NCBI GenBank assembly: GCA_016882195.1
Contig: VGLU01000002.1
Location: 107,884-171,883, forward strand
Source: Thermoproteota archaeon
GTDB taxonomy: Archaea > Thermoproteota > Methanomethylicia > Methanomethylicales > Methanomethylicaceae
DNA length: 64,000 bases
Direction of reading: 5' to 3'
In this document: positions 1 through 64,000 of the stretch, piece after piece
Layout: every line of letters starts with the position of its first letter
Position numbering within the stretch: position 1 is the stretch's first letter
Translations under genes and position numbers: made by a program
Notes under the pieces: model-generated
The model's database searches: none
Seen by the model: only the letters and a program-made list of their open reading frames with translations
What the model was told of the DNA's origin: nothing

Positions 1-483
1 ACTTTAGAGAGAACCTCCGCCCTCTGCAGGGCCGTGTTCCCGCCGCCCACTATCGCAACGCTCTTGTTGGCAGTCAGGTCTATGTCGCAGGTGAGGGAGG
101 TGTTTATGCCCTTTCCCAAGAACTTCTCCTCCCCGGGCGCGTTCAGACTCCTGGGCATCCTGCCCCCAGTGATGATGACCGTTCTGCTCAGGAAGTCCCC
201 AACCGTGCTGTGCACCCTGAAGAGGCTCCCTTCCTTCTCGACCTTCTTGACCTCGCCTATCATTATCTCCGCGCCGTACCTCCTGGCCTGCTGCTCAAAG
301 ATTATCGCCAGGCGGGGGCCGCTCTTCCCAGTATACCCGAGGTAGTTCTCAATGTTCTCGGTGAGCACAACCTGCCCCCCGATATCCATGGTTATTACAA
401 GCGTCTTTAGAAGTCTCCTCCTTGCGTAAATTGCAGCCGTCAAACCTGCGGGACCTGCGCCGACGATAATTACATCATAAATA
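1..483 (-). CDS. Thioredoxin-reductase-like FAD/NAD(P)-binding oxidoreductase, partial (3' end beyond window edge); TTG start
   Basis: Minus-strand translation from TTG at 481-483 reads MDDIYDVIIVGAGPAGLTAAIYARR...VAIVGGGNTALQRAE: two Rossmann GxGxxG/GGGN motifs typical of TrxB-type pyridine nucleotide-disulfide reductases. The ORF runs off position 1. Plus-strand ORFs 34..345 and 210..410 are antisense to it. Confidence 0.6.
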
Positions 484-523
484 TCATCCAATCAACTCAC
501 CGCTGGCTGAAGTTATCCTGATG

Positions 524-862
524 TTATCTTCTCTCGGTTTTAAATATATCCATAACCTTTTCGAATGCTGGCGCCCCCACAACAACATCGGGGATGATTG
601 CCATCTGCATACAGCTCTCTACACATAGATGGCAGTAGAGGCAGCGGAAGGGACTATACTCTATTCTCTTTTCATCTGGAAAAATTTTAATGGCTAATGA
701 GGGGCAGACCCTCTCGCAATCTTGACAAAGGTCGCATTTCTTCATGTCGAAGGTGATCTTTCCCCTGGTCCCAGGCACTGGCTCTGGCTTGACGTATGGA
801 TACCTCACCGTAGCCGGCTTCGTTATCAGGGACTTCAGCACTTTACTAAGCATTTTTGGCAT
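524..862 (-). CDS. echF: Ech-type hydrogenase 2x[4Fe-4S] ferredoxin subunit (EchF/NuoI-like)
   Basis: Two CxxCxxCxxxCP motifs (CDLCQDCERVCP, CLYCHLCVESC). Likely start MPKMLSK with ATG at 860-862. Last gene of the ech operon. Confidence 0.75.
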   Translation of the reverse strand: MPKMLSKVLKSLITKPATVRYPYVKPEPVPGTRGKITFDMKKCDLCQDCERVCPSLAIKIFPDEKRIEYSPFRCLYCHLCVESCMQMAIIPDVVVGAPAFEKVMDIFKTERR

Positions 863-875
863 CTGATCTTCCCTC

Positions 876-1973
876 CTACCGCTCAGTGCACGCAACGCAG
901 GGGTCAACCGAGAGTAATACAGGCGGTATATCCGCCACCTCATGATCAACCAGCATGGTAACAAGCGCGGGAATATTCGCCAGCGTCGGGGTCCGTATCC
1001 TGCACCGCTCAAGTTTGTTCGTGCCATTGCCCGCGACGTAGTAGAAGAGCTCTCCCCTCGGTTGCTCGATCCTAGTAATCGCCGTGCCTCGGGGAAATAC
1101 CGTGTTCTTCTGCAATATTGGACCATTCGGCATCTGGTTTAGCGCTCTATTTATCAGGTCAATGGACTGGTAGATCTCACCAATCCGCACCAGCATGCGG
1201 GAATAGGCATCCTCCATATCATATACCACAGGCTTGAAATCAAGGTATGAGTAGGCTTCGTAACCCAGGGTGCGCATATCCTGGGGGATGCCGCTCCCCC
1301 TAACGGTTGGACCAACGGCTCCCAGAAGGGAGGTTTTGTTCTTGGGAAGGATCCCCTTACCAACCAATCTTGCCTGCACCCCCCTGTCCTTGACGAAGAC
1401 CGGTGCCAGATTGTCCATTCTCTTCTTCAGCTCGGCGAGGCTGGAACGGTACTCGGCTATCAGCCTATCGTCCATGTCTTTTTTGACACCGCCGATGGTG
1501 CACGTTGACAGTTGGATGCGGTGACCAGCGGTTTTTTCATTCAGCCGCAGTACTATCTCCCGGTCTCGCCAAAGGTGCATGAAGAGGCTCTCGAAGCCGA
1601 TGGAATCCACGAACAATCCCAGCCATAGAAGGTGGCTCTGTAGACGCCCGAGCTCTGACCATATCGTGCGCAGGTACTTCGCCCTCTCCGGCACCTCTGT
1701 GTCCGTTATCATCTCTATCGACTCGCAGTAGGCCATGGCGTGCATGAAGTTGCAAATGCCACAGATCCGTTCACAGAGGGTCACATTCCGTTTGTAATCA
1801 TTCAGCTCACATGCCCGCTCCACAGCTCTGTGGACGTAGCCTATATTCGGGACGACGTCCACGATGCGCTCCCCCTCAAACTTGAACCTTAGCTGCACCG
1901 GCTCGGGCAGAACCGGGTGCTGGGGTCCAAAGGGAATGACGGTATTCACATTAACTACTGTGCCTTCATTCAT
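876..1973 (-). CDS. echE: Ech-type [NiFe] hydrogenase large subunit (NuoD/EchE-like)
   Basis: N-terminal RICGICNFMH and C-terminal DPCVACTER, the two CxxC pairs that ligate the NiFe centre. Probable start MNEGTVVNVN with ATG ending at 1973; the ORF track extends further 5' to 2180. Confidence 0.85.
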   Translation of the reverse strand: MNEGTVVNVNTVIPFGPQHPVLPEPVQLRFKFEGERIVDVVPNIGYVHRAVERACELNDYKRNVTLCERICGICNFMHAMAYCESIEMITDTEVPERAKYLRTIWSELGRLQSHLLWLGLFVDSIGFESLFMHLWRDREIVLRLNEKTAGHRIQLSTCTIGGVKKDMDDRLIAEYRSSLAELKKRMDNLAPVFVKDRGVQARLVGKGILPKNKTSLLGAVGPTVRGSGIPQDMRTLGYEAYSYLDFKPVVYDMEDAYSRMLVRIGEIYQSIDLINRALNQMPNGPILQKNTVFPRGTAITRIEQPRGELFYYVAGNGTNKLERCRIRTPTLANIPALVTMLVDHEVADIPPVLLSVDPCVACTER

Positions 1974-3735
1974 TCCAATCGCACCTCCAGCAACGGTTAG
2001 CCTCTTTGGTAGCCTCCTCCTTACTGAAGCCGAGCTCCACCTCATCAAAACTCTTGATCCGCTCAGCCATAGGAAGAACGCGGGTTGGCACTGGTGTCCT
2101 CTCAAGGATCTCTGAGCTCTTACAAGGCTTGCATACCAATTCACCCAAGTCGATGGACGGCTGGGGAAGACCCTTCCCACCGAGATACTTGTCGATGTAC
2201 GAGGCCGCTATTCTTCCGTCCTTGATGCAATCGATGACAGATGTAGGTCCAGTCATGGCGTCCCCGCCTGCCCACACCCCTTGGACACTCGTTTCGTAGG
2301 TCTCTTCATTTACAACAATGCGTCCTGCCTTGTCCACCCTCAAGCCAAAGTCTTTTGGAATCTCGACAGCTTGTCCGATTGCCTTAATGACCGTGTCAAC
2401 CTCCACCACGAATTCGCTGCCTTCTATCGGCACAAATCTGCGTCTACCGCTCTCGTCAGGCTCACCCATCCTCATGTTTTGAAATATGACCTTCAAGGGC
2501 TTGCTAGGAATGATTTTTACTGGTGACCCAAGAAACCTTAAAGAAACCCCTTCCTCCATCGCAGCCTCAACTTGTTCCGGCGTTGCAGGCATCTCTTCCC
2601 GCGATCTTCTATAGAAGATGGTAACATCTTTGGAGCCAAGCCGCTTCGCCATCCTCGCGGCGTCTACAGCACCGTTTCCACCACCTATTACGGCGACTCG
2701 ATCGCCCAGTTCAGGCCTTTCATTATGAACATTTACGGCAAAGAGAAAATTCACGCATTCAAGCACACCAGGAGAATCCTCTCCCTCAACCATGAGCCTC
2801 ATGCTCTTCCAGGCCCCAGTGCCGACGTAGATCGCGTCGAAACCCTTCTTGAACAACGCGTCCAAGTTGGTAATCTCAACTCCAGTTTCGAGTTTAACGC
2901 CCGCCTCCTCGAACCGCGCCATTACTTCTGCCTCTAGAATATTCCTGGGCAACCTGTACTTCGGTATGAACACAAACATCGCGCCCCCGCACCGCTCCAG
3001 CTTCTCGTAGACCGTTACGCTGTGCCCGAGCATCCCAAGGTAGAATGCGGCTGTTATGCCCGAGGGTCCCGCTCCTACCACCGCAACTTTTTTGCCAGTC
3101 GGCTCCATCCTCTTTACGTCGCGTTTAAGGCTACTCAACGCATCCGCCGCGTACCTCTTCAACAGCCGATTCTGTAGAGGTTTATCGTTTTTGTCCTGCC
3201 TACACCCCTCCTCGCACGGAGCAAAGCAGACTCTTCCGAGGATTGCGGGCAGGGGTGCCTGTTCTATAACCGTGTTGTAGGCTCCCTCGGGATCGCCCAA
3301 TGCTGTCTGCCGGACATATTTCGGGACGTTCACCATGGCTGGGCACTTCTCGCGGCACCTACCGAAGAACCTCATAATCGGAGGGCACTCGCCAACAACA
3401 GGCTTCAGCAGAGTCGTGGCGGACGCCGACTCCACCTTTAACATCCTGCCACCGTAATCCACATTGAGGCCTGAGATCTTGAGATTGAACAGGTCTTGTG
3501 CCTCGTTTTCGGCGATGAAGGCCGCGCTGTAGACGCCGGTGATACTGGATAACGGCTCTTCCTTATCGGTCCTCATTTTAAGATTAATAACCTCCCTTCC
3601 CTTCTCGAAGTGGTAAATCACCTCGAGCTGTTTGCCCAAATCAAGAACTGTTATGGTGAGAAATCTGGCGTCCTCCGCTCTGAGCTTGTCCAACTCTGCG
3701 AAAATGCTCGCCTTGTCGGTCAATATTTCCTGCAT
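1966..3735 (-). CDS. Fusion protein: NuoC/EchD-like domain (N-terminal ~120 aa) plus GltD/NfnB/SudA-like FAD- and NAD(P)H-binding iron-sulfur oxidoreductase (~470 aa)
   Basis: N-terminus MQEILTDK...LTITVLDLGKQLEVIYHF matches the NuoC 30 kDa family. The remainder has a Cys-rich Fe-S region (GECPP...CREKCP...CFAPCEEGC) followed by VAVVGAGPSGITAAFYL and VAVIGGGNGAVDAA dinucleotide-binding motifs, as in glutamate synthase small chain / NfnB. Start ATG ends at 3735. Confidence 0.8.
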   Translation of the reverse strand: MQEILTDKASIFAELDKLRAEDARFLTITVLDLGKQLEVIYHFEKGREVINLKMRTDKEEPLSSITGVYSAAFIAENEAQDLFNLKISGLNVDYGGRMLKVESASATTLLKPVVGECPPIMRFFGRCREKCPAMVNVPKYVRQTALGDPEGAYNTVIEQAPLPAILGRVCFAPCEEGCRQDKNDKPLQNRLLKRYAADALSSLKRDVKRMEPTGKKVAVVGAGPSGITAAFYLGMLGHSVTVYEKLERCGGAMFVFIPKYRLPRNILEAEVMARFEEAGVKLETGVEITNLDALFKKGFDAIYVGTGAWKSMRLMVEGEDSPGVLECVNFLFAVNVHNERPELGDRVAVIGGGNGAVDAARMAKRLGSKDVTIFYRRSREEMPATPEQVEAAMEEGVSLRFLGSPVKIIPSKPLKVIFQNMRMGEPDESGRRRFVPIEGSEFVVEVDTVIKAIGQAVEIPKDFGLRVDKAGRIVVNEETYETSVQGVWAGGDAMTGPTSVIDCIKDGRIAASYIDKYLGGKGLPQPSIDLGELVCKPCKSSEILERTPVPTRVLPMAERIKSFDEVELGFSKEEATKEANRCWRCDWNE

Positions 3736-3736
3736 T

Positions 3737-4183
3737 TTATCTCCCCTCAACCTTTTTCTTGCCCTTCTCGGCAAGCTTCTGCAGGCCAAGTATGAAGCCA
3801 TCGATGATCTGCTCAGGACGAGCGGCACAGCCGGGCACGTAGACATCCACAGGGACCACCTTATCCACGCCGCCAAGCACGTTCGGGCAGTTGTAGAAGA
3901 CACCGCCTGTGGATCCGCATGAACCCACAACGATTACAACTTTAGTTTCAGGCATCTGATCATAGAGGTTCTTTAGGACTCTGAAGTTTCTTCTGTTCGC
4001 CGGGCCAGTAACAAGCAGCACATCCGCCTGCTTGGGGTTACCTATGTTTATGATCCCAAAACGCTCAACATCAAATCTTGGCGCCAGGGCTGCCAGGATT
4101 TCAATATCGCAACCATTGCAGCTTCCGCAGTTGAAGTGTAGAACCCAAGGGGACTTGACCCTGGCCTTGTTCATTATGTCCAT
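3737..4183 (-). CDS. echC: Ech-type hydrogenase small subunit (NuoB/EchC-like)
   Basis: NCGSCNGCDIE and GSCGSTGG...VYVPGCAARP motifs of NuoB/hydrogenase-3 small subunit. GGAGGGG RBS ahead of ATG at 4181-4183. Confidence 0.8.
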   Translation of the reverse strand: MDIMNKARVKSPWVLHFNCGSCNGCDIEILAALAPRFDVERFGIINIGNPKQADVLLVTGPANRRNFRVLKNLYDQMPETKVVIVVGSCGSTGGVFYNCPNVLGGVDKVVPVDVYVPGCAARPEQIIDGFILGLQKLAEKGKKKVEGR

Positions 4184-4184
4184 C

Positions 4185-5057
4185 TCAGACCCCTCCCAAG
4201 AGAAATAGGGCAACGAGGTTTGCCAAGATCAGCGTGAAACCAAAGGTCCAGGTCGTCTTCAGCATCCTCTGCCACGTAAGTCTAGGATAGATGTTGTCAA
4301 CGACAAGGGAGACGAAGAATAGAAGGAGGGCCAGCCCAACCCCAATTAGTAAGTTCGGTGCCCAGAAGTATGCCATTATAGACAGTATGAGCATCATCTT
4401 GACCCAATGCCCCAGCTCGACCATCGCCATCGTATAGCCAGAGAACTCGGTGAAGACGCCGCGCACTATCTCCTGATGGGCGTGCATAGACGCAGAGATA
4501 TCGAATGGAGACTTCTTCATCTCTACAATAAGCACAAACCCCATGGCGACGAATACCCCGGGAAGAAGCAGGAGCAATGGATATGCCAAGGAGAATATGC
4601 CTCCTACGAGGAAGCTGCGCGTTGCAAAGTAGATGCTGATGATGGACATTATCATAACAGGCTCATATGACAACACCGATAGAAGCTCTCTCATCCCTCC
4701 TATGTGGCTATATGGCGACTTTGAGTTGAAGCTGGCAGCTACTAGGCAGACGTCTGCCGTGGCAACTGTGAATAGCAGCAGTAGTAGATCCAGCCTGAAA
4801 ACCAAAATTGCTGCAGCCATCAGCGAAAAGCCCAAATACCCGAAGGCAAGAACAGGCTGAAACTGGCTGGTGATGAACGGTTTCTTCCCCCAGAGCTTTA
4901 TGACATCATAAAAGGGCTGAAGAACCGGGGGACCGATTCTGCTCTGCATGTGCGCAGTGATCTTCCTATCGATGCCCCTGAGTAATCCTCCAATGAAGGG
5001 AAAGGCCGCCAAGAGCAGCACGGGGAGGGCATAGCTCAATACTGGATCGGGCATCAA
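4185..5057 (-). CDS. echB: Ech-type hydrogenase membrane subunit (NuoH/EchB-like)
   Basis: GIDRKITAHMQSRIGPP motif of the NuoH/HycD family; multi-TM protein. Confidence 0.8.
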   Translation of the reverse strand: MMPDPVLSYALPVLLLAAFPFIGGLLRGIDRKITAHMQSRIGPPVLQPFYDVIKLWGKKPFITSQFQPVLAFGYLGFSLMAAAILVFRLDLLLLLFTVATADVCLVAASFNSKSPYSHIGGMRELLSVLSYEPVMIMSIISIYFATRSFLVGGIFSLAYPLLLLLPGVFVAMGFVLIVEMKKSPFDISASMHAHQEIVRGVFTEFSGYTMAMVELGHWVKMMLILSIMAYFWAPNLLIGVGLALLLFFVSLVVDNIYPRLTWQRMLKTTWTFGFTLILANLVALFLLGGV

Positions 5058-7015
5058 AACATCACCATCAAAAACAGTAGCGCCAACAGTAGCGTCCCTC
5101 CAACCAGAGCGTATTTGTTCAAACGCCCCTCGCCTATTGAATCGAAGGACATTACGGAGACCTGAAATTCGGCCTCTGTGTCAGCCATAGTCCTGAACGC
5201 CGAGGGGTTACCCTCAACGTTCTCCCCTCCCAAGAAGGGCGGTTTCACAACGCCGCCCTTAGATTTTGCTACCGCAAAGCCAGCGATGAAAATAACCCCT
5301 ACTGCAAGCCAAAAAAGCAAGACTGGGAATGAGCCGATGGTGGTGTTTATGCTGAACAGCGGAGCCCCGATTTGAACAGAATAGCCTCCTCCAACGGTTG
5401 GGTTAACGAGATTGCTGATAAAGAAGGCTGCACCCACGCTGATGAAAAGATCTAATGACAGCAAACTCAGCAGAGAGAGCAGATAGGGGGGATGAAGTTT
5501 TTCGGCCCTCAGTTTCGTTTCTTTTACGGGAAGAATTATGAGACGTCCCAACCACCTTGCCCAGAAAAGAGTTGTAGTAGCGCTACCGATGACCATAAAA
5601 ATGATTAATAAAAATACTATTGAAGGCGGTGATGAAGCGATAACTTCCAGAGCCGCCCACTTACCGAGCAGCATGCCGAATGGGGGCAAGAACATGCTTA
5701 TCATCCCAACAATCATTATGATCGCTGTCAGCGGAAACCTTCCCAGAAGCCCCTCCCAACTCTCTATGTTCTGGCTGTGCAACCGGTTCTCAACCACGCC
5801 GGCTCCCATGAATAACAACCCTTTCGAAATTGCGTGAAATAGAAGCAGGATTAGTGCTGCCGAGTACGCTAGCGGCGTGTTTAATCCTGCGCACAATATG
5901 ATTAGACCGAGGTTGCTGATTGTGGAATAGGCTAGAATTCTCTTGGAACCCCTTTGGCTAATCGCCAACACCGCTGTTAGCATGAAGGTAAAAGCACCCA
6001 CGAGGACGACGGCCCACGTTAAATGAGTGTCCTTGATCGCGGGTGCGATCCTCAAGATCAGATAGACACCGGCATTCACCATCGTGCTTGCGTGGAGGAG
6101 AGCTGAGACCGGTGTGGGGGCAACCATTGCGCCCAGAAGCCAGCCATGAAATGGGAACTGGGCTGACTTTGTGAATGCCGCCAATGCCATAAAGGCGAAG
6201 CTGAGCAGGAGTATGGGCGCCGCGCCGGCCATGAGCAGTTCGTTAAGGGCTATGCTTCCAATGGCGTAGTAGCTAACGAAAAGCGAGGCGCTCAGGGCGA
6301 CCCCCCCCGTGAGATTCATCCAAAGGGCAACCGCGGCATTTTTCTCGGCCTCCTTTGTCCTATCGTGTCTTATGAGTTCATAGCAGCAAAGAGTAGTAAC
6401 CTCCCAGAAGAAGGCTAGCCAGAGGATATTGTTGGAGTATATTAGGCCGTTCATGGCACCAAGGAAGAGCAGCAGGAAGAAGAAAAACCTGGGTTGCCTG
6501 CTCCTCGAAAGCTGTAAAATTTCTTCATGTTCATCCATGTAGCTCAGAGCATAGACGCATATCATAGAACCCACAATGTTCACAATCAGGCTCATGAAAA
6601 TGGAGAGGTTGTCCACCATCAGAGCTGGCTCGACACTGACTCCAATTGCGGAATACTCGAAGTATGCGACGAGCAAGATCTGTAGCAGAGTAAGTCCGAT
6701 TACCAAGACGTTCTTTATCCTGAACCCTACATACAGAAAGTATGCTACCAAACAGAAGCCGAGGATAAGTGCACTCATCTCAACTAGGTAATTTGGAGAG
6801 TAGACGAAACCTCCACTGTAGAACAGCAGAAGAGAAGAGGCGATTAATGAGGCGGCCATGATGGCGATTATGGCTCTTCTGATGCCTCTCCCAGTTAGTC
6901 CTAGGCATGCTAACCCCATGATCAAGGGCAGGAGCACGTTTGTTGCTACAATGAGTTCGCCATACATCCAAACAACACCGAATAATTTGAAATGTCTATA
7001 CCGTTCTTTACACAA
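5054..7015 (-). CDS. echA: Ech-type hydrogenase antiporter-like membrane subunit (NuoL/MnhA/EchA-like)
   Basis: 653-aa polytopic membrane protein with NuoL/Mrp-antiporter-like helices. First gene of the ech operon. Confidence 0.75.
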   Translation of the reverse strand: MCKERYRHFKLFGVVWMYGELIVATNVLLPLIMGLACLGLTGRGIRRAIIAIMAASLIASSLLLFYSGGFVYSPNYLVEMSALILGFCLVAYFLYVGFRIKNVLVIGLTLLQILLVAYFEYSAIGVSVEPALMVDNLSIFMSLIVNIVGSMICVYALSYMDEHEEILQLSRSRQPRFFFFLLLFLGAMNGLIYSNNILWLAFFWEVTTLCCYELIRHDRTKEAEKNAAVALWMNLTGGVALSASLFVSYYAIGSIALNELLMAGAAPILLLSFAFMALAAFTKSAQFPFHGWLLGAMVAPTPVSALLHASTMVNAGVYLILRIAPAIKDTHLTWAVVLVGAFTFMLTAVLAISQRGSKRILAYSTISNLGLIILCAGLNTPLAYSAALILLLFHAISKGLLFMGAGVVENRLHSQNIESWEGLLGRFPLTAIIMIVGMISMFLPPFGMLLGKWAALEVIASSPPSIVFLLIIFMVIGSATTTLFWARWLGRLIILPVKETKLRAEKLHPPYLLSLLSLLSLDLFISVGAAFFISNLVNPTVGGGYSVQIGAPLFSINTTIGSFPVLLFWLAVGVIFIAGFAVAKSKGGVVKPPFLGGENVEGNPSAFRTMADTEAEFQVSVMSFDSIGEGRLNKYALVGGTLLLALLFLMVMF

Positions 7016-7055
7016 GAAAGTTAGTTATATGCTTAGTTATGTCGCTGGCTTACCA

Positions 7056-7292
7056 TCACTTCTTACCCAAGATCTTTGGACCTGGGGGAACCGTCCCGGG
7101 ACCTACAATGGAGTTGGTGACTATGGCGAAGCTCGTATACGCTGCGCACCCGGCGGTGAGGAAGCCGATGTAACCACCCAGTTGCGTCAGGCCTGCGTTT
7201 GCGAAGCTCAGCAGGAAGGCCGTGAATGCGAATGCCGCCAGCCCGAGCGGTGCTGGGTCGGCCAGTGGAGCCTTCTCCATTGGGCTACTCAT
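7056..7292 (-). pseudogene. Truncated SatP/YaaH (GPR1/FUN34) acetate-transporter-like ORF, 78 aa versus ~190 aa expected
   Basis: ADPAPLGLAAFAFT matches the N-P-[AV]-P-[LF]-G-L-x-[GSA]-F family signature, with N replaced by D. Only about 2 TM helices, then a Pro/Gly-rich tail. The downstream echA starts at 7015, so there is no room for the remaining helices. Confidence 0.45.
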
Positions 7293-9259
7293 TACTTAGT
7301 CGCCCCCATCTCCTCTATACTGCGCATTTCGGCCTTGAACTCTTCATAAGCCTTCTTTGCCTCTTCCACGCTGGTTGCGTCCTCGAGCGTCGTTGTATCA
7401 CCGATGCTCCTTTCTTCTACGACCGCCCCTATTACCCTCCTCATTATCTTGCCGCTGCGGGTTTTTGGCAGTTTGTTGACAAAGTAAAGCGACTGTGGGG
7501 CAGCTATCGGTCCGATGCTCTGCCTAATGTGGTTAACAAGCTCGGTTCTCAATTGTGGTGAGGCAACATGCCCCGGCCTGAGTATGACAAAGGCAACAGG
7601 GACCTGCATCTTTATCGGATCAGCCTTACCTATTACTGCAGACTCCGCCACGGCGGGGTGCGATATCAGTGCATCCTCCAGCTCGATGGTCCCGATCCTG
7701 TGACCTGCCACCTTGAGCACCTCATCTGCCCTGCCTAGTAGCCAGAAGTAGCCGTCCTCGTCCTTCATGGCGAAGTCTCCAGGGTAGTAGAAGCCAGGGA
7801 ACTTGGTGAAGTAGGTGCTCTTGAACCTCTCGTGGTCGCCCCACAGGGTTATGAACTGGCCTGGCCATGGCTTCCTTATCACGAGCAGCCCCTTCTCGTT
7901 GGGCTTGGCTATCCTTCTATCCTCGGTGTACACATCAGCGTCCACTCCCGGCAAGGGGAAGGTGGCTGAACCCGGTTTGAGCGGGACGAGTGCAAGACCA
8001 GGCTGAGGGGTGATCATGATCCCGCCCGTCTCGGTCTGCCACCAGGTGTCGACTATTGGGGTCCTTTCGCGACCTATGTACTTGTAGTACCAGTTCCATG
8101 CCTCGGGGTTGATGGGCTCGCCGACGGTACCGAGTATCCTGAGGGTGGAGAGGTCGTGTTTCTTAGCCCACTCCTCTCCGTACTTCATGTGCATTCTTAT
8201 TGAAGTGGGGGAGGTGTAAAAGATGGTGATTCCGTACCTCTCAACCATGTCCCACCACCTGTCTGGATGGGGGTAGTCGGGAGCACCCTCGTATAAGAAA
8301 GAGGTGACGCCGCTGATCAATGGACCGTAAACGATGTAGGTGTGACCGGTGATCCAACCGATATCTGCGGCGCACCAGTAAATGTCTTTGTCATTTACGT
8401 CAAATACCACCTTCTGGGTGAAGTCGGCCCAAACCATGTAACCCGCGGTGCCGTGCGTGGCCCCCTTCGGCTTCCCAGTTGTACCAGAGGTATAAAGGAT
8501 GAAGCTGGGGTGTGTCCCCTCAAGCCTCTCGGGCTCAACGTATGGGTCGGCGGACCCGACCAATTCGTGGTACCACATGTCTCTATCCTCCACCATGTTG
8601 ATCAGGTTGTGCCCTCTCCTCACAGCCAAGACCTTCTCTACTGTAGTGGTATGCTTGAGCGCTTCGTCCACGACCGCTTTGAGCTCAACGGTTTTGCCTC
8701 GCCTGTAACCTTCGTCAGCCGTTATGATCATTTTACTCTGTGAGTCGTTGACTCTATCAGCGATTGCCTGGGAGGTGAAGCCCGCGAATATAACGGAGTG
8801 GATCGCCCCAATCCTGACAGCCGCGAGCATACTGATCACCAACTCAGGGATCATGGGCATATATATCGTCACCCTGTCTCCCTTCCTTACCCCAAGCCTC
8901 TTGAGGATCGACGAAAACCTGTTTACTTCTCTGAATAGATCATAGTAGGTTAGAGTCCGCTTGTCTCCATTCTCTCCCTCCCAGTAGAAGGCCACCTTGT
9001 TCTTTCTCCAACTCCCCACATGCCGGTCCAATGCGTTGTATGAGATGTTTGTCCTCCTTATCGGGAACCACTTGGCGTATGGAGGCTCATCGATGGGCTG
9101 ATACGCGGGGCCATTTTTTTCGTACCAGAAGAGGTCATCAGCAAATTTCTGCCAGAAGGTCTCTGGGTCCTGTAAACTCTGCTTATGAACATCCTTCAGG
9201 ATGTTTACATCGGGATGAATAGTCCTCGATGTGGGCAGGACACCTAAAATTTTATCCAA
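7292..9259 (-). CDS. acs: Acetyl-CoA synthetase (AMP-forming)
   Basis: YTSGTTGKPKG, WWQTETGG, YYPGDFA and PKTRSGKIMRR motifs; 655 aa. Confidence 0.9.
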   Translation of the reverse strand: MDKILGVLPTSRTIHPDVNILKDVHKQSLQDPETFWQKFADDLFWYEKNGPAYQPIDEPPYAKWFPIRRTNISYNALDRHVGSWRKNKVAFYWEGENGDKRTLTYYDLFREVNRFSSILKRLGVRKGDRVTIYMPMIPELVISMLAAVRIGAIHSVIFAGFTSQAIADRVNDSQSKMIITADEGYRRGKTVELKAVVDEALKHTTTVEKVLAVRRGHNLINMVEDRDMWYHELVGSADPYVEPERLEGTHPSFILYTSGTTGKPKGATHGTAGYMVWADFTQKVVFDVNDKDIYWCAADIGWITGHTYIVYGPLISGVTSFLYEGAPDYPHPDRWWDMVERYGITIFYTSPTSIRMHMKYGEEWAKKHDLSTLRILGTVGEPINPEAWNWYYKYIGRERTPIVDTWWQTETGGIMITPQPGLALVPLKPGSATFPLPGVDADVYTEDRRIAKPNEKGLLVIRKPWPGQFITLWGDHERFKSTYFTKFPGFYYPGDFAMKDEDGYFWLLGRADEVLKVAGHRIGTIELEDALISHPAVAESAVIGKADPIKMQVPVAFVILRPGHVASPQLRTELVNHIRQSIGPIAAPQSLYFVNKLPKTRSGKIMRRVIGAVVEERSIGDTTTLEDATSVEEAKKAYEEFKAEMRSIEEMGATK

Positions 9260-9436
9260 TACTCATCACCCTTATCTTTTACCGGCGGTTGCCGGACTCA
9301 GACTTTGTGTCGGCAATTTTCGCATCCGAAGCCTTCTGTTTACAGAACAGCAAAATTTCGTTTAATCGTAGGTACATTTCCTTTGCCATAGGTCGAACCC
9401 TGCGTTGTCATACTATATAAACGTTTTCTGCAATTT

Positions 9437-9456
9437 ATAATTATAAATAATTACAA
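9437..9456. promoter_or_regulatory. Tandem direct repeat ATAATTATAA-ATAATTACAA in the divergent acs / usp-actP promoter region
   Basis: Two abutting copies of the 10-mer ATAATTAYAA. The same pair recurs at 14175-14200. Confidence 0.4.
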
Positions 9457-9587
9457 TCATTGATAATGTTTATATACTCAAAGAAATACGCTTTTCGGTA
9501 CTATGACTAAGAACGTATTTCCAAAATTAAGTGTATTCTTTCCATTAATAAGGAGAGATTACCTGATTAAAGAGGCGGCAAAAGTCT

Positions 9588-10325
9588 ATGGCTAAAGGAG
9601 CATATCGTATCCTTTTACCGACCGATGGCTCCATTCCTGCCCTGGCAGCGACAAAACATGCGGTGGAGCTGGTAAAGAAGATGGGCGGGCGGTTGATAGT
9701 GCTTACGGTAAAGGAGCCGAAGCCGATGATGCCGCTGGAGAGGCTGGCAGAGGACACAGTCCTGATGAGAGCCGAGAGGTTCGATGGGATCGAATACGCC
9801 AAGAGGCTGGCGGACCAGGAGAATGTAGCCATCGAGCTGCAGATCCGAGAGGGTTCTGTGGCGGGCGAGATAATCAAGACCGCGGAGGAGCTGGATGTGG
9901 ATATGATTGTCATGGGAAGCTCCAACCCCAAGGGGCTTTCTGGCTTCTTCTTGGGGCACATCGCCGACGCTGTGATCAAGGCTACGCCCATCTCGGTAAC
10001 GGTCATCAAGCCCAACCAAAAGGACATCCTTTCAATTAAGGAAAATGCACGCGCCTTCATAGTACCGACCGTGGAGCCGGTGGCTCCGAGGGTCGGAGAC
10101 GGGATGAAATTCAAAGTTGGATTGGCACTCTTCTTTGCGTACGCACTTGGATACATGGGCTACACCGTTTTGGGCGCCTTCAATAAGGCGATTCTGTCCA
10201 TAAGGTTAATGGGAATAAACTTGGGCCTCATCGGCGGGATGACATTGATCTTTTCAGCAATACTGATAGCGGTCATGTACAATTGGTACGCCAGCCGACT
10301 GGAAAAACGATCGGGGATTGCTTGA
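9588..10325 (+). CDS. Universal stress protein (UspA) domain fused to DUF485/YjcH-like two-TM membrane domain
   Basis: N-terminal USP fold (ILLPTDGS...MIVMGSS...GHIADAVIK). C-terminal two helices and YNWYASRLEKR resemble YjcH, the small protein that precedes actP in bacteria. Overlaps the next ORF by 8 nt. Confidence 0.6.
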   Translation: MAKGAYRILLPTDGSIPALAATKHAVELVKKMGGRLIVLTVKEPKPMMPLERLAEDTVLMRAERFDGIEYAKRLADQENVAIELQIREGSVAGEIIKTAEELDVDMIVMGSSNPKGLSGFFLGHIADAVIKATPISVTVIKPNQKDILSIKENARAFIVPTVEPVAPRVGDGMKFKVGLALFFAYALGYMGYTVLGAFNKAILSIRLMGINLGLIGGMTLIFSAILIAVMYNWYASRLEKRSGIA

Positions 10326-11811
10326 TATGGATTATAGCTTCCAGCCGCTTGCATTTGCACTATTCGTAGTGATCACAGCGATAACCCTCTTTATCTCGGT
10401 GCTGGCAGCACGCAGAATACGGACGGCAAGCCACTATTACGTCGCAGGTGGAGGCGTGAAGTGGTTTGTGAATGGGATCGCCTTCGCCGGGGACTACCTT
10501 AGCGCAGCCTCGTTTCTTGGAATAGCCGGGTTGATCGCCTTCTTCGGTTTTGATGGATTCATGTACTCCATCGGCTTCCTTGCTGGGTGGATAGTTGCGC
10601 TGCTGCTGATTGCAGAGTCGTTCCGGCGAATCGGCAGGTTCACGCTCGCGGATGCACTAGTACACCGGTTCAAGAGCAAAAGGGTTCGACTCGCCGCGGC
10701 CGTGAGCACCCTTACGGTCAGCATCTTTTATCTGATCCCGCAGATGGTTGGTGCCGGTTCGATAATCCAACCGTTGATAGGCCTACCATACGAGGTTGGG
10801 GTGGTTGTCATCGGTGCCATCGTCATCCTAATAGTTGCGACTGCTGGAATGGTCTCCACAACCTACGTGCAGTTCATCAAGGGCTTTCTGCTTCTGTTCG
10901 CCGCGTTCGGTCTGACAATCGGGGTATTGATCGTTTCGGGCTACGGACCAGTTGACTTCGTCTCTAACATAATCTCGAATCCAGAGATTGTGACACCTAA
11001 GGGTGCCGTGGTCTCAGGAGAGGTCTTCATGTCCCCAGGTTTGAAATTTAAGAACCCTCTGGACTTTGCGTCCTTGGCGCTTGCCCTCTTTCTGGGCACG
11101 GCGGCACTCCCACACATACTCATTAGATACTACACGGTGCCTAGCCCCTCAGATGCCAGGAAGTCCACGGTAATAGCGATAGGCGCCATAGGGGCATTTT
11201 ACATACTGACGTTATTCCTCGGTCTGGGTGCCCTATACTTCCGCACGTTCGATCCCGCAAATGAGAACCTGTCCGCACCATTGCTGGCGCAGTTCATAGG
11301 TGGCGAGGCCTTCTTTGCGCTGATCTCCTCCATAGCCTTCGCGACCATACTCGGGACGGTGGCCGGTCTCCTAATGGCCGCAGCGGGCGCCATAGCCCAC
11401 GACATATATACCGAATATCTTGGCAAAAATAAAAGGGGAACCAACACCCTCAGAATATCAAAAGTTACGGCTGTAGGTGTAGGAGTCATAGCAATTGTCT
11501 TGGGCGTTCTTTCCAAGGGTCAGAATGTTGCCTTCCTTGTGGGTCTGGCCTTTGCCATCGCCGCCTCCGCGAACCTGCCTGCCATAATATGTGTGCTGTT
11601 CTGGAGCAAGACGAGTGAACGGGCTATCCTCGGGGGCATCGCTACTGGCCTCATATCCTCCATAGCCCTAATCCTTGTCAGCCCCACATTGATGGGAACC
11701 AGTGCACTGTTCGCATTGAACAACCCGGGGATCGTGAGCATACCCCTTGGGTTTGCTGTGACAATTGTGGTTTCACTCTTGGATGGCAAGAAGGGGCAGC
11801 AAGCAAAATAA
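10318..11811 (+). CDS. actP: Sodium:solute symporter family, ActP-like cation/acetate symporter
   Basis: 497-aa SSS-family protein (YYVAGGGV...GDYLSAASFLG). Gene order DUF485-ActP as in bacterial yjcH-actP. Confidence 0.75.
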   Translation: MLDMDYSFQPLAFALFVVITAITLFISVLAARRIRTASHYYVAGGGVKWFVNGIAFAGDYLSAASFLGIAGLIAFFGFDGFMYSIGFLAGWIVALLLIAESFRRIGRFTLADALVHRFKSKRVRLAAAVSTLTVSIFYLIPQMVGAGSIIQPLIGLPYEVGVVVIGAIVILIVATAGMVSTTYVQFIKGFLLLFAAFGLTIGVLIVSGYGPVDFVSNIISNPEIVTPKGAVVSGEVFMSPGLKFKNPLDFASLALALFLGTAALPHILIRYYTVPSPSDARKSTVIAIGAIGAFYILTLFLGLGALYFRTFDPANENLSAPLLAQFIGGEAFFALISSIAFATILGTVAGLLMAAAGAIAHDIYTEYLGKNKRGTNTLRISKVTAVGVGVIAIVLGVLSKGQNVAFLVGLAFAIAASANLPAIICVLFWSKTSERAILGGIATGLISSIALILVSPTLMGTSALFALNNPGIVSIPLGFAVTIVVSLLDGKKGQQAK

Positions 11812-12017
11812 GGCAGCTACTTGACCTCGGTTAGATGATCCCAGAGGGAGAGCGGTCGTCCAGAAATGCTACCGCGTACTCCCTCCTGAATATGGAAGTC
11901 AGCCTCCCAGCATAATAGCTCTTCTTGCCTTGTGCGATAGCATCGAGCACTCCTCTTGCGATATTATAAGGAGTGCAAAGTATTTTGTTGGGAGACGCAA
12001 TAAAAAATAAAAAATTT

Positions 12018-12039
12018 AAGGACGGTCATCTCCGTCCTT
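12018..12039 (-). terminator. Hairpin (AAGGACGG-tcatct-CCGTCCTT) followed by an oligo-T tract on the minus strand, between convergent actP and the transporter gene
   Basis: Perfect 8-bp stem with 6-nt loop directly after the stop at 12049. T-rich run in minus-strand sense at 12001-12017. Confidence 0.45.
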
Positions 12040-12048
12040 AAATGCTCA

Positions 12049-13056
12049 TTAGACGAAGACTCCTGTGAATATCTGTGTAGCGTAGATAGCGATCCATGTA
12101 GTTACGCAAAAAGGCAACGTTAACGCAGGCATCTTATAGGGTGCGTAAATAGACATTATAGCTGCCATTATCAATGTGGAGACTATTATGAAGAAGATGG
12201 CATAAACAAGGTTTATCGGATTTAAGGTGTAAAATACGCCAAAGAGTGCTAAGGCTGTTAACACGCCGTTATACCCAAAGATGCCATGATGTACGGCTTG
12301 CTTGTCTGCTCTTAGTCCTATTGCTGTTAACGTGCCAATAACTGATCCCATAAGTGCGACCACGCCGCCTAGTCCTAATGGGAAGCCTACGTTTGTAGTA
12401 CCTCCGGGTATATGGCTGTAGCTCCATGGATAGAGGAAGTAACCGCCCAGCGTGAGGCCTATAAAGAAAACTATGCCTGTTAGCCAGTGGTCCGAGAACA
12501 TTACTTGACTCATACCACGAAAAGCTGTTTTGACGCATTCGGCAGCAGTCCACTTCTCCTCCATTGTTGGCCAAGGCATCCACCATCCAAAATCGCCCAC
12601 ATTGAGTTTTCCAAAGCCGTGAAGGACGCCTCCAGCACCAACAGCCCATAGAAGAAGCATTGTTGTAATGTTGAATGGACCTGTTAAAGCAGGTAGTCCC
12701 CATGGGACGAAGAATCTTGTCAGAAAGACCATAACTACCGCTGAGAGGGCGGTACCGAATAGTGTGTAAACAACGCTACGTTTTGATGGCTTTATAAACA
12801 GCCACAATGCTGTAGCGGTTAGCTCGCCGTTGAACCCGAATAAGCCGAAGGTAACCCACCAATTATTTCCGCCGATAGCTATCCCTACAAGAGTTGCAAC
12901 AAGTGAACCGATAAACCCCCAGAGTGCCAAGCGCCTTGAGTAGATTGCTAGACCTACGAGGAAGAGAACACCCGTGATGGCGCTGTCATGGAACTGCACT
13001 TGTCCTATTCCTTTGAATATGGAGTCTATAAATTCAATGAAGTTTATAGTTATCAT
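12049..13056 (-). CDS. Urea-transporter (UT) family-like amide/urea channel
   Basis: 335-aa polytopic membrane protein with an internally duplicated architecture and LFGFNG-type motifs. Sits immediately downstream of the amidase, as in fmd/ami loci. Confidence 0.5.
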   Translation of the reverse strand: MITINFIEFIDSIFKGIGQVQFHDSAITGVLFLVGLAIYSRRLALWGFIGSLVATLVGIAIGGNNWWVTFGLFGFNGELTATALWLFIKPSKRSVVYTLFGTALSAVVMVFLTRFFVPWGLPALTGPFNITTMLLLWAVGAGGVLHGFGKLNVGDFGWWMPWPTMEEKWTAAECVKTAFRGMSQVMFSDHWLTGIVFFIGLTLGGYFLYPWSYSHIPGGTTNVGFPLGLGGVVALMGSVIGTLTAIGLRADKQAVHHGIFGYNGVLTALALFGVFYTLNPINLVYAIFFIIVSTLIMAAIMSIYAPYKMPALTLPFCVTTWIAIYATQIFTGVFV

Positions 13057-13108
13057 TGCCCACCATCACCTCTTTCGCCATTTTATTTAAAATAAAAAAA
13101 TAAGGTTG

Positions 13109-14101
13109 TTAGTCGCCTGGTGGTTTCGTTGTAGACCTTGTTACGGCTTCGGACATCTTTCTTGCCTTGTCAACGTCTGTAATCCACGTCTTGTAGAAGT
13201 CGTATGGGCACTCGCTAACGTATCCTGGGCTTTCTCCTGCCGATTCGTATGCCGTGTAACCTCTGTGGAGTAATTTGAACAGCGTGTTGCTAGCTGTCCA
13301 GTTTCTCCTCGCATCCCTTATCGTCTGAAGCGAGAGTTGGGCGTATCCAACTTCGTCTGGGCTTGCCTCGAGTTCTGTTAAGACGTGGCCATCAAAGTCA
13401 ACGATGTTTGAGTGCCCGAAGTAGTAGTAAGTTCCATCCCAGCCAGCCATGTTTGCAACGGCTACGTAGGCAGTGTTCATCCAAGCCATTACTGGTGGGA
13501 TCGCGCGCTGTTGATCCTTCGACGGATACATGTAACCCTGGCATCTAACGATGAGTTCTGCTCCTTTCATTGCACAGTCTCGCCAGATTTCAGAGTAGTC
13601 TCCGTCGTTGCATATTATAAGGCTGACCTTCAGTCCTTTCGGACCGTCAGATACGAATGTTCGGTCCCCTGGCCACCAAGGCTCTATTGGAACCCAAGGT
13701 ATTATTTTACGGTATTTCTGAACGATCTTTCCTCGGTCATTCATTAGAATCAGTGTGTTGTATGGGTTCTTCCTCGGGTGGTCCTCGTGGAGTTCGCCAG
13801 TTAGCGAGAAAACACCCCAGACTTTATTGTCTTTGCAGCCCTCTGCAAAGATGTCAGTCTCCTCGCCGGGGCAAGTTGTGGATAGCTCCTTCCACTTTTT
13901 AGGGTTGAACCCTTGGGTGCTGTATTCTGGGAAGATCATTAGATCCAAGCCAGGCATTCCAGCCTTAGTCCCTGAAATAAAGCTGTTTATGCGTCGGCAG
14001 TTGTCTAGCACTTCCTGCTTAGAATTTACTACTGGCACTCTGTAGTTGCAGACTGCTGTACCTACAGTTGTTTTCGATGACGAAATATCTCCTTGTACCA
14101 T
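13109..14101 (-). CDS. amiE: Aliphatic amidase / formamidase (AmiE/AmiF, nitrilase superfamily)
   Basis: Near-collinear similarity to Pseudomonas AmiE from memory: [60 protein letters not shown]. Confidence 0.85.
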
Positions 14102-14174
14102 TTTTTATTCCCTCCTTTTATTTTGGTCGTGCTGTGTCGCATTATTCGGCTATTGATATTTTTAAGCATTTTTA

Positions 14175-14200
14175 ATAATTATAATTATTTATAATTACAA
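14175..14200. promoter_or_regulatory. ATAATTATAA-ttattt-ATAATTACAA in the divergent amidase / surface-protein promoter region
   Basis: Same two 10-mers as at 9437-9456, here separated by 6 nt. Confidence 0.4.
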
Positions 14201-14330
14201 ATCTATCCATGAGTGCACGCTGAGAACGGGGAATAACCACGCGACGAGGATCTTTATCGGCTCCAATCACTCCCATGAGAAAGCACCTATATAGACGGCA
14301 CTCTCAAGAAATGTCTGGAGGCGTTCATGC

Positions 14331-17300
14331 ATGGCATGCGCCGGCAGTAAAAGTCCTCCAAGGCTCGGTCGTGGAACGCACCTTGCTTATATTGCGCCCC
14401 TATTCCTTCTCTTCATAATCTCATTTACGGTCCTGCCCCCTAACCAAGTATTAGTTAGCTGCAACCCGAACGTATCCGCCTCAGAATCAGGTATCATTGC
14501 AAGATATACTGTTGAGATAACTCCTGCCGGGGCGGCCAAGCACGAGGTAAGCGTAAAGGCGGTGATCTCTCTCGGTGTAGCGACCGACCTTACGGTCACT
14601 TCACCAGATCAGGGGTTCAAGGCAAGGTGGATCACCATAGAGAAGTGCTACGACAGCACCAACAGGACAGTCTCGATCGAGCAGGTTGACAACAGGACAT
14701 GGAGGGTGTCTCCCCCCTCCCCCGGCGAGGTCACAATCGAGTACACCGCGTGCGCCGACATACCCAGCTCCATGGCGGTGGGATATTACCTGACGTACCT
14801 CTCGGAGAGCTGTGGGCTGCTGTACGCCAGCGCGATAATTCTCCGCCCGCCCACTCAGGGCGAGGTCGCGGTCAACTTTATAATGCCGTCCGGCTGGTCT
14901 GTAATAGCCGACGAGACGTGGTCTCCTGTCAACTCCACTGCCTTCACCGTCGGGACTGGTGACTTGGAGCTATTCGCCCCTGGCAACTGGTCCGTCTACA
15001 ACGGTACCTTCGGCGACAGCCAGAGGCTAAGGGTCGCGATCTGCGGGACGACAAAGCATGACAAAGGCGTTTACCTCAACAGCATAAAGACATGCTTGGA
15101 CTACTTCCACCAGCACATCGGGAAACTTCCCCAAGAGGAGCTCAATGTGGTGCTAGCAGACCTCCCTCTGCCCATGGACTACATGAGCGGGACGCCGAGG
15201 CTGGCCGTGAACCGCGCCGGCGGTGACTGGGGGATGTTCGAGGGGATGCTCTGGCACTACTGGTTCTTGAGATCGGTGCGCTACGACAGCCAGCTCGACC
15301 AGGACAGGGCGTGGTGGTTCGGCGAGGCGGCGAGCCCCTTCCTGCTCTATCCAGTCTATGAGGCGATAGGGGGGGCTTCGGAAGTCGCGACCGCCTGGGG
15401 CTTCAAGTACAATAACCTCACCTGGAAGAACTGGTACGTGGTGTACGAACAGTACGTAGGAACCAACTACAACATACCACTGGTGGACTACCCGGCGAAG
15501 AACAGGGAGACAGGCGACGTGCAGTACTACTTCCCATTGCCCTACATGAAGGGGTTCTTGGTGTTGCAGATGCTCAACCTCTCGATGGTAGAGGTGACCC
15601 ACGGTACCAAAGACATAAGGGATCTCGTGAAGTACATCTACGAGAACTACGCGGCGAAGGGCATAGGCTACAAGATCGAGGACGTCCTCAATGCGGTAAA
15701 TACCGTGTCCGGAAATAACTACACGGCATTCTTCGAGGCCTACGTATACGGTAATGAGACGCTGCCCATTCTGGAGAAGAGCGGTGACTACCTCTTTGAC
15801 TGGTCGACGTTGGGCGACAAGGCGTACAGAAGCCTCGCAAACACAGAGAAGGCACGGCCTACGCCCCAATATTGGCACGGTCAGGCCCCAGAGGGAGAGA
15901 CGGCAACACTCTTGGAGATGAAGAAGGAGAGCCAGCACTTCACGATCTACTTCCACCAGCAGGATGCTAAGATGGCTGCTCTCCTCCTGTTGGACTCCGA
16001 GAAGGCCTACGATGCCGTCACAAAGATCTATGGAGGCGAGGAGAAGCTCAAGATCAAGATGTTCATGACCTACAACAGTACCGAGTACGCCATACTCGGG
16101 GGCAACCCCAGCGCGGTCTACGACGAGTTCACAAGCGCAGGCGGGGTGGCGGTGGAGGCTGGCGACGAGATAAACTGGCTCAGGCCCATCCCAGACAGAA
16201 CGCAAACGCAGATGTATGATGTGGCAGCCCCCATCCACGAGCTGGGGCACGCCCTCCTGCGCCAAGTTTACCCCAACGTGTACAAGAACTGGGAGCAGTG
16301 GTTCAATGAGGGGATGCCCCTCTCCGAGATGGCATGGCTCGACAGCATGTGGGCTCCAGAAAGCTACTCCCCCTTCGGCGACCATGAGCCCATAAGGCAA
16401 CTTCAGACCTCGCTGATAGGCGGTTCGCCGTCCGTCATAGCGTTAACCCAGCTGGCGAAGATGGACTACGGCTCACTCAACTCCTCCGAGCAGCTACTGT
16501 TTCAGGGGGAGGGCATAACCTTCCACTTCTACATAGTGGCTAGGTACGATAATGGCCTGCAGAGGTTGCTCACTGAGTACAACAGAAGCGTGCCGCTCAG
16601 CATGGCCGCGGAGAGGGCCTTCGGAATAACCTACACAGACCTTGAGAGTGAGCTGTGGGTCACGGCGGAGAGGGCGGCTCTCCGTGTAAACTCCACCGAT
16701 GCGGTCGTCTCAAGAATAAACGGCGAAGGGGTGGACACCGGGCTTGCCGAGAGTTTGAAGCCAGAGGAGCCCTTCCTTGCGTTGCTGGTCGCGTATGCGT
16801 CGGAGACGAAGGCTGGCGTCGGTCCTGAAAAGGTGTTGTTGGGAACCATAGTTCCAGGTAGTTGGACGAGAGCAGACCTGCAAAAGACCGCAATAACGTC
16901 GCTGAACGTGAGTTCAACACAAACAGCCGCGAATGTAACGGTCTTGGTCCAAGAGGTGACGCCTGATGAGATGCCGGCAACCGCTACCGGCGAGGTTTAC
17001 CGGTACATCGAGATGACGGCGAGTGAAGGTGTTGGCCCCGCCATGATAACGTTCAAGGTTGCTAGGGCATGGGTAAACGAACACAGCACGAACAACGCAT
17101 CCATCACCTTAGAGAGGTACGTCTCAAACGATTGGGTCTTACTTTCCACCAAGAAAATCGGTGAAGACGGCGCGTACGCCTACTTCTCCGCGGAATCGCC
17201 GGGGCTGTCAACCTTCTCCATAGCCTCTGTTTCGCCTGCTGATCTGATACTGCCAAACAAAAAGGAGACGGCACACTTCATCTTTTATTTCAACACAACA

Positions 17301-19169
17301 TCTCAAGACTTCGTTGATCAATACAGCAACATCGCAGAAGGCGGCTTCTCCGGATTAGAGGTGATATTTGGCAACCTCTCAGAAAAAATAAAGGTTTACC
17401 TTTGCGAAACCGTTGAGGAGTTCCAGACCACCTCGGGGGGCTCGACGCCGCCAAATTTTGATGACAAGGTTGCGGCGGGGCAGTGTGTTGATGGAAAGGT
17501 TCAGATCTATAAGCCCACCCAGTTCTTTCCGGAAGATTATGCTATCGGCCTTCTTCACGAGATCGGTCACGCAGCATATTGGCAGCTTTATCCAACCGCC
17601 CTTGTTAAGAATAATTGGCTTAATGAAGCCTTGGCGGCGCAATCCATCAGCGGTTCAACCATCAGTTACGTCTGGGATGATGAGGTGAAGGCCGCTTTAG
17701 AGAATGGTACTTTCATACCGCTGGCGACACTTGAGAGTAATGGAGTAAGGAACGCGACTACGGAACACGGAATTAACGGCCCAGAGTACATCTCGCTGGT
17801 CAGCTTCATAGCGGGGGAGTTCGGCTTTGATAAGCTTCGCTCGGTTCTAACCTACTACAACGGGAGCGATAACATGGTCTCCTCCATAGAGAAGGGCACG
17901 GGCGTCAGCGCCGCTGTCTTTGAGCAGCGGTGGACGGCGAAGATAAGGTCCTACACCGCAGGAAACGTAACCGTGCCCACGGTAATAGAGAGCTGGGTCT
18001 CGAAGGAGCAGTTCGGTCAACCGGCGACCGCCTTCCTTCCCTCGGACGGGATATACGTCATGGTACGGAATAACGCCGAGAGCGACGATCAACCACTCGT
18101 AACCGTCCGCTTGGTGGATTCCTACGGGAATAGACTGATCGAGAGGTCATACAACGTACCTGGGCGGCACGGCACGACCGGGTTTGGCGACTATAACCCC
18201 GGGCGGTACATGACGCTTGGCATTTACCGTGTGGAGATCTGGAGCGGCGGCTCTCTGTTGCAGTCGATTGCGATATCCGTATCCACCGTAACAGCTGATA
18301 CCACGCCGCCCACCATAACCATAATCTCACCTGCAAAGGACAGCCTCCTGCAGACCAACTCCGTGTCGGTTAGCGCCTCCTACTCGGACAATGTGGGGAT
18401 TGACGTAAACTCCGTAACTATGAAGATAGACGGAGCGACCGTGACCCCCACCAAATCGCCGAATGGGGTAGAGTACACTGCCCTCCTCTCCGAGGGATCG
18501 CACACCGTTTTCCTCTCCGTGGCGGACACATCTGGCAATACTGCGGTGGCGACCTGGTCATTTACCATAAGCCTGTCATCATCCCAACAAGGTTCCCGCT
18601 GTATAATCGCCACATCGACCTATGGCTCAGAACTTGCACCCCAGGTCCAGTTCCTGAGAGAGTTCAGGGACAACCTTGCGCTAAAGACATTTGCTGGTAG
18701 CAGCTTCATGATGGTCTTCAACGCGTGGTACTACTCTTGGAGTCCTCCTGTTGCTGCCTCGATCGCACCAGATCCTTCCATCAGGGCCGTAATGCGCGTC
18801 ATCCTCCAGCCCCTTCTGAACATCCTTGAGCTGGCCGTGGCTACGTTCTCACTCTTCTCCTTCAATAGCGAACTGGGCATAGCGGTTGCTGGCATAGTCG
18901 CCTCCTCGCTGATAGGGCTCGTCTACTTCATGCCCGCAACCGTGCTGGTTCTCACCACGTTCTGCAGGCGCCGCGGCTCTGTTCCGCCGGTCAGGAAGAT
19001 CACGTTCTTGGTCGTGCCGTGGGCGGCGAGCCTCGTCCTGATCCTAGTGAGCGAGTTCGCCTCGTCGCAACTCCTGATGATGGTGGCTACTGGCACCCTC
19101 GTACTGTCGACAATAGCCCTCGTAGCAGGGGCAGTCTCGCTCGGGATAGCCCGCTATCTGCGGCGGTAA
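14331..19169 (+). CDS. Giant (1612 aa) secreted, membrane-anchored surface glycoprotein with two tandem M1-like gluzincin metallopeptidase motifs
   Basis: N-terminal signal/anchor. HELGHALL...(16 aa)...WFNEGMP and HEIGHAAYWQ...(15 aa)...WLNEALA fit HExxH-x18-E of peptidase family M1. More than 20 N-x-S/T sequons. Ig-like Ser/Thr-rich segment (TTPPTITIISPAKD...). C-terminal CIIATSTYGSELAPQVQFLREFRD motif followed by four or more hydrophobic helices. Confidence 0.7.
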   Translation: MACAGSKSPPRLGRGTHLAYIAPLFLLFIISFTVLPPNQVLVSCNPNVSASESGIIARYTVEITPAGAAKHEVSVKAVISLGVATDLTVTSPDQGFKARWITIEKCYDSTNRTVSIEQVDNRTWRVSPPSPGEVTIEYTACADIPSSMAVGYYLTYLSESCGLLYASAIILRPPTQGEVAVNFIMPSGWSVIADETWSPVNSTAFTVGTGDLELFAPGNWSVYNGTFGDSQRLRVAICGTTKHDKGVYLNSIKTCLDYFHQHIGKLPQEELNVVLADLPLPMDYMSGTPRLAVNRAGGDWGMFEGMLWHYWFLRSVRYDSQLDQDRAWWFGEAASPFLLYPVYEAIGGASEVATAWGFKYNNLTWKNWYVVYEQYVGTNYNIPLVDYPAKNRETGDVQYYFPLPYMKGFLVLQMLNLSMVEVTHGTKDIRDLVKYIYENYAAKGIGYKIEDVLNAVNTVSGNNYTAFFEAYVYGNETLPILEKSGDYLFDWSTLGDKAYRSLANTEKARPTPQYWHGQAPEGETATLLEMKKESQHFTIYFHQQDAKMAALLLLDSEKAYDAVTKIYGGEEKLKIKMFMTYNSTEYAILGGNPSAVYDEFTSAGGVAVEAGDEINWLRPIPDRTQTQMYDVAAPIHELGHALLRQVYPNVYKNWEQWFNEGMPLSEMAWLDSMWAPESYSPFGDHEPIRQLQTSLIGGSPSVIALTQLAKMDYGSLNSSEQLLFQGEGITFHFYIVARYDNGLQRLLTEYNRSVPLSMAAERAFGITYTDLESELWVTAERAALRVNSTDAVVSRINGEGVDTGLAESLKPEEPFLALLVAYASETKAGVGPEKVLLGTIVPGSWTRADLQKTAITSLNVSSTQTAANVTVLVQEVTPDEMPATATGEVYRYIEMTASEGVGPAMITFKVARAWVNEHSTNNASITLERYVSNDWVLLSTKKIGEDGAYAYFSAESPGLSTFSIASVSPADLILPNKKETAHFIFYFNTTSQDFVDQYSNIAEGGFSGLEVIFGNLSEKIKVYLCETVEEFQTTSGGSTPPNFDDKVAAGQCVDGKVQIYKPTQFFPEDYAIGLLHEIGHAAYWQLYPTALVKNNWLNEALAAQSISGSTISYVWDDEVKAALENGTFIPLATLESNGVRNATTEHGINGPEYISLVSFIAGEFGFDKLRSVLTYYNGSDNMVSSIEKGTGVSAAVFEQRWTAKIRSYTAGNVTVPTVIESWVSKEQFGQPATAFLPSDGIYVMVRNNAESDDQPLVTVRLVDSYGNRLIERSYNVPGRHGTTGFGDYNPGRYMTLGIYRVEIWSGGSLLQSIAISVSTVTADTTPPTITIISPAKDSLLQTNSVSVSASYSDNVGIDVNSVTMKIDGATVTPTKSPNGVEYTALLSEGSHTVFLSVADTSGNTAVATWSFTISLSSSQQGSRCIIATSTYGSELAPQVQFLREFRDNLALKTFAGSSFMMVFNAWYYSWSPPVAASIAPDPSIRAVMRVILQPLLNILELAVATFSLFSFNSELGIAVAGIVASSLIGLVYFMPATVLVLTTFCRRRGSVPPVRKITFLVVPWAASLVLILVSEFASSQLLMMVATGTLVLSTIALVAGAVSLGIARYLRR

Positions 19170-19181
19170 CCTCATTTCAGA

Positions 19182-19574
19182 TCAGATGGGCTTGTCCTTT
19201 GCCTTCAGAAGGAGCCACTGCCTCTCTCCCGCCTTCTTGAATCTGGTAAGCACGTACCTACCATGGAGTCTATCGCCACTTAGAACGAACTCTATCGTGT
19301 CCTTGCTCCAGACCAGCGGCTCATAGGAGCCCTTGTCCCATATCCTCACGGTCCCTGCTCCGTACTGCCCCTCTGGTATTGTCCCCTCAAACTCCCTGTA
19401 TTTTAATGAATGGTCCTCGACCTCGATGGCAAGCCTCTTCTCGCCGGGCTCTTCTGGGAGACCTTTCGGGACAGCCCAGCTCTTGAGGACCCCTCCCTTC
19501 TCCAGCCGGAAATCATAGTGGAGCCTCCTGGCATGATGCTCGTGTACAACAAAGGATCTTCCTTCCACCTTCAT
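19182..19574 (-). CDS. Standalone LigD-type 3'-phosphoesterase (PE) domain protein
   Basis: HHARRLHYDFRLE signature and ~130 aa size, as in archaeal standalone PE proteins. Confidence 0.75.
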   Translation of the reverse strand: MKVEGRSFVVHEHHARRLHYDFRLEKGGVLKSWAVPKGLPEEPGEKRLAIEVEDHSLKYREFEGTIPEGQYGAGTVRIWDKGSYEPLVWSKDTIEFVLSGDRLHGRYVLTRFKKAGERQWLLLKAKDKPI

Positions 19575-19642
19575 CCCCCAGCATAATACTTCACTCGCTA
19601 TTCTGCCTTCTTTAATATCAAGAAGAGGGAATTAAAATAAGT

Positions 19643-19717
19643 GGGCCCGGAGGGATTTGAACCCTCGACCACTCGATTATCAGTCGAGTGCTCATACCAA
19701 ACTGAGCTACGAGCCCT
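19643..19717 (-). tRNA. tRNA-Ile (anticodon GAT)
   Basis: Reverse complement folds as a cloverleaf: GGGCTCG acceptor, anticodon loop CTGATAA, T-loop TTCAAAT, discriminator A. Confidence 0.8.
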
Positions 19718-19804
19718 CACCATCAAGAGATAATCCACTACGGATTTATTCTTTTTGCCCTAAAGAAAGTTTAAATTACTGGGCATAGCCATTCCATCTG
19801 ACGA

Positions 19805-19879
19805 GGGCCGGTAGATCAGTCGCAGATCGCCCGCCTCGCACGCGGGAGGCCGTGGGTTCAAGTCCCGCCCGGTCCACCA
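19805..19879 (+). tRNA. tRNA-Ala (anticodon CGC), 3'-CCA encoded
   Basis: GGGCCGG acceptor with the G3:U70 Ala identity pair, anticodon loop CTCGCAC, T-loop TTCAAGT, CCA at 19877-19879. Confidence 0.8.
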
Positions 19880-20006
19880 TCCCCTTTCTTGTATCCCTAA
19901 GCCCCCAAAGTCGAGTATTATTGTTAAAATATCCAAGAAGACATAACAAAAGTATGTAACAATATTTCATAAAGCTCTAATTATATAGTCAATCTAGCAG
20001 GGGGCG

Positions 20007-20642
20007 GTGATACAAATGGAAATAAACGCATCGGAAAAATTCAAGAGGGAGTTGAGGAGCTTCACCGCCCTCTCCGTGATAAGTCTGGTGTTCGGCGCGA
20101 TAGCGATAGCACTTTCAGTCTTCTTCACGGTCATGAACATCACACCGCTGGTGCAGCTGAAGCCCGGCTTCTACACGAACGCGATATCTGTATTTCTCGG
20201 GTTTGTAGCCGCTGCCTTCTCCATAAAGTGGCTCCTGTCCAGCACCGAGATCTTCAGCGGTCTGGACGACATAAGAGACGAGAGCAAGAAGCTCGGTCCC
20301 AGTCCTGACAGCGAGAAGCTCACGGGCTTGATAGTGCGGCTGATGTCCATGTACCGCCAGGAGAGGCCGACCATCAATAGGATGATCTTGCTGAGCAAGC
20401 TTGCCGGCGCCTGCTTCATAGCGAACGGTGTGGTCTTGGCAATTTCCTTGGTCGTAGGTCTCTATACGGGTGGCGCGGACATGTTACAGTCGGTCGCCGG
20501 GATCTTGATAAGCCTGGCCGTAGGGGCGGTGGGCCTCTACCTCCCCTCCTCTTTTCAGAGATACGCCGCCGCCTGGGATGCCCGATTGCAAGGCAGCGAC
20601 AGCGCCGAGAAGGAACTATCAACGTTAGTGGGAGTGGGTTGA
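20007..20642 (+). CDS. Hypothetical 4-TM membrane protein
   Basis: 211 aa, four hydrophobic helices with a charged central loop. No motif recognised. Confidence 0.45.
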   Translation: MIQMEINASEKFKRELRSFTALSVISLVFGAIAIALSVFFTVMNITPLVQLKPGFYTNAISVFLGFVAAAFSIKWLLSSTEIFSGLDDIRDESKKLGPSPDSEKLTGLIVRLMSMYRQERPTINRMILLSKLAGACFIANGVVLAISLVVGLYTGGADMLQSVAGILISLAVGAVGLYLPSSFQRYAAAWDARLQGSDSAEKELSTLVGVG

Positions 20643-20643
20643 G

Positions 20644-20919
20644 GTGGAGGGCAACAGAACTCAGTACGAGATCTACTGGGAGATACTCTCCTTCTGCAAG
20701 ACGCCTAGGTCCATAACCCAGATAATCCAGCGTTGCGACCTCAACTCCAAGACGGTTCAAAAGTACATCGGCTTCTTGGAGTCCAAGGGCTACCTCTTAA
20801 AGACCGCCGAGGAAGACCGGACCCTATATGCAACGATGCCCGCCGCCAGGGAGTTCCTAAATTTATTCATGAGGGTTTATTTGGAACTATATAACAACAG
20901 CCCGGAGTTTAAGCTATAA
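20644..20919 (+). CDS. Small winged-helix DNA-binding protein
   Basis: 91 aa (SITQIIQRCDLNSKTVQKYIGFLESKGYLLK, HTH-like). Begins 2 nt after the preceding membrane ORF. Confidence 0.5.
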   Translation: MEGNRTQYEIYWEILSFCKTPRSITQIIQRCDLNSKTVQKYIGFLESKGYLLKTAEEDRTLYATMPAAREFLNLFMRVYLELYNNSPEFKL

Positions 20920-21177
20920 TCGAGTGACTAATTTCTCTCCTAACAGTAAGGAAAACGTAGGCCTTCAATGGTTGACGTCCCTTCAGGTGAACTTCAATTA
21001 GACTTTTATAAGGTGAGGAGACCTACGAGCCTAATCGAGGCGATGCACCTTAATCGAAGGGCCGTTCCATTGAAGAATTAACCAAGATAATACGAGCAAT
21101 ATATTAACCTTTCTGCGAGTATCTGACAGAAGGCTTTTACTTATTCTCTGAAGCGCAACGATTAATAGTTAATAGGC

Positions 21178-21810
21178 ATGAATGAAGACTATACTGGGGG
21201 GCAAAATATGAAGATTGGGCAAGAATTCCATCCAGATCCGAGGATGAAGCCGCTCTTCTTTACGTACCTCTCGCTCATCGTCATCCCTCTCTTCGTGTTT
21301 GGTTTGGCGCTCACGGCGTACCTCTACCTCATAGGAGAACATCTGGCTGCGTCGGTGCTGGCGTTAGTCTACATCTTGCCGCTCGTGGTGATGATGCTCT
21401 TCGTCGGCTACTGGATCCCGAAGTACTACTCCTCAATCAAGTACGTCTTTGGCGAGAACGAGGTAAGGGTCGAGAGGGGGGTCTGGTGGAAGATGCGTCA
21501 CGCCATCCCCTACTCTAGGGTGATGAGCGTGGACACGATCCAGGGTCCGATATCGCGGCGTCTGGGCATCGGCACGGTGGACATATACACCGCGGGCTAC
21601 ACGGGGCAGGCTGGCGGGGGCGGCAGACCAGGGATGAGGAGGTCGGAGGCGACCATAATGCACGTCCCCAACTTCTTGGCGCTGAGAGAGGAGATACTGG
21701 GCGTCGTCAGGGGAAGACCACTCTTCGCCGCGCCGGGCTCGGGCTCAGACAGCATAGGTCAGCAGATGCTTGAAGAACTCAGGGAGATCCGAAAGCTGCT
21801 GAAGTCATAA
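21178..21810 (+). CDS. Membrane protein with bacterial PH (bPH_2/YdbS-like) domain
   Basis: Two N-terminal TM helices, then a PH-like segment (VRVERGVWWKMRHAIPYSRVMSVDTIQGPISRRLGIGTVDIYTAG). Confidence 0.55.
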   Translation: MNEDYTGGQNMKIGQEFHPDPRMKPLFFTYLSLIVIPLFVFGLALTAYLYLIGEHLAASVLALVYILPLVVMMLFVGYWIPKYYSSIKYVFGENEVRVERGVWWKMRHAIPYSRVMSVDTIQGPISRRLGIGTVDIYTAGYTGQAGGGGRPGMRRSEATIMHVPNFLALREEILGVVRGRPLFAAPGSGSDSIGQQMLEELREIRKLLKS

Positions 21811-21884
21811 AACCTCTCTTTTTCCCTTGCGCCACTCAAAATCTTAAATATCAACATGCATCTTGTTTAACAGAGCGTGGTTCT

Positions 21885-22718
21885 ATGGTCGTCGATGAGG
21901 GCGCTTCCCGTAAAGAGCAGAGGTGTAGGAGGGATCTAAAGTCCGCAAAGCTGGTCGTCGTCAAGATCGGGGGCTCATCACTCTCCAACGCATCCGGCGC
22001 TCTAGACCTCGGAAAGATAGGGCTACTGTGCGATGAACTGGCAAACCTGAAGAGGCGTGGAATTGATGTCGTGCTCGTCTCTTCCGGTGCCATAAGGGGG
22101 GGCAGGGCCATTATGCGCGACCGCATCAAGAACGGCGAGATCCCCGGTCTCCAGGCGCTCGCTGCGATAGGGCAGGTGGTGCTCATGGAGGCGTACCGAG
22201 ACACCATGGCAGGTAAGGGTTACAACGTCGCTCAGATACTGCTGACGTGGGACGACTTCAGGAACAAGAGGCGTCTCAGGAACCTGCTCAACACGTTCAA
22301 CATCCTGCTCTCGCTGGGCGTCATCCCAGTCATAAACGAGAACGATACCATAGCCGTTGACGAGATAAAGTTTGGGGACAACGACACCCTCTCCGCCCTC
22401 GTAGCCAAGTACATGCAGGCAGACCTCCTCATCCTGCTCTCCGACGTGAACGGCCTGTATACGGGAGATCCGAAGAGCACCAGCTCAAGGCTGATATCCT
22501 GCGTGGAGACGATAACGCCAGAGATCGAGAGGCTAACCTCTGGAGGTCATGGTGGGTTTGGGGGTATGAGGGCCAAGCTGAAGGCTGCCAAGCTCGCGAC
22601 GGACGCCAGCATCCCGATGGTTGTCGCAAATGGCGCAGGTGAGAATGTACTTGAGCGAATAATCGCTGGTGAAAGGGTCGGCACCATATTCATCCCGAGG
22701 GATCCCCATGAGCAGTAA
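21885..22718 (+). CDS. proB: Glutamate 5-kinase (short form, no PUA domain)
   Basis: VVVKIGGSSL...VVLVSSGAI...NDT aspartokinase-fold motifs; 277 aa. Confidence 0.85.
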   Translation: MVVDEGASRKEQRCRRDLKSAKLVVVKIGGSSLSNASGALDLGKIGLLCDELANLKRRGIDVVLVSSGAIRGGRAIMRDRIKNGEIPGLQALAAIGQVVLMEAYRDTMAGKGYNVAQILLTWDDFRNKRRLRNLLNTFNILLSLGVIPVINENDTIAVDEIKFGDNDTLSALVAKYMQADLLILLSDVNGLYTGDPKSTSSRLISCVETITPEIERLTSGGHGGFGGMRAKLKAAKLATDASIPMVVANGAGENVLERIIAGERVGTIFIPRDPHEQ

Positions 22719-24054
22719 AGAGTTGGCGGAAAAGGTATCCGAAGCAAGAAGGGCCAGCCTCCAGCTCGCGCAGCTCCCCCGTGAGGTGAAGGACAGGGCT
22801 CTGAGATCCGCAGCCAAGGCTATCTTGGGACATCAAGAGGAAATACTCGATGCCAACAAAAAGGATATGGCGGCTGGGAAAACTCTTCTTGAGGAGGGGA
22901 AGCTCTCCAAACCCCTTCTGGACCGCCTGAAGCTCGACAAGACGAAGCTTCTTGAGATATCAAAGATGGTCGACGGCGTCGCTGATCTCGACGATCCAGC
23001 GGGGAGGACGCTCTACGCGATGAAGCTGGATGCGGGGCTGGAACTATTCAAGGTAACCGTACCCTTCGGCGTGATCGTCTCGATCTTCGAGAGCAGGCCA
23101 GACGCTCTCCCACAGATAGCCTCCTTATGCATCAAATCCGGAAACTCCGTCCTGCTCAAGGGTGGCTCTGAGGCGCAGGAATCCAACAGGGCGATCTACC
23201 AGGTCATGAGCGAGGCGTTCGTTGCCGATGGCCTGCCCATTGGTTGCATGCATCTGGTGGAGGGTCGGTCCGCAGTCAGCGAGCTACTGAAGATGGAGGG
23301 GCTAGTCGATCTCATAATACCGCGAGGAAGCAACGAGTTCGTCAGGTACATACAGGAGAACACGGAGATCCCAGTGCTGGGCCACTCCTCCGGCATGTGC
23401 CACATATACGTCGACAGAGCTGCCGACCCAAAGAAGGCGGTGGAGATGTGCCATGACGCCAGGGTCCAGTACCCTGCCGCCTGCAACTCCATGAAGATCC
23501 TGCTCATCGACGAGAGAGTTGCCCCAGAACTACTACCACAGATCACCAAGAGGCTCGTGGATAGCGGGGTCAGAATAAAGGGTTGCGACAAGACCATGAA
23601 GATCCTGAGGTCACACGGCATCCCCGCGGAGAGGGCAGGAGAGAAGGACTGGTCCACCGAGTACCTAGAACTGGTGCTTCCGGTAAAGGTCGTCGGCGGC
23701 GTGGACGAGGCCATCGAGCACATAAACTGCCACAGTTCCAAGCATACCGACTCCATCATCTCCGAGGACAGGGCATCGGTCAAGAGGTTCCTGAACATGG
23801 TGGACTCCTCCACCGTCATCCACAACGCCTCAACCCGTTTCAGCGACGGATATCGGTACGGGTTGGGTGCTGAGGTTGGTATAAGCACAAATAAGGTGCA
23901 TGCCAGGGGCCCCGTGGGGCTGGAGGGTCTCGTCACTACAAAGTACGTACTGCTGGGCTCAGGCCAGAAGGTGTCGGACTACGTCGGAAAGGGTTCCAAG
24001 CCCTTTCTCCATAAAAAGGCGACTGGGGACTGGAAAGGGAGGTTAGGCACGTGA
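22708..24054 (+). CDS. proA: Gamma-glutamyl phosphate reductase
   Basis: ALDH-family sequence with the catalytic Cys region (PAACNSMKILLI). ATG at 22708 overlaps proB by 11 nt; the ORF track starts earlier at 22669. Confidence 0.85.
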   Translation: MSSKELAEKVSEARRASLQLAQLPREVKDRALRSAAKAILGHQEEILDANKKDMAAGKTLLEEGKLSKPLLDRLKLDKTKLLEISKMVDGVADLDDPAGRTLYAMKLDAGLELFKVTVPFGVIVSIFESRPDALPQIASLCIKSGNSVLLKGGSEAQESNRAIYQVMSEAFVADGLPIGCMHLVEGRSAVSELLKMEGLVDLIIPRGSNEFVRYIQENTEIPVLGHSSGMCHIYVDRAADPKKAVEMCHDARVQYPAACNSMKILLIDERVAPELLPQITKRLVDSGVRIKGCDKTMKILRSHGIPAERAGEKDWSTEYLELVLPVKVVGGVDEAIEHINCHSSKHTDSIISEDRASVKRFLNMVDSSTVIHNASTRFSDGYRYGLGAEVGISTNKVHARGPVGLEGLVTTKYVLLGSGQKVSDYVGKGSKPFLHKKATGDWKGRLGT

Positions 24055-24863
24055 AGAAGATAAGTTTTGGTGTTGTGGGTTATGGCAAGATGGGCTCCTC
24101 CCTTGTTAAGGGGGCCTTGAACTCTGGCTTATTGTCCGTAAAAAGCACGAAGGTCTATGACCTAGACGGCGCAAGGATCAAACTCGCGAAGAGAGATGGT
24201 CTTCTTACAGTCGACAGCTTGGCTGGGATAGCAGGCTCAGACATCATTTTACTGGCCGTGAAACCCAAGGATATGCCAAAGTTGCTGGACGAACTCAAGG
24301 CGTTGGTCCCGGCAGGAAAGGCGCTCTTCATCTCCATCGCCGCAGGGATAAAAATTGCCACGATGGAGTCCAGGCTCGGCGAGGGCTCGAGGATCGTGCG
24401 AATGATGCTAAACATCGCCGCATCGGTAAATGAGGCCGCCTCGGTCTTTGTGCTAAACCGCTGGGCCCGAGCATCTGACATCAAGTTCACAACATCGCTC
24501 CTGGAAGGCATCGGAGTAGCCCACAGGCTTGACAACGAATCGCTGATAGACGCTGTGACCGGCATCAGCGGTAGCGGGCCCGCCTACTTCCTCCTTATGA
24601 TGAAGGCCCTCGAAGATGCCGGCAAGAGGTCCGGCCTTTCCGACGATCTGATCCGATCGCTGGTCTCGCAAACCTGTAGGGGTGCGGGGACCCTTGCCCT
24701 CCGTTCAAGCGATTCACTTGACCAACTCATCAAGACTGTCGCCTCTCCCGGCGGAACCACTGAGGAGGCCCTAAAGGTCATGGAGTCCAAGGGCTTCTCT
24801 CAGACTGTAATAGATGCGGTCGTCGCCGCAACAGAGAAATCTAAAAAAATGAACTACTCCTGA
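24051..24863 (+). CDS. proC: Pyrroline-5-carboxylate reductase
   Basis: FGVVGYGKMGSSL Rossmann motif and C-terminal P5CR dimerisation region. 4-nt overlap with proA. Confidence 0.85.
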   Translation: MKKISFGVVGYGKMGSSLVKGALNSGLLSVKSTKVYDLDGARIKLAKRDGLLTVDSLAGIAGSDIILLAVKPKDMPKLLDELKALVPAGKALFISIAAGIKIATMESRLGEGSRIVRMMLNIAASVNEAASVFVLNRWARASDIKFTTSLLEGIGVAHRLDNESLIDAVTGISGSGPAYFLLMMKALEDAGKRSGLSDDLIRSLVSQTCRGAGTLALRSSDSLDQLIKTVASPGGTTEEALKVMESKGFSQTVIDAVVAATEKSKKMNYS

Positions 24864-26104
24864 GACGCGTACCTCAGTATCGCGACGATCCCGCCGAATG
24901 ATCCGAGGAGCATCTTGCCCTCATCCGTCTCGGTTGATACTACCTCAACCCTGGCGTTTGTGTTCTCCGCCATAGTCGCAAGCTCGTCCACTATGCTCTT
25001 GATCTCCAACTCCTCCATCATCCCGCCACACTTGTCGCAGCTCTCCCTTCCTCCCTTTGCCAGTAGCGCCTCCTTTTTCAGCGTTTCCTGCCTCAAGTTG
25101 CCGCAGACTTGGCACCTGTAACCGACCCTATATGTTTCGATGCCTCCCGAGAGGAGTAGCATCCTGACGATCCCCTTCTCAAGCTTCTCCCTTACCTCCT
25201 TCTCGCCATATGTCACCTGATTGGGGCTCTTGGCCAAGAGAAGCAAAAAGCTTTGAACGAACTTCTTCTCCTTCACGTACTCAACGTTCTTCAGCGCCTC
25301 CTTCGACTTCTCAAGAAGCTCGTATACTCCTGGCTCCTCCGTGTACCCGAGGTCCTCCACGCTCAAGACCTTCTTCTGGAGCTGGTAGTGCAGGTACTGC
25401 CCTCCGTAGAAGTCGCTCTTGGTAGGGCCGGGTCCACCGATGATTATTCCCTTCAGGTTCTCTATGGGCAGGAAGATCTTCTCGGCATGGGCCGCCACCC
25501 TCTTGTTGAACTCGGCGGCCGCGATCTCGATCAGCCTCTGGAACCTCCTTGCCGACTGTCCTCCTGCGTCGTGCTTGCTCGGGACACCCGACGTTATCGT
25601 CTCCGCAACCTCCACCCTGCGCCCCCTCAGCAGCGCAAAGGTCGCGTCGCTCCTGTCCATAACTATCAGACCGTAGATGTCCTTCTCGGCGAGGATGTCC
25701 TTTATTGGATCTAGGTAGAACTTGGAGTCGCACCTGTAGTAGTATATGCTGATGGGCTCCGGCGGCTCGATGACGTACGTCTCCATCTTCTCCGTCCCGG
25801 GTCCGCCCCGCGGTATCGCGCCGCTGAATATAACGAGCCCATTCTCTGGCGGCATCCGGAAGAGCTTGAGCCTCTGGAGAATGCTCTCTATGGCGTCTTG
25901 GACGTTCTTCCGTGTTGACTTTGACTTTATGTTGGCCGCTGTGCCGTACTCCTCCCTGAGGTTGTTAGCGGCGTCGGAGATCTGCCTGCCCGGAGGGACG
26001 TAGAGCGATACGAGTTCTGTTGCCCTCCCCTCCTTAGACTCGAGCTCCTCCACCAGCCTCCTGAGCCTGTACAGCTCGAGCGAACTCCTCTTTGTCTCCG
26101 ACAA
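24854..26104 (-). CDS. prf1: Peptide chain release factor aRF1
   Basis: NIKSKSTRKN (NIKS) and GGQSARRF (GGQ) motifs, C-terminal Zn-ribbon cysteines. Confidence 0.9.
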   Translation of the reverse strand: MSETKRSSLELYRLRRLVEELESKEGRATELVSLYVPPGRQISDAANNLREEYGTAANIKSKSTRKNVQDAIESILQRLKLFRMPPENGLVIFSGAIPRGGPGTEKMETYVIEPPEPISIYYYRCDSKFYLDPIKDILAEKDIYGLIVMDRSDATFALLRGRRVEVAETITSGVPSKHDAGGQSARRFQRLIEIAAAEFNKRVAAHAEKIFLPIENLKGIIIGGPGPTKSDFYGGQYLHYQLQKKVLSVEDLGYTEEPGVYELLEKSKEALKNVEYVKEKKFVQSFLLLLAKSPNQVTYGEKEVREKLEKGIVRMLLLSGGIETYRVGYRCQVCGNLRQETLKKEALLAKGGRESCDKCGGMMEELEIKSIVDELATMAENTNARVEVVSTETDEGKMLLGSFGGIVAILRYASQE

Positions 26105-26172
26105 TTGCAGCGACCTCGGCGTTATCGAGAAACATTCAACCTTTATATAACTTGCACTATTAAGTTTCTGCG

Positions 26173-26862
26173 GTGGATGCCATGAAAGTCACCATTAAGC
26201 TGAGCGGGCACATCCTCTTTCCTACTTTGGGGGCGACGCCCGACCTCAAGGGATACGTCGCTGCCATAAAAAAAGTCAAGGCCCTCGGGCACAGCCCCTT
26301 CGTTGTGGTCGGTGGGGGCGAGCCAGCCCGTTACTACATCCGTCTGGCAAGGCAGCAGGGGGCTGACGAGTCGACCTGCGACCAGATCGGGATAACCATA
26401 GCGATCCTCAACGCCAGGATCCTCGTAAGTGCCATGGGTGAGGACGCCTGCCAGTTCGTACCCAAAAACTTCGATGAGCTGGACAGAGCCCTCTCGACCG
26501 GAAAGGTTGTGGTGATGGGCGGACTACAGCCTGGTCAATCCACAAACGCGGTCTCCTGCATCCTCGCCGAGCGCTCCAGGTCAAAACTCTTCATCAATAC
26601 CACCACGGTGGACGGGGTGTATAGCAAAGACCCCAAGAAGGACCCCTCGGCAAAGAGGTACGAGAAGATAAGTGTAGCAGAGCTGACAAAGCTCCTCGAC
26701 AGGCTGGGAGCAAGGGCCGGTGAGTACGATCTCCTGGATCCGGTTGCCCTAAAGATCATCCAGCGCTCCAAGATAACGACCAAGGTGATAGATGGCAGGG
26801 AGCCGAAGAATATTTTAAGGGCAATCAAGGGTGAAAGGGTAGGCACAACGATTGTGCCATAA
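26173..26862 (+). CDS. pyrH: UMP kinase (archaeal type)
   Basis: ~225-aa amino-acid-kinase fold: VVVGGGE...GGLQPGQSTNAV. Confidence 0.8.
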   Translation: MDAMKVTIKLSGHILFPTLGATPDLKGYVAAIKKVKALGHSPFVVVGGGEPARYYIRLARQQGADESTCDQIGITIAILNARILVSAMGEDACQFVPKNFDELDRALSTGKVVVMGGLQPGQSTNAVSCILAERSRSKLFINTTTVDGVYSKDPKKDPSAKRYEKISVAELTKLLDRLGARAGEYDLLDPVALKIIQRSKITTKVIDGREPKNILRAIKGERVGTTIVP

Positions 26863-27113
26863 TGGTGTCAGTCATGTCAAAGAGAAGAGACGAAGACAAA
26901 TGGGGACCGCACTCCCACTGTCTGATCTGTGGTGAGGCCATACCCGAGGGCGAGAAGACCTGCTCTGAGGAATGTGCAAAGAAGTATGAAGGCGAGGCGA
27001 AGCGCTACAAACGGCAGCAGACCATGAACTTCATGTTCATCGCTGCCATGGGCGGGCTGGTGGTCATATTCTTCCTGTTTTCCTACCTATTCCCTGGCAT
27101 GTTTGGCCGTTAA
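26862..27113 (+). CDS. Small zinc-ribbon protein with C-terminal TM helix
   Basis: CLICGE...CSEEC cysteine pairs, KR-rich linker and a hydrophobic tail. Confidence 0.45.
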   Translation: MVSVMSKRRDEDKWGPHSHCLICGEAIPEGEKTCSEECAKKYEGEAKRYKRQQTMNFMFIAAMGGLVVIFFLFSYLFPGMFGR

Positions 27114-27147
27114 AAGTTAAATACGTCAGCTCCCCCTCTTTATGTGA

Positions 27148-27247
27148 GCGGGGGTTCCCTAGCCAGGTTAAAGGGGAAGGACTCAAGATCTGAAGATGGG
27201 TTATCCTTTGGCGTAGGCCTTCGAGGGTTCAAATCCCTCCCCCCGCA
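27148..27247 (+). tRNA. tRNA-Leu (anticodon CAA), class II, with 15-nt intron (27188-27202) after position 37
   Basis: GCGGGGG/CCCCCGC acceptor, D-stem CCCT/AGGG, anticodon stem AAGGA/TCCTT interrupted by ATCTGAAGATGGGTT, 14-nt variable arm, T-loop TTCAAAT. Confidence 0.7.
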
Positions 27248-27621
27248 CTACATTTTAGACATGGGTTGAGTTTCTATTACAATGTTGCTTTCTCTGCCGG
27301 CAAAGAACAGAATATAAACACAATTATCTCAATAGTGAGGATCGTTTTCAATATTGAGGACAGCACACCTCTTGCTAGGGTGAAGCTGAAGCGGGAATAA
27401 TTCTCATTGCCGAAATGAACTTACCGGGGAGACCATCTTCCTTGCCTCATCCAAGCTTACTGACTTATAGCTATACTCTCCAAAGTCTGGCAACACGGGA
27501 GAACGTGTCAGATAAACCTTCAGTCAGGGTTCACGCTAAATTATTGTTATCACATTAAAAAGTTATAAAAATTGTTAATTATCTATAACTACACATAGTC
27601 GTATAAAATCGGGGAAGACCT

Positions 27622-28065
27622 TTGTCCTCATTCAGAACAGAAAAGTCTGCCGGTTTTCTAATCTTCAAGAGGGACGGCACGGTGCGTTATCTCTTTCTTA
27701 AGAACAGGGGCAGGTTCGATGTGCCTAAGGGCCTCCAACAGCCGGGCGAGGACGATCTTGCCTCTGGGCTGAGGGAGCTGAAAGAGGAGACCGGCATTAC
27801 CAACGCGGCGATAATCCCTGTCTTCAAAAAGACTTCGCGCTACTTCTACCGATGGGAGAAATCACTCGTGAGGAAGGAGGTCGTTTACTTCCTCGCCGAG
27901 TTCAAGTCAGGGGAGATCAGGGTGTCGGAGGAGCATGACGGCTACACTTGGATGACCAAGGAGGAGGCTCTGGCTAACGTGCGATATCAGAACCTGAAGG
28001 AACTCGTTGAGGAGGCAGATCGAATCCTCCGCCCCAAATCAACAACACAACCCTCAAATTTATAA
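27622..28065 (+). CDS. NUDIX hydrolase
   Basis: Nudix box GLRELKEETGI. Confidence 0.75.
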   Translation: MSSFRTEKSAGFLIFKRDGTVRYLFLKNRGRFDVPKGLQQPGEDDLASGLRELKEETGITNAAIIPVFKKTSRYFYRWEKSLVRKEVVYFLAEFKSGEIRVSEEHDGYTWMTKEEALANVRYQNLKELVEEADRILRPKSTTQPSNL

Positions 28066-28098
28066 AAGCCCAAGTCTTTCCTCATCTAGGTGCGATGA

Positions 28099-28704
28099 TT
28101 GAAACTGCCAGAACTCTATGGTTTACTGATCTCTTGGATCGTCATCAGCCTCTGCTTCTCCATATCCTACCTCATTAACTACCCCGCCCTCTTCATCCTT
28201 GCATTTCTGTTATCCGCCGCCTCTGCTGGGCTCGGATTTATCCTCCACGAACTGGCCCACAGAGCTATTGCTAGGAGGCATGGCTGTTACGCCCACTACC
28301 AGGTCTGGTGGTGGGGCATCGTCCTGGCCCTAGCAGTAGCGATTCTTACACAGGGGCAGTTCATATTCGCAGCACTGGGGGCAGTTTACATCTCTCCCAT
28401 GGTCACATCCGTGTTGTTTGACGCCGATGCTCTCAAGAAGGTCTTTGGAATAATCTCCCTCGCCGGTCCCTCCATGAACCTCCTGCTGGTTGCGGCGTTC
28501 TACGTCCTATCATATGCCGGCGGTCTGTTCGCGGTTTTGGCGATAATCGGCATCCGGATAAACCTCTGGTTGGCGGCATTCAACCTCATACCCGTCCCAC
28601 CGTTCGATGGGTCAAAGATATTCAACTGGTCAAAGCTCGTGTGGGCCCTCTTTGCCGTTCCTGCGTGGCTTCTGACGTTATTTCCCAACCTGCTCCTTCC
28701 ATAA
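28099..28704 (+). CDS. Site-2-protease-like intramembrane metalloprotease (peptidase M50 family)
   Basis: HELAH inside a TM helix and the downstream NLIPVPPFDGSKI (LDG-type) motif. Confidence 0.7.
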   Translation: MKLPELYGLLISWIVISLCFSISYLINYPALFILAFLLSAASAGLGFILHELAHRAIARRHGCYAHYQVWWWGIVLALAVAILTQGQFIFAALGAVYISPMVTSVLFDADALKKVFGIISLAGPSMNLLLVAAFYVLSYAGGLFAVLAIIGIRINLWLAAFNLIPVPPFDGSKIFNWSKLVWALFAVPAWLLTLFPNLLLP

Positions 28705-28748
28705 AACCCTTAAATCCACTGGCGGCAGAATCTTATCTGGTGTTGCGA

Positions 28749-29921
28749 ATGACAGGAATCGATTATGAGCTCTCCATTCTCAAGGAATTGGTCACGATAG
28801 ACACCGATGTCACCAAGAAGACGGGGTACTCTGAGTGTGCCTCTCTACTGTCAAATAGAATGCGCGAACTCGACTTGAAGGTGGAGATCTTCGATCCCGT
28901 GGATAAGGTAGGGGATGGAAAACCAAGACCCAACGTCATAGGAACGTTGGATGTGGGAGCAGAAGAGACAATAGGGCTTATCACCCACTATGACGTGGTT
29001 CCCCTAGGGGGCAACTGGACCAAGGATCCATTCAAGCTTACCGTTGAGGGCGATAGGGCATATGGCAGGGGCGCCGCCGACGACAAGAGCGCCATAGCTG
29101 CCTGCCTCGGCGCCATCAACCTCGTCAGGGATACCGCAAGGTTCAACGTCAAGTTGATCGCATCGCCGGAGGAGGAGATCGGGGGCGGATGGGGGATAGG
29201 CTACATCATGGGCGAGGTGGGCTTAAGGTTCAACTTTGGGGTCGTGGTGGATTCCATGCCAAACTTCATCTCCATCGGCGCCAGCGGGGTCTTCTTCGGC
29301 GAGATCAGGGTATTCGGCAAACAGGGGCACGCAGGTTATCTGCACAGAGCAGACAACCCTATACCCAAACTGTCCAGACTCATCACTGCCTTTGATGAGT
29401 TCGCGAGGATGCGGGAACGTAAACTATCCGTGGTGGACGCCCCGCCCGACTCTCCCAAGAAGAAGGTCTGGGGGAGGATTTCCTTTACCATGATGGGAGG
29501 TGGAGAGAAGGAGAACATCATCCCAGGGGAGGCTTGGACAAGGTTTGATATGCGCCTGCTTCCCGACGAGGACCCTGACGAGGCGCGCTTCGAGTTGCTC
29601 GCCTTCTTCGACAAGACGAAGGAGAAGCTCAAGATAGACGCAAAACTCTCCTTCGGCAATTTTAGTGCGGGGTACCTCACAAACCCCTCAGAGCCCTTCG
29701 TCAGGCGTTTTGCAGACGCAACCGCCTCCGTCTTCGGCTCCCCTCTGCCCATCGCCGCCTCCTTGGGAGGGGACGACGGGAAGTTCCTCGCCGACAAAAA
29801 TATCCCGGTCATCAGCTATGGCGCCATAGCCGAGGACTCTCACTTCCACGGGGTCGACGAGTTTGTGCGCCTCAAGGACCTTCAGAACGTGAGAGACGTC
29901 TTCGTCCGCCTCATCGGATAG
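28749..29921 (+). CDS. M20-family metallopeptidase / deacylase (ArgE/DapE-like)
   Basis: HYDVVP, GAADDK and EEEIGG motifs. ATG at 28749; the ORF track begins earlier at 28641 inside the preceding gene. Confidence 0.75.
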   Translation: MTGIDYELSILKELVTIDTDVTKKTGYSECASLLSNRMRELDLKVEIFDPVDKVGDGKPRPNVIGTLDVGAEETIGLITHYDVVPLGGNWTKDPFKLTVEGDRAYGRGAADDKSAIAACLGAINLVRDTARFNVKLIASPEEEIGGGWGIGYIMGEVGLRFNFGVVVDSMPNFISIGASGVFFGEIRVFGKQGHAGYLHRADNPIPKLSRLITAFDEFARMRERKLSVVDAPPDSPKKKVWGRISFTMMGGGEKENIIPGEAWTRFDMRLLPDEDPDEARFELLAFFDKTKEKLKIDAKLSFGNFSAGYLTNPSEPFVRRFADATASVFGSPLPIAASLGGDDGKFLADKNIPVISYGAIAEDSHFHGVDEFVRLKDLQNVRDVFVRLIG

Positions 29922-29952
29922 TTTTTAAACCTCCATCCATTTACCTCCTTTT

Positions 29953-31053
29953 ATGAAACCCTTCCTCGTCATAGCCACGATCAATGAACTCGCCAACCTT
30001 AAGGGGCTGATTGAGGAACTGTGCACCACCTCGACCAAGGTTATAGTCGTAGACGAGGGCGACGAGTCCATCAGGGCTCGGAACGAAAGGATCCTTAAGA
30101 GCGTAAATAGGGCATACTACGGTCCCAGAGAGAGAAGGGAGTGGTTCAGGGAAAGGTTTGGTAAAAACTACGAGAAGTTCCTATCGGTAATTCCTGAAAG
30201 GGCGCACGCAGAGACGAGCTTCGGCTTCCTTGTTGCCTATGAGGAGGGCGCAGACTTCATTATCGAGCTTGATGATGATGTTTTTATGAAAGGCCTAATC
30301 GAAGGTCACAGGTTCAACCTATTCGGCGAGACTGGAGAGACGGTCTCTTCAGGGTCAAGATGGTACAATACCATGGACGCCATTGCTCTGAACGAGAAAG
30401 GCAGGTTCTTCCCGAGGGGGCATCCGTACTCTCCCGAGACCAGGGTCGAGGACTACAAGTGGAGCAAAACAGGTGGCAGATGCGTACTCAATATGGGGCA
30501 CTGGATAGGCAACCCAGACTTCGACGCCCTGACAGTCCTGTACCACGGCGGTCTCGATGGCAGATGTCACATTAAGGGAACCAAGCTAAAGCAAGACAAG
30601 GTGATCCTCGGCAAGGGGACGTACTTTGCCGTCTGTAGCATGAATGCAGCCTTTATACCAAAGGCGGTTCCTGCCTTCTACCAGCTCTACATGAACACGA
30701 TGGGCGTAGACCGGTTCGACGACATATGGTCGGGAATATTCCTGAAGAGGGTGGCGGACCATCTGGGCGACAGAGTATGCCTCGGTAGACCTGTCGGCAT
30801 CCACGACAAGAGACCAAGGAGCATCTTCAAGGACCTGAAGAAGGAGATGGATGGAATGATAATGAACGAAACGGTCTGGCGAATGATGGAAGGTGACATT
30901 GAGGGCACCTCCTACTCCGACGCTTACCTCTCTCTTACACACCTCCTGGAGACTGGAGCCGCGAAACTTGATGACGAAAATTACCGGCGGTTTCTCAGAC
31001 TACAGGTAGAGAAGATGCGTCTCTGGGTCGAGGCAGTGTCCACTATAGGATGA
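29953..31053 (+). CDS. RGP / UDP-L-arabinopyranose mutase (GT75) family protein
   Basis: Collinear motif matches to plant reversibly glycosylated polypeptide, recalled from memory: VIVVDEGDES ~ IIVQDGDPS, IIELDDDVF ~ FTIDDDCFV, FFPRGHPYS ~ FVRGYPFS, RFDDIWSGIF..DHLG ~ RYDDMWAGWC..DHLG. Confidence 0.65.
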   Translation: MKPFLVIATINELANLKGLIEELCTTSTKVIVVDEGDESIRARNERILKSVNRAYYGPRERREWFRERFGKNYEKFLSVIPERAHAETSFGFLVAYEEGADFIIELDDDVFMKGLIEGHRFNLFGETGETVSSGSRWYNTMDAIALNEKGRFFPRGHPYSPETRVEDYKWSKTGGRCVLNMGHWIGNPDFDALTVLYHGGLDGRCHIKGTKLKQDKVILGKGTYFAVCSMNAAFIPKAVPAFYQLYMNTMGVDRFDDIWSGIFLKRVADHLGDRVCLGRPVGIHDKRPRSIFKDLKKEMDGMIMNETVWRMMEGDIEGTSYSDAYLSLTHLLETGAAKLDDENYRRFLRLQVEKMRLWVEAVSTIG

Positions 31054-31531
31054 GCCCGAAACCTAGGACCGCCACGGTCACTATTACAGCTACCCCCAGT
31101 ACACCAAGGACAATTGCGGCAAATGCCCTCTTGATCTCCATGCCAAAAAGGTACGCTATGACGCTGCTGGTCCACGCCCCTGTACCGAGGATGGGCACCG
31201 CAACAAATATCACCAAGCCCCAGAAACCGTACCTGTCAACCTGGGACTTAGACTTCTTTGAGAGACTGAGAATATACCTCACAAATGCCCTCTTCACGGG
31301 GTTTTCGTCTTTTCTCCTCATTATCCATCCTTCGATCTTGCTCAGAAAGATCAACAGGAAGGGCACAGGCAATATGTTGCCAAGGAGCGACACCAGAAAG
31401 ACCGTTGGCACATCAATGCCTGCAAAGATCCCATACGGTATAGATCCCCTACACTCCAAAATTGGCGAAATCGCGATCAGCAAGACGTATAGGATCTGGG
31501 GAACGTCCATCTCTTCAGCCTCTCCTGTCAA
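31043..31531 (-). CDS. Small multi-TM membrane protein (Sm_multidrug_ex / COG2426-like)
   Basis: ISPILECRGSIPYG resembles the conserved E-L-R-G-x-I-P segment of that family. Confidence 0.45.
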   Translation of the reverse strand: MTGEAEEMDVPQILYVLLIAISPILECRGSIPYGIFAGIDVPTVFLVSLLGNILPVPFLLIFLSKIEGWIMRRKDENPVKRAFVRYILSLSKKSKSQVDRYGFWGLVIFVAVPILGTGAWTSSVIAYLFGMEIKRAFAAIVLGVLGVAVIVTVAVLGFGLIL

Positions 31532-31605
31532 ATCTGTCTTTTTTTGATAGAGGTAAACCTCTGCCTTTAAAATTATTTATAGAATGCCATACCTAAATAC
31601 TCGCA

Positions 31606-32358
31606 GTGGCGAGAATGAGGGCTATAATACTGGCTGGTGGCTACGCAAAGCGGCTGTGGCCCCTAACCCTTGAACGACCAAAACCGCTATTGCCGATAGG
31701 CGACGGCTACATCCTTGACTTCATAATTGCAAAAATTAAAGCCATCGAAGAGATCAAGGATATTATTATATCTACCAACAAGCGGTTTGAGGGCAAGTTT
31801 ATCGAATGGGTGAACGAGAGGGGGCATCGCAACATCGCGGTATTCCCCGAACCATCCCTTAAGGAGGAGGAGAAGCTTGGTCCTGTAAAGGCGTTGGATC
31901 TGATTTTGGGGGATGTTGCACCCGATGACTGCCTCATCGCCGCCGGTGACAACCTATTCTCCCTCGACCTAACCAAGATGGTCTACTTTTACACGAAGAT
32001 GAGGTCGCCCGTCATAGCACTCTACGAGGTCGCCAGCCCGGAACTTGCAAAACAGTATGCGTGCGTGGAGCTCGACAAGCAGTCCCGCATAAGGGGTTTC
32101 ACGGAGAAGCCCGCTCAGCCGAGGAGCCTCTTGGCATCTACGGGAATATACCTTCTGCCATGGAGCAGCCTATCAAAAATTAAGGCATACTTGGCGGAGG
32201 GCAATCCGCCTGATCCCATCGGACGATTTATTGGGTGGCTCACAGAGCATGAGCGCGCCTACGGATTCAAGTTCTCGGGCTACTGGTGCGACATAGGTTC
32301 GATGGAGTCCTACAGGTCCGCCCAAGAAGACTTCAAGGGCAGATCATATAGATCCTGA
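31606..32358 (+). CDS. Sugar-1-phosphate nucleotidylyltransferase (NTP_transferase)
   Basis: AIILAGGYAKRLWPLT...KPLLPI signature. Confidence 0.8.
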   Translation: MARMRAIILAGGYAKRLWPLTLERPKPLLPIGDGYILDFIIAKIKAIEEIKDIIISTNKRFEGKFIEWVNERGHRNIAVFPEPSLKEEEKLGPVKALDLILGDVAPDDCLIAAGDNLFSLDLTKMVYFYTKMRSPVIALYEVASPELAKQYACVELDKQSRIRGFTEKPAQPRSLLASTGIYLLPWSSLSKIKAYLAEGNPPDPIGRFIGWLTEHERAYGFKFSGYWCDIGSMESYRSAQEDFKGRSYRS

Positions 32359-32378
32359 TAAAACAGGCAAGCAAATAT

Positions 32379-33368
32379 CTAGCAGCAAGACTGTCGCGAG
32401 TGTTTTCTCTCCCCGCCAATGGGTCCGATCTTCTCCTCGAACCACTCTAAGGTTCTGAGCAGCCCTTCCCTTATGCCCGTCTTCGCCCTCCATCCAAGTT
32501 CTCGCTCTGCCTTGCTGACATCCGGCTGGGTCAGTTCCATGTCGCCAAGCCACGCAACACCACCCCTCGCCGTTACCTCCACACCCCTCAGACCAAGGAT
32601 GCCGAGCATCATCTCCGCCAACTGGAACACGGTATAGGACTCCCCCAAACCGATGTTGTAGGCCTCGCCCTTGCATGCTGCCTTCTCAGGCGCCATCAGG
32701 AGAGCCTCGACTGCGTCGTCTATGTACAGGTAGTCCTTTAACTGATTGCCACTCCCCAACACCTCAAGCCTCCCTGGGTCCCTCAACAGCCTTCTATAAA
32801 GGTCTATCATTACTCCCTTGTTGGTCCCGGGACCATAGATGTTGAAGAGTCGCAGGGTGACGGTTGGCACCCCGAACAACTCGCTATAAACCCTGCAGTA
32901 GTTCTCAGCCGCCATCTTTGACAGCCCGTAGAAGGAGTAGGGCACCAGGGACTCGTCCTCCGGCGTCGGGGTCTTGTTCACCCTCCCGTAGACAGCCGCC
33001 GATGAGGCAAAAACGACCTTACTTCCAGAATCCTTGGCAGCTCTTAAAACGTTTAGAGTTCCCTCTATATTGATCTCCATGTCCAGGTCTGGCCTCTCTG
33101 TTGAAACTGGCACGAGCGACTGTGCTGCTAGGTGATAGATCAGGTTACATCCCTTCGCCGCCTCGCTGACCGCCCTTGCGTCCCTGACATCCCCCTTGAC
33201 GAACTCCACAGCCCCTGTCTTGATCAGTTCTGATATGTTCGAAAGGCTACCTGTTGAGAGATCATCAAGTACCCTGACGAGATCTCCCCTCTCCACGAGG
33301 CGCCCTATTAGTTTTGGACCTATGAACCCTGCCCCCCCAGTCACGAGAACCAGCAATGGCAATGGCAC
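32379..33368 (-). CDS. NAD-dependent nucleotide-sugar epimerase/dehydratase (SDR)
   Basis: [11 protein letters not shown] Rossmann motif, YxxxK region. Confidence 0.8.
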   Translation of the reverse strand: MPLPLLVLVTGGAGFIGPKLIGRLVERGDLVRVLDDLSTGSLSNISELIKTGAVEFVKGDVRDARAVSEAAKGCNLIYHLAAQSLVPVSTERPDLDMEINIEGTLNVLRAAKDSGSKVVFASSAAVYGRVNKTPTPEDESLVPYSFYGLSKMAAENYCRVYSELFGVPTVTLRLFNIYGPGTNKGVMIDLYRRLLRDPGRLEVLGSGNQLKDYLYIDDAVEALLMAPEKAACKGEAYNIGLGESYTVFQLAEMMLGILGLRGVEVTARGGVAWLGDMELTQPDVSKAERELGWRAKTGIREGLLRTLEWFEEKIGPIGGERKHSRQSCC

Positions 33369-33551
33369 CTATCCAATAAGAGATGGGAGGGGGGCGGTAT
33401 TAATAATGTTACGGTCTTGGCGTTATCGGCTATCTGAGGGCTGGAACGCCATCCATTAAATGAGCGCTCAAAACTCGATATCTGCGAGCGTTGCCCTTTT
33501 ATAAGTTAAAGATAACCTTTAATTAGGCAAGCATTAAATCTTAAACAAAAA

Positions 33552-34742
33552 TTGCAGAAAGGATCTAACTTGAGATACTTCACGAGCCCATACAACTTTC
33601 TCCAGCAGGAGTGTAGGAGGGTCAAGATCTATGATACTACGCTCAGAGACGGTGAGCAGACCCCAGGCGTAAAGTTCACCAAAGAGCAGAAGGTACAGAT
33701 CGCCAAGAAGCTTGACGAGCTGGGGGTGAACACCATTGAGGCAGGCTTCCCAGTGATCTCTCCCTTTGATGAGGAGGCCGTTAAGGCCGTTGCATCTGAA
33801 CGCCTCAGCGCCGACGTTATCTGCCTCTGTCGATCGAAGCAGAAGGACATAGACGCTGCGCTGAGGGCTGACGTTGATGGTGTTATAATATTCCTCGCGG
33901 TTTCTGATCTGCACCTAAAGTATAAACTCCACACGGATCTGATGAGCGCTGTAAATATGGCGGCAGAGTCCATCACGTACGCCAAGAGTCATGGGCTCTT
34001 CGTGCAGCTCTCGGCCGAGGACGCAACAAGGACCTCCATGGATTCTCTGACCGCCCTCTACAGCGCTGCCGAGGAGAGGGGGGCGGACAGGCTGGGCATA
34101 GCGGACACCACCGGCTGCATAAGGCCGAGAGGAATGTATTACTTGGTAGAGTCTCTAAGGAAGATCTTTGATCTGGAGCTCTCCGTACACTGCCACGATG
34201 ACTTCGGTCTAGCCGTGGCGAACTCCCTTGCAGCCTACGAGGCCGGCATCGATGCGATCTCGGTCTCGGTCAACGGTCTCGGGGAGAGGTGTGGGAATGC
34301 CTCTCTGGAGGAGGTGGTGATGTCCCTCTACGCTTTATACGGGGTGGATCTCAAGTTCAGAATCAAGGCGTTAAGGGAACTCTCCGAAATGGTGTCCCGA
34401 TTCTCCGGCGTCCCAATACCAATCAACAAGGCGGTAGTAGGAACAAACGCCTTTAGGCACGAGTCAGGCATACACGTTGCTGCCATAATGAAGAACCCGT
34501 TTACCTACGAATCCTATGAGCCACAGCTGGTTGGGCAGGAGAGGGCATTGGTGTTCGGCAGGCACTCTGGAACAGATGGTGTAAGGCTGAAGATCGAATC
34601 CCTCGGCTACAAGGTTACCGATGAGGAACTTGCCGAAATAATCAAGAGATTAAAAACATTGCCAATAGATGCCCCCATTATAGACAACAGTAGTCTCTGC
34701 AACTTCGTAAAGAAGGTGCTCTCTGAGAGGACTCAAAGGTGA
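33552..34742 (+). CDS. Short 2-oxoacid:acetyl-CoA condensing enzyme (homocitrate/citramalate/isopropylmalate synthase family, AksA/NifV-like, no regulatory domain)
   Basis: VKIYDTTLRDGEQTPGV and HCHDDFGLAVANSLAA DRE-TIM motifs. 396 aa, which is too short for LeuA. TTG start per the ORF track. Confidence 0.75.
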   Translation: MQKGSNLRYFTSPYNFLQQECRRVKIYDTTLRDGEQTPGVKFTKEQKVQIAKKLDELGVNTIEAGFPVISPFDEEAVKAVASERLSADVICLCRSKQKDIDAALRADVDGVIIFLAVSDLHLKYKLHTDLMSAVNMAAESITYAKSHGLFVQLSAEDATRTSMDSLTALYSAAEERGADRLGIADTTGCIRPRGMYYLVESLRKIFDLELSVHCHDDFGLAVANSLAAYEAGIDAISVSVNGLGERCGNASLEEVVMSLYALYGVDLKFRIKALRELSEMVSRFSGVPIPINKAVVGTNAFRHESGIHVAAIMKNPFTYESYEPQLVGQERALVFGRHSGTDGVRLKIESLGYKVTDEELAEIIKRLKTLPIDAPIIDNSSLCNFVKKVLSERTQR

Positions 34743-35569
34743 GCAACAACCTCTACTCCCTGGCAACATCTAATAGAGCAAAGGTGGCCATAGGGGTCGA
34801 CTCAAAACTGCCATCCGCAGAGATGGTCATTAACTCCGCCCTCTTTGCCAGGAGGGAGGGCTATGCAGAGCCCGTGCTGATTTCCGACGGAAAGATAAGC
34901 GACGTTCTCTCGCCCGGTGGGATCGTTGGTAATGAGATACCACTCATAATAGACAAAACTCCGGAGAGGACCTTCGTGGAACTCTTGAAGGAGGGTGCTG
35001 TGGACGTCGCCGTCAGGGGGAACCTCGGCTCCAGAATACTCATCCCGCTACTTCGCTCAGAGTTCAAATGTAAGAACCTATGCCGCGTGACGATTCTCGA
35101 TGTTGGTGGCAGGCTTGTAATGCTAGCCCCCGTGGGGATAGAGGAGGGAGACTCACTGGAGGACCTGCTGACAATAGCCAGGCACTGCATGTGGCTTGCT
35201 GTAAAATTAGGCATTCCGTATAAGATAGCGGTTCTCTCGGGCGGCAGGATCGAGGATAAGGGACGCAGCAAGAAGGTTGACAGAATGCTCTCCACGTCGG
35301 CTTTGCTGACGCGTACCCTTAGGAAAAAGGGAATGGACGCAGAGAACTTCGGCATTGAGCTGGAGAGGGGTGTGGATGGCGACGCCACTCTGCTCTTAGC
35401 CCCAGATGGCATCCTCGGGAACATTATCTTCAGATCCCTCGTTCTTGTGGCAAACGTGGAGAGCTTCGGTGCCTATGCTGCGGCACTTCCAAGGGTTTAT
35501 ATCGACACCTCAAGGGCAAAGGCCAGTTACTTATTACCGATAATCCTTGCCAGCGCGCTCAGTAAATAA
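34739..35569 (+). CDS. PTA/PTB (phosphate acyltransferase fold)-like protein, function unknown
   Basis: VAIGVDSKLPSAEMVINSALFARREGYAEPVLISDG resembles the N-terminus of phosphotransacetylase-family proteins. Confidence 0.4.
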   Translation: MSNNLYSLATSNRAKVAIGVDSKLPSAEMVINSALFARREGYAEPVLISDGKISDVLSPGGIVGNEIPLIIDKTPERTFVELLKEGAVDVAVRGNLGSRILIPLLRSEFKCKNLCRVTILDVGGRLVMLAPVGIEEGDSLEDLLTIARHCMWLAVKLGIPYKIAVLSGGRIEDKGRSKKVDRMLSTSALLTRTLRKKGMDAENFGIELERGVDGDATLLLAPDGILGNIIFRSLVLVANVESFGAYAAALPRVYIDTSRAKASYLLPIILASALSK

Positions 35570-35676
35570 CTGGCGATTGAGCGCTAGAACAGATTTCTGG
35601 CAATAACATTGAAAAGGGATCATGCTCTACGACAACTAAAAATATTCGCCCACCTTGTTAATAAGATGAGGTTCCA

Positions 35677-36915
35677 ATGTTGGGCAGCACTGCCGTAGAG
35701 AAGATCATCGCCAACGCTGTCGGTCGGAGGGTCCGCGTGGGGGAGTTCGTTGAGGTCCCCGTGGACTTCTCATACTTCCACGACGGAACGGGTCCGTTGA
35801 TCATCGACGCACTCAAGAGGATGGGCGTTGAGAAGATCAAGGATCCAGACAGGGTGGGTATAGTTTTTGACCACTCGGTGCCCCCCTACAGCGACCAGGC
35901 GGCAACGCTCCAGGCAAAGGTGAGGAAGTTCGCAAGGGATCAGGGCATACCAAAGTTCCACGACTTAGGGGAGGGGATCTGCCACCAAGTCGTACCAGAG
36001 ATGGGATACGTCTCACCGGGCATGGTAGTTATAGGGGCGGACTCGCACAGCTGCACGCTCGGATGCTTCGGTCTCTTCTCAACGGGGGTCGGAGCCACCG
36101 ACCTTGCCTACATATTGGCAACGGGAAGGATCTGGCTGAAGGTTCCCGAGACCCTTGGGATAGACTGCAAAGGAAGGCTGAGCGGGAAGGTCTCGTCCAA
36201 GGACCTCATACTTGAGATAGTGCGAATGGTGGGAACCGATGGCGCAACCTACAAGGCGCTCGAGTTCTCCGGAGCGGCAGTCAGACATATGTCCCAGTCC
36301 TCTAGGATGACCGTGTCCAACATGGCGGTGGAGATGGGGGCAAAGACGGGGTTCATAGAGGCCGACTTGAAGACCTTTGAGTTTCTGGGGAGGGAGGGGA
36401 AGACCTTCAGGACCGATACCAAAGTGGAGAGGATAAGGGTGGACGCGGGGTCCCTCGAACCAAAGGTCGCATGCCCCGGCAGTGTTGCGAACGTGAAACC
36501 CGTCTATGAGGTTGAGGGCACCCACATCGACCAAGCGTTCTTGGGCTCCTGCACCAACGGAAGGTACGAGGATCTGTTCGAGGCCGCAAAGATTGTAAGG
36601 GGAAGGAAGGTTCACAGGGATACGCGCTTCATAGTGATCCCGGCGTCCAAGTCCACCTACCTGAAGGCTCAGAAGGACGGTCTAATGGACATATTCTTGA
36701 AAGCCGGGGCCATAATAGGCGTCACGGGCTGCGGACCGTGCCTTGGGGTCCACATGGGTGTTCTTGGCGATAATGAGGTATGCATCTCAACGTCGAACAG
36801 GAACTTCATCGGAAGGATGGGTAGCGTCAAGTCCTCGGTCTACCTGGCATCGGCGCAGACCGTGGCTGCCTCCGCGGTTGAGGGCAGGATCACCGACCCA
36901 AGGAGGTTCTCTTAA
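35677..36915 (+). CDS. 3-isopropylmalate/homoaconitate dehydratase large subunit (LeuC/HacA-like)
   Basis: Aconitase-family motifs with Fe-S cysteines ([25 protein letters not shown]). Confidence 0.8.
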
Positions 36916-37400
36916 TGATAAAGGGAAGTGTATGGAAGTTCGGGGACGATGTGGATACCGACGTGATAATACCCGCGAAGTACCTGCGGTCGGTTGATCA
37001 GACGGTCTGGCCGAAGCACCTCCTCGAGGGGCTGGATCCGACATTCAGCTCCAAGGTTAAGACAGGGAACATAATCGTCGCTGGCAGGAACTTCGGCTGC
37101 GGATCCAGCAGGGAGCAGGCCGCGCTCGCCATAAAGTGGGCGGGGGTCTCCGCCGTCGTTGCAGAATCCTTCGCCAGGATATTCTTCCGGAATGCGATAA
37201 ACAACGGGCTGCCTTTGGTAGAGTGCAAGGGCATAAGCAAGGCCGTTGACGAGGGGGACGTCATAGAGATAGACCTCGACAGCGGCAATGTAAAAACAAA
37301 GAAGGGCATCCTAAGATCATCGCCGCTCCCTCCCTTCCTCAAGGAGATACTGAAGAGCGGCGGTCTGGTGGAGTATTACAAAGCAAAGAGGGCGGTGTGA
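36915..37400 (+). CDS. 3-isopropylmalate/homoaconitate dehydratase small subunit (LeuD/HacB-like)
   Basis: 161-aa aconitase swivel domain ([26 protein letters not shown]). Start overlaps the leuC-like stop. Confidence 0.8.
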
Positions 37401-39010
37401 CCACTTTGCCAAAATCCGCATCCTCGACCGGCGGCCCTCCGAACACATCCGAGGTCGTAGTGAAGGCCCTCGAGAGGTTCGGCATTGGGGTGGCCTTCGG
37501 TATGCCAGGGATGTGGTCCCTTCCGCTATATGATGCGCTCTCCACCTCAAAGATAAGGCACATCCTAGTCAGGCATGAGCAGTTTGCGGTCTATGCCGCA
37601 GATGGATACGCGAGGGTCTCTGGAAAACCTGGCTTTTGCATAGGCACCGCAGGTCCTGGCGCCGTAAACATAGCCGCCGGCATGGCCGTGCCTTACCGCG
37701 ACCACTCTCCAGTGATCGCCGTAACCGGGCAGGTCCCGACCTACGAGCAGGGCAAGGGCTGGATAGAAGATCTGGATCTGCAGGCAATATTCAAGCCGAT
37801 CACGAAGTTTACCGCCCAGGTTACAGATCCTGCGTCCGCCTACGATCTCTTGGCTACCGCCTTCCTTTCATCCGTGGAGGGATGTCCAGGCCCGTCACAC
37901 GTCAGCGTACCTGGAGACGTCCAAAAGTTACCCTCAAGGGCTAAGGATTACATCCCAGTTCCATCAAAGCCCGAGCCAGACCCTGCTACGATCGATCTTG
38001 TAATAGACGCGGTCTCCTCCTCAAGGGTTCCGCTGATCTTGGCGGGGTGGGGGGCGGTCCAGTCGGGCGCCTCTGAGGGCGTAATGAAGCTAGCAGAGGC
38101 CATACGCTCTCCCGTCGCAACCTCGTACATGGGGAGGGGAATAATCCCAGAGGATAGCCGGCTCGCCCTTGGTCCGGCTGGCAGGAGGGGAACCAAGGCT
38201 GCCAATGCCGCTCTGGCCTCCTGTGACCTGCTGATAGCCCTTGGCTGTAGGCTTACCAACCTCACGGTTGACACCGCAATAAACTGCAAGGTGATCCAGG
38301 TGGATGTCGATGATGGGAACTTCTCGGTCCTGGCCTCGATAAAGGTGAGAAGCGACGTCTCCCTCTTCATAGATGCTGTTCTGCCCCGCCTCAAATCAAT
38401 GAGGCGCGCTTCCACCCCTGTGGCTAGACCCGCTGGTGTGGCTAAGGAAGTGGAAGGCAAGGCGCCAGAATTCGCAAGGGCTCTGTCGTCCTTCTCCGAT
38501 GCCATATTCTCGGTGGACATAGGACAGCACACCATATGGCTGATGCAGGCGTTAAAGGTCAAGCGACCCAGGCACGTCCTCTTCTCCGGAAACCTCTCCG
38601 CCATGGGCTACTCCCTGCCCGCTGCCATAGGTGCCAAGGCGGCGTCCCCCAGGAGCAAGGTGATCGTTGTAACGGGCGATGGGGGCTTCCAGATGACCGC
38701 CCCGGAGCTCTCAACCATGAAGGAGAACGGAATAAACGTGGCGGTCTGCGTCTTCAACAACAGATCCCTAGGTCTGATAAGGCAGCTTCAGGAGAGGACG
38801 TACGGAAGATCGCACGGCGTGGACTACTCTGCGCCTCCAGACTACGTCAAGCTGGCGGAGGCCTACGGCGTCATGGGCATCAAGGCGGACTCTCCGTCCG
38901 ACGTGGTAGATGCTCTGCGGGTTGTGGACGAGCCCATTGTCGTGGAGATTCCCATCCCGAGGAAGGAGGGGGTCGAGATGTCAAGACCGAGGACCCTCGA
39001 CAAAGAATGA
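37397..39010 (+). CDS. Thiamine-diphosphate-dependent enzyme, acetolactate-synthase-large-subunit-like (three-domain)
   Basis: N-terminal Pyr domain, central domain and C-terminal [10 protein letters not shown]-binding motif; 537 aa. Confidence 0.75.
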
Positions 39011-39059
39011 TAATTAATATGAGAAGCCACAAAACTAAACAAGCGGGGGCCTTCCTTCC

Positions 39060-40025
39060 TTGACCGAATTCTATGACAGAGACGCCATCCGGCAGCTCCT
39101 CTCATCAAAGAAGTGGATCTCGCCGCATAAAAGGGTCGTCGTGGCGGTGGACGAGAAGGCTGGCGTGGCCGAGCTGATAGAGGACCACGCCAGGGGGATG
39201 TGTCTGGGCGGGTCTGCATGGTCGCTATACCACTACACCAAGAACAGCAGATCGGTGTTCTGGTCCAAGCGGGAGGGGTCGCGCCTCTTCTATAAGCTTA
39301 GGCTTTCAAAGGAGAGCACTGCGAGCAGGCTCGAGCCCAGCTATAAGCCCGCATCTATCGAGTCGGTAATCTCGGATGGGGAAAAGGTGAGGGTCACCTA
39401 CTCCGGGCTGGCGGGTGCGGGCGTGGCGGCGCTCAGCAGGGGCATGGCGGAGGGCGTGGAGGGGGTGGAGATCCTCGAATGGGGAGGCGGAAAGAAGCTT
39501 GGAAGGGCCACGATAATCCTCCCGAGGAAGGAGAAGATAATAATCGGCGTGGACGACACCGACAAGGCAGATGAGGGCGCCACATGGTCGCTCGTCAACG
39601 AGATAGCCTTCGAGATCTCGAGGCACAAGGGCGTGGACTACCTGGAGCACGCCATAGTCCAGCTCTACCCTCAGAACCCCTTCAAGACCCAGAACTGTGT
39701 CTCCATCTCCGTCTCCTTCGCTGTTCCGCCGGAGCTAAAGGATCCTATTGTGAAGGAGTTCAAGGAGGCGATGACCGATAGGACCTTCTCCAAGGAGACC
39801 GGAATGGCTTACCTGCCGGGCATAATGATCCAGGACGGCCTGATGTCCTTCGCGAGGAGGGCGAAGTCTGGTATGGTAACGGTGGAGGATGCCGAGAAGG
39901 CAGCCACGGAGAATAACGTGAAGGTCTACCGGATAACAGGAAGCAGGGGGGTCATAGGGGCCGTGGCTGCCATACCCTACGTAGAGTATCCCGACGAGGC
40001 CGTGCGGATCGCCGGTGATGATTAA
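39060..40025 (+). CDS. Hypothetical protein with TiaS-kinase-like (DUF1743-type) domain
   Basis: Central IIIGVDDTDKADEGATWSLVNEIA resembles the N-terminal IGIDDTDSxxGxCTTxLA kinase motif of tRNA(Ile2) agmatidine synthetase. It is preceded by a ~150-aa unrelated N-terminal domain. TTG start. Confidence 0.45.
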   Translation: MTEFYDRDAIRQLLSSKKWISPHKRVVVAVDEKAGVAELIEDHARGMCLGGSAWSLYHYTKNSRSVFWSKREGSRLFYKLRLSKESTASRLEPSYKPASIESVISDGEKVRVTYSGLAGAGVAALSRGMAEGVEGVEILEWGGGKKLGRATIILPRKEKIIIGVDDTDKADEGATWSLVNEIAFEISRHKGVDYLEHAIVQLYPQNPFKTQNCVSISVSFAVPPELKDPIVKEFKEAMTDRTFSKETGMAYLPGIMIQDGLMSFARRAKSGMVTVEDAEKAATENNVKVYRITGSRGVIGAVAAIPYVEYPDEAVRIAGDD

Positions 40026-41202
40026 TTTGTTCGACTTCATAGTCGTGGGCTCCGGCGCAGGAGGAGCCACCGTGGCAAAGGAGCTCTCCGCCGCGGGCAG
40101 GAGCGTCCTGCTTCTCGAGGGTGGGAAGGAGGTTCCCCAGGGGCGAGCCTCGAGCGCCTATACAGTTCTTCCCGCTGATGTCGAGGTCTGGCAGACCGTC
40201 TGCCTGGGCGGGACCACCACGGTGTCTATGGGAAACGCCGTCCGTGCCAAGATAGATGGCGCGCTTGAACGGTTCTACGCTGAGGCGGAAAAGGAGATGG
40301 CTGTGCGGCCGGTTCCTGAGTCCCACATGGGCTCTGCCACCAGGTCGTTGCTCCTCGCGTCCAAGGACTGGAAGGTCATGCCAAAGGCAATAGACTTCAG
40401 CAAGTGCAAACACTGCGGTCATTGTCCCCTCGGCTGTCCGTCCGCCGCAAAGTGGGACGCCACTGCCTACGTCAGGGAGGCGGTATCGCATGGCTGCTCC
40501 CTCTACACTGAAACGCCTGTAAAGAGGGTCATAACCCAAGGAGGGAGGGCCGTAGGCGTGGAGTCCTTCAATGGCAGAACCTTCAATGGCAGGGGTGTGA
40601 TCCTAGCGGCGGGGGCTGTGGAAACTCCTCGAATCCTCATGAGGTCGGGCTTCGAGTCTGTAGGTAAGGGGCTCTTTGTGGACACCTTCGTAACGGTCGG
40701 CGGGGTCAAGAAGGGGGCCCGTTTGAACGCTGAGCTGGGCATGGCTCTATACATGAAGAGGAGGGGATACATGCTCTCGCCCCACTACTCCAGCTTCCTT
40801 GTGCCTCAATTTGCTAAAAAGGGCATAAAGATTCAGCCTTCTGACCTGTTGGGAATAATGGTTAAGATCGAGGACGAGCCCACCGGCGAGGTGAGACCTG
40901 AAAAGATCATCAAGGGGCTCTCCCACAAGGATCTAGAGCTTGTGGAGAGGGGCAGGAGGGAGGCCTCAGAGATCCTCAACGGAGTGGGGGTTGATCCAGA
41001 GACCATAGTCTCGACCTATCCAAGGGGGGCGCATCCAGGAGGCACCTGCACCCCACTCGTAGACCGTTCCTTCGAGACAGATTTCGAGTCCCTTTACATA
41101 TCCGACGCGAGCATCATACCCAAACCGTTGGGCATGCCGCCGATGCTGTCCATAGTGGCCAGGTCCAAGAAACTCTCAAAGCTACTACTTGGAAGGGCCT
41201 AG
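40015..41202 (+). CDS. FAD-dependent oxidoreductase, short GMC-like
   Basis: FDFIVVGSGAGGATVA dinucleotide motif, Cys cluster CKHCGHCPLGC, C-terminal PRGAHPGGTC resembling the GMC C-terminus. Confidence 0.55.
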   Translation: MMINLFDFIVVGSGAGGATVAKELSAAGRSVLLLEGGKEVPQGRASSAYTVLPADVEVWQTVCLGGTTTVSMGNAVRAKIDGALERFYAEAEKEMAVRPVPESHMGSATRSLLLASKDWKVMPKAIDFSKCKHCGHCPLGCPSAAKWDATAYVREAVSHGCSLYTETPVKRVITQGGRAVGVESFNGRTFNGRGVILAAGAVETPRILMRSGFESVGKGLFVDTFVTVGGVKKGARLNAELGMALYMKRRGYMLSPHYSSFLVPQFAKKGIKIQPSDLLGIMVKIEDEPTGEVRPEKIIKGLSHKDLELVERGRREASEILNGVGVDPETIVSTYPRGAHPGGTCTPLVDRSFETDFESLYISDASIIPKPLGMPPMLSIVARSKKLSKLLLGRA

Positions 41203-41640
41203 CAGATATTTGACGATCTCCTCGTGGATCGTGCAGGGCCGTTCCTTGTACCCCTTTGGCGTCCAGCTCCTGACCTGCAGAATCTTCTCCTCCAGTTGGC
41301 TCAGCTCTGGGCACAGCAGTATGTGTCCCTCCTTGCTGAGCTTCATAATGATGTCCGGATTGTGGACCACCTTTGGGTTCGGCACGGATATCGCCTTCTT
41401 CCCCATCTTCAGGATCTCGAAGAGGGTGCCCGCCCCGCTGTGCGTGATTATGAACTCTGCAGGGCGGTAGAACTCGGTCAAATCTATCTTGAACCTGAAC
41501 CATTCCGCATTTTTAGGGACATAGGTGCCGTTAGCGATCTGGACCACAACGTCGCCCACGACGCCCTTCTCTGCCAGCCTGTCCACCTCCCTTATCAGGT
41601 CGTCAAAGGGGGCTACAGAACCGACCGTAACGAAGATCAT
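41185..41640 (-). CDS. Alg13-like glycosyltransferase subunit (GT28 C-terminal domain)
   Basis: IFVTVGS...ITHSGAGT. Likely start MIFVTV at 41640, abutting the alg14-like stop. Confidence 0.7.
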   Translation of the reverse strand: MIFVTVGSVAPFDDLIREVDRLAEKGVVGDVVVQIANGTYVPKNAEWFRFKIDLTEFYRPAEFIITHSGAGTLFEILKMGKKAISVPNPKVVHNPDIIMKLSKEGHILLCPELSQLEEKILQVRSWTPKGYKERPCTIHEEIVKYLLGPSK

Positions 41641-41641
41641 T

Positions 41642-42118
41642 TCATTGCAACCTCCCCGCATAGATGCCCCTTGAATATACCGACTTCATCTCGGGCCACT
41701 GGACGAAGAACAGGTCGGCGAACCTGTATATGATCTTCCCGGATGTGGAACCTTTGTATACCCTGGACCAACTCTCCACAAAGACAACCTTCTTACCAAA
41801 GATCTTGCCGATCATGGATATGGGCACAGCCATCCCCGGACCCGCGCTGAGTATGACCTCTGGCTTGGTTCTCCTAACGACCCCGAGCGACTCCCAAAAC
41901 AGCCTAATCGCCTTGAAGAAGGTAACTATGACGTTGTCGCCATGATTTCTCGCCCTGTGGACGACGCAGATCTCCCCCTTTCTGGCTATCTTCTCTGCTG
42001 AGAGTTTGTCCCCCTTGCCCACAAGGTAGACGTACTCGAACCTCTCCCCCAGCAGATCAACAAGCTTTAGCATCTGGGCCGTGTGCCCGCCGCTGCCTAG
42101 AACTACAAGGATCTTCAA
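41642..42118 (-). CDS. Alg14-like membrane-anchoring glycosyltransferase subunit
   Basis: VVLGSGGHTAQML signature. Confidence 0.7.
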   Translation of the reverse strand: MKILVVLGSGGHTAQMLKLVDLLGERFEYVYLVGKGDKLSAEKIARKGEICVVHRARNHGDNVIVTFFKAIRLFWESLGVVRRTKPEVILSAGPGMAVPISMIGKIFGKKVVFVESWSRVYKGSTSGKIIYRFADLFFVQWPEMKSVYSRGIYAGRLQ

Positions 42119-42124
42119 GTCGCT

Positions 42125-43234
42125 TCACGGGTTCTTCTTAGTCTTCTTTATTATCTCAGCCATCCTGTCCAAGTCTTTCTCTGTTACAGCGGGGTTAACA
42201 GGCAGAGATAGCACTGTCTGGGCCGCCCTCTCCGACGCGGGTAGCTTCAATGTTCCGTAGCCGAGGCCTGCATAGAGGGGGATTCTGTGGACCGGTGTCG
42301 GGTAATAAACAGTTGCCCCTATCCCTCCCTCTAGGAGCCTCGACATGAATCTCTCCCTCTCCGCTGCCGTTTTGCACCTAACCGTGAATAGATACCAATT
42401 ATGCCTGCAATACTCTGGTACCTCTGGCAGCACTAACCCTGCCCCATCCAGTTTTTCCTTCAGCGCATTTGCGTTCCTAGCCCTCGCTGCGAGAAAGCCT
42501 GGAAGCTTCTTCAGCTGCGCCCTACCTATGGCTGCCTCTATCTCCGGCATCCTGAAATTTCCGCCGAGGATCACGGAGTCGTTGCCCTTCACCTGGCCGT
42601 GCGTCCTTATCCTCCCCAGCTTCTCGGCCAGCGCATCGTCGTCCGTTATTATCGCGCCCCCCTCCCCAGTGGTCATTACCTTTGTCGGGTAGAAGCTGAG
42701 GCAGCCTATGTCTCCCAAGGTCCCCGCCATCCTTCCCCTGTAGGAGGCTCCTAGGGCTTGGCAGGCGTCCTCTATAACCGTGATCCCGTGCTCCTCGGCA
42801 ATCTCCCCAATCTCATCCATCTCGGCAGGAAGACCGTACAGGTCAACGGGGATCACTGCCTTTGTCCTCTTGGTTATCACCTTCTTGAAGGCCCTTGGCA
42901 TCATGTTGTAGCTACTCAGGTCGATGTCCACAAAGACAGGCTTTGCCCCGGCTAAGACGGCGGCACCCGCGGTGGCCGCAAAGGTAAAGGATGGCATGAC
43001 CACCTCGTCCCCTAGCCTGATCCCCGATGCCAAGAGCGCCGTGTGGAGGGCAGCCGTCCCTGAGTTGACCGCAACAACATGCCTCGCGTTAAGGTGTCTC
43101 GCCAGCTCCCTCTCGAAGGCCCTGACATTCGGCCCGCCCTCAGGGGAGGAGTTCGTCATGATGCCGCCCTCTATAACCTTCAGAACCCCCTCCTTCTCCT
43201 CAACCCCGAGCAATGGCTTGTTTATTGGCAGCAT
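42125..43234 (-). CDS. DegT/DnrJ/EryC1/StrS family PLP-dependent sugar aminotransferase (WbpE-like)
   Basis: PLP-fold, ~370 aa, conserved Lys region (SFYPTKVMTTGEGG). Confidence 0.8.
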   Translation of the reverse strand: MLPINKPLLGVEEKEGVLKVIEGGIMTNSSPEGGPNVRAFERELARHLNARHVVAVNSGTAALHTALLASGIRLGDEVVMPSFTFAATAGAAVLAGAKPVFVDIDLSSYNMMPRAFKKVITKRTKAVIPVDLYGLPAEMDEIGEIAEEHGITVIEDACQALGASYRGRMAGTLGDIGCLSFYPTKVMTTGEGGAIITDDDALAEKLGRIRTHGQVKGNDSVILGGNFRMPEIEAAIGRAQLKKLPGFLAARARNANALKEKLDGAGLVLPEVPEYCRHNWYLFTVRCKTAAERERFMSRLLEGGIGATVYYPTPVHRIPLYAGLGYGTLKLPASERAAQTVLSLPVNPAVTEKDLDRMAEIIKKTKKNP

Positions 43235-43283
43235 TGCCGCTCACACGGGATAAATTGTCCTGTCTACCTATTAATCGTTTGAG

Positions 43284-43982
43284 TTATTGTTGGGACAGGT
43301 AGTCCCTCTGCTTCCTGTTGTACTCTTCCCTGCTCATTATGACCTTCGCCGGGACGCCCAGCACGACGGTTCTTGGTTGGACGTCCTTGGTGACGATGGC
43401 CCCAGCGCCTATCATCGCCCCCTCGCCCACCCGGATGCCTGCTATGAGGACCGCCCTCGACCCCACCGCGGCGTTGTCCTCTATGGTTACGCCGGAGACT
43501 TTGGGCGATGGCGGATACCTGTCGTTCGTCACCGTAACGTAGGGGCCCATGAAGACGTTGGATCCTATGACCGTCCCGGGCGGTATGTAGACCCCCGTCT
43601 GTATGTTGTTCTTACCGCCTATCTTCACGTTGCCGTCTATCACCGTGTAAGTACCGATCCTAGTCCCGTTCCCTATGACCGTTCCCTCCCTGATCAGGAC
43701 GCCGTGGCCCGTCTCAATGTTGTCCCCGATCTGGGTGCCCTCGTACACGATGCTTCCGGCCCTGATCACGCATCCCCTTCCTATGGTGCTGCCCTCGCTA
43801 ACGCCGTCATAAGCCTCGAATGTCGGCTTCTCAAGGCTCAGTACCTTCTTCTGGACGGGATACCCGATGATGACCCCGTCCCCTATGACCGTCTTAGCCC
43901 CTATACGCGTGGACCCTAGGATCCTCGCCTCGCCCTCCAAGAGCCCTCCAATTTTTGCCCTCTTGGATATGTACAATAGCAT
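43284..43982 (-). CDS. Hexapeptide-repeat sugar N-acetyltransferase (WbpD/PglD-like)
   Basis: Left-handed beta-helix hexapeptide repeats throughout. Confidence 0.75.
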   Translation of the reverse strand: MLLYISKRAKIGGLLEGEARILGSTRIGAKTVIGDGVIIGYPVQKKVLSLEKPTFEAYDGVSEGSTIGRGCVIRAGSIVYEGTQIGDNIETGHGVLIREGTVIGNGTRIGTYTVIDGNVKIGGKNNIQTGVYIPPGTVIGSNVFMGPYVTVTNDRYPPSPKVSGVTIEDNAAVGSRAVLIAGIRVGEGAMIGAGAIVTKDVQPRTVVLGVPAKVIMSREEYNRKQRDYLSQQ

Positions 43983-44036
43983 CCCTTCTCGCGTCAGGGA
44001 GATTCTCTATCCGATCTTATTTATAAAAAAGGCGTT

Positions 44037-45389
44037 TCAAGCGCCGGGCCTTCCGATTCCGCTATAGAGGCTCCCGCGTGGCAGCCTTGCCGGATCCAGC
44101 ACATTCTTTCCGTCCACCACTGTCAGCCTCTTCTTGCACCATCCAAGGTCTAGGCTCTTGAACTCCCTGTGGTCTGTGGCCACAACCAATGCGTCGGCCC
44201 ATTCTACAATCTCCTGCAGGCTCCTGCACGTCTCCACACCGTTCATGCTCCTGATGAGCGGGTCATACGCCCTCACGCCGGCAACCTTCCCCCTCAGAAG
44301 ATTGATAAAGTCCATGGCAGGCGAGAGTCTGGCGTCCTTTACATCGCCCCTGAACGCCAACCCGAGCACCCCAACCTTGGCATCCTTCATCCCGATCCCT
44401 GCCCTCCTCAAGGCCTTCTTGAGCAGTCCGAGGGTGTACTCGGGCATCCCCTCGTTCGTCTCCCTCGCCCTTCTGGTGATCTCAAGTGTTAGCCCTGCCC
44501 TCTCGGCCACATCCATCAGGAAGTAGGGGTAAACCGGAATGCACAACCCTCCGACCCCTATTCCGGGCAGGTGGAGGTGACAGAAGGGCTGACTGTTGGC
44601 CGCCCTCCTCGCCTCTATAAAGTCGATGCTGAGGGCGTCACAGAGCTTTGCGAACTCGTTGGCGAGGGCTATGTTGGCGTCCCTGTAGACCCCCTCAAAT
44701 ATCTTTGATGCCTCCGCCTCCCTAGCGCTGGCGAGCTTTATCACCCCTTTCTTGGCGATGCCCTCGTAGAGCGCCGCCACCGTCTCGGTGCTCCTCGGGC
44801 CAACGCCGCCGACGACCTTCGGGTAGTTCACCTCGATGTCCTGAAGCGCCCTGCCCTCATAGATCCTCTCCGGGCTGTAAGCAAGACCAAAGTCCCTCTC
44901 AGCCGTAAGTCCGCTCTCCTCCTCCAATATGGGCTTTGCAAGACCCTCCGTGGTCAGGGGAGGCACCGTGCACTCTATTATCACAACGTCACCCGGCTTG
45001 AGGCCCTTCCCGATGCTCCTGATGACTGACTCCATGTTCCTGTTGTCGAGCCTCTTATGGGTGTTCAGGGTCGTGGGTATGACGACTATCTTTACGTCTG
45101 ACCTCCTGGAGCCGTCGGTGCCGTCCGTGGTCGCGGAGAACCTCCCCTCCGCAATCCCCTTCCTGATCCCCTCCTCTATCCCCGGCTCGTCGTCAAAGGG
45201 GATAATGCCTCTGTTCAGCCCATCAACAAGATCCACGTTTATATCCACGCCTATGACCTTAGCACCCGCCCTCAGCCAGGCCACCGCTATGGGCGATCCC
45301 ACCCTTCCCATGCCATAGACCGCTGTTGTGATACTCCCCTCAGCGAGTGCCCTCTTCAGATCTTCAGGCGCCCTACCGAGTAGCCTCAT
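44037..45389 (-). CDS. UDP-N-acetyl-hexosamine 6-dehydrogenase (UDP-glucose/GDP-mannose dehydrogenase family, WbpA/WecC-like)
   Basis: AVYGMGRVGSPIAVAW NAD motif and catalytic Cys region. Start probably MRLLG at 45389; the ORF track runs on to 45482. Confidence 0.75.
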   Translation of the reverse strand: MRLLGRAPEDLKRALAEGSITTAVYGMGRVGSPIAVAWLRAGAKVIGVDINVDLVDGLNRGIIPFDDEPGIEEGIRKGIAEGRFSATTDGTDGSRRSDVKIVVIPTTLNTHKRLDNRNMESVIRSIGKGLKPGDVVIIECTVPPLTTEGLAKPILEEESGLTAERDFGLAYSPERIYEGRALQDIEVNYPKVVGGVGPRSTETVAALYEGIAKKGVIKLASAREAEASKIFEGVYRDANIALANEFAKLCDALSIDFIEARRAANSQPFCHLHLPGIGVGGLCIPVYPYFLMDVAERAGLTLEITRRARETNEGMPEYTLGLLKKALRRAGIGMKDAKVGVLGLAFRGDVKDARLSPAMDFINLLRGKVAGVRAYDPLIRSMNGVETCRSLQEIVEWADALVVATDHREFKSLDLGWCKKRLTVVDGKNVLDPARLPRGSLYSGIGRPGA

Positions 45390-46303
45390 CCGGCACCCCT
45401 CCTCAAAGCGGTCAAAGCCACCTTCAGGTTCATCAACCCCTCTCTTCCATCCACCAGCGGCCTCTTTTTCTTGCTCACACACTCGATAAAGTGCTCCAGC
45501 TCCACCTTGAGTGGCTCCTTCTTGTTCACGTCCACCGTACGCCTCGTCGCGCCGCTGCAGACCTCGATGCTCTGTTGTATGTAGTCTAGGCAGACCATGG
45601 CCTCCGAGCCCGTGGCCACGAGGGTCCTCACCTTGTACGGCGTGAATCGGCTGGCCTCTATACTGGCTATGGTCTCCCCGTAGTCTAGGAGTATGAGCGC
45701 GTAATCCTCCACATCCCGTCTGTACTTACCATAACCCGCATAGACGGCCTTCGGCTCCCTTCCGACCAGGAACCGCGTGACGTCGATATCATGGGTTGCC
45801 AGATCCACTATTATTCCAACATCCTTTATTCTGGGAGAGAACGGTCCGGAGCGCTTGGTGGACAGAATGAAGAGCCTGCCGAGCTCCCCCGCCTGTATCA
45901 TCTCCTTCAGCTTCAGGACCGCAGGGTTGAACCTCTCTATGTGCCCCACCATCAAGATCGCTCCACCCTTCTTGGCGGCCATGATTATTGCCTCGGCGTC
46001 CTTGATCGTAGGGGCGATCGGCTTCTCGACGAGGCAACTTATCCCCTCCCTCAGGAAGATGGGCGTAACCTCCTTATGCAGCGATGTAGGCACGGCGATG
46101 CTAACGGCGTCCGGTCTCTGTCTTACCATCTCATCGATGGAATCGATCACTACCGTTCCGTACGCGCTGGCCACCTCTCTTGCACGCGCGTCGTCTTTAT
46201 CAACAATGCCGATGAGTTTGCAGTTTTTAATCTCCGAGTATACCCTGGCATGGTGTTGGCCCATCATCCCCACGCCAACTATGCCAACCCGCAACGCCGC
46301 CAC
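45386..46303 (-). CDS. Gfo/Idh/MocA oxidoreductase (WbpB-like UDP-GlcNAcA 3-dehydrogenase)
   Basis: LRVGIVGVGMMGQHHARVY N-terminal Rossmann motif; 305 aa. Confidence 0.7.
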   Translation of the reverse strand: MAALRVGIVGVGMMGQHHARVYSEIKNCKLIGIVDKDDARAREVASAYGTVVIDSIDEMVRQRPDAVSIAVPTSLHKEVTPIFLREGISCLVEKPIAPTIKDAEAIIMAAKKGGAILMVGHIERFNPAVLKLKEMIQAGELGRLFILSTKRSGPFSPRIKDVGIIVDLATHDIDVTRFLVGREPKAVYAGYGKYRRDVEDYALILLDYGETIASIEASRFTPYKVRTLVATGSEAMVCLDYIQQSIEVCSGATRRTVDVNKKEPLKVELEHFIECVSKKKRPLVDGREGLMNLKVALTALRRGAG

Positions 46304-46362
46304 CGCTTAAAAGATGTCGGCGTATACCCTTAAATACATTCTTTAACTCTACCTTTTACAAT

Positions 46363-47382
46363 GTGTGCCAGCATGGAATGGTGCCGGCTATGAACCCTCT
46401 GGTCTTGCTTGTCTTCCCGATCTCATTCATCGTCACCTATTGGCTCACCTTAAATTGGATAAGGGTCGCCAAGAGGTCGAACATCCTAGGGAAGGACCTG
46501 AATAAGCCGGGCAATCCCCTCGTTCCTGAGATGGGCGGCATACCGGTGATAGGCGGCTTTCTAAGTGGCCTCCTCTACTATGTTGCGTTGAACACCTTCT
46601 TCTTAAACCAAGCAACCTACAACGTGTACGTGCTGGGCGCCATTGCCACGGCCCTGATAATATTCGTCATCGGCATGATCGATGACATGCTGGGGTGGAA
46701 GATCGGTCTCTCCAAGCTCCAAAAACCGCTTTTGACGATACCAGCGGCCATCCCCATGATGGTCATAAACGCCGGCCAGTCCACCATAGCCCTCCCCTTC
46801 ATTGGCACCGTGAGCTTGGGCGTCCTGTACCCCCTCCTGTTTGTGCCCGTGGGCACGGTCGGGGCGGCGAACGCCTTCAACTTGCTCGCTGGGTACAACG
46901 GTCTCGAGTGCGGTATGGGCATAATAATTATACTCGCCATATCCTTCGTGTGTTATATGACTGGAAGCACTTGGGTCGCAGTCATAGGTGGAATAATTGT
47001 TTCGGCGCTCATTGCCTTCCTCATATTCAACTGGTACCCGGCAAAAGTCTTCCCTGGCAACTCCTTCACATACATGGTCGGGTCGATGATTGCCGTGCTA
47101 GCAATACTTGGGAACGTTGAGAAACTGGCGCTCTTTCTATTCATACCCTATTACTTGGACTTTCTCCTACCATTGAGGAAAAGGATGAAGGTTGAGGCCT
47201 TTGCAAAAGTGAACCCGGATGGCAGTTTGGATATGCCATATGAGCCTGTATATGATGTTGCGCATCTGGCCATAAAGGTGCTAAAGCGTATAAAGACCAA
47301 AGTTTATGAAAGGGATGTGGTTGGCATCATATTGATCACCGAAGTGATTCTAACACTCCTCGGCATCCTGCTTTATGTTTAG
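46363..47382 (+). CDS. GT4 MraY/WecA-family polyprenyl/dolichyl-phosphate HexNAc-1-phosphate transferase (AglH-like)
   Basis: Polytopic protein with an MraY-like NAFNLLAGYNGLE motif. Confidence 0.75.
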   Translation: MCQHGMVPAMNPLVLLVFPISFIVTYWLTLNWIRVAKRSNILGKDLNKPGNPLVPEMGGIPVIGGFLSGLLYYVALNTFFLNQATYNVYVLGAIATALIIFVIGMIDDMLGWKIGLSKLQKPLLTIPAAIPMMVINAGQSTIALPFIGTVSLGVLYPLLFVPVGTVGAANAFNLLAGYNGLECGMGIIIILAISFVCYMTGSTWVAVIGGIIVSALIAFLIFNWYPAKVFPGNSFTYMVGSMIAVLAILGNVEKLALFLFIPYYLDFLLPLRKRMKVEAFAKVNPDGSLDMPYEPVYDVAHLAIKVLKRIKTKVYERDVVGIILITEVILTLLGILLYV

Positions 47383-47451
47383 AAGGCATTTCTAACTCAT
47401 TACACGCGAAAGGCCTTGCCCCTAAAGTTTGGTCATTAACCAGCGCTGGCT

Positions 47452-48192
47452 TCAGCGTTCCTTTTTTGCAACTATTATCATTTCATTTGGCTTCAGATCA
47501 AAGAGGTCGCTAACAAATCTTCTCGTGCGAAGATACGTTGCCTGTATCCAATGTCTTGGGGTTGCATATATCCAGGTCTTCTTTAATACAATGGTCTTGA
47601 AGCCGCTATCCGTGAGGAGTTTTTGCATCTTCCCTTCATTAAAGCTCTGAATGTGTTGCACTGGATGAAATACCGCATAACATTCGGGGCATAAAACCTT
47701 GTGAGCCTCCAGATCCTCTGCGTAGGGGGAGGTCATCAACAATAAGCCGCTTCGTTTGAGAACTCGGTTTATCTCTTTAAACCCATCCCTTACCTCATGA
47801 TCGAAGAGGTGTTCAAACAATTCCATGGTGAAGACCCTGTCAAACTTTTCGTCAGCATAAGGCATACGCGTCACATTTCCCACATCTGCCTCCACATTGA
47901 CCTTCTCCATGACTACTCTCTTTTTGAACTCGCTAACAGTTTTTGTTGACGCGTCAATACCATAACAATCGTGCCCCATCTTCGAGAGATCGATCAATAT
48001 CTTACCAGAGGCAAAGCCGACGTCTAGAATTGATAGTTTGCCTTCAAAATATGGCCGAAACACGTTCATTGGAATCTGAAAGTAGTTCTCTGAGAAGTGC
48101 GCTGTATGAAATATTGGAATAGAGGCCCAAACATTCCAAAACTTTTCTCGACGGTTTTCGTCCCATTTGAATTCATGACCTTCATCTACCAT
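47452..48192 (-). CDS. Class I SAM-dependent methyltransferase
   Basis: ILDVGFASGK motif I. Confidence 0.65.
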   Translation of the reverse strand: MVDEGHEFKWDENRREKFWNVWASIPIFHTAHFSENYFQIPMNVFRPYFEGKLSILDVGFASGKILIDLSKMGHDCYGIDASTKTVSEFKKRVVMEKVNVEADVGNVTRMPYADEKFDRVFTMELFEHLFDHEVRDGFKEINRVLKRSGLLLMTSPYAEDLEAHKVLCPECYAVFHPVQHIQSFNEGKMQKLLTDSGFKTIVLKKTWIYATPRHWIQATYLRTRRFVSDLFDLKPNEMIIVAKKER

Positions 48193-48307
48193 TTATTCGA
48201 CCACACGAGAATGGTACTATTAAATCGCATTTTAAATATATCGGTTTAAGAAATTACGGCAATTTTTGTAGTTTTCCCACGTCCGTAACGTGTATGCCAT
48301 CTTGAAA

Positions 48308-49462
48308 TCATGCTAGTCTGTCCAGCGCCTCTCTGAGTTTTATAAAGTTGCGGTCCCAATCTGCCCTCTCAAAAACGGTCGATCTCGCATTTCTACTCAA
48401 AGTCTGCCGCAGCTTACTATCCGAAAGGAGCGCGATCAGCGTCGCAGCAAGCTCTTTTTTATCCTTCACAGGAAACAAGATTCCGTTTTCTCCGTTGAGA
48501 ATCCATTCCCTGTTTCCAGGGATATCGCTTACAACCGGTGGCGTTCCAACAACCATTGCCTCCATCAGACTCGCAGAAGAGCCGTCGGTAAGCGATGTCG
48601 AGACGTAAACGTCAGACAACGCCACCATTTTTATTATCTCATCTCTGGATATCCAATTTAAGACAGAAAAGTTACTCGCAAGACCCCGCGTCTCGATCCT
48701 CTCCCTCAATTTAGAGTCCTGCATCCCCCCTCCGATCAGTATGAAACGAGCGTTGTGTATTTTCATTACAACATCTTTCGCGGCCTCTACAAGCGTCTCA
48801 ACGTCATAAATTGGCTCAAATCTCCTTGTGCAAATTATGATCGGATCAGACGCTCCCCATCCCATCTTGGTACGCAGGTCATCTCGTTCTCTCTGATTCT
48901 TCCTTTTCGCAGAGATTGCTACTACCTCTTTGGGATCGAACCAAGGGAATATTATGAGCTTCTTGGGATCACAACCAAGTCTTAAGGCAGCCCTTGCTTG
49001 AACCAAACTGTCTAACAAAACGAGCTTCGCCCTCTTTACGCTAAACATTACTAGTGCCTTATATAGCAGAAATTTTGGTCCAAGTAGAACATCAGAACCC
49101 CAGACAAATAGGACATAATTTTGCTTTGACCAGAGCGCAGAGTAAAAACCATATGTCAAGGCCCAGTTGCCGATAAGAAGGTCATGTTTTATATGCCTTA
49201 GGTACAGATCAAATATGAAAATCCTCGTTACGAAACCTAGCGCTCTGGTAAATACCTTTGAGTAAAATCCCTCTTTATTACTAAATTTAAAGGGCACATC
49301 TGGCATCGTTATGACTTTGGCCTCTGGGACTAGCTCTTTGACGTACTCTTCTGCTTTGGGATCAAAAGTAAGTAGAATGGTTTTATAGTCATGTGAGAGG
49401 TGCTTTAGGAAGAGCACATCATAGGGAGAAGTACCGTGGTTCGCGTAAATAAGGGTCTTCAA
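48308..49462 (-). CDS. Glycosyltransferase family 1 (GT-B)
   Basis: C-terminal GGM...ASNFSV...LTDGSSASLMEAMVVGTPPVVSD, the E-x7-E-type GT1 region. Confidence 0.7.
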   Translation of the reverse strand: MKTLIYANHGTSPYDVLFLKHLSHDYKTILLTFDPKAEEYVKELVPEAKVITMPDVPFKFSNKEGFYSKVFTRALGFVTRIFIFDLYLRHIKHDLLIGNWALTYGFYSALWSKQNYVLFVWGSDVLLGPKFLLYKALVMFSVKRAKLVLLDSLVQARAALRLGCDPKKLIIFPWFDPKEVVAISAKRKNQRERDDLRTKMGWGASDPIIICTRRFEPIYDVETLVEAAKDVVMKIHNARFILIGGGMQDSKLRERIETRGLASNFSVLNWISRDEIIKMVALSDVYVSTSLTDGSSASLMEAMVVGTPPVVSDIPGNREWILNGENGILFPVKDKKELAATLIALLSDSKLRQTLSRNARSTVFERADWDRNFIKLREALDRLA

Positions 49463-49747
49463 CTATTGACACCGTGAACGTTCTATTCTCTCTTTTATAT
49501 CTATGGTATAGTGCATTCTTTTTTAATCTTCGCTCATACTATACTGCAAGACCATTAAAGCACATATTCCCTTTGCAAGCACGCTTCATCATTAAGAGTC
49601 ATGAGCACTTCGGATCTTGCTTGTACAGAAAATGAAACAAAATCGCTTTCCCTTACTTCTTTATAACGAACACTAGCCTAGCATATTCTTCGAATGCACA
49701 ACGCTCGTTTCTTGGAGTGAGCTCCCCGCTCTCACTTGCAACCATGA

Positions 49748-50377
49748 TCAAAAAAGAATAGCGGTCGCCAAGGTGCTCGTAAATGCTGTTTGGGGACGTT
49801 GGCGTTTCATGCACAACAAAACACCAGATAGGCATCTCTCGACGCAAAAAATCCTATTTATAAAGTTCTTTACAACTCGAATAGCCCTCCTTGCCCCTGC
49901 ACTCTCAAGCACCCTCTTACGGTAACCTTCTGCTATTTTCTTATTGTTAAGATTCTCGATGTCAAATATGACCACTCCACCAGAACGGGCCACTCTTAGC
50001 ATCTCATCAATCACCACATTCAAATTAGGGAAGTACCAAGTCGAGTGAAAACAGTATACGCAATCGAAGCTGTTGTCTGTATAGTATAAATTTTCTGCAT
50101 CCCCAACCTCGCATTTGATATTTGGGTTTAACCGTCCACACTCTTCAATAAGATCAGAGGAGATGTCCACTCCATAAATTTCATACCCTGTCTTTTGAAG
50201 AAAATCCGCAATAGGATAACCCGTTCCTATTGCGACCTCTAGGAGCTTTGAGCCTGTCGGTACGTTTTTACAGATGTAATTACAGAGATTCCTGTCGTAC
50301 TGGATGAATCCCATCGCTTTTCTTTCTTTAATCCAGTACTTTGAATAAACATCCTTCATGAACGTTTTTCTGTCCAT
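49748..50377 (-). CDS. Class I SAM-dependent methyltransferase
   Basis: LLEVAIGTGYP motif I. Confidence 0.6.
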   Translation of the reverse strand: MDRKTFMKDVYSKYWIKERKAMGFIQYDRNLCNYICKNVPTGSKLLEVAIGTGYPIADFLQKTGYEIYGVDISSDLIEECGRLNPNIKCEVGDAENLYYTDNSFDCVYCFHSTWYFPNLNVVIDEMLRVARSGGVVIFDIENLNNKKIAEGYRKRVLESAGARRAIRVVKNFINRIFCVERCLSGVLLCMKRQRPQTAFTSTLATAILF

Positions 50378-50451
50378 AACTTCTCATAATTCTGCCCATT
50401 CATATAGTATTTATCCTTTGCACACGAAGAACTAGCCCTGAGCCTGTAAAA

Positions 50452-51342
50452 TTATTTTTTAGCCTTCACATAGGCCACGTATTTTCTTAAACCCTCCTTG
50501 AATGTGTGTTTTGCCTCCCAGCCGAGAAGCTCCTTGGCCTTGGCGGCGCTGACGATCATCCCTTTGAAGTCTCCGGGTCTAGGTGGCTTATGCTCTATGG
50601 GAATATCGCCGAACATCTCCTTGAGTCTCCCCACAATCTGAAACATCGTTACGAATTCCTTTCCGGAGAGGTTGAATATCTGATTTTTTCCGCCGGGTTT
50701 CATTGCTGCAACATTGCCCTCCACAAGATCCTCGACATAGACCCAGTTCCTTCCCTGACTGCCGTCACCCATTATTGTGATCGGTTCCTTCGACATCGCC
50801 TTTCTCGTAAATATGGCGATGGCCATGTTTGAGCGCATCCTTGGCCCGTATGGGATATCGTACCTCAATATGGTGTATGGGAGACCGTACTGAGAGTTCC
50901 ATGCCGTTAACAGATGTTCCTGCCCAATCTTCGTCTTGGTGTAGACGTGATCGGGGTGAGGTAGCGGCGTATTCTCATCAACCCTCTCCCTGAGCTTCCC
51001 ATAGACCCACGTCGATGATGCCAACAAAACCCTCTCGACCTCCTTAGCCATGCCCGCCCTTACGACATTCAGCGTGCCTACCTCGTTCACCTGTATGCAT
51101 AGTTGGGGATTGGCTATGGCCATGTTGACATCGGCGATGGCCGCGAGGTGGAATATCTGATTCACATCCGTGCAGGCCTCTACAACCTCGTCCTCATTGA
51201 GGAGGCTGCCATTGACCCATTGTACATCCTCGCGGTGCGGCTTCACCTTATCGAACACCCTTACATCGTATCCCTTCTTAATCAGCTTATCCACCAAATG
51301 GCTGCCGATGAAACCTGAACCGCCTGTGACTAAGACGACCAT
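50452..51342 (-). CDS. NAD-dependent nucleotide-sugar epimerase/dehydratase
   Basis: VLVTGGSGFIGSHLV; 296 aa. Confidence 0.75.
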   Translation of the reverse strand: MVVLVTGGSGFIGSHLVDKLIKKGYDVRVFDKVKPHREDVQWVNGSLLNEDEVVEACTDVNQIFHLAAIADVNMAIANPQLCIQVNEVGTLNVVRAGMAKEVERVLLASSTWVYGKLRERVDENTPLPHPDHVYTKTKIGQEHLLTAWNSQYGLPYTILRYDIPYGPRMRSNMAIAIFTRKAMSKEPITIMGDGSQGRNWVYVEDLVEGNVAAMKPGGKNQIFNLSGKEFVTMFQIVGRLKEMFGDIPIEHKPPRPGDFKGMIVSAAKAKELLGWEAKHTFKEGLRKYVAYVKAKK

Positions 51343-51353
51343 CTTTCTCCCTC

Positions 51354-52490
51354 CTAGGATAACTCTTCCTTTAACGTATTAATAACATACTCCGCGTCCT
51401 CTTTTGGCATATCTGCATATATTGGCAACTCCACCATCCGTGCACAGACATCTTCTGCGACTGGGAAGTCTCCCTCCTTCACTCCCAACAGTTTCCGATA
51501 TGCCGGTTGCATATGAAGAGGCGGCCAGTAGACCTCGCCGCCACATCTGACCCCCTTCTCACGCATCCTCTTCTTGAAACCATCACGGTCGATGCCCTTC
51601 CTCAACAGGATCGTGTATTTGTAGTAGTTGTGGACGAAGCCCTCGGGGACCTCTATCAACTCTACCCTCTCAAAATTCGAGAGTTCCCTGTCGTACAACC
51701 GTGCCACAATGTTGCGCTTCTCAATTATCTCGGGTAACCGCTTCAACTGAGAGAGGCCTATGGCGGCGCTTATCTCATTCAGTCGCCAGTTGTATCCCAG
51801 CTCCACGATTATATTGCTGTTGAAGGACTCCTTACCTTGGTCTCTCAACACTCTGGCCTTCTCAACAACCTCTTGGTCGTCAGTTGTTATTATGCCTCCC
51901 TCGGCGGTAGTCATGACCTTTGTTGGATAGAAACTGAAGCATCCCGCCGTGCCGAAGGAACCAGCGAACCTTCCAAAGGCCTTGCAACCTTGGGCGTGGG
52001 CCGCGTCCTCTACCAATGCGATTTTTTTATCCTCGCAGATCTCCTTTATCGCCCTGATATCAGGGCAGATGAGCCCGCCAATATGAACTACCATAACCGC
52101 CTTCGTTTTATTTGTTATGGCGCCCTTCACGTCCTCCTCTCCTATACAGAGCGAGCTGGCTTGAACATCGGTGAATACTGGCTTGCCGCCAGCAAAAACT
52201 ATGGAAGCAGCGGTGGCCGTGAAGGTGTTTGTAGGGACTATGACCTCCCAACCTCTCAGTCTTAAAGAACGGAGTACGATCTCCAAGGCACTGGTGCCTG
52301 AGTTTACTGCTACCCCGTATTTCATTCCATGATAGCTGGCATAATCCTCCTCAAATTTTTTGGTGTACTCCCCCATCGTGAGCATACCGCTACTAAGTAT
52401 CTTCTCCACGTCGATCTTAATGGACTCTATGTCCTCGGGCAAGAAGTAAAGCCTCAAAGGCGGAACATTCCTCAAAATGATCCCTCGCAA
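51354..52490 (-). CDS. DegT/DnrJ/EryC1/StrS family sugar aminotransferase
   Basis: SFYPTKVMTTAEGG Lys region; 378 aa. Confidence 0.8.
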   Translation of the reverse strand: MRGIILRNVPPLRLYFLPEDIESIKIDVEKILSSGMLTMGEYTKKFEEDYASYHGMKYGVAVNSGTSALEIVLRSLRLRGWEVIVPTNTFTATAASIVFAGGKPVFTDVQASSLCIGEEDVKGAITNKTKAVMVVHIGGLICPDIRAIKEICEDKKIALVEDAAHAQGCKAFGRFAGSFGTAGCFSFYPTKVMTTAEGGIITTDDQEVVEKARVLRDQGKESFNSNIIVELGYNWRLNEISAAIGLSQLKRLPEIIEKRNIVARLYDRELSNFERVELIEVPEGFVHNYYKYTILLRKGIDRDGFKKRMREKGVRCGGEVYWPPLHMQPAYRKLLGVKEGDFPVAEDVCARMVELPIYADMPKEDAEYVINTLKEELS

Positions 52491-52658
52491 TGGAATAGTG
52501 TAATTATTATAATATTAATTGTTTTGGGAGAACTCCAATCTATTTAAGCCTTTATAGTTACATGTCATTTCTTCTAGAACACATCACAAAAACAAGACGT
52601 AGCACCGCAATTGTAAAACGATCTGATGGCAACTACACATCAACTAGAACTCAATCGA

Positions 52659-53639
52659 TCACTGCCCTTCTTGTAGTCCTAGCTCCCGATTGACCTCATC
52701 CATCTTAAGTTCCTCAAGGTCTCTCAAATGTCTCAGCACTATGCCGATGGACTTTAGGAAGTATGTGGTTGCTCTTGCGTCCCTGCTCGAGAATGATTTA
52801 CCAAGGCAGAAAAGAAACTTCCCGAGTTGGGATCGGAGGAGAACGGTGAAACTTCCAAAGTCATGAGGCATATTCTTGAAGAATAAATAGAAACTGTAAA
52901 CGTTGCACATCTTTATGCGGGCATAATTGGTCATGCGCGCCTCCATCGAGGTCTTATGCACAAGCCTAGCAGTCGGGACGCAGAAGAGCCTGTCTGTAAA
53001 CCTCTTGTGAACGCGGTATGAAAAGTCAAGATCCTCCTTACAGGCCCATCTTAATAGCGCCTCATCAAAATGGAAATAATTGAACACCATGCGTCTGTAA
53101 CTCTGGTTACTTCCGGCGAGACGCTCGCACACAAACGGGTGGTCTTGATTGTATGGCAGAACCTCCTCTGTTGAGGAAAGCACCCTTACCCTACGATCAT
53201 ATCTGTAGTGAGTTAGAGCAAAAAACGCTCGAAAGGCATTATTTCGTCCTGTTATCGGGAGATCGTTGATGGTTGTTCCCTGTGCACCAACGGCCTTTGG
53301 GTGCGACTCGTAGAAACTACGGATCTCCGACAGATAGTTGGGCGCCAACTCAACATCATCATCTATGAAGAGTATGATATCTCCGGAGGTCTTACTACTC
53401 CCGATATTGCGGGCCACGGTCAAGCTCCGTGCTCGAGTATTTCGAAAATAAATAAACGTCGTCCCTTGTTTCTTGAACTCGTCCTGATAGGATCTGACGA
53501 GCTCCTCCGTCTCGTTCTCGCTGCTATCGTCTATCACCACCACTTCATGGGGAGCCTCAGACTGCCGTAAGAGCGATAACAAAGCGTCCTGAAGATCCTT
53601 CTCACGTTTATAGGTGGCTATTACGACAGAGATCTCCAT
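52659..53639 (-). CDS. Glycosyltransferase family 2
   Basis: ISVVIATYKR...VVIDDSS...LFIDDDV (DxD) GT-A motifs. Confidence 0.75.
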   Translation of the reverse strand: MEISVVIATYKREKDLQDALLSLLRQSEAPHEVVVIDDSSENETEELVRSYQDEFKKQGTTFIYFRNTRARSLTVARNIGSSKTSGDIILFIDDDVELAPNYLSEIRSFYESHPKAVGAQGTTINDLPITGRNNAFRAFFALTHYRYDRRVRVLSSTEEVLPYNQDHPFVCERLAGSNQSYRRMVFNYFHFDEALLRWACKEDLDFSYRVHKRFTDRLFCVPTARLVHKTSMEARMTNYARIKMCNVYSFYLFFKNMPHDFGSFTVLLRSQLGKFLFCLGKSFSSRDARATTYFLKSIGIVLRHLRDLEELKMDEVNRELGLQEGQ

Positions 53640-53739
53640 AACTTTTAGATCCGACTGTTACGGATAAAAAGCTGTCCCCCCCACAAAACTATTTAAAATT
53701 CGGGCAATACTATGGGCAACTTGGGGGTTAACAGAGACA

Positions 53740-55143
53740 ATGATCAGATTGGCCTTGGTGAGCCTCAACCAGACCTCCTCTGATCCCCCGCTCGGTCTGG
53801 CGTATCTAGCCTCATACCTAAGGAAAAACATGGAGATCGATGTCGTCATCGTGGATAAAGAAGACCTCCTTGCCGGAACCGTAAGGTCAAAGCCCGATGC
53901 TGTGGGCATATCCGCGATGTCTACAGAATACCCGGTTGCGAGAAGTCTTGCTAGGGCCTTGCGACAGGAATTGGAAGTCCCGCTAATGCTTGGGGGCCAT
54001 CACATCACCGCCATGCCATCCCATGTCGTTGACTTTGACGTCGGCATCATTGGCGAAGGAGAACAGACTCTGTTGGAGGTCATGTGTCTCATCGAGATGG
54101 ATGGGGGTCTAAGCCAAGACAAGTTAAAGTTGATAAAAGGCGTGGCGGGGCACGGCTTTGTAACTGAAAGGAGGGGCCTGATCGATCCAATCGACGCGAT
54201 CCCCTATCCCGCAAGGGACCTTCTGAGGATGAAGGACGTTTATCTTGTACCCAGAAGGCTCGATTTTAGCAAGTTCTCGGTTGGCACCACTCTGTTCACG
54301 AGCAGGGGGTGCCCATACGATTGCACGTTCTGTTCCTCTTGGTGCTTCTGGGGGAGGAAGATCCGCTTCCACTCCGCCGGGTATGTGGTGGGCGAGATAA
54401 AGGAACTGGTTGACAGATGGCACGTAAAGGAATTCCTCATTTATGACGATCTGTTTGCCATGAACTTGAAGCGGCTTGAGGACATTGTCAATAAACTAGG
54501 GGAAGAAGGACTGCGAGGTGAAGTCGAATTCCTTGCTCTTGGCCGAGCAAATCTCATCAACGATAAGGTATGCGACCTGCTCAAGAGGATGGGCGTCCGA
54601 ACCATGGGCTTTGGCCTTGAGTCTGGCTCGGAGAAGACGCTTAGCTTTCTAAAAGGCAAGAGCGTTACGGTAAAACAGAACTGGGACGCGGTAAGGCTCT
54701 GCAAGAAATACGGCTTTAATGTCACGGGTAGCTTTATTATAGGCAATCCTGGCGAAACCGAGGAGGATCTCGAGCAAACCTACAAGCTTATGGCAAGTCC
54801 CTACATAGACTTTATAGAACTGAACCAGCTCACCCCTCTGCCTGCAACCGAGCTGTGGGACTTTGCCAAGTCAAAGGGGCTGGTCGACGACTCTCCAGAC
54901 TTTGACTACACTAAACTCTTCGTCACCCACTTCAAGTCCGACTTTTATCTGGGCGACCTAGACATCAAGACGTACCACAAATGGTTCGAGAAACTGGAGG
55001 TCTTGAAGCGACAGAAGAATTATCGGAGACTGACTATTAATCTCGCTTTCTTAAAGTGGATCTTTAACCCTGCCTTTATCAAAAAGGCGATGCGCCATCT
55101 CAATGAGATCCCGACCTACATCCGAAACGTATTCAGACACTAA
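53740..55143 (+). CDS. B12-binding-domain radical SAM enzyme (class-B rSAM methyltransferase-like)
   Basis: N-terminal cobalamin-binding-like domain, then SRGCPYDCTFCSS (CxxxCxxC). Confidence 0.7.
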   Translation: MIRLALVSLNQTSSDPPLGLAYLASYLRKNMEIDVVIVDKEDLLAGTVRSKPDAVGISAMSTEYPVARSLARALRQELEVPLMLGGHHITAMPSHVVDFDVGIIGEGEQTLLEVMCLIEMDGGLSQDKLKLIKGVAGHGFVTERRGLIDPIDAIPYPARDLLRMKDVYLVPRRLDFSKFSVGTTLFTSRGCPYDCTFCSSWCFWGRKIRFHSAGYVVGEIKELVDRWHVKEFLIYDDLFAMNLKRLEDIVNKLGEEGLRGEVEFLALGRANLINDKVCDLLKRMGVRTMGFGLESGSEKTLSFLKGKSVTVKQNWDAVRLCKKYGFNVTGSFIIGNPGETEEDLEQTYKLMASPYIDFIELNQLTPLPATELWDFAKSKGLVDDSPDFDYTKLFVTHFKSDFYLGDLDIKTYHKWFEKLEVLKRQKNYRRLTINLAFLKWIFNPAFIKKAMRHLNEIPTYIRNVFRH

Positions 55144-55176
55144 AAAATGAAAGGCACGCAAAATAAAAATCTCAGG

Positions 55177-55251
55177 TGGGCCCGGAGGGATTCGAACCCT
55201 CGACCAACAGATTATGAGTCTGTCGCTATGGCCGGACTAAGCTACGGGCCC
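55177..55251 (-). tRNA. tRNA with CAT anticodon, probably tRNA-Ile2 (agmatidine-modified) rather than elongator Met
   Basis: Reverse complement has the cloverleaf with anticodon loop CTCATAA. Its acceptor and T-arm (GGGCCCG...GGTCGAGGGTTCGAATCCCTCCGGGCCCA) are nearly identical to tRNA-Ile(GAT) at 19643-19717. Confidence 0.7.
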
Positions 55252-55410
55252 TCGCATGAAAAAACACACTTCGTGAATTTATCCCTTTTGGGTCTGGCTC
55301 TGATTCAAAAAACACACGCCGCAGGCTATGTTTGGTCTTCTATACATTAAAAACATCCAAAACCTCATTACCCGAACCATTGAAGTGCGACGGGTCTCCT
55401 CCACCGCGTT

Positions 55411-56484
55411 TTACATTTTTAGTGCGTACTCAAAAATATCTGAAAACCGCTTTTCATAGGTATGCTCTCTCAGAACCCTTTCATAGCCTCTCTGGGCTAT
55501 TTCCTCCCTCTCCCCTTCGTTTGCCAAATAATACTTTATCTTCTCGGTGGCGTCATCCATGTCTTGATAGGTTACGATCTCCTTACCTGACGTGAGGTAC
55601 TCTGCTATCTCCCTTGTATCTTTTGTTAGCAGCAGGCTTCCGCACCCCACCGATTCAAAATCTCTTCCTTTAACACAAAAGACTCTTTCATCCGTCCAAG
55701 CAAACGATATGTTTAGAATTATCTTACTCTGATTGAATATCTTTATCAGATCCGACTGTGTAACTCTGCCACCTTCTCTCCAGCCCTGCCCAAAAGCCGC
55801 TACATTTATCCCCTTCTTTCTTAAAGTCTCAACAAAATTCTCTCTCTCGCCGTAACATCTTCCTACAAAACACACGTCGTATTTCTTTGGTAGGTTCAAT
55901 TTTCTATAAATAAAATGGTTGTAGCCCCACTGGCTCAGGAACACGTTATTGAAGCCTTCTCTTATCCTTCTCTCATAACCGTTCTTTTCGGTCGTAACAA
56001 CGAGGTTGAATAGTTCCCAAACAGCCCTCTCACTTTCGTAGTTTACGTGATCATCAGACAACCAAATAACCGTCTTAGTAGGCAACTCTTCGGAGATCTC
56101 CTTTATAACGTCATGACTGATCCAGTCATGATAATGACAGTAGAACAGGACGTCGGGCTGATAGTAGTAGACCGCCTCGCGCAGAATTTTGGACATCTTT
56201 TCAAGACCAAATCTTTGTTTTAACCGGTCGCTAACAAAGTAGATCAAGGAAAGGTCCATGTTGAGAAGAGTGTAAAAGAAATTGTAGTGCTCAAAACTTA
56301 ATCCCATGTTTTTCTTTTCATAATCGTACCTGGTGCCTATGTACAAAATCTTCTTTTTACCCTGTTTTATATGCCTCTCCAGCTCCTCCTCCATTAACAC
56401 CTCAATTGAGCGATTGTCTAACATCCCGCGAAAACGGTCTAACCCTCTGTAGCCTTTGCCTATGGCCCTGCTTAATACGTCCAT
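55411..56484 (-). CDS. CgeB-like glycosyltransferase (DUF3880 + Glyco_trans_1_2)
   Basis: C-terminal KIFNQSKIILNISF...GSLLLT pattern of the CgeB family. Confidence 0.5.
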   Translation of the reverse strand: MDVLSRAIGKGYRGLDRFRGMLDNRSIEVLMEEELERHIKQGKKKILYIGTRYDYEKKNMGLSFEHYNFFYTLLNMDLSLIYFVSDRLKQRFGLEKMSKILREAVYYYQPDVLFYCHYHDWISHDVIKEISEELPTKTVIWLSDDHVNYESERAVWELFNLVVTTEKNGYERRIREGFNNVFLSQWGYNHFIYRKLNLPKKYDVCFVGRCYGERENFVETLRKKGINVAAFGQGWREGGRVTQSDLIKIFNQSKIILNISFAWTDERVFCVKGRDFESVGCGSLLLTKDTREIAEYLTSGKEIVTYQDMDDATEKIKYYLANEGEREEIAQRGYERVLREHTYEKRFSDIFEYALKM

Positions 56485-56631
56485 GTTCTCACCTTTAGAA
56501 AGGTCAATCCCATAACGCTCAAATGCTTCCTTTGGTTCTCTCTTAAATTAACTTTAACCCTCTTCCTCTACCTTGTCTAACCCAAACCGCTTCTGGTCTG
56601 CCAATGCCTTAACTGCTCATTATTTCTGTCA

Positions 56632-59471
<2,840 letters not shown>

Positions 59472-59718
59472 CCTCTCTTTCTAATCCTTTCACCACAATA
59501 AATATTTTTTACTCTACGGCGTCTTTTGATAGTTTAATAATTTCTTCCTTATACCATAATTGATGTGCTTAAACCCTCTTAGTATGTTGTTTGTACCTCC
59601 TTCTGGGAGAAAACGCAGGCTATTTGCTGCTTACCATAATGGCATCTTTCATGAACAATGAAAACTTGTCTTAAATAATCCGTAAGTCCTTTTATTGCCG
59701 TAATACAGAGTAATTAAT

Positions 59719-60486
59719 ATGCGAAAGTTCAACAGCATAAGCTATGTGGTGCTTAGATGGGCAAGGGAAGTGGCCGATCCCATCAAATTCATAACGTCAG
59801 GTCCAAGGTACTTGGACTTTTTTATGGATTGGCACCGGTATTCCAGGCTGAAAGGTGCTGAGCCTATCAAGATCTCCGAGACATGGCCGTGCATTCACGA
59901 TAAGACGGAAACGACCGATTTTGATCATCACTATTTCTATCAGGACATATGGGCCTTCAACAAAATTTACAAATCAAAAGTTGACTGCCATGTCGATGTC
60001 GGCTCACTAGTCTACTTTGTTGGCTTCTTGACGAGAATCACAAAGGTGATCTTTATCGACATCAGACCATTGATGGCGACTCTTGATAATTTTGAATCGA
60101 GAAGGGGCAGCGTACTCTCCTTGCCGTTTGAGGACAGCTCCGTGAAGTCCTTATCCTGCCTTCATGTGGCTGAGCACATAGGTCTAGGGAGATATGGTGA
60201 TCCACTCGAGCCGCTTGGGACAAAGAAGGCGTGCAAAGAGTTATCCCGGATCCTGGCCGTAAATGGGAATCTTTATTTCTCAATACCCGTCGGCAGGCCT
60301 AGGCTGTGCTTCAACGGTTGCCGCGTCCACGCCCCAAGGCAAATAGTTGAATACTTCAATGATCTCGAACTCGTCGAGTTCTCAGGAGTAGACGATGGTG
60401 GAAACTATCTGAATAATATTGATCTGTCAAAATTGGAAGATTCCGATTATGCATGTGGGTTCTTTTGGTTCACGAAGAAAAAATGA
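59719..60486 (+). CDS. DUF268-like putative methyltransferase
   Basis: HVDVGS and LHVAEHIGLGRYGD motifs recalled for DUF268. Confidence 0.45.
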   Translation: MRKFNSISYVVLRWAREVADPIKFITSGPRYLDFFMDWHRYSRLKGAEPIKISETWPCIHDKTETTDFDHHYFYQDIWAFNKIYKSKVDCHVDVGSLVYFVGFLTRITKVIFIDIRPLMATLDNFESRRGSVLSLPFEDSSVKSLSCLHVAEHIGLGRYGDPLEPLGTKKACKELSRILAVNGNLYFSIPVGRPRLCFNGCRVHAPRQIVEYFNDLELVEFSGVDDGGNYLNNIDLSKLEDSDYACGFFWFTKKK

Positions 60487-60624
60487 GCCCTCCAAATCGC
60501 AACCGATCGCTCTCGCCCAAACTCTCGCGATTATGGCGCATTTTGCCAAACGAGAGAAGGATGATTATGCAAAATATAATATTATGTTATGCCGTGATAG
60601 CATAATTGTTAGTGGGGTACAACC

Positions 60625-62172
60625 TTGACCGGCAATGCGCCAACCGAGGATCGCCTTGGGCTGAACGTTCGCCTTAGGTACGCCTCCATCTTGAACTACG
60701 TCCTGAACATCGGAGGCATCTTCTTTGGATTCCTCTTCATCACCTTGGTGGCTAGAAGACTGACCGTAGAGGAGTACGGCGTCTGGGTCATGATATTGAG
60801 GTATGTTAGCTACCTCATAATACCTGGCGCGATCTACTCGTATTGGTTGCCCCGAAACATCAGCAGGGGTCAGAACACGTCCAGAACCGGGCTCTACACC
60901 TCGATTGTCTTTGGCTTTATCTTAGTGCCCTTCTACTTCCTAATGGTTCAGACAGTCTCGAGGGAACTGGATCAGCCCATATTCCCCTTGGCACTATCTT
61001 CCATCATCCTCCTCCTCGAATACATAAACACCTCCTTGGGCCCCATATCTTCTGGTCACGCACCGCAGATCACCGGATATGGGACTCTTGTTCTTAAGAT
61101 CGGTCAGGCGGTCTCTGCCTACCTGCTCATAGGCTTCTGGTCACTCGGGCTGGCGGGTGCCGTAATCGCCGCCGTGATAGGCAGAGTCTGCTTGAACGTC
61201 GTCTCCTTAATGATGAACAGGCACATCCTAAGGGGTTCAAGGTTCGATCCATCTGTACTCCGCTCGTGGCTCAGGGCGTCTTGGCTACCAATTTTTGCTG
61301 CCATCACACTCTTCATACCCACCTTCGACGTAGTCGTCGTGAGGATCTTCTTTGGTAGCGAGGTGCCTGTTGCCTATTACGGCATAGCGACGGGCCTGCT
61401 ATCCATCGCGCTTGTAACTGCCGTCGTATCGACCTCTCTATATCCAAAGATACTTGCGAAGAGGAATCTGGAGGATCTGAGGGAGGGGATCTGGTTGATA
61501 CTACTGCTGTCTCTGCCGGTTCTCTACCTCATCCTGCTCTACGCAGAGCCGTTATCTGCCTTATTCGGGGTGAAATATCTGCCGGTGGCCTGGCCTTTGC
61601 GGGTCCTCGCCGTGGCCTCCCTGCTCCAGCTGCTCTCTGGACTTGCGGGGATAGCCTACTTTGGACTGGAGGGCGCAGACGAGGAGGCCCTTTCGTCGAA
61701 GATTCTGCTCAGGTCTGCCATATTTAAGAGCAACTTGGTGAACTTCATCATTGGCTTACTCTATTTGGCCTCTTTGGCGGCGCTCTCCTTCTTGGCTCTT
61801 ACCGCAACGTCGTACGTGGAGCTCTGGGGGGTAGCCTCGATAATCTCTTATGCCCTCTCATTTGTTATCCTAACAATGTTGATCAAGAGGGACTTCGGTC
61901 AAACCTTCCCCTTCCGAACCATTGCAAGAGATTTTGTAACCTTCACAGTGCCTGCCATTCCCATGTGCATTCCATTCCTGTTGTTCAGAGTGCAGGTGGC
62001 GGAGATCTTCTACCAGATGGTATTGAACCTAATCCCTCCGGCTCTTGCGTCTCTTCTGCTTTACTTTGCGACGTTATACGCTATAGAAGGTAAGTTCAGG
62101 TCTACGGTAAGGGATGCCGTAAGGAGGCTCCTCTTCATCAATAACAAACAAAGAAATGGCATTGGTACCTGA
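60625..62172 (+). CDS. Oligosaccharide/polysaccharide flippase (MOP/Wzx-like)
   Basis: 515 aa, roughly 12-14 TM helices typical of Wzx/MATE-like flippases. Confidence 0.65.
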   Translation: MTGNAPTEDRLGLNVRLRYASILNYVLNIGGIFFGFLFITLVARRLTVEEYGVWVMILRYVSYLIIPGAIYSYWLPRNISRGQNTSRTGLYTSIVFGFILVPFYFLMVQTVSRELDQPIFPLALSSIILLLEYINTSLGPISSGHAPQITGYGTLVLKIGQAVSAYLLIGFWSLGLAGAVIAAVIGRVCLNVVSLMMNRHILRGSRFDPSVLRSWLRASWLPIFAAITLFIPTFDVVVVRIFFGSEVPVAYYGIATGLLSIALVTAVVSTSLYPKILAKRNLEDLREGIWLILLLSLPVLYLILLYAEPLSALFGVKYLPVAWPLRVLAVASLLQLLSGLAGIAYFGLEGADEEALSSKILLRSAIFKSNLVNFIIGLLYLASLAALSFLALTATSYVELWGVASIISYALSFVILTMLIKRDFGQTFPFRTIARDFVTFTVPAIPMCIPFLLFRVQVAEIFYQMVLNLIPPALASLLLYFATLYAIEGKFRSTVRDAVRRLLFINNKQRNGIGT

Positions 62173-62656
62173 GGGGCATACCTGGCACTAATCGCCCCTC
62201 CTTTTGCAACTGCTTCGGGCTCAAGAACTCCACGTATTTGGCGAGCTCCTCTTGCCTCTTCTCCCGCATAAAATCTAGAACCTTCTTCATTAACGCGGAA
62301 CTGCCAACGAACTCCGTATGCGCCCTCGACATGACCGCCGCGCTTCCTCTAACGTCGTTCGCAGCAAGTAGCCTCTTCCCTTCTCTATAATGTTCCTCTA
62401 TCTTGGCGCTCCATACCTTGAGCGCCTCCGCATCCTCCTTCATCTCCTCGGGCAGGCTCTTCCCTAACAGTAAGAGCCCTCCAGCTAATGCCTCCAGCTC
62501 CTTCAGGTGCAGCTCCGCCAGCGCGAAGTCCTTCGTTGAATTCGGGTTCTTGAGGGTCCCTATGCCCTCCCGGTACGACGCCATCCTGCCAGCTTTTGCC
62601 CCCATATCGACGAGATCTGAGGTTCCAATGGGGCAACTGTCTGCCAGACTCAGCAA
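62138..62656 (-). CDS. Hypothetical soluble protein
   Basis: 172 aa, K/E-rich helical composition. TTG start. Convergent 35-nt overlap with the flippase 3' end. Confidence 0.35.
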   Translation of the reverse strand: MLSLADSCPIGTSDLVDMGAKAGRMASYREGIGTLKNPNSTKDFALAELHLKELEALAGGLLLLGKSLPEEMKEDAEALKVWSAKIEEHYREGKRLLAANDVRGSAAVMSRAHTEFVGSSALMKKVLDFMREKRQEELAKYVEFLSPKQLQKEGRLVPGMPLRYQCHFFVCY

Positions 62657-63001
62657 TGACGCAACCCGTTTTCCCTCACCGCTGACCTTTCACCCTCCTC
62701 TTAAGGAAGTCGCCCTCCCTCTCCTCCTCCAGCAGTCCTGCCTTCTTTACAAGGCGCTCGTATATCTCCTCGCGCAACAATAGCGTCGTCTTTACAGGCA
62801 ATCGGTCACCGTATATGTACACCGTACAATATCTAGTAAATCTTACTGGTTCGCATTAGAGACCTTTCAGAAACCCCAAACCTTCCCCGTCTTGGCAAGT
62901 CCCAACCCATTTGAGTCGTTTCGCTCGCTGGGGTCAGGTATCTTAGTATCATACGTTGCCTTATGCAGCGTTATGCGTAAGTGGCTCCCGAAATAGACAC
63001 T

Positions 63002-63940
63002 TTATTTTTGGTTGCGGTAGTACTCGACCGTCCTCCTGATCCCTTCCTTTAGGGATACCTTAGCCCGAAAGGTCAGGAGGCGCTGGGCTTTCGCCGTGTC
63101 TGCCTGCGTGTTCATGACGTAGTTCTTTATCGGGTTGGGGACGTAGGTGGGCTTAATGGAGGTGCCGAGTTCCTTGTTGAGGAGTTCTATTATCGTGTTG
63201 AAGGAGGTGGCGATGCCGGTGCCGACGTTTACGACCTCCCCCTTCAGACCGGACTTCATCGCCAAAATGCTCGCCTCGACAACGTCCTTCACGAATGTGA
63301 AGTCCCTCGTTTGGGTCCCGTCGCCGTAGATAACCGGTCTCTCCCCCTTCATCATCCCCCACAGGAACTGGGAGATGTTGTTCGCGTACCTCCCCTTGTA
63401 CTCCTCCTGGGGACCGTAGACGCTGAAGTACCTGAGCCCCACCACGCGGAGACCGTAGAGCTCTGCGTAGAGCGAGGTAGCGAGCTCCCTGGCATAGAAG
63501 GAGTACTCGTAGAAGCTCCCTGGCATTACAAGCATGTCCTCGCGGTGGGGCGGCTTGCACCTGCCGTAGAGGCTGCTCGTGGAGGCGTACACAACCGGGA
63601 AGTCCCTCCGCCGGGCGGCGTCCATGACATTCAAGAAGCCCTTCAGGTTTACTTCTATCCCCTCCCTAGGGTCTGGAGAGAACATGGGTGCCGAGCTCCT
63701 CGCTGCTACGTGGAAGACCCCTGCAACATCCTTCGTCAGCTCCTCCACAAGGCTCGCGTCCCTCACGTCGCCTATTACAAGACTGACCTTCTTGGACGGG
63801 AGCCCCTTGAGGTTCTCCTCCTTCCCTAGGCTCATGTCGTCTAGGACCGCGACCTCATAATCCTCTCTCACGAGCCTCCGCACGATGTTACATCCTATGA
63901 AGCCTGCTCCGCCAATCACCAGAAACTTCATACCATTCAC
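63002..63940 (-). CDS. NAD-dependent nucleotide-sugar 4-epimerase (WbpP/GalE-like)
   Basis: FLVIGGAGFIGCNIV Rossmann motif, YxxxK region; 312 aa. Confidence 0.8.
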   Translation of the reverse strand: MNGMKFLVIGGAGFIGCNIVRRLVREDYEVAVLDDMSLGKEENLKGLPSKKVSLVIGDVRDASLVEELTKDVAGVFHVAARSSAPMFSPDPREGIEVNLKGFLNVMDAARRRDFPVVYASTSSLYGRCKPPHREDMLVMPGSFYEYSFYARELATSLYAELYGLRVVGLRYFSVYGPQEEYKGRYANNISQFLWGMMKGERPVIYGDGTQTRDFTFVKDVVEASILAMKSGLKGEVVNVGTGIATSFNTIIELLNKELGTSIKPTYVPNPIKNYVMNTQADTAKAQRLLTFRAKVSLKEGIRRTVEYYRNQK

Positions 63941-64000
63941 TGTAAATTATTCTCCTCTCTGTATTTATAAAAGTCATTCAAACATCAAATGAAACAGAAT

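Follow-up and report, generated by a model that had tools for sequence, protein, structure and literature searches.

Organization of the locus

The locus lying at 33552-41202 of the window (the whole 64-kb stretch of DNA analysed) is a seven-gene, co-directional operon of a methanogen of the Methanomethylicia (Verstraetearchaeota); the relatives of its MtxX, ThDP enzyme and Mmp11 carry the names Ca. Methanomethylicaceae or Methanosuratincola. The initial annotation had described a five-gene unit ending at 39010. The five ORFs are all present where it placed them on the + strand, and its labels agree with the domain calls (HMGL-like/HCS_D2, a weak PTA_PTB, Aconitase, Aconitase_C and TPP_N/M/C), but its extent has to be corrected, mmp11 and the gene of a GMC/Fe-S flavoprotein being also included.

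Table 1. Features of the operon and its intergenic regions (window positions).
Feature	Coordinates	Strand	Evidence
Upstream intergenic region with TATA-like element	33369..33551	+	AT-rich TTTTATAAG at about 33497-33505
aksA-like, short (R)-homocitrate-type 2-oxoacid synthase, 396 aa	33552..34742	+	HMGL-like + HCS_D2
mtxX, methanogenesis marker protein 4, PTA-fold	34739..35569	+	TIGR03270 173.9 bits (cut-off 190)
AT-rich 107-nt gap, mtxX to hacA	35570..35676	+	Sequence read; not in the initial annotation
hacA (aksD)-like, homoaconitase-family large subunit	35677..36915	+	TIGR01343 hacA_fam 543.5 (cut-off 385.7)
hacB (aksE)-like small subunit	36915..37400	+	Homoaconitase-type substrate-recognition loop KYLRS
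Divergent AHAS-like ThDP (TPP) enzyme, proposed 2-oxosuberate decarboxylase	37397..39010	+	TPP_N/M/C domains
mmp11, methanogenesis marker protein 11	39060..40025	+	TIGR03280 336.7 (cut-off 255.8)
Short GMC-type FAD oxidoreductase with CxxCxxCxxxCP (4Fe-4S-type) insertion	40015..41202	+	GMC_oxred_N 72 bits

The three overlaps first reported are all found by direct reading of the sequence: GTGA at 34739-34742 is common to the aksA stop and the mtxX start, TAATG to the hacA stop and the hacB start—36915 being both the end of the stop and the A of ATG—and GTGA at 37397-37400 to the hacB stop and the start of the ThDP enzyme. Further on, mmp11 comes after a gap of 49 nt, and the GMC start overlaps its stop by 11 nt. 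Judged by its sequence, the region upstream of aksA is likely the promoter of aksA-mtxX (sigma-70 promoter scans are not applicable to archaea). The gap between mtxX and hacA is a probable internal promoter; it is also a recurrent insertion point, 0.8-5.7 kb of unrelated genes lying exactly there in four other Methanomethylicia loci (L006, L008, L009 and L035). In the reading proposed below, the operon comprises two units, aksA-mtxX and hacA-hacB-ThDP enzyme-mmp11-GMC.

Chain-elongation genes

As initially annotated, the synthase is of the short homocitrate type and not LeuA: the domain search found no LeuA regulatory domain (LeuA_dimer) in it, and its score against TIGR02090 LEU1_arch, 478 bits, is below the cut-off of 484.75. 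Its length would be 390 aa with the start of other gene callers. The closest solved relative is the homocitrate synthase of S. acidocaldarius (6ktq), and identity amounts to 73-80% across Methanomethylicia and 57-59% in the more divergent loci L088 and L089. At the position of the 2-oxoglutarate-binding His of lysine-pathway homocitrate synthases it has a Leu, like the synthase of the Methanomassiliicoccales aks cluster.

The hacA product scores 523 with HacA_Meth (cut-off 550) versus 456 with LEU2 (cut-off 611). In HacB, the Arg of the loop is that of the M. jannaschii homoaconitase subunit MJ1271 HACN (YLRT), and differs from the isopropylmalate isomerase MJ1277 IPMI (YLVY); YLR(S/T) is kept in all nine cluster copies. 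Overall, HacB is nevertheless nearer MJ1277 (191 bits) than MJ1271 (158 bits).

Two AksF queries in tblastn revealed no gene of the Iso_dh family within the 64 kb of the window, so that the reported lack of an isopropylmalate/homoisocitrate dehydrogenase stands, and none of the Methanomethylicia flanks examined contains AksF; the elongation module is therefore incomplete in cis here. This lack is particular to the arrangement of this lineage, since L088 has AksF, its gene lying after hacB and before that of the ThDP enzyme. The best score of that dehydrogenase is with AksF2 (387 bits, versus 239 for leuB).

These genes resemble the coenzyme B elongation system of M. jannaschii, i.e. AksA (MJ0503), AksD/AksE, equivalent to HacA/HacB (MJ1003/MJ1271), and AksF (MJ1596): the three enzyme families are the same, the synthase is short and devoid of regulatory domain, the small subunit has the homoaconitase-type Arg loop, and the L088 version of the cluster includes an AksF2-like dehydrogenase. 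By contrast, the genes are here clustered and translationally coupled, AksF is missing from the cluster of this lineage, and the unit adds mtxX, the ThDP enzyme, mmp11 and the GMC/Fe-S flavoprotein.

MtxX

The “PTA-like” gene is mtxX, i.e. methanogenesis marker protein 4, an identity absent from the initial annotation. The Pfam PTA_PTB match is weak (16.8, cut-off 24), the sole sequence match in PDB is the MtxX protein MTH_231 (9nzy, E 1.7e-29), and homologs 50-57% identical are Mmp4/MtxX in NCBI naming; conservation extends to the DTSR motif and to six invariant Arg. With the phosphate acyltransferases Pta, Ptb and PlsX, MtxX shares the PTA fold and dimer, and the catalytic Ser/Arg pair of the DTSR motif. 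It differs from them by the loss of the catalytic Asp, additional conserved arginines along the cleft, and a length shorter by 30-100 residues. The crystal-structure paper concludes that a ligand at once hydrophobic and acidic is to be expected (PMC12978539), a description which the carboxylate or the phosphate of a mercaptoheptanoyl compound fits. The distribution has exceptions: Borrel et al. (PMC4153887) report that mtxX is reduced to a pseudogene in Methanosaeta concilii GP6, and that the non-methanogenic Ferroglobus possesses it.

The PTA fold groups with isocitrate/isopropylmalate dehydrogenases, so one may ask if MtxX is the missing beta-decarboxylating dehydrogenase, substituting for AksF in this lineage. 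Its gene occupies the place between aksA and hacA in a cluster devoid of AksF, and its fold is weakly similar to PdxA, ICDH and IPMDH (PMC12978539). We hold this highly improbable: the structure has neither NAD(P)-binding loop nor metal-binding histidines while PTA Ser/Arg are conserved (PMC12978539), and L088 and the Methanomassiliicoccales have, within the cluster or close to it, MtxX together with an AksF of the canonical Iso_dh type.

A ThDP enzyme distinct from acetolactate synthase

Compared with the IlvB/IlvN AHAS, to which it is 36-38% identical, the ThDP enzyme retains the three-domain fold (TPP_N, TPP_M, TPP_C), the catalytic Glu and the GDG...NN ThDP motif. On the other hand it displays RL(T/S)(N/D)(L/M) in place of RFDDR, L, Q or I for Trp574, GWIED or similar for DAFQE, and G(R/I/L)RG for GMHG, has two deletions and a truncated C-terminal lid, and is devoid of IlvN partner. 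Every ALS equivalog score is far under its cut-off. Placed against IlvB, as the initial annotation had proposed, it belongs to a clade of its own, separated with 100/100 NJ bootstrap: members are at least 53% identical, and the next drop is to 38% with IlvB. An IlvH query found no IlvN-like small subunit in the 64-kb window, as had been noted, and detected the real ilvB-ilvN pair of control locus L056. On these grounds—motifs, lid, missing IlvN and separate clade—the acetolactate synthase identity was rejected. The clade was seen only in TACK-type (Methanomethylicia-like) clusters; it is therefore not a step enzyme common to all methanogens.

Among 80 IlvB-like loci from metagenomes taken as controls, RFDDR/QWQ is kept in 76 and IlvN is present in 50. 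Neither mmp11 nor mtxX nor GMC occurs in the 79 that are independent; only L093 has them, and it comes from the same organism as L089.

It could be argued that these are simply the branched-chain amino-acid genes of an ordinary split pathway—leuA or cimA, leuCD and ilvB—among which two marker genes came to lie by chance. The best NCBIfam matches of the synthase are indeed the mixed LEU1_arch and IPMS subfamilies, HacB is nearest overall to MJ1277, the closest relatives of the ThDP enzyme are IlvB proteins, the genomes are small and a cultured relative requires yeast extract. This ordinary leu/ilv reading is unlikely, and to our judgement very much so: the synthase has no LeuA/CimA regulatory domain, every cluster HacB has the homoaconitase Arg, the ThDP enzyme lost motifs and partner that most control IlvB loci keep, the L088 dehydrogenase is of the AksF2 type, and inheritance of the genes goes together with that of two proteins almost exclusive to MCR-bearing archaea, MtxX and Mmp11. 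The initial statement that the operon is neither a standard leu nor a standard ilv one is thus borne out, notably by the HacB loop and the divergent ThDP enzyme without IlvN.

Mmp11 and the GMC flavoprotein

The C-terminal domain of Mmp11 is a TiaS-type kinase domain (TCKD): with the AF2 model (pLDDT 95), Foldseek retrieved TiaS 3amu, rmsd 1.9 A over 152 residues, and the DDTD motif is invariant among 41 homologs. Mmp11 shares with TiaS, the tRNA(Ile2) agmatidine synthetase, this fold and motif, but is devoid of OB fold, zinc ribbon and most of FLD, scores 51 bits with the TiaS model NF040849 (cut-off 600), and has an N-terminal domain of 155 residues without PDB match. TiaS phosphorylates a carbonyl oxygen with ATP, an amine then attacking; such a chemistry would also suit the formation of an amide from a carboxylate.

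The flavoprotein has an N-terminal FAD Rossmann fold by domain search, and its Cys4 and HPGGT catalytic-His motifs are kept in 7/7 cluster copies. Its family is small, with 134 representatives at E<=1e-30 among 1.84 billion; the Cys motif occurs in 84/150.

Synteny in other lineages

Conserved synteny, which the initial annotation had suggested to look for, is found across the Methanomethylicia loci and in two more divergent lineages. aksA and mtxX are adjacent in every Methanomethylicia locus that has upstream sequence, and hacA-hacB-TPP-mmp11-GMC follows in L006-L011. The same seven genes are ordered mtxX-aksA-hacA-hacB-TPP-mmp11-GMC in L089/L093, and L088 has aksA-hacA-hacB-aksF-TPP-mmp11-GMC-mtxX; mtxX thus occupies three positions while the gene set is kept. 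Pairwise links between aks, mtxX and mmp11 in Methanomassiliicoccales, Methanobacteriales and Methanocellales are looser than the seven-gene cluster: mtxX lies 2 kb upstream of aksA-hacA-hacB-aksF in Methanomassiliicoccales; Methanobacteriales have hacA-hacB-aksF2-sufS-like cysteine desulfurase-ribH-mmp11, with a HacA scoring 597 with HacA_Meth, above the cut-off of 550; mmp11 and mtxX are side by side in Methanocella (L024/L065), L017, L036 and L086, and neighbours in L092.

The flanks are glycosylation genes in the window, upstream (RGP, NTP-transferase, epimerase) and downstream (Alg13/Alg14-like, DegT, UDP-glucose dehydrogenase). Elsewhere, a GT2 gene follows the cluster in L089 and mmp11 in Methanobacteriales, uppS adjoins mtxX or mmp11 in several orders, and nitrogen genes are inserted in Methanosuratincola.

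The glycosylation-island setting is thus right as to the flanks, and the GT2 and uppS neighbours could also evoke a cluster making an aliphatic acyl or amino-acid substituent of a cell-surface glycan, one of the options first put forward. We consider this extremely unlikely. The functional tie finds no support, since flanks vary by lineage (ycaO-tfuA and thiolase in L088, the inserted nitrogen genes of Methanosuratincola), and the occurrence of MtxX and Mmp11 goes with MCR and with no envelope type; the glycosylation genes look like plain neighbours.

A proposed coenzyme B operon

Coenzyme B (7-mercaptoheptanoylthreonine phosphate) is a cofactor of the methane-forming enzyme. Its late steps were given as unknown in 2025 (PMC12068725), and the literature searched names no gene for them. 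The idea of a module for 2-oxoacid chain elongation, with a ThDP enzyme after it, is supported, and coenzyme B, the other option initially raised, is the reading favoured by the evidence, including the conserved clusters with mtxX and mmp11. We propose, with moderate confidence, that the seven-gene operon serves coenzyme B biosynthesis, the late steps being inferred. Several points speak against it: AksF missing in cis, the Leu of the synthase, the overall closeness of HacB to MJ1277, the ThDP-enzyme clade seen only in TACK-type clusters, and the exceptions in the distribution of mtxX.

AksA would condense acetyl-CoA successively with 2-oxoglutarate, 2-oxoadipate and 2-oxopimelate, HacA/HacB would isomerise the products, and oxidative decarboxylation by an AksF-type dehydrogenase—presumably encoded outside the cluster in this genome—would lead after three rounds to 2-oxosuberate. 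Homology to the characterised M. jannaschii enzymes is the basis of these steps. The ThDP enzyme could then decarboxylate 2-oxosuberate non-oxidatively to 7-oxoheptanoate. The GMC-type FAD/4Fe-4S protein may take part in the reductive thiolation of this aldehyde to 7-mercaptoheptanoate, possibly through hydride reduction of a thioaldehyde or hemithioacetal; this is the weakest step. Mmp11, by its kinase domain, might use ATP to activate the oxygen of a carboxylate or hydroxyl, and MtxX transfer an acyl-phosphate or a phosphate; together they would attach L-threonine through an amide bond and form its phosphate ester. The late steps of coenzyme M, by ComDE and the thiol-forming MMP16/ComF, likewise comprise a ThDP-dependent decarboxylation of a 2-oxoacid to an aldehyde, then a reductive thiolation. 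The protein families are nonetheless unrelated: the ComDE sulfopyruvate decarboxylase has no middle domain, and MMP16, a metalloprotein of COG1900, does not belong to the GMC flavoproteins.

Methanogenesis marker genes are often grouped in islands: ycaO-tfuA and a NifB-like rSAM gene adjoin the L088 cluster (with a thiolase gene) and mtxX in L092, and mmp11 is directly upstream of mcrBDGA in L091. Adjacency may for this reason mean co-regulation and not a common pathway. AksA and HacAB would then serve coenzyme B elongation, while MtxX, Mmp11 and perhaps the ThDP enzyme and GMC would do another MCR-linked job under common regulation, e.g. maturing or modifying MCR, or making another cofactor such as CoM, whose synthesis also has a ThDP-dependent step (sulfopyruvate decarboxylase). 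That mtxX is reported beside mmp2 or uppS in further orders (PMC12978539) goes in this direction. We find this explanation rather doubtful given the tight coupling (aksA/mtxX and mmp11/GMC overlaps), the gene set wholly kept across three lineages despite the moves of mtxX, the independent aks-mtxX and aks-mmp11 proximities in two euryarchaeal orders, and the position of Mmp4 and Mmp11 outside the MCR activation operon and complex.

In the coenzyme B reading, Mmp11 and MtxX would be the parts common to methanogens generally, and the ThDP enzyme and the flavoprotein a lineage-restricted solution. If true, MtxX, the ThDP enzyme, Mmp11 and the GMC flavoprotein would be candidates for the late steps of coenzyme B synthesis.

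A seven-gene cluster in Methanomethylicia

The five open reading frames that the initial annotation recognized between 33552 and 39010 are all found on the plus strand, and the overlaps it claimed can be read from the sequence: aksA and mtxX have a GTGA in common (34739-34742), hacA and hacB a TAATG (36913-36917), and hacB and the gene of the ThDP (TPP) enzyme another GTGA (37397-37400). These five genes are borne out, but the unit comprises seven, since two more co-directional genes lie downstream: mmp11, after a gap of 49 nt, and a GMC flavoprotein gene that overlaps mmp11 by 11 nt. Overlooked at first was an AT-rich gap of 107 nt (35570-35676) between mtxX and hacA. A TATA-like AT-rich element is located about 50 nt 5' of the first start codon; the scan for sigma-70 promoters and terminators was uninformative, the host being archaeal. 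The flanks of the cluster consist of glycosylation genes, in agreement with the glycosylation-island setting described initially.

Proteins sharing 50-100% identity with MtxX, the ThDP enzyme and Mmp11 come from Ca. Methanomethylicaceae and Methanosuratincola. Judged from its sequence, the host of the window is a methyl-reducing methanogen of the Methanomethylicia (Verstraetearchaeota). Elsewhere in the window, a 654-aa fusion combines NuoC-like (Complex1_30kDa), Fer4_20 and Pyr_redox_2 (GltD/NfnB-like) domains, with a Mrp/Nuo antiporter-like subunit nearby, and a 1612-aa ORF, in which a bacterial Ig domain and weak peptidase MA/M61-like matches are seen, probably encodes a large surface protein. 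The G+C content goes from 0.57-0.59 at 36-46 kb to 0.43-0.49 at 46-60 kb, and the part of the glycosylation region at 46000-60000 may be of foreign origin.

Coordinates of the cluster genes and of other features discussed (window positions, unless a comparison locus, L, is named)
Feature	Position	Strand	Basis or remark
Short AksA/homocitrate-type synthase	33552-34742	+	HMGL-like and HCS_D2, no regulatory domain
MtxX (methanogenesis marker protein 4)	34739-35569	+	TIGR03270 and PDB match 9nzy
HacA-family large subunit	35677-36915	+	hacA_fam above cut-off
HacB/LeuD archaeal small subunit	36915-37400	+	Family scores and substrate-recognition loop
Three-domain ThDP enzyme	37397-39010	+	All acetolactate-synthase equivalogs far under cut-off
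Methanogenesis marker protein 11	39060-40025	+	TIGR03280 above cut-off
Short GMC-type FAD oxidoreductase	40015-41202	+	GMC_oxred_N and conserved motifs
NuoC-like fusion and nearby antiporter-like subunit	1966-3930; 5054-7015	-
1612-aa ORF	14331-19169	+
Nitrogen-assimilation insert	L008 10880-16458		Also in L035
Canonical ilvB-ilvN pair	L056 3-1018
MSMEG_0568-type radical SAM	L083 5944-6999; L086 6940-7995; L090 4398-5438; L092 9024-10097		TIGR04043
SufS-family cysteine desulfurase	L173 6082-7278; L084 3977-5176; L085 656-1849
543-aa gene 5' of mtxX	L061 8301-9932		Also in L047
Alpha-acetolactate-decarboxylase-like gene	L061 17257-18018		Also in L047
thiL (thiamine-phosphate kinase)	L083 4815-5765; L084 13350-14417; L085 8625-9641; L173 14669-15742
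mmp11 with mcrB-mcrD-mcrG	L091 8001-13375

Synteny was followed by a scan with an MtxX alignment over one genome per GTDB species, then by tblastn searches using all seven proteins of the cluster in the window. The conserved gene order that the initial annotation proposed to look for does exist: aksA and mtxX adjoin in every Methanomethylicia locus with upstream sequence (L004-L010, L035), and hacA-hacB-ThDP-mmp11, with or without the GMC gene, is found downstream in L006-L011. The mtxX-hacA gap of Methanosuratincola holds, on the opposite strand, 5.7 kb of inserted genes for nitrogen assimilation (L008, from a complete genome, and L035), with glutamate synthase-like, GATase/ACT, P-II, ammonium transporter and RHH proteins; the cluster is therefore made of two transcription units.

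Two more distant loci were reached via the genomic contexts of more distant Mmp11 homologs. A Ca. Methanomethylicota archaeon (L089, and L093 from the same organism) has the order mtxX-aksA-hacA-hacB-ThDP-mmp11-GMC, and the metagenome contig L088 has aksA-hacA-hacB-Iso_dh-ThDP-mmp11-GMC-mtxX; in both, tblastn identifies 272-aa ORFs that lack a Pfam match as MtxX (E 1e-32 to 1e-44). The gene set is thus kept though the proteins are just 34-70% identical, and mtxX stands in three different positions. The main rival explanation is that the markers mtxX and mmp11 do no more than share a methanogenesis island with the aks genes: in L091 mmp11 indeed immediately precedes the mcr operon, and ycaO-tfuA lies near the markers in L088 and L092. 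Against this, the set persists while mtxX moves, which favours selection for keeping these genes together over an inherited gene order.

Chain elongation and the ThDP enzyme

The window synthase (396 aa) matches HMGL-like (276 bits) and HCS_D2 (87 bits); Pfam shows no LeuA_dimer match, i.e. the regulatory domain of LeuA and CimA is missing, in line with the short homocitrate-type synthase initially claimed. Its score against TIGR02090 (LEU1_arch), a model that does not separate AksA, LeuA and CimA, is 478.0 bits for a cut-off of 484.75. Where the lysine-pathway HCS has the histidine that binds the distal carboxylate, the window synthase has a leucine. This histidine is non-discriminating here as a marker of 2-oxoglutarate specificity, since a leucine likewise occupies the same position in the Methanomassiliicoccales synthase, which is encoded alongside AksF in an aks cluster.

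HacA scores above the cut-off of the TIGR01343 hacA family (543.5 bits, cut-off 385.7) and slightly under that of the HacA_Meth equivalog (523, cut-off 550). The substrate-recognition loop of HacB is KYLRS in the window and YLR(S/T) in all nine cluster copies; in M. jannaschii the homoaconitase MJ1271 has YLRT, whereas the isopropylmalate isomerase MJ1277 has the hydrophobic YLVY. This small-subunit loop is reported to set specificity (Jeyakanthan et al. 2010, as cited in PMC7308503). HacB falls under the cut-offs of both HacB_Meth (199.9, cut-off 230) and leud (189.5, cut-off 245.85), and its overall similarity is higher to MJ1277 (191 bits) than to MJ1271 (158 bits). With these caveats, the elongation enzymes look Aks-like. 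The window was said to lack an isopropylmalate/homoisocitrate dehydrogenase, and indeed tblastn with two AksF queries detected no Iso_dh-family gene in the 64 kb; no AksF was found in the Methanomethylicia flanks either. The dehydrogenase inside the L088 cluster has AksF2_Meth as its best match (387 bits, vs 239 for leuB).

The ThDP enzyme, labelled "ALS-like" at first, is a divergent AHAS-like protein that phylogenetic placement sets apart from IlvB: in a neighbour-joining tree the cluster enzymes and IlvB split in 100/100 bootstraps. The window enzyme scores 396 against TIGR00118 (cut-off 538) and all 20+ ALS equivalogs remain under cut-off; a block of relatives, all from Methanomethylicia, shares at least 53% identity with it, after which identity falls sharply to 38% with ordinary IlvB. 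According to the alignments, the clade retains the catalytic Glu and the GDG...NN ThDP motif. It differs from AHAS throughout, L088 and L089 copies included, by RL(T/S)(N/D)(L/M) in place of RFDDR; the Trp of QW (Trp574, plant numbering) is L, Q or I, DAFQE becomes GWIED or similar, GMHG becomes G(R/I/L)RG, the C-terminal lid is truncated, and two deletions are present.

The absence of an ALS small subunit held beyond the window: neither it nor any of the cluster loci gave an IlvH-like match. The E. coli IlvH sequence used as query did detect the positive control, a canonical ilvB-ilvN pair that an uncultured archaeon carries 9 kb away from mtxX (L056). As a control set we took 80 IlvB-like metagenome loci, among the matches listed of a scan with the cluster ThDP-enzyme alignment. 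Among these matches almost only canonical IlvB loci were found, and no new cluster lineage (L093 being the L089 organism); RFDDR and QWQ are kept in 76/80 of them and IlvN is present in 50/80, while none of the 79 independent loci, still among the matches listed, contains mmp11, mtxX or the GMC gene. Judged by these motifs and its placement, the ThDP enzyme falls outside the acetolactate synthases. That the cluster represents ordinary leu/ilv genes, a reading which the overall similarity of HacB would suit and the divergence of the ThDP enzyme from AHAS would not, is unlikely on the evidence of the window and the cluster loci compared.

MtxX, Mmp11 and the GMC flavoprotein

The window MtxX is a divergent protein, at 173.9 bits against TIGR03270 for a curated cut-off of 190. 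Its identity nevertheless falls in a continuous series down to proteins named Mmp4/MtxX, and its sole PDB match is MtxX of M. thermautotrophicus (MTH_231; 9nzy, E 1.7e-29). The structure published in 2026 has a PTA fold in which the catalytic Ser and Arg of PTA (DTSR) are kept and the catalytic Asp is absent; it displays extra conserved arginines, has neither an NAD(P) loop nor metal-binding histidines, and its function is given as unknown (PMC12978539). In the window protein D256, S258 and R259 (DTSR) are invariant, with five further Arg (six in total). A role of MtxX as substitute for AksF is rejected: both proteins coexist in L088 and in Methanomassiliicoccales, and the structure lacks the NAD(P) loop and the metal-binding histidines (PMC12978539).

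Mmp11 reaches 336.7 bits against TIGR03280 (cut-off 255.8, residues 23-316). In its AlphaFold2 model (pLDDT 95), residues ~160-310 superpose on the TiaS kinase domain 3amu (rmsd 1.9 A over 152 residues; about 155 residues aligned by Foldseek), and 41 homologs all keep the DDTD motif; the N-terminal 155 residues have no PDB match. TiaS uses ATP to activate a carbonyl oxygen ahead of amine attack. Unlike this agmatidine synthetase, organized as TCKD-FLD-OB-zinc ribbon, Mmp11 has the TCKD only, and it scores 50.7 against NF040849 (TiaS), far from the cut-off of 600.

The GMC protein keeps the FAD fold (GMC_oxred_N 72.4, cut-off 23), and three motifs are present in all seven cluster copies: HPGGT with the catalytic His, DAS(I/V)(I/L)P, and CxxCxxCxxxCP. 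GMC_oxred_C is weak in the window (17.7, cut-off 24.6) and is recorded for the L088 and L089 copies. The family is small (134 of 1.84 billion representatives at E<=1e-30), and the Cys motif occurs in 84 of the best 150 matches.

Marker neighbourhoods in other orders

An isolated adjoining pair mmp11-mtxX is found in Methanocella (L024, L065), L017 and L036; in L086 the pair follows a radical SAM gene, and in L092 both genes are neighbours. In Methanomassiliicoccales mtxX lies 2 kb 5' of aksA-hacA-hacB-aksF, with queD, queC and queE between. There, a 543-aa gene with weak AMP-dependent-ligase similarity stands directly 5' of mtxX, and an alpha-acetolactate-decarboxylase-like gene follows aksF. 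In Methanobacteriales, whose HacA passes the HacA_Meth cut-off (597, cut-off 550), hacA-hacB-aksF2-SufS-family cysteine desulfurase-ribH-mmp11 are co-directional within 6 kb, fully in L084 and L173 and partially in L085. The desulfurase lying in this interval could supply the sulfur of the CoB thiol.

A radical SAM gene of the MSMEG_0568 family, ~350 aa, adjoins mmp11 in four unrelated loci, above the TIGR04043 cut-off in L086 and L092, and is absent within the 64-kb window. It is distantly similar to LipS2, BioB and HmdB, all enzymes of the sulfur-insertion type, and may either work with Mmp11 as an additional partner or take the place of the pair formed by the ThDP enzyme and the GMC protein. 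AIR-synthase-like genes near mmp11 are not marker 2, as they score as ThiL; thiL lies a few kb from mmp11 in Methanonatronarchaeum and Methanobacteriales. In L091 the McrA region is called as three short ORFs of 98, 156 and 263 aa, for which a frameshift, recoding or faulty assembly could be responsible.

A candidate route to coenzyme B

CoB is, to our knowledge, the electron donor for every methyl-/alkyl-coenzyme M reductase. The Aks-like loop, the recurring set of aks and marker genes and the non-AHAS ThDP enzyme support the CoB-type reading of the module; the alternative also considered initially, the synthesis of a sugar substituent, is unsupported. By homology to characterised enzymes, AksA, HacAB and AksF would carry out three rounds from 2-oxoglutarate to 2-oxosuberate. 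For the following steps, position, chemistry and fold suggest that the ThDP enzyme would decarboxylate 2-oxosuberate to 7-oxoheptanoate, and that the FAD/Fe-S GMC protein would perform the two-electron reduction from aldehyde and sulfide to thiol. On similar grounds Mmp11 might activate an oxygen with ATP, as in TiaS, and MtxX transfer an acyl-phosphate or a phosphate, so that jointly they would form the threonine amide and its phosphate ester. In a variant, the ThDP enzyme would be pyruvate-oxidase-like, and its oxidative phosphate-dependent decarboxylation would provide the acyl-phosphate for MtxX. These single-step assignments are much less certain than that of the cluster.

More broadly, and with doubt slightly outweighing belief, we tentatively propose that Mmp11 and MtxX would ensure general CoB-synthase steps in methanogens and MCR/ACR archaea, i.e. 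the ATP-dependent coupling of 7-mercaptoheptanoate to threonine via an acyl-phosphate and the formation of the phosphate ester; that the divergent AHAS-like ThDP enzyme and the GMC/4Fe-4S flavoprotein would form a hitherto overlooked thiol route from 2-oxosuberate to 7-mercaptoheptanoate in Methanomethylicia and relatives; and that, with AksF, the whole would be a portable complete CoB pathway. The operon and complex for MCR activation comprise A2, McrC and Mmp3, 5, 6, 7, 15 and 17, with neither Mmp4 nor Mmp11.

The chemistry beyond 2-oxosuberate was reportedly sketched decades ago in the work of R. H. White. The literature searched names no genes for these steps, and a paper from 2025 still treats the late steps as unknown (PMC12068725); neither a link of Mmp4 or Mmp11 to CoB nor a description of the seven-gene cluster was found in that literature, which leaves out most subscription journals. 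The finding amounts to a candidate CoB gene cluster to which four uncharacterised enzymes belong, and through it a long-open question becomes directly testable. The cluster supplies four concrete candidates for the steps after 2-oxosuberate, two of them widely conserved methanogenesis markers, and it is also present in the cultured Methanosuratincola petrocarbonis, so that direct testing is possible. If the proposal is true, Mmp4 and Mmp11 would acquire functions, CoB could be produced in heterologous hosts, a need for engineered methane or alkane activation, and inhibitors for methane mitigation would have fresh targets.
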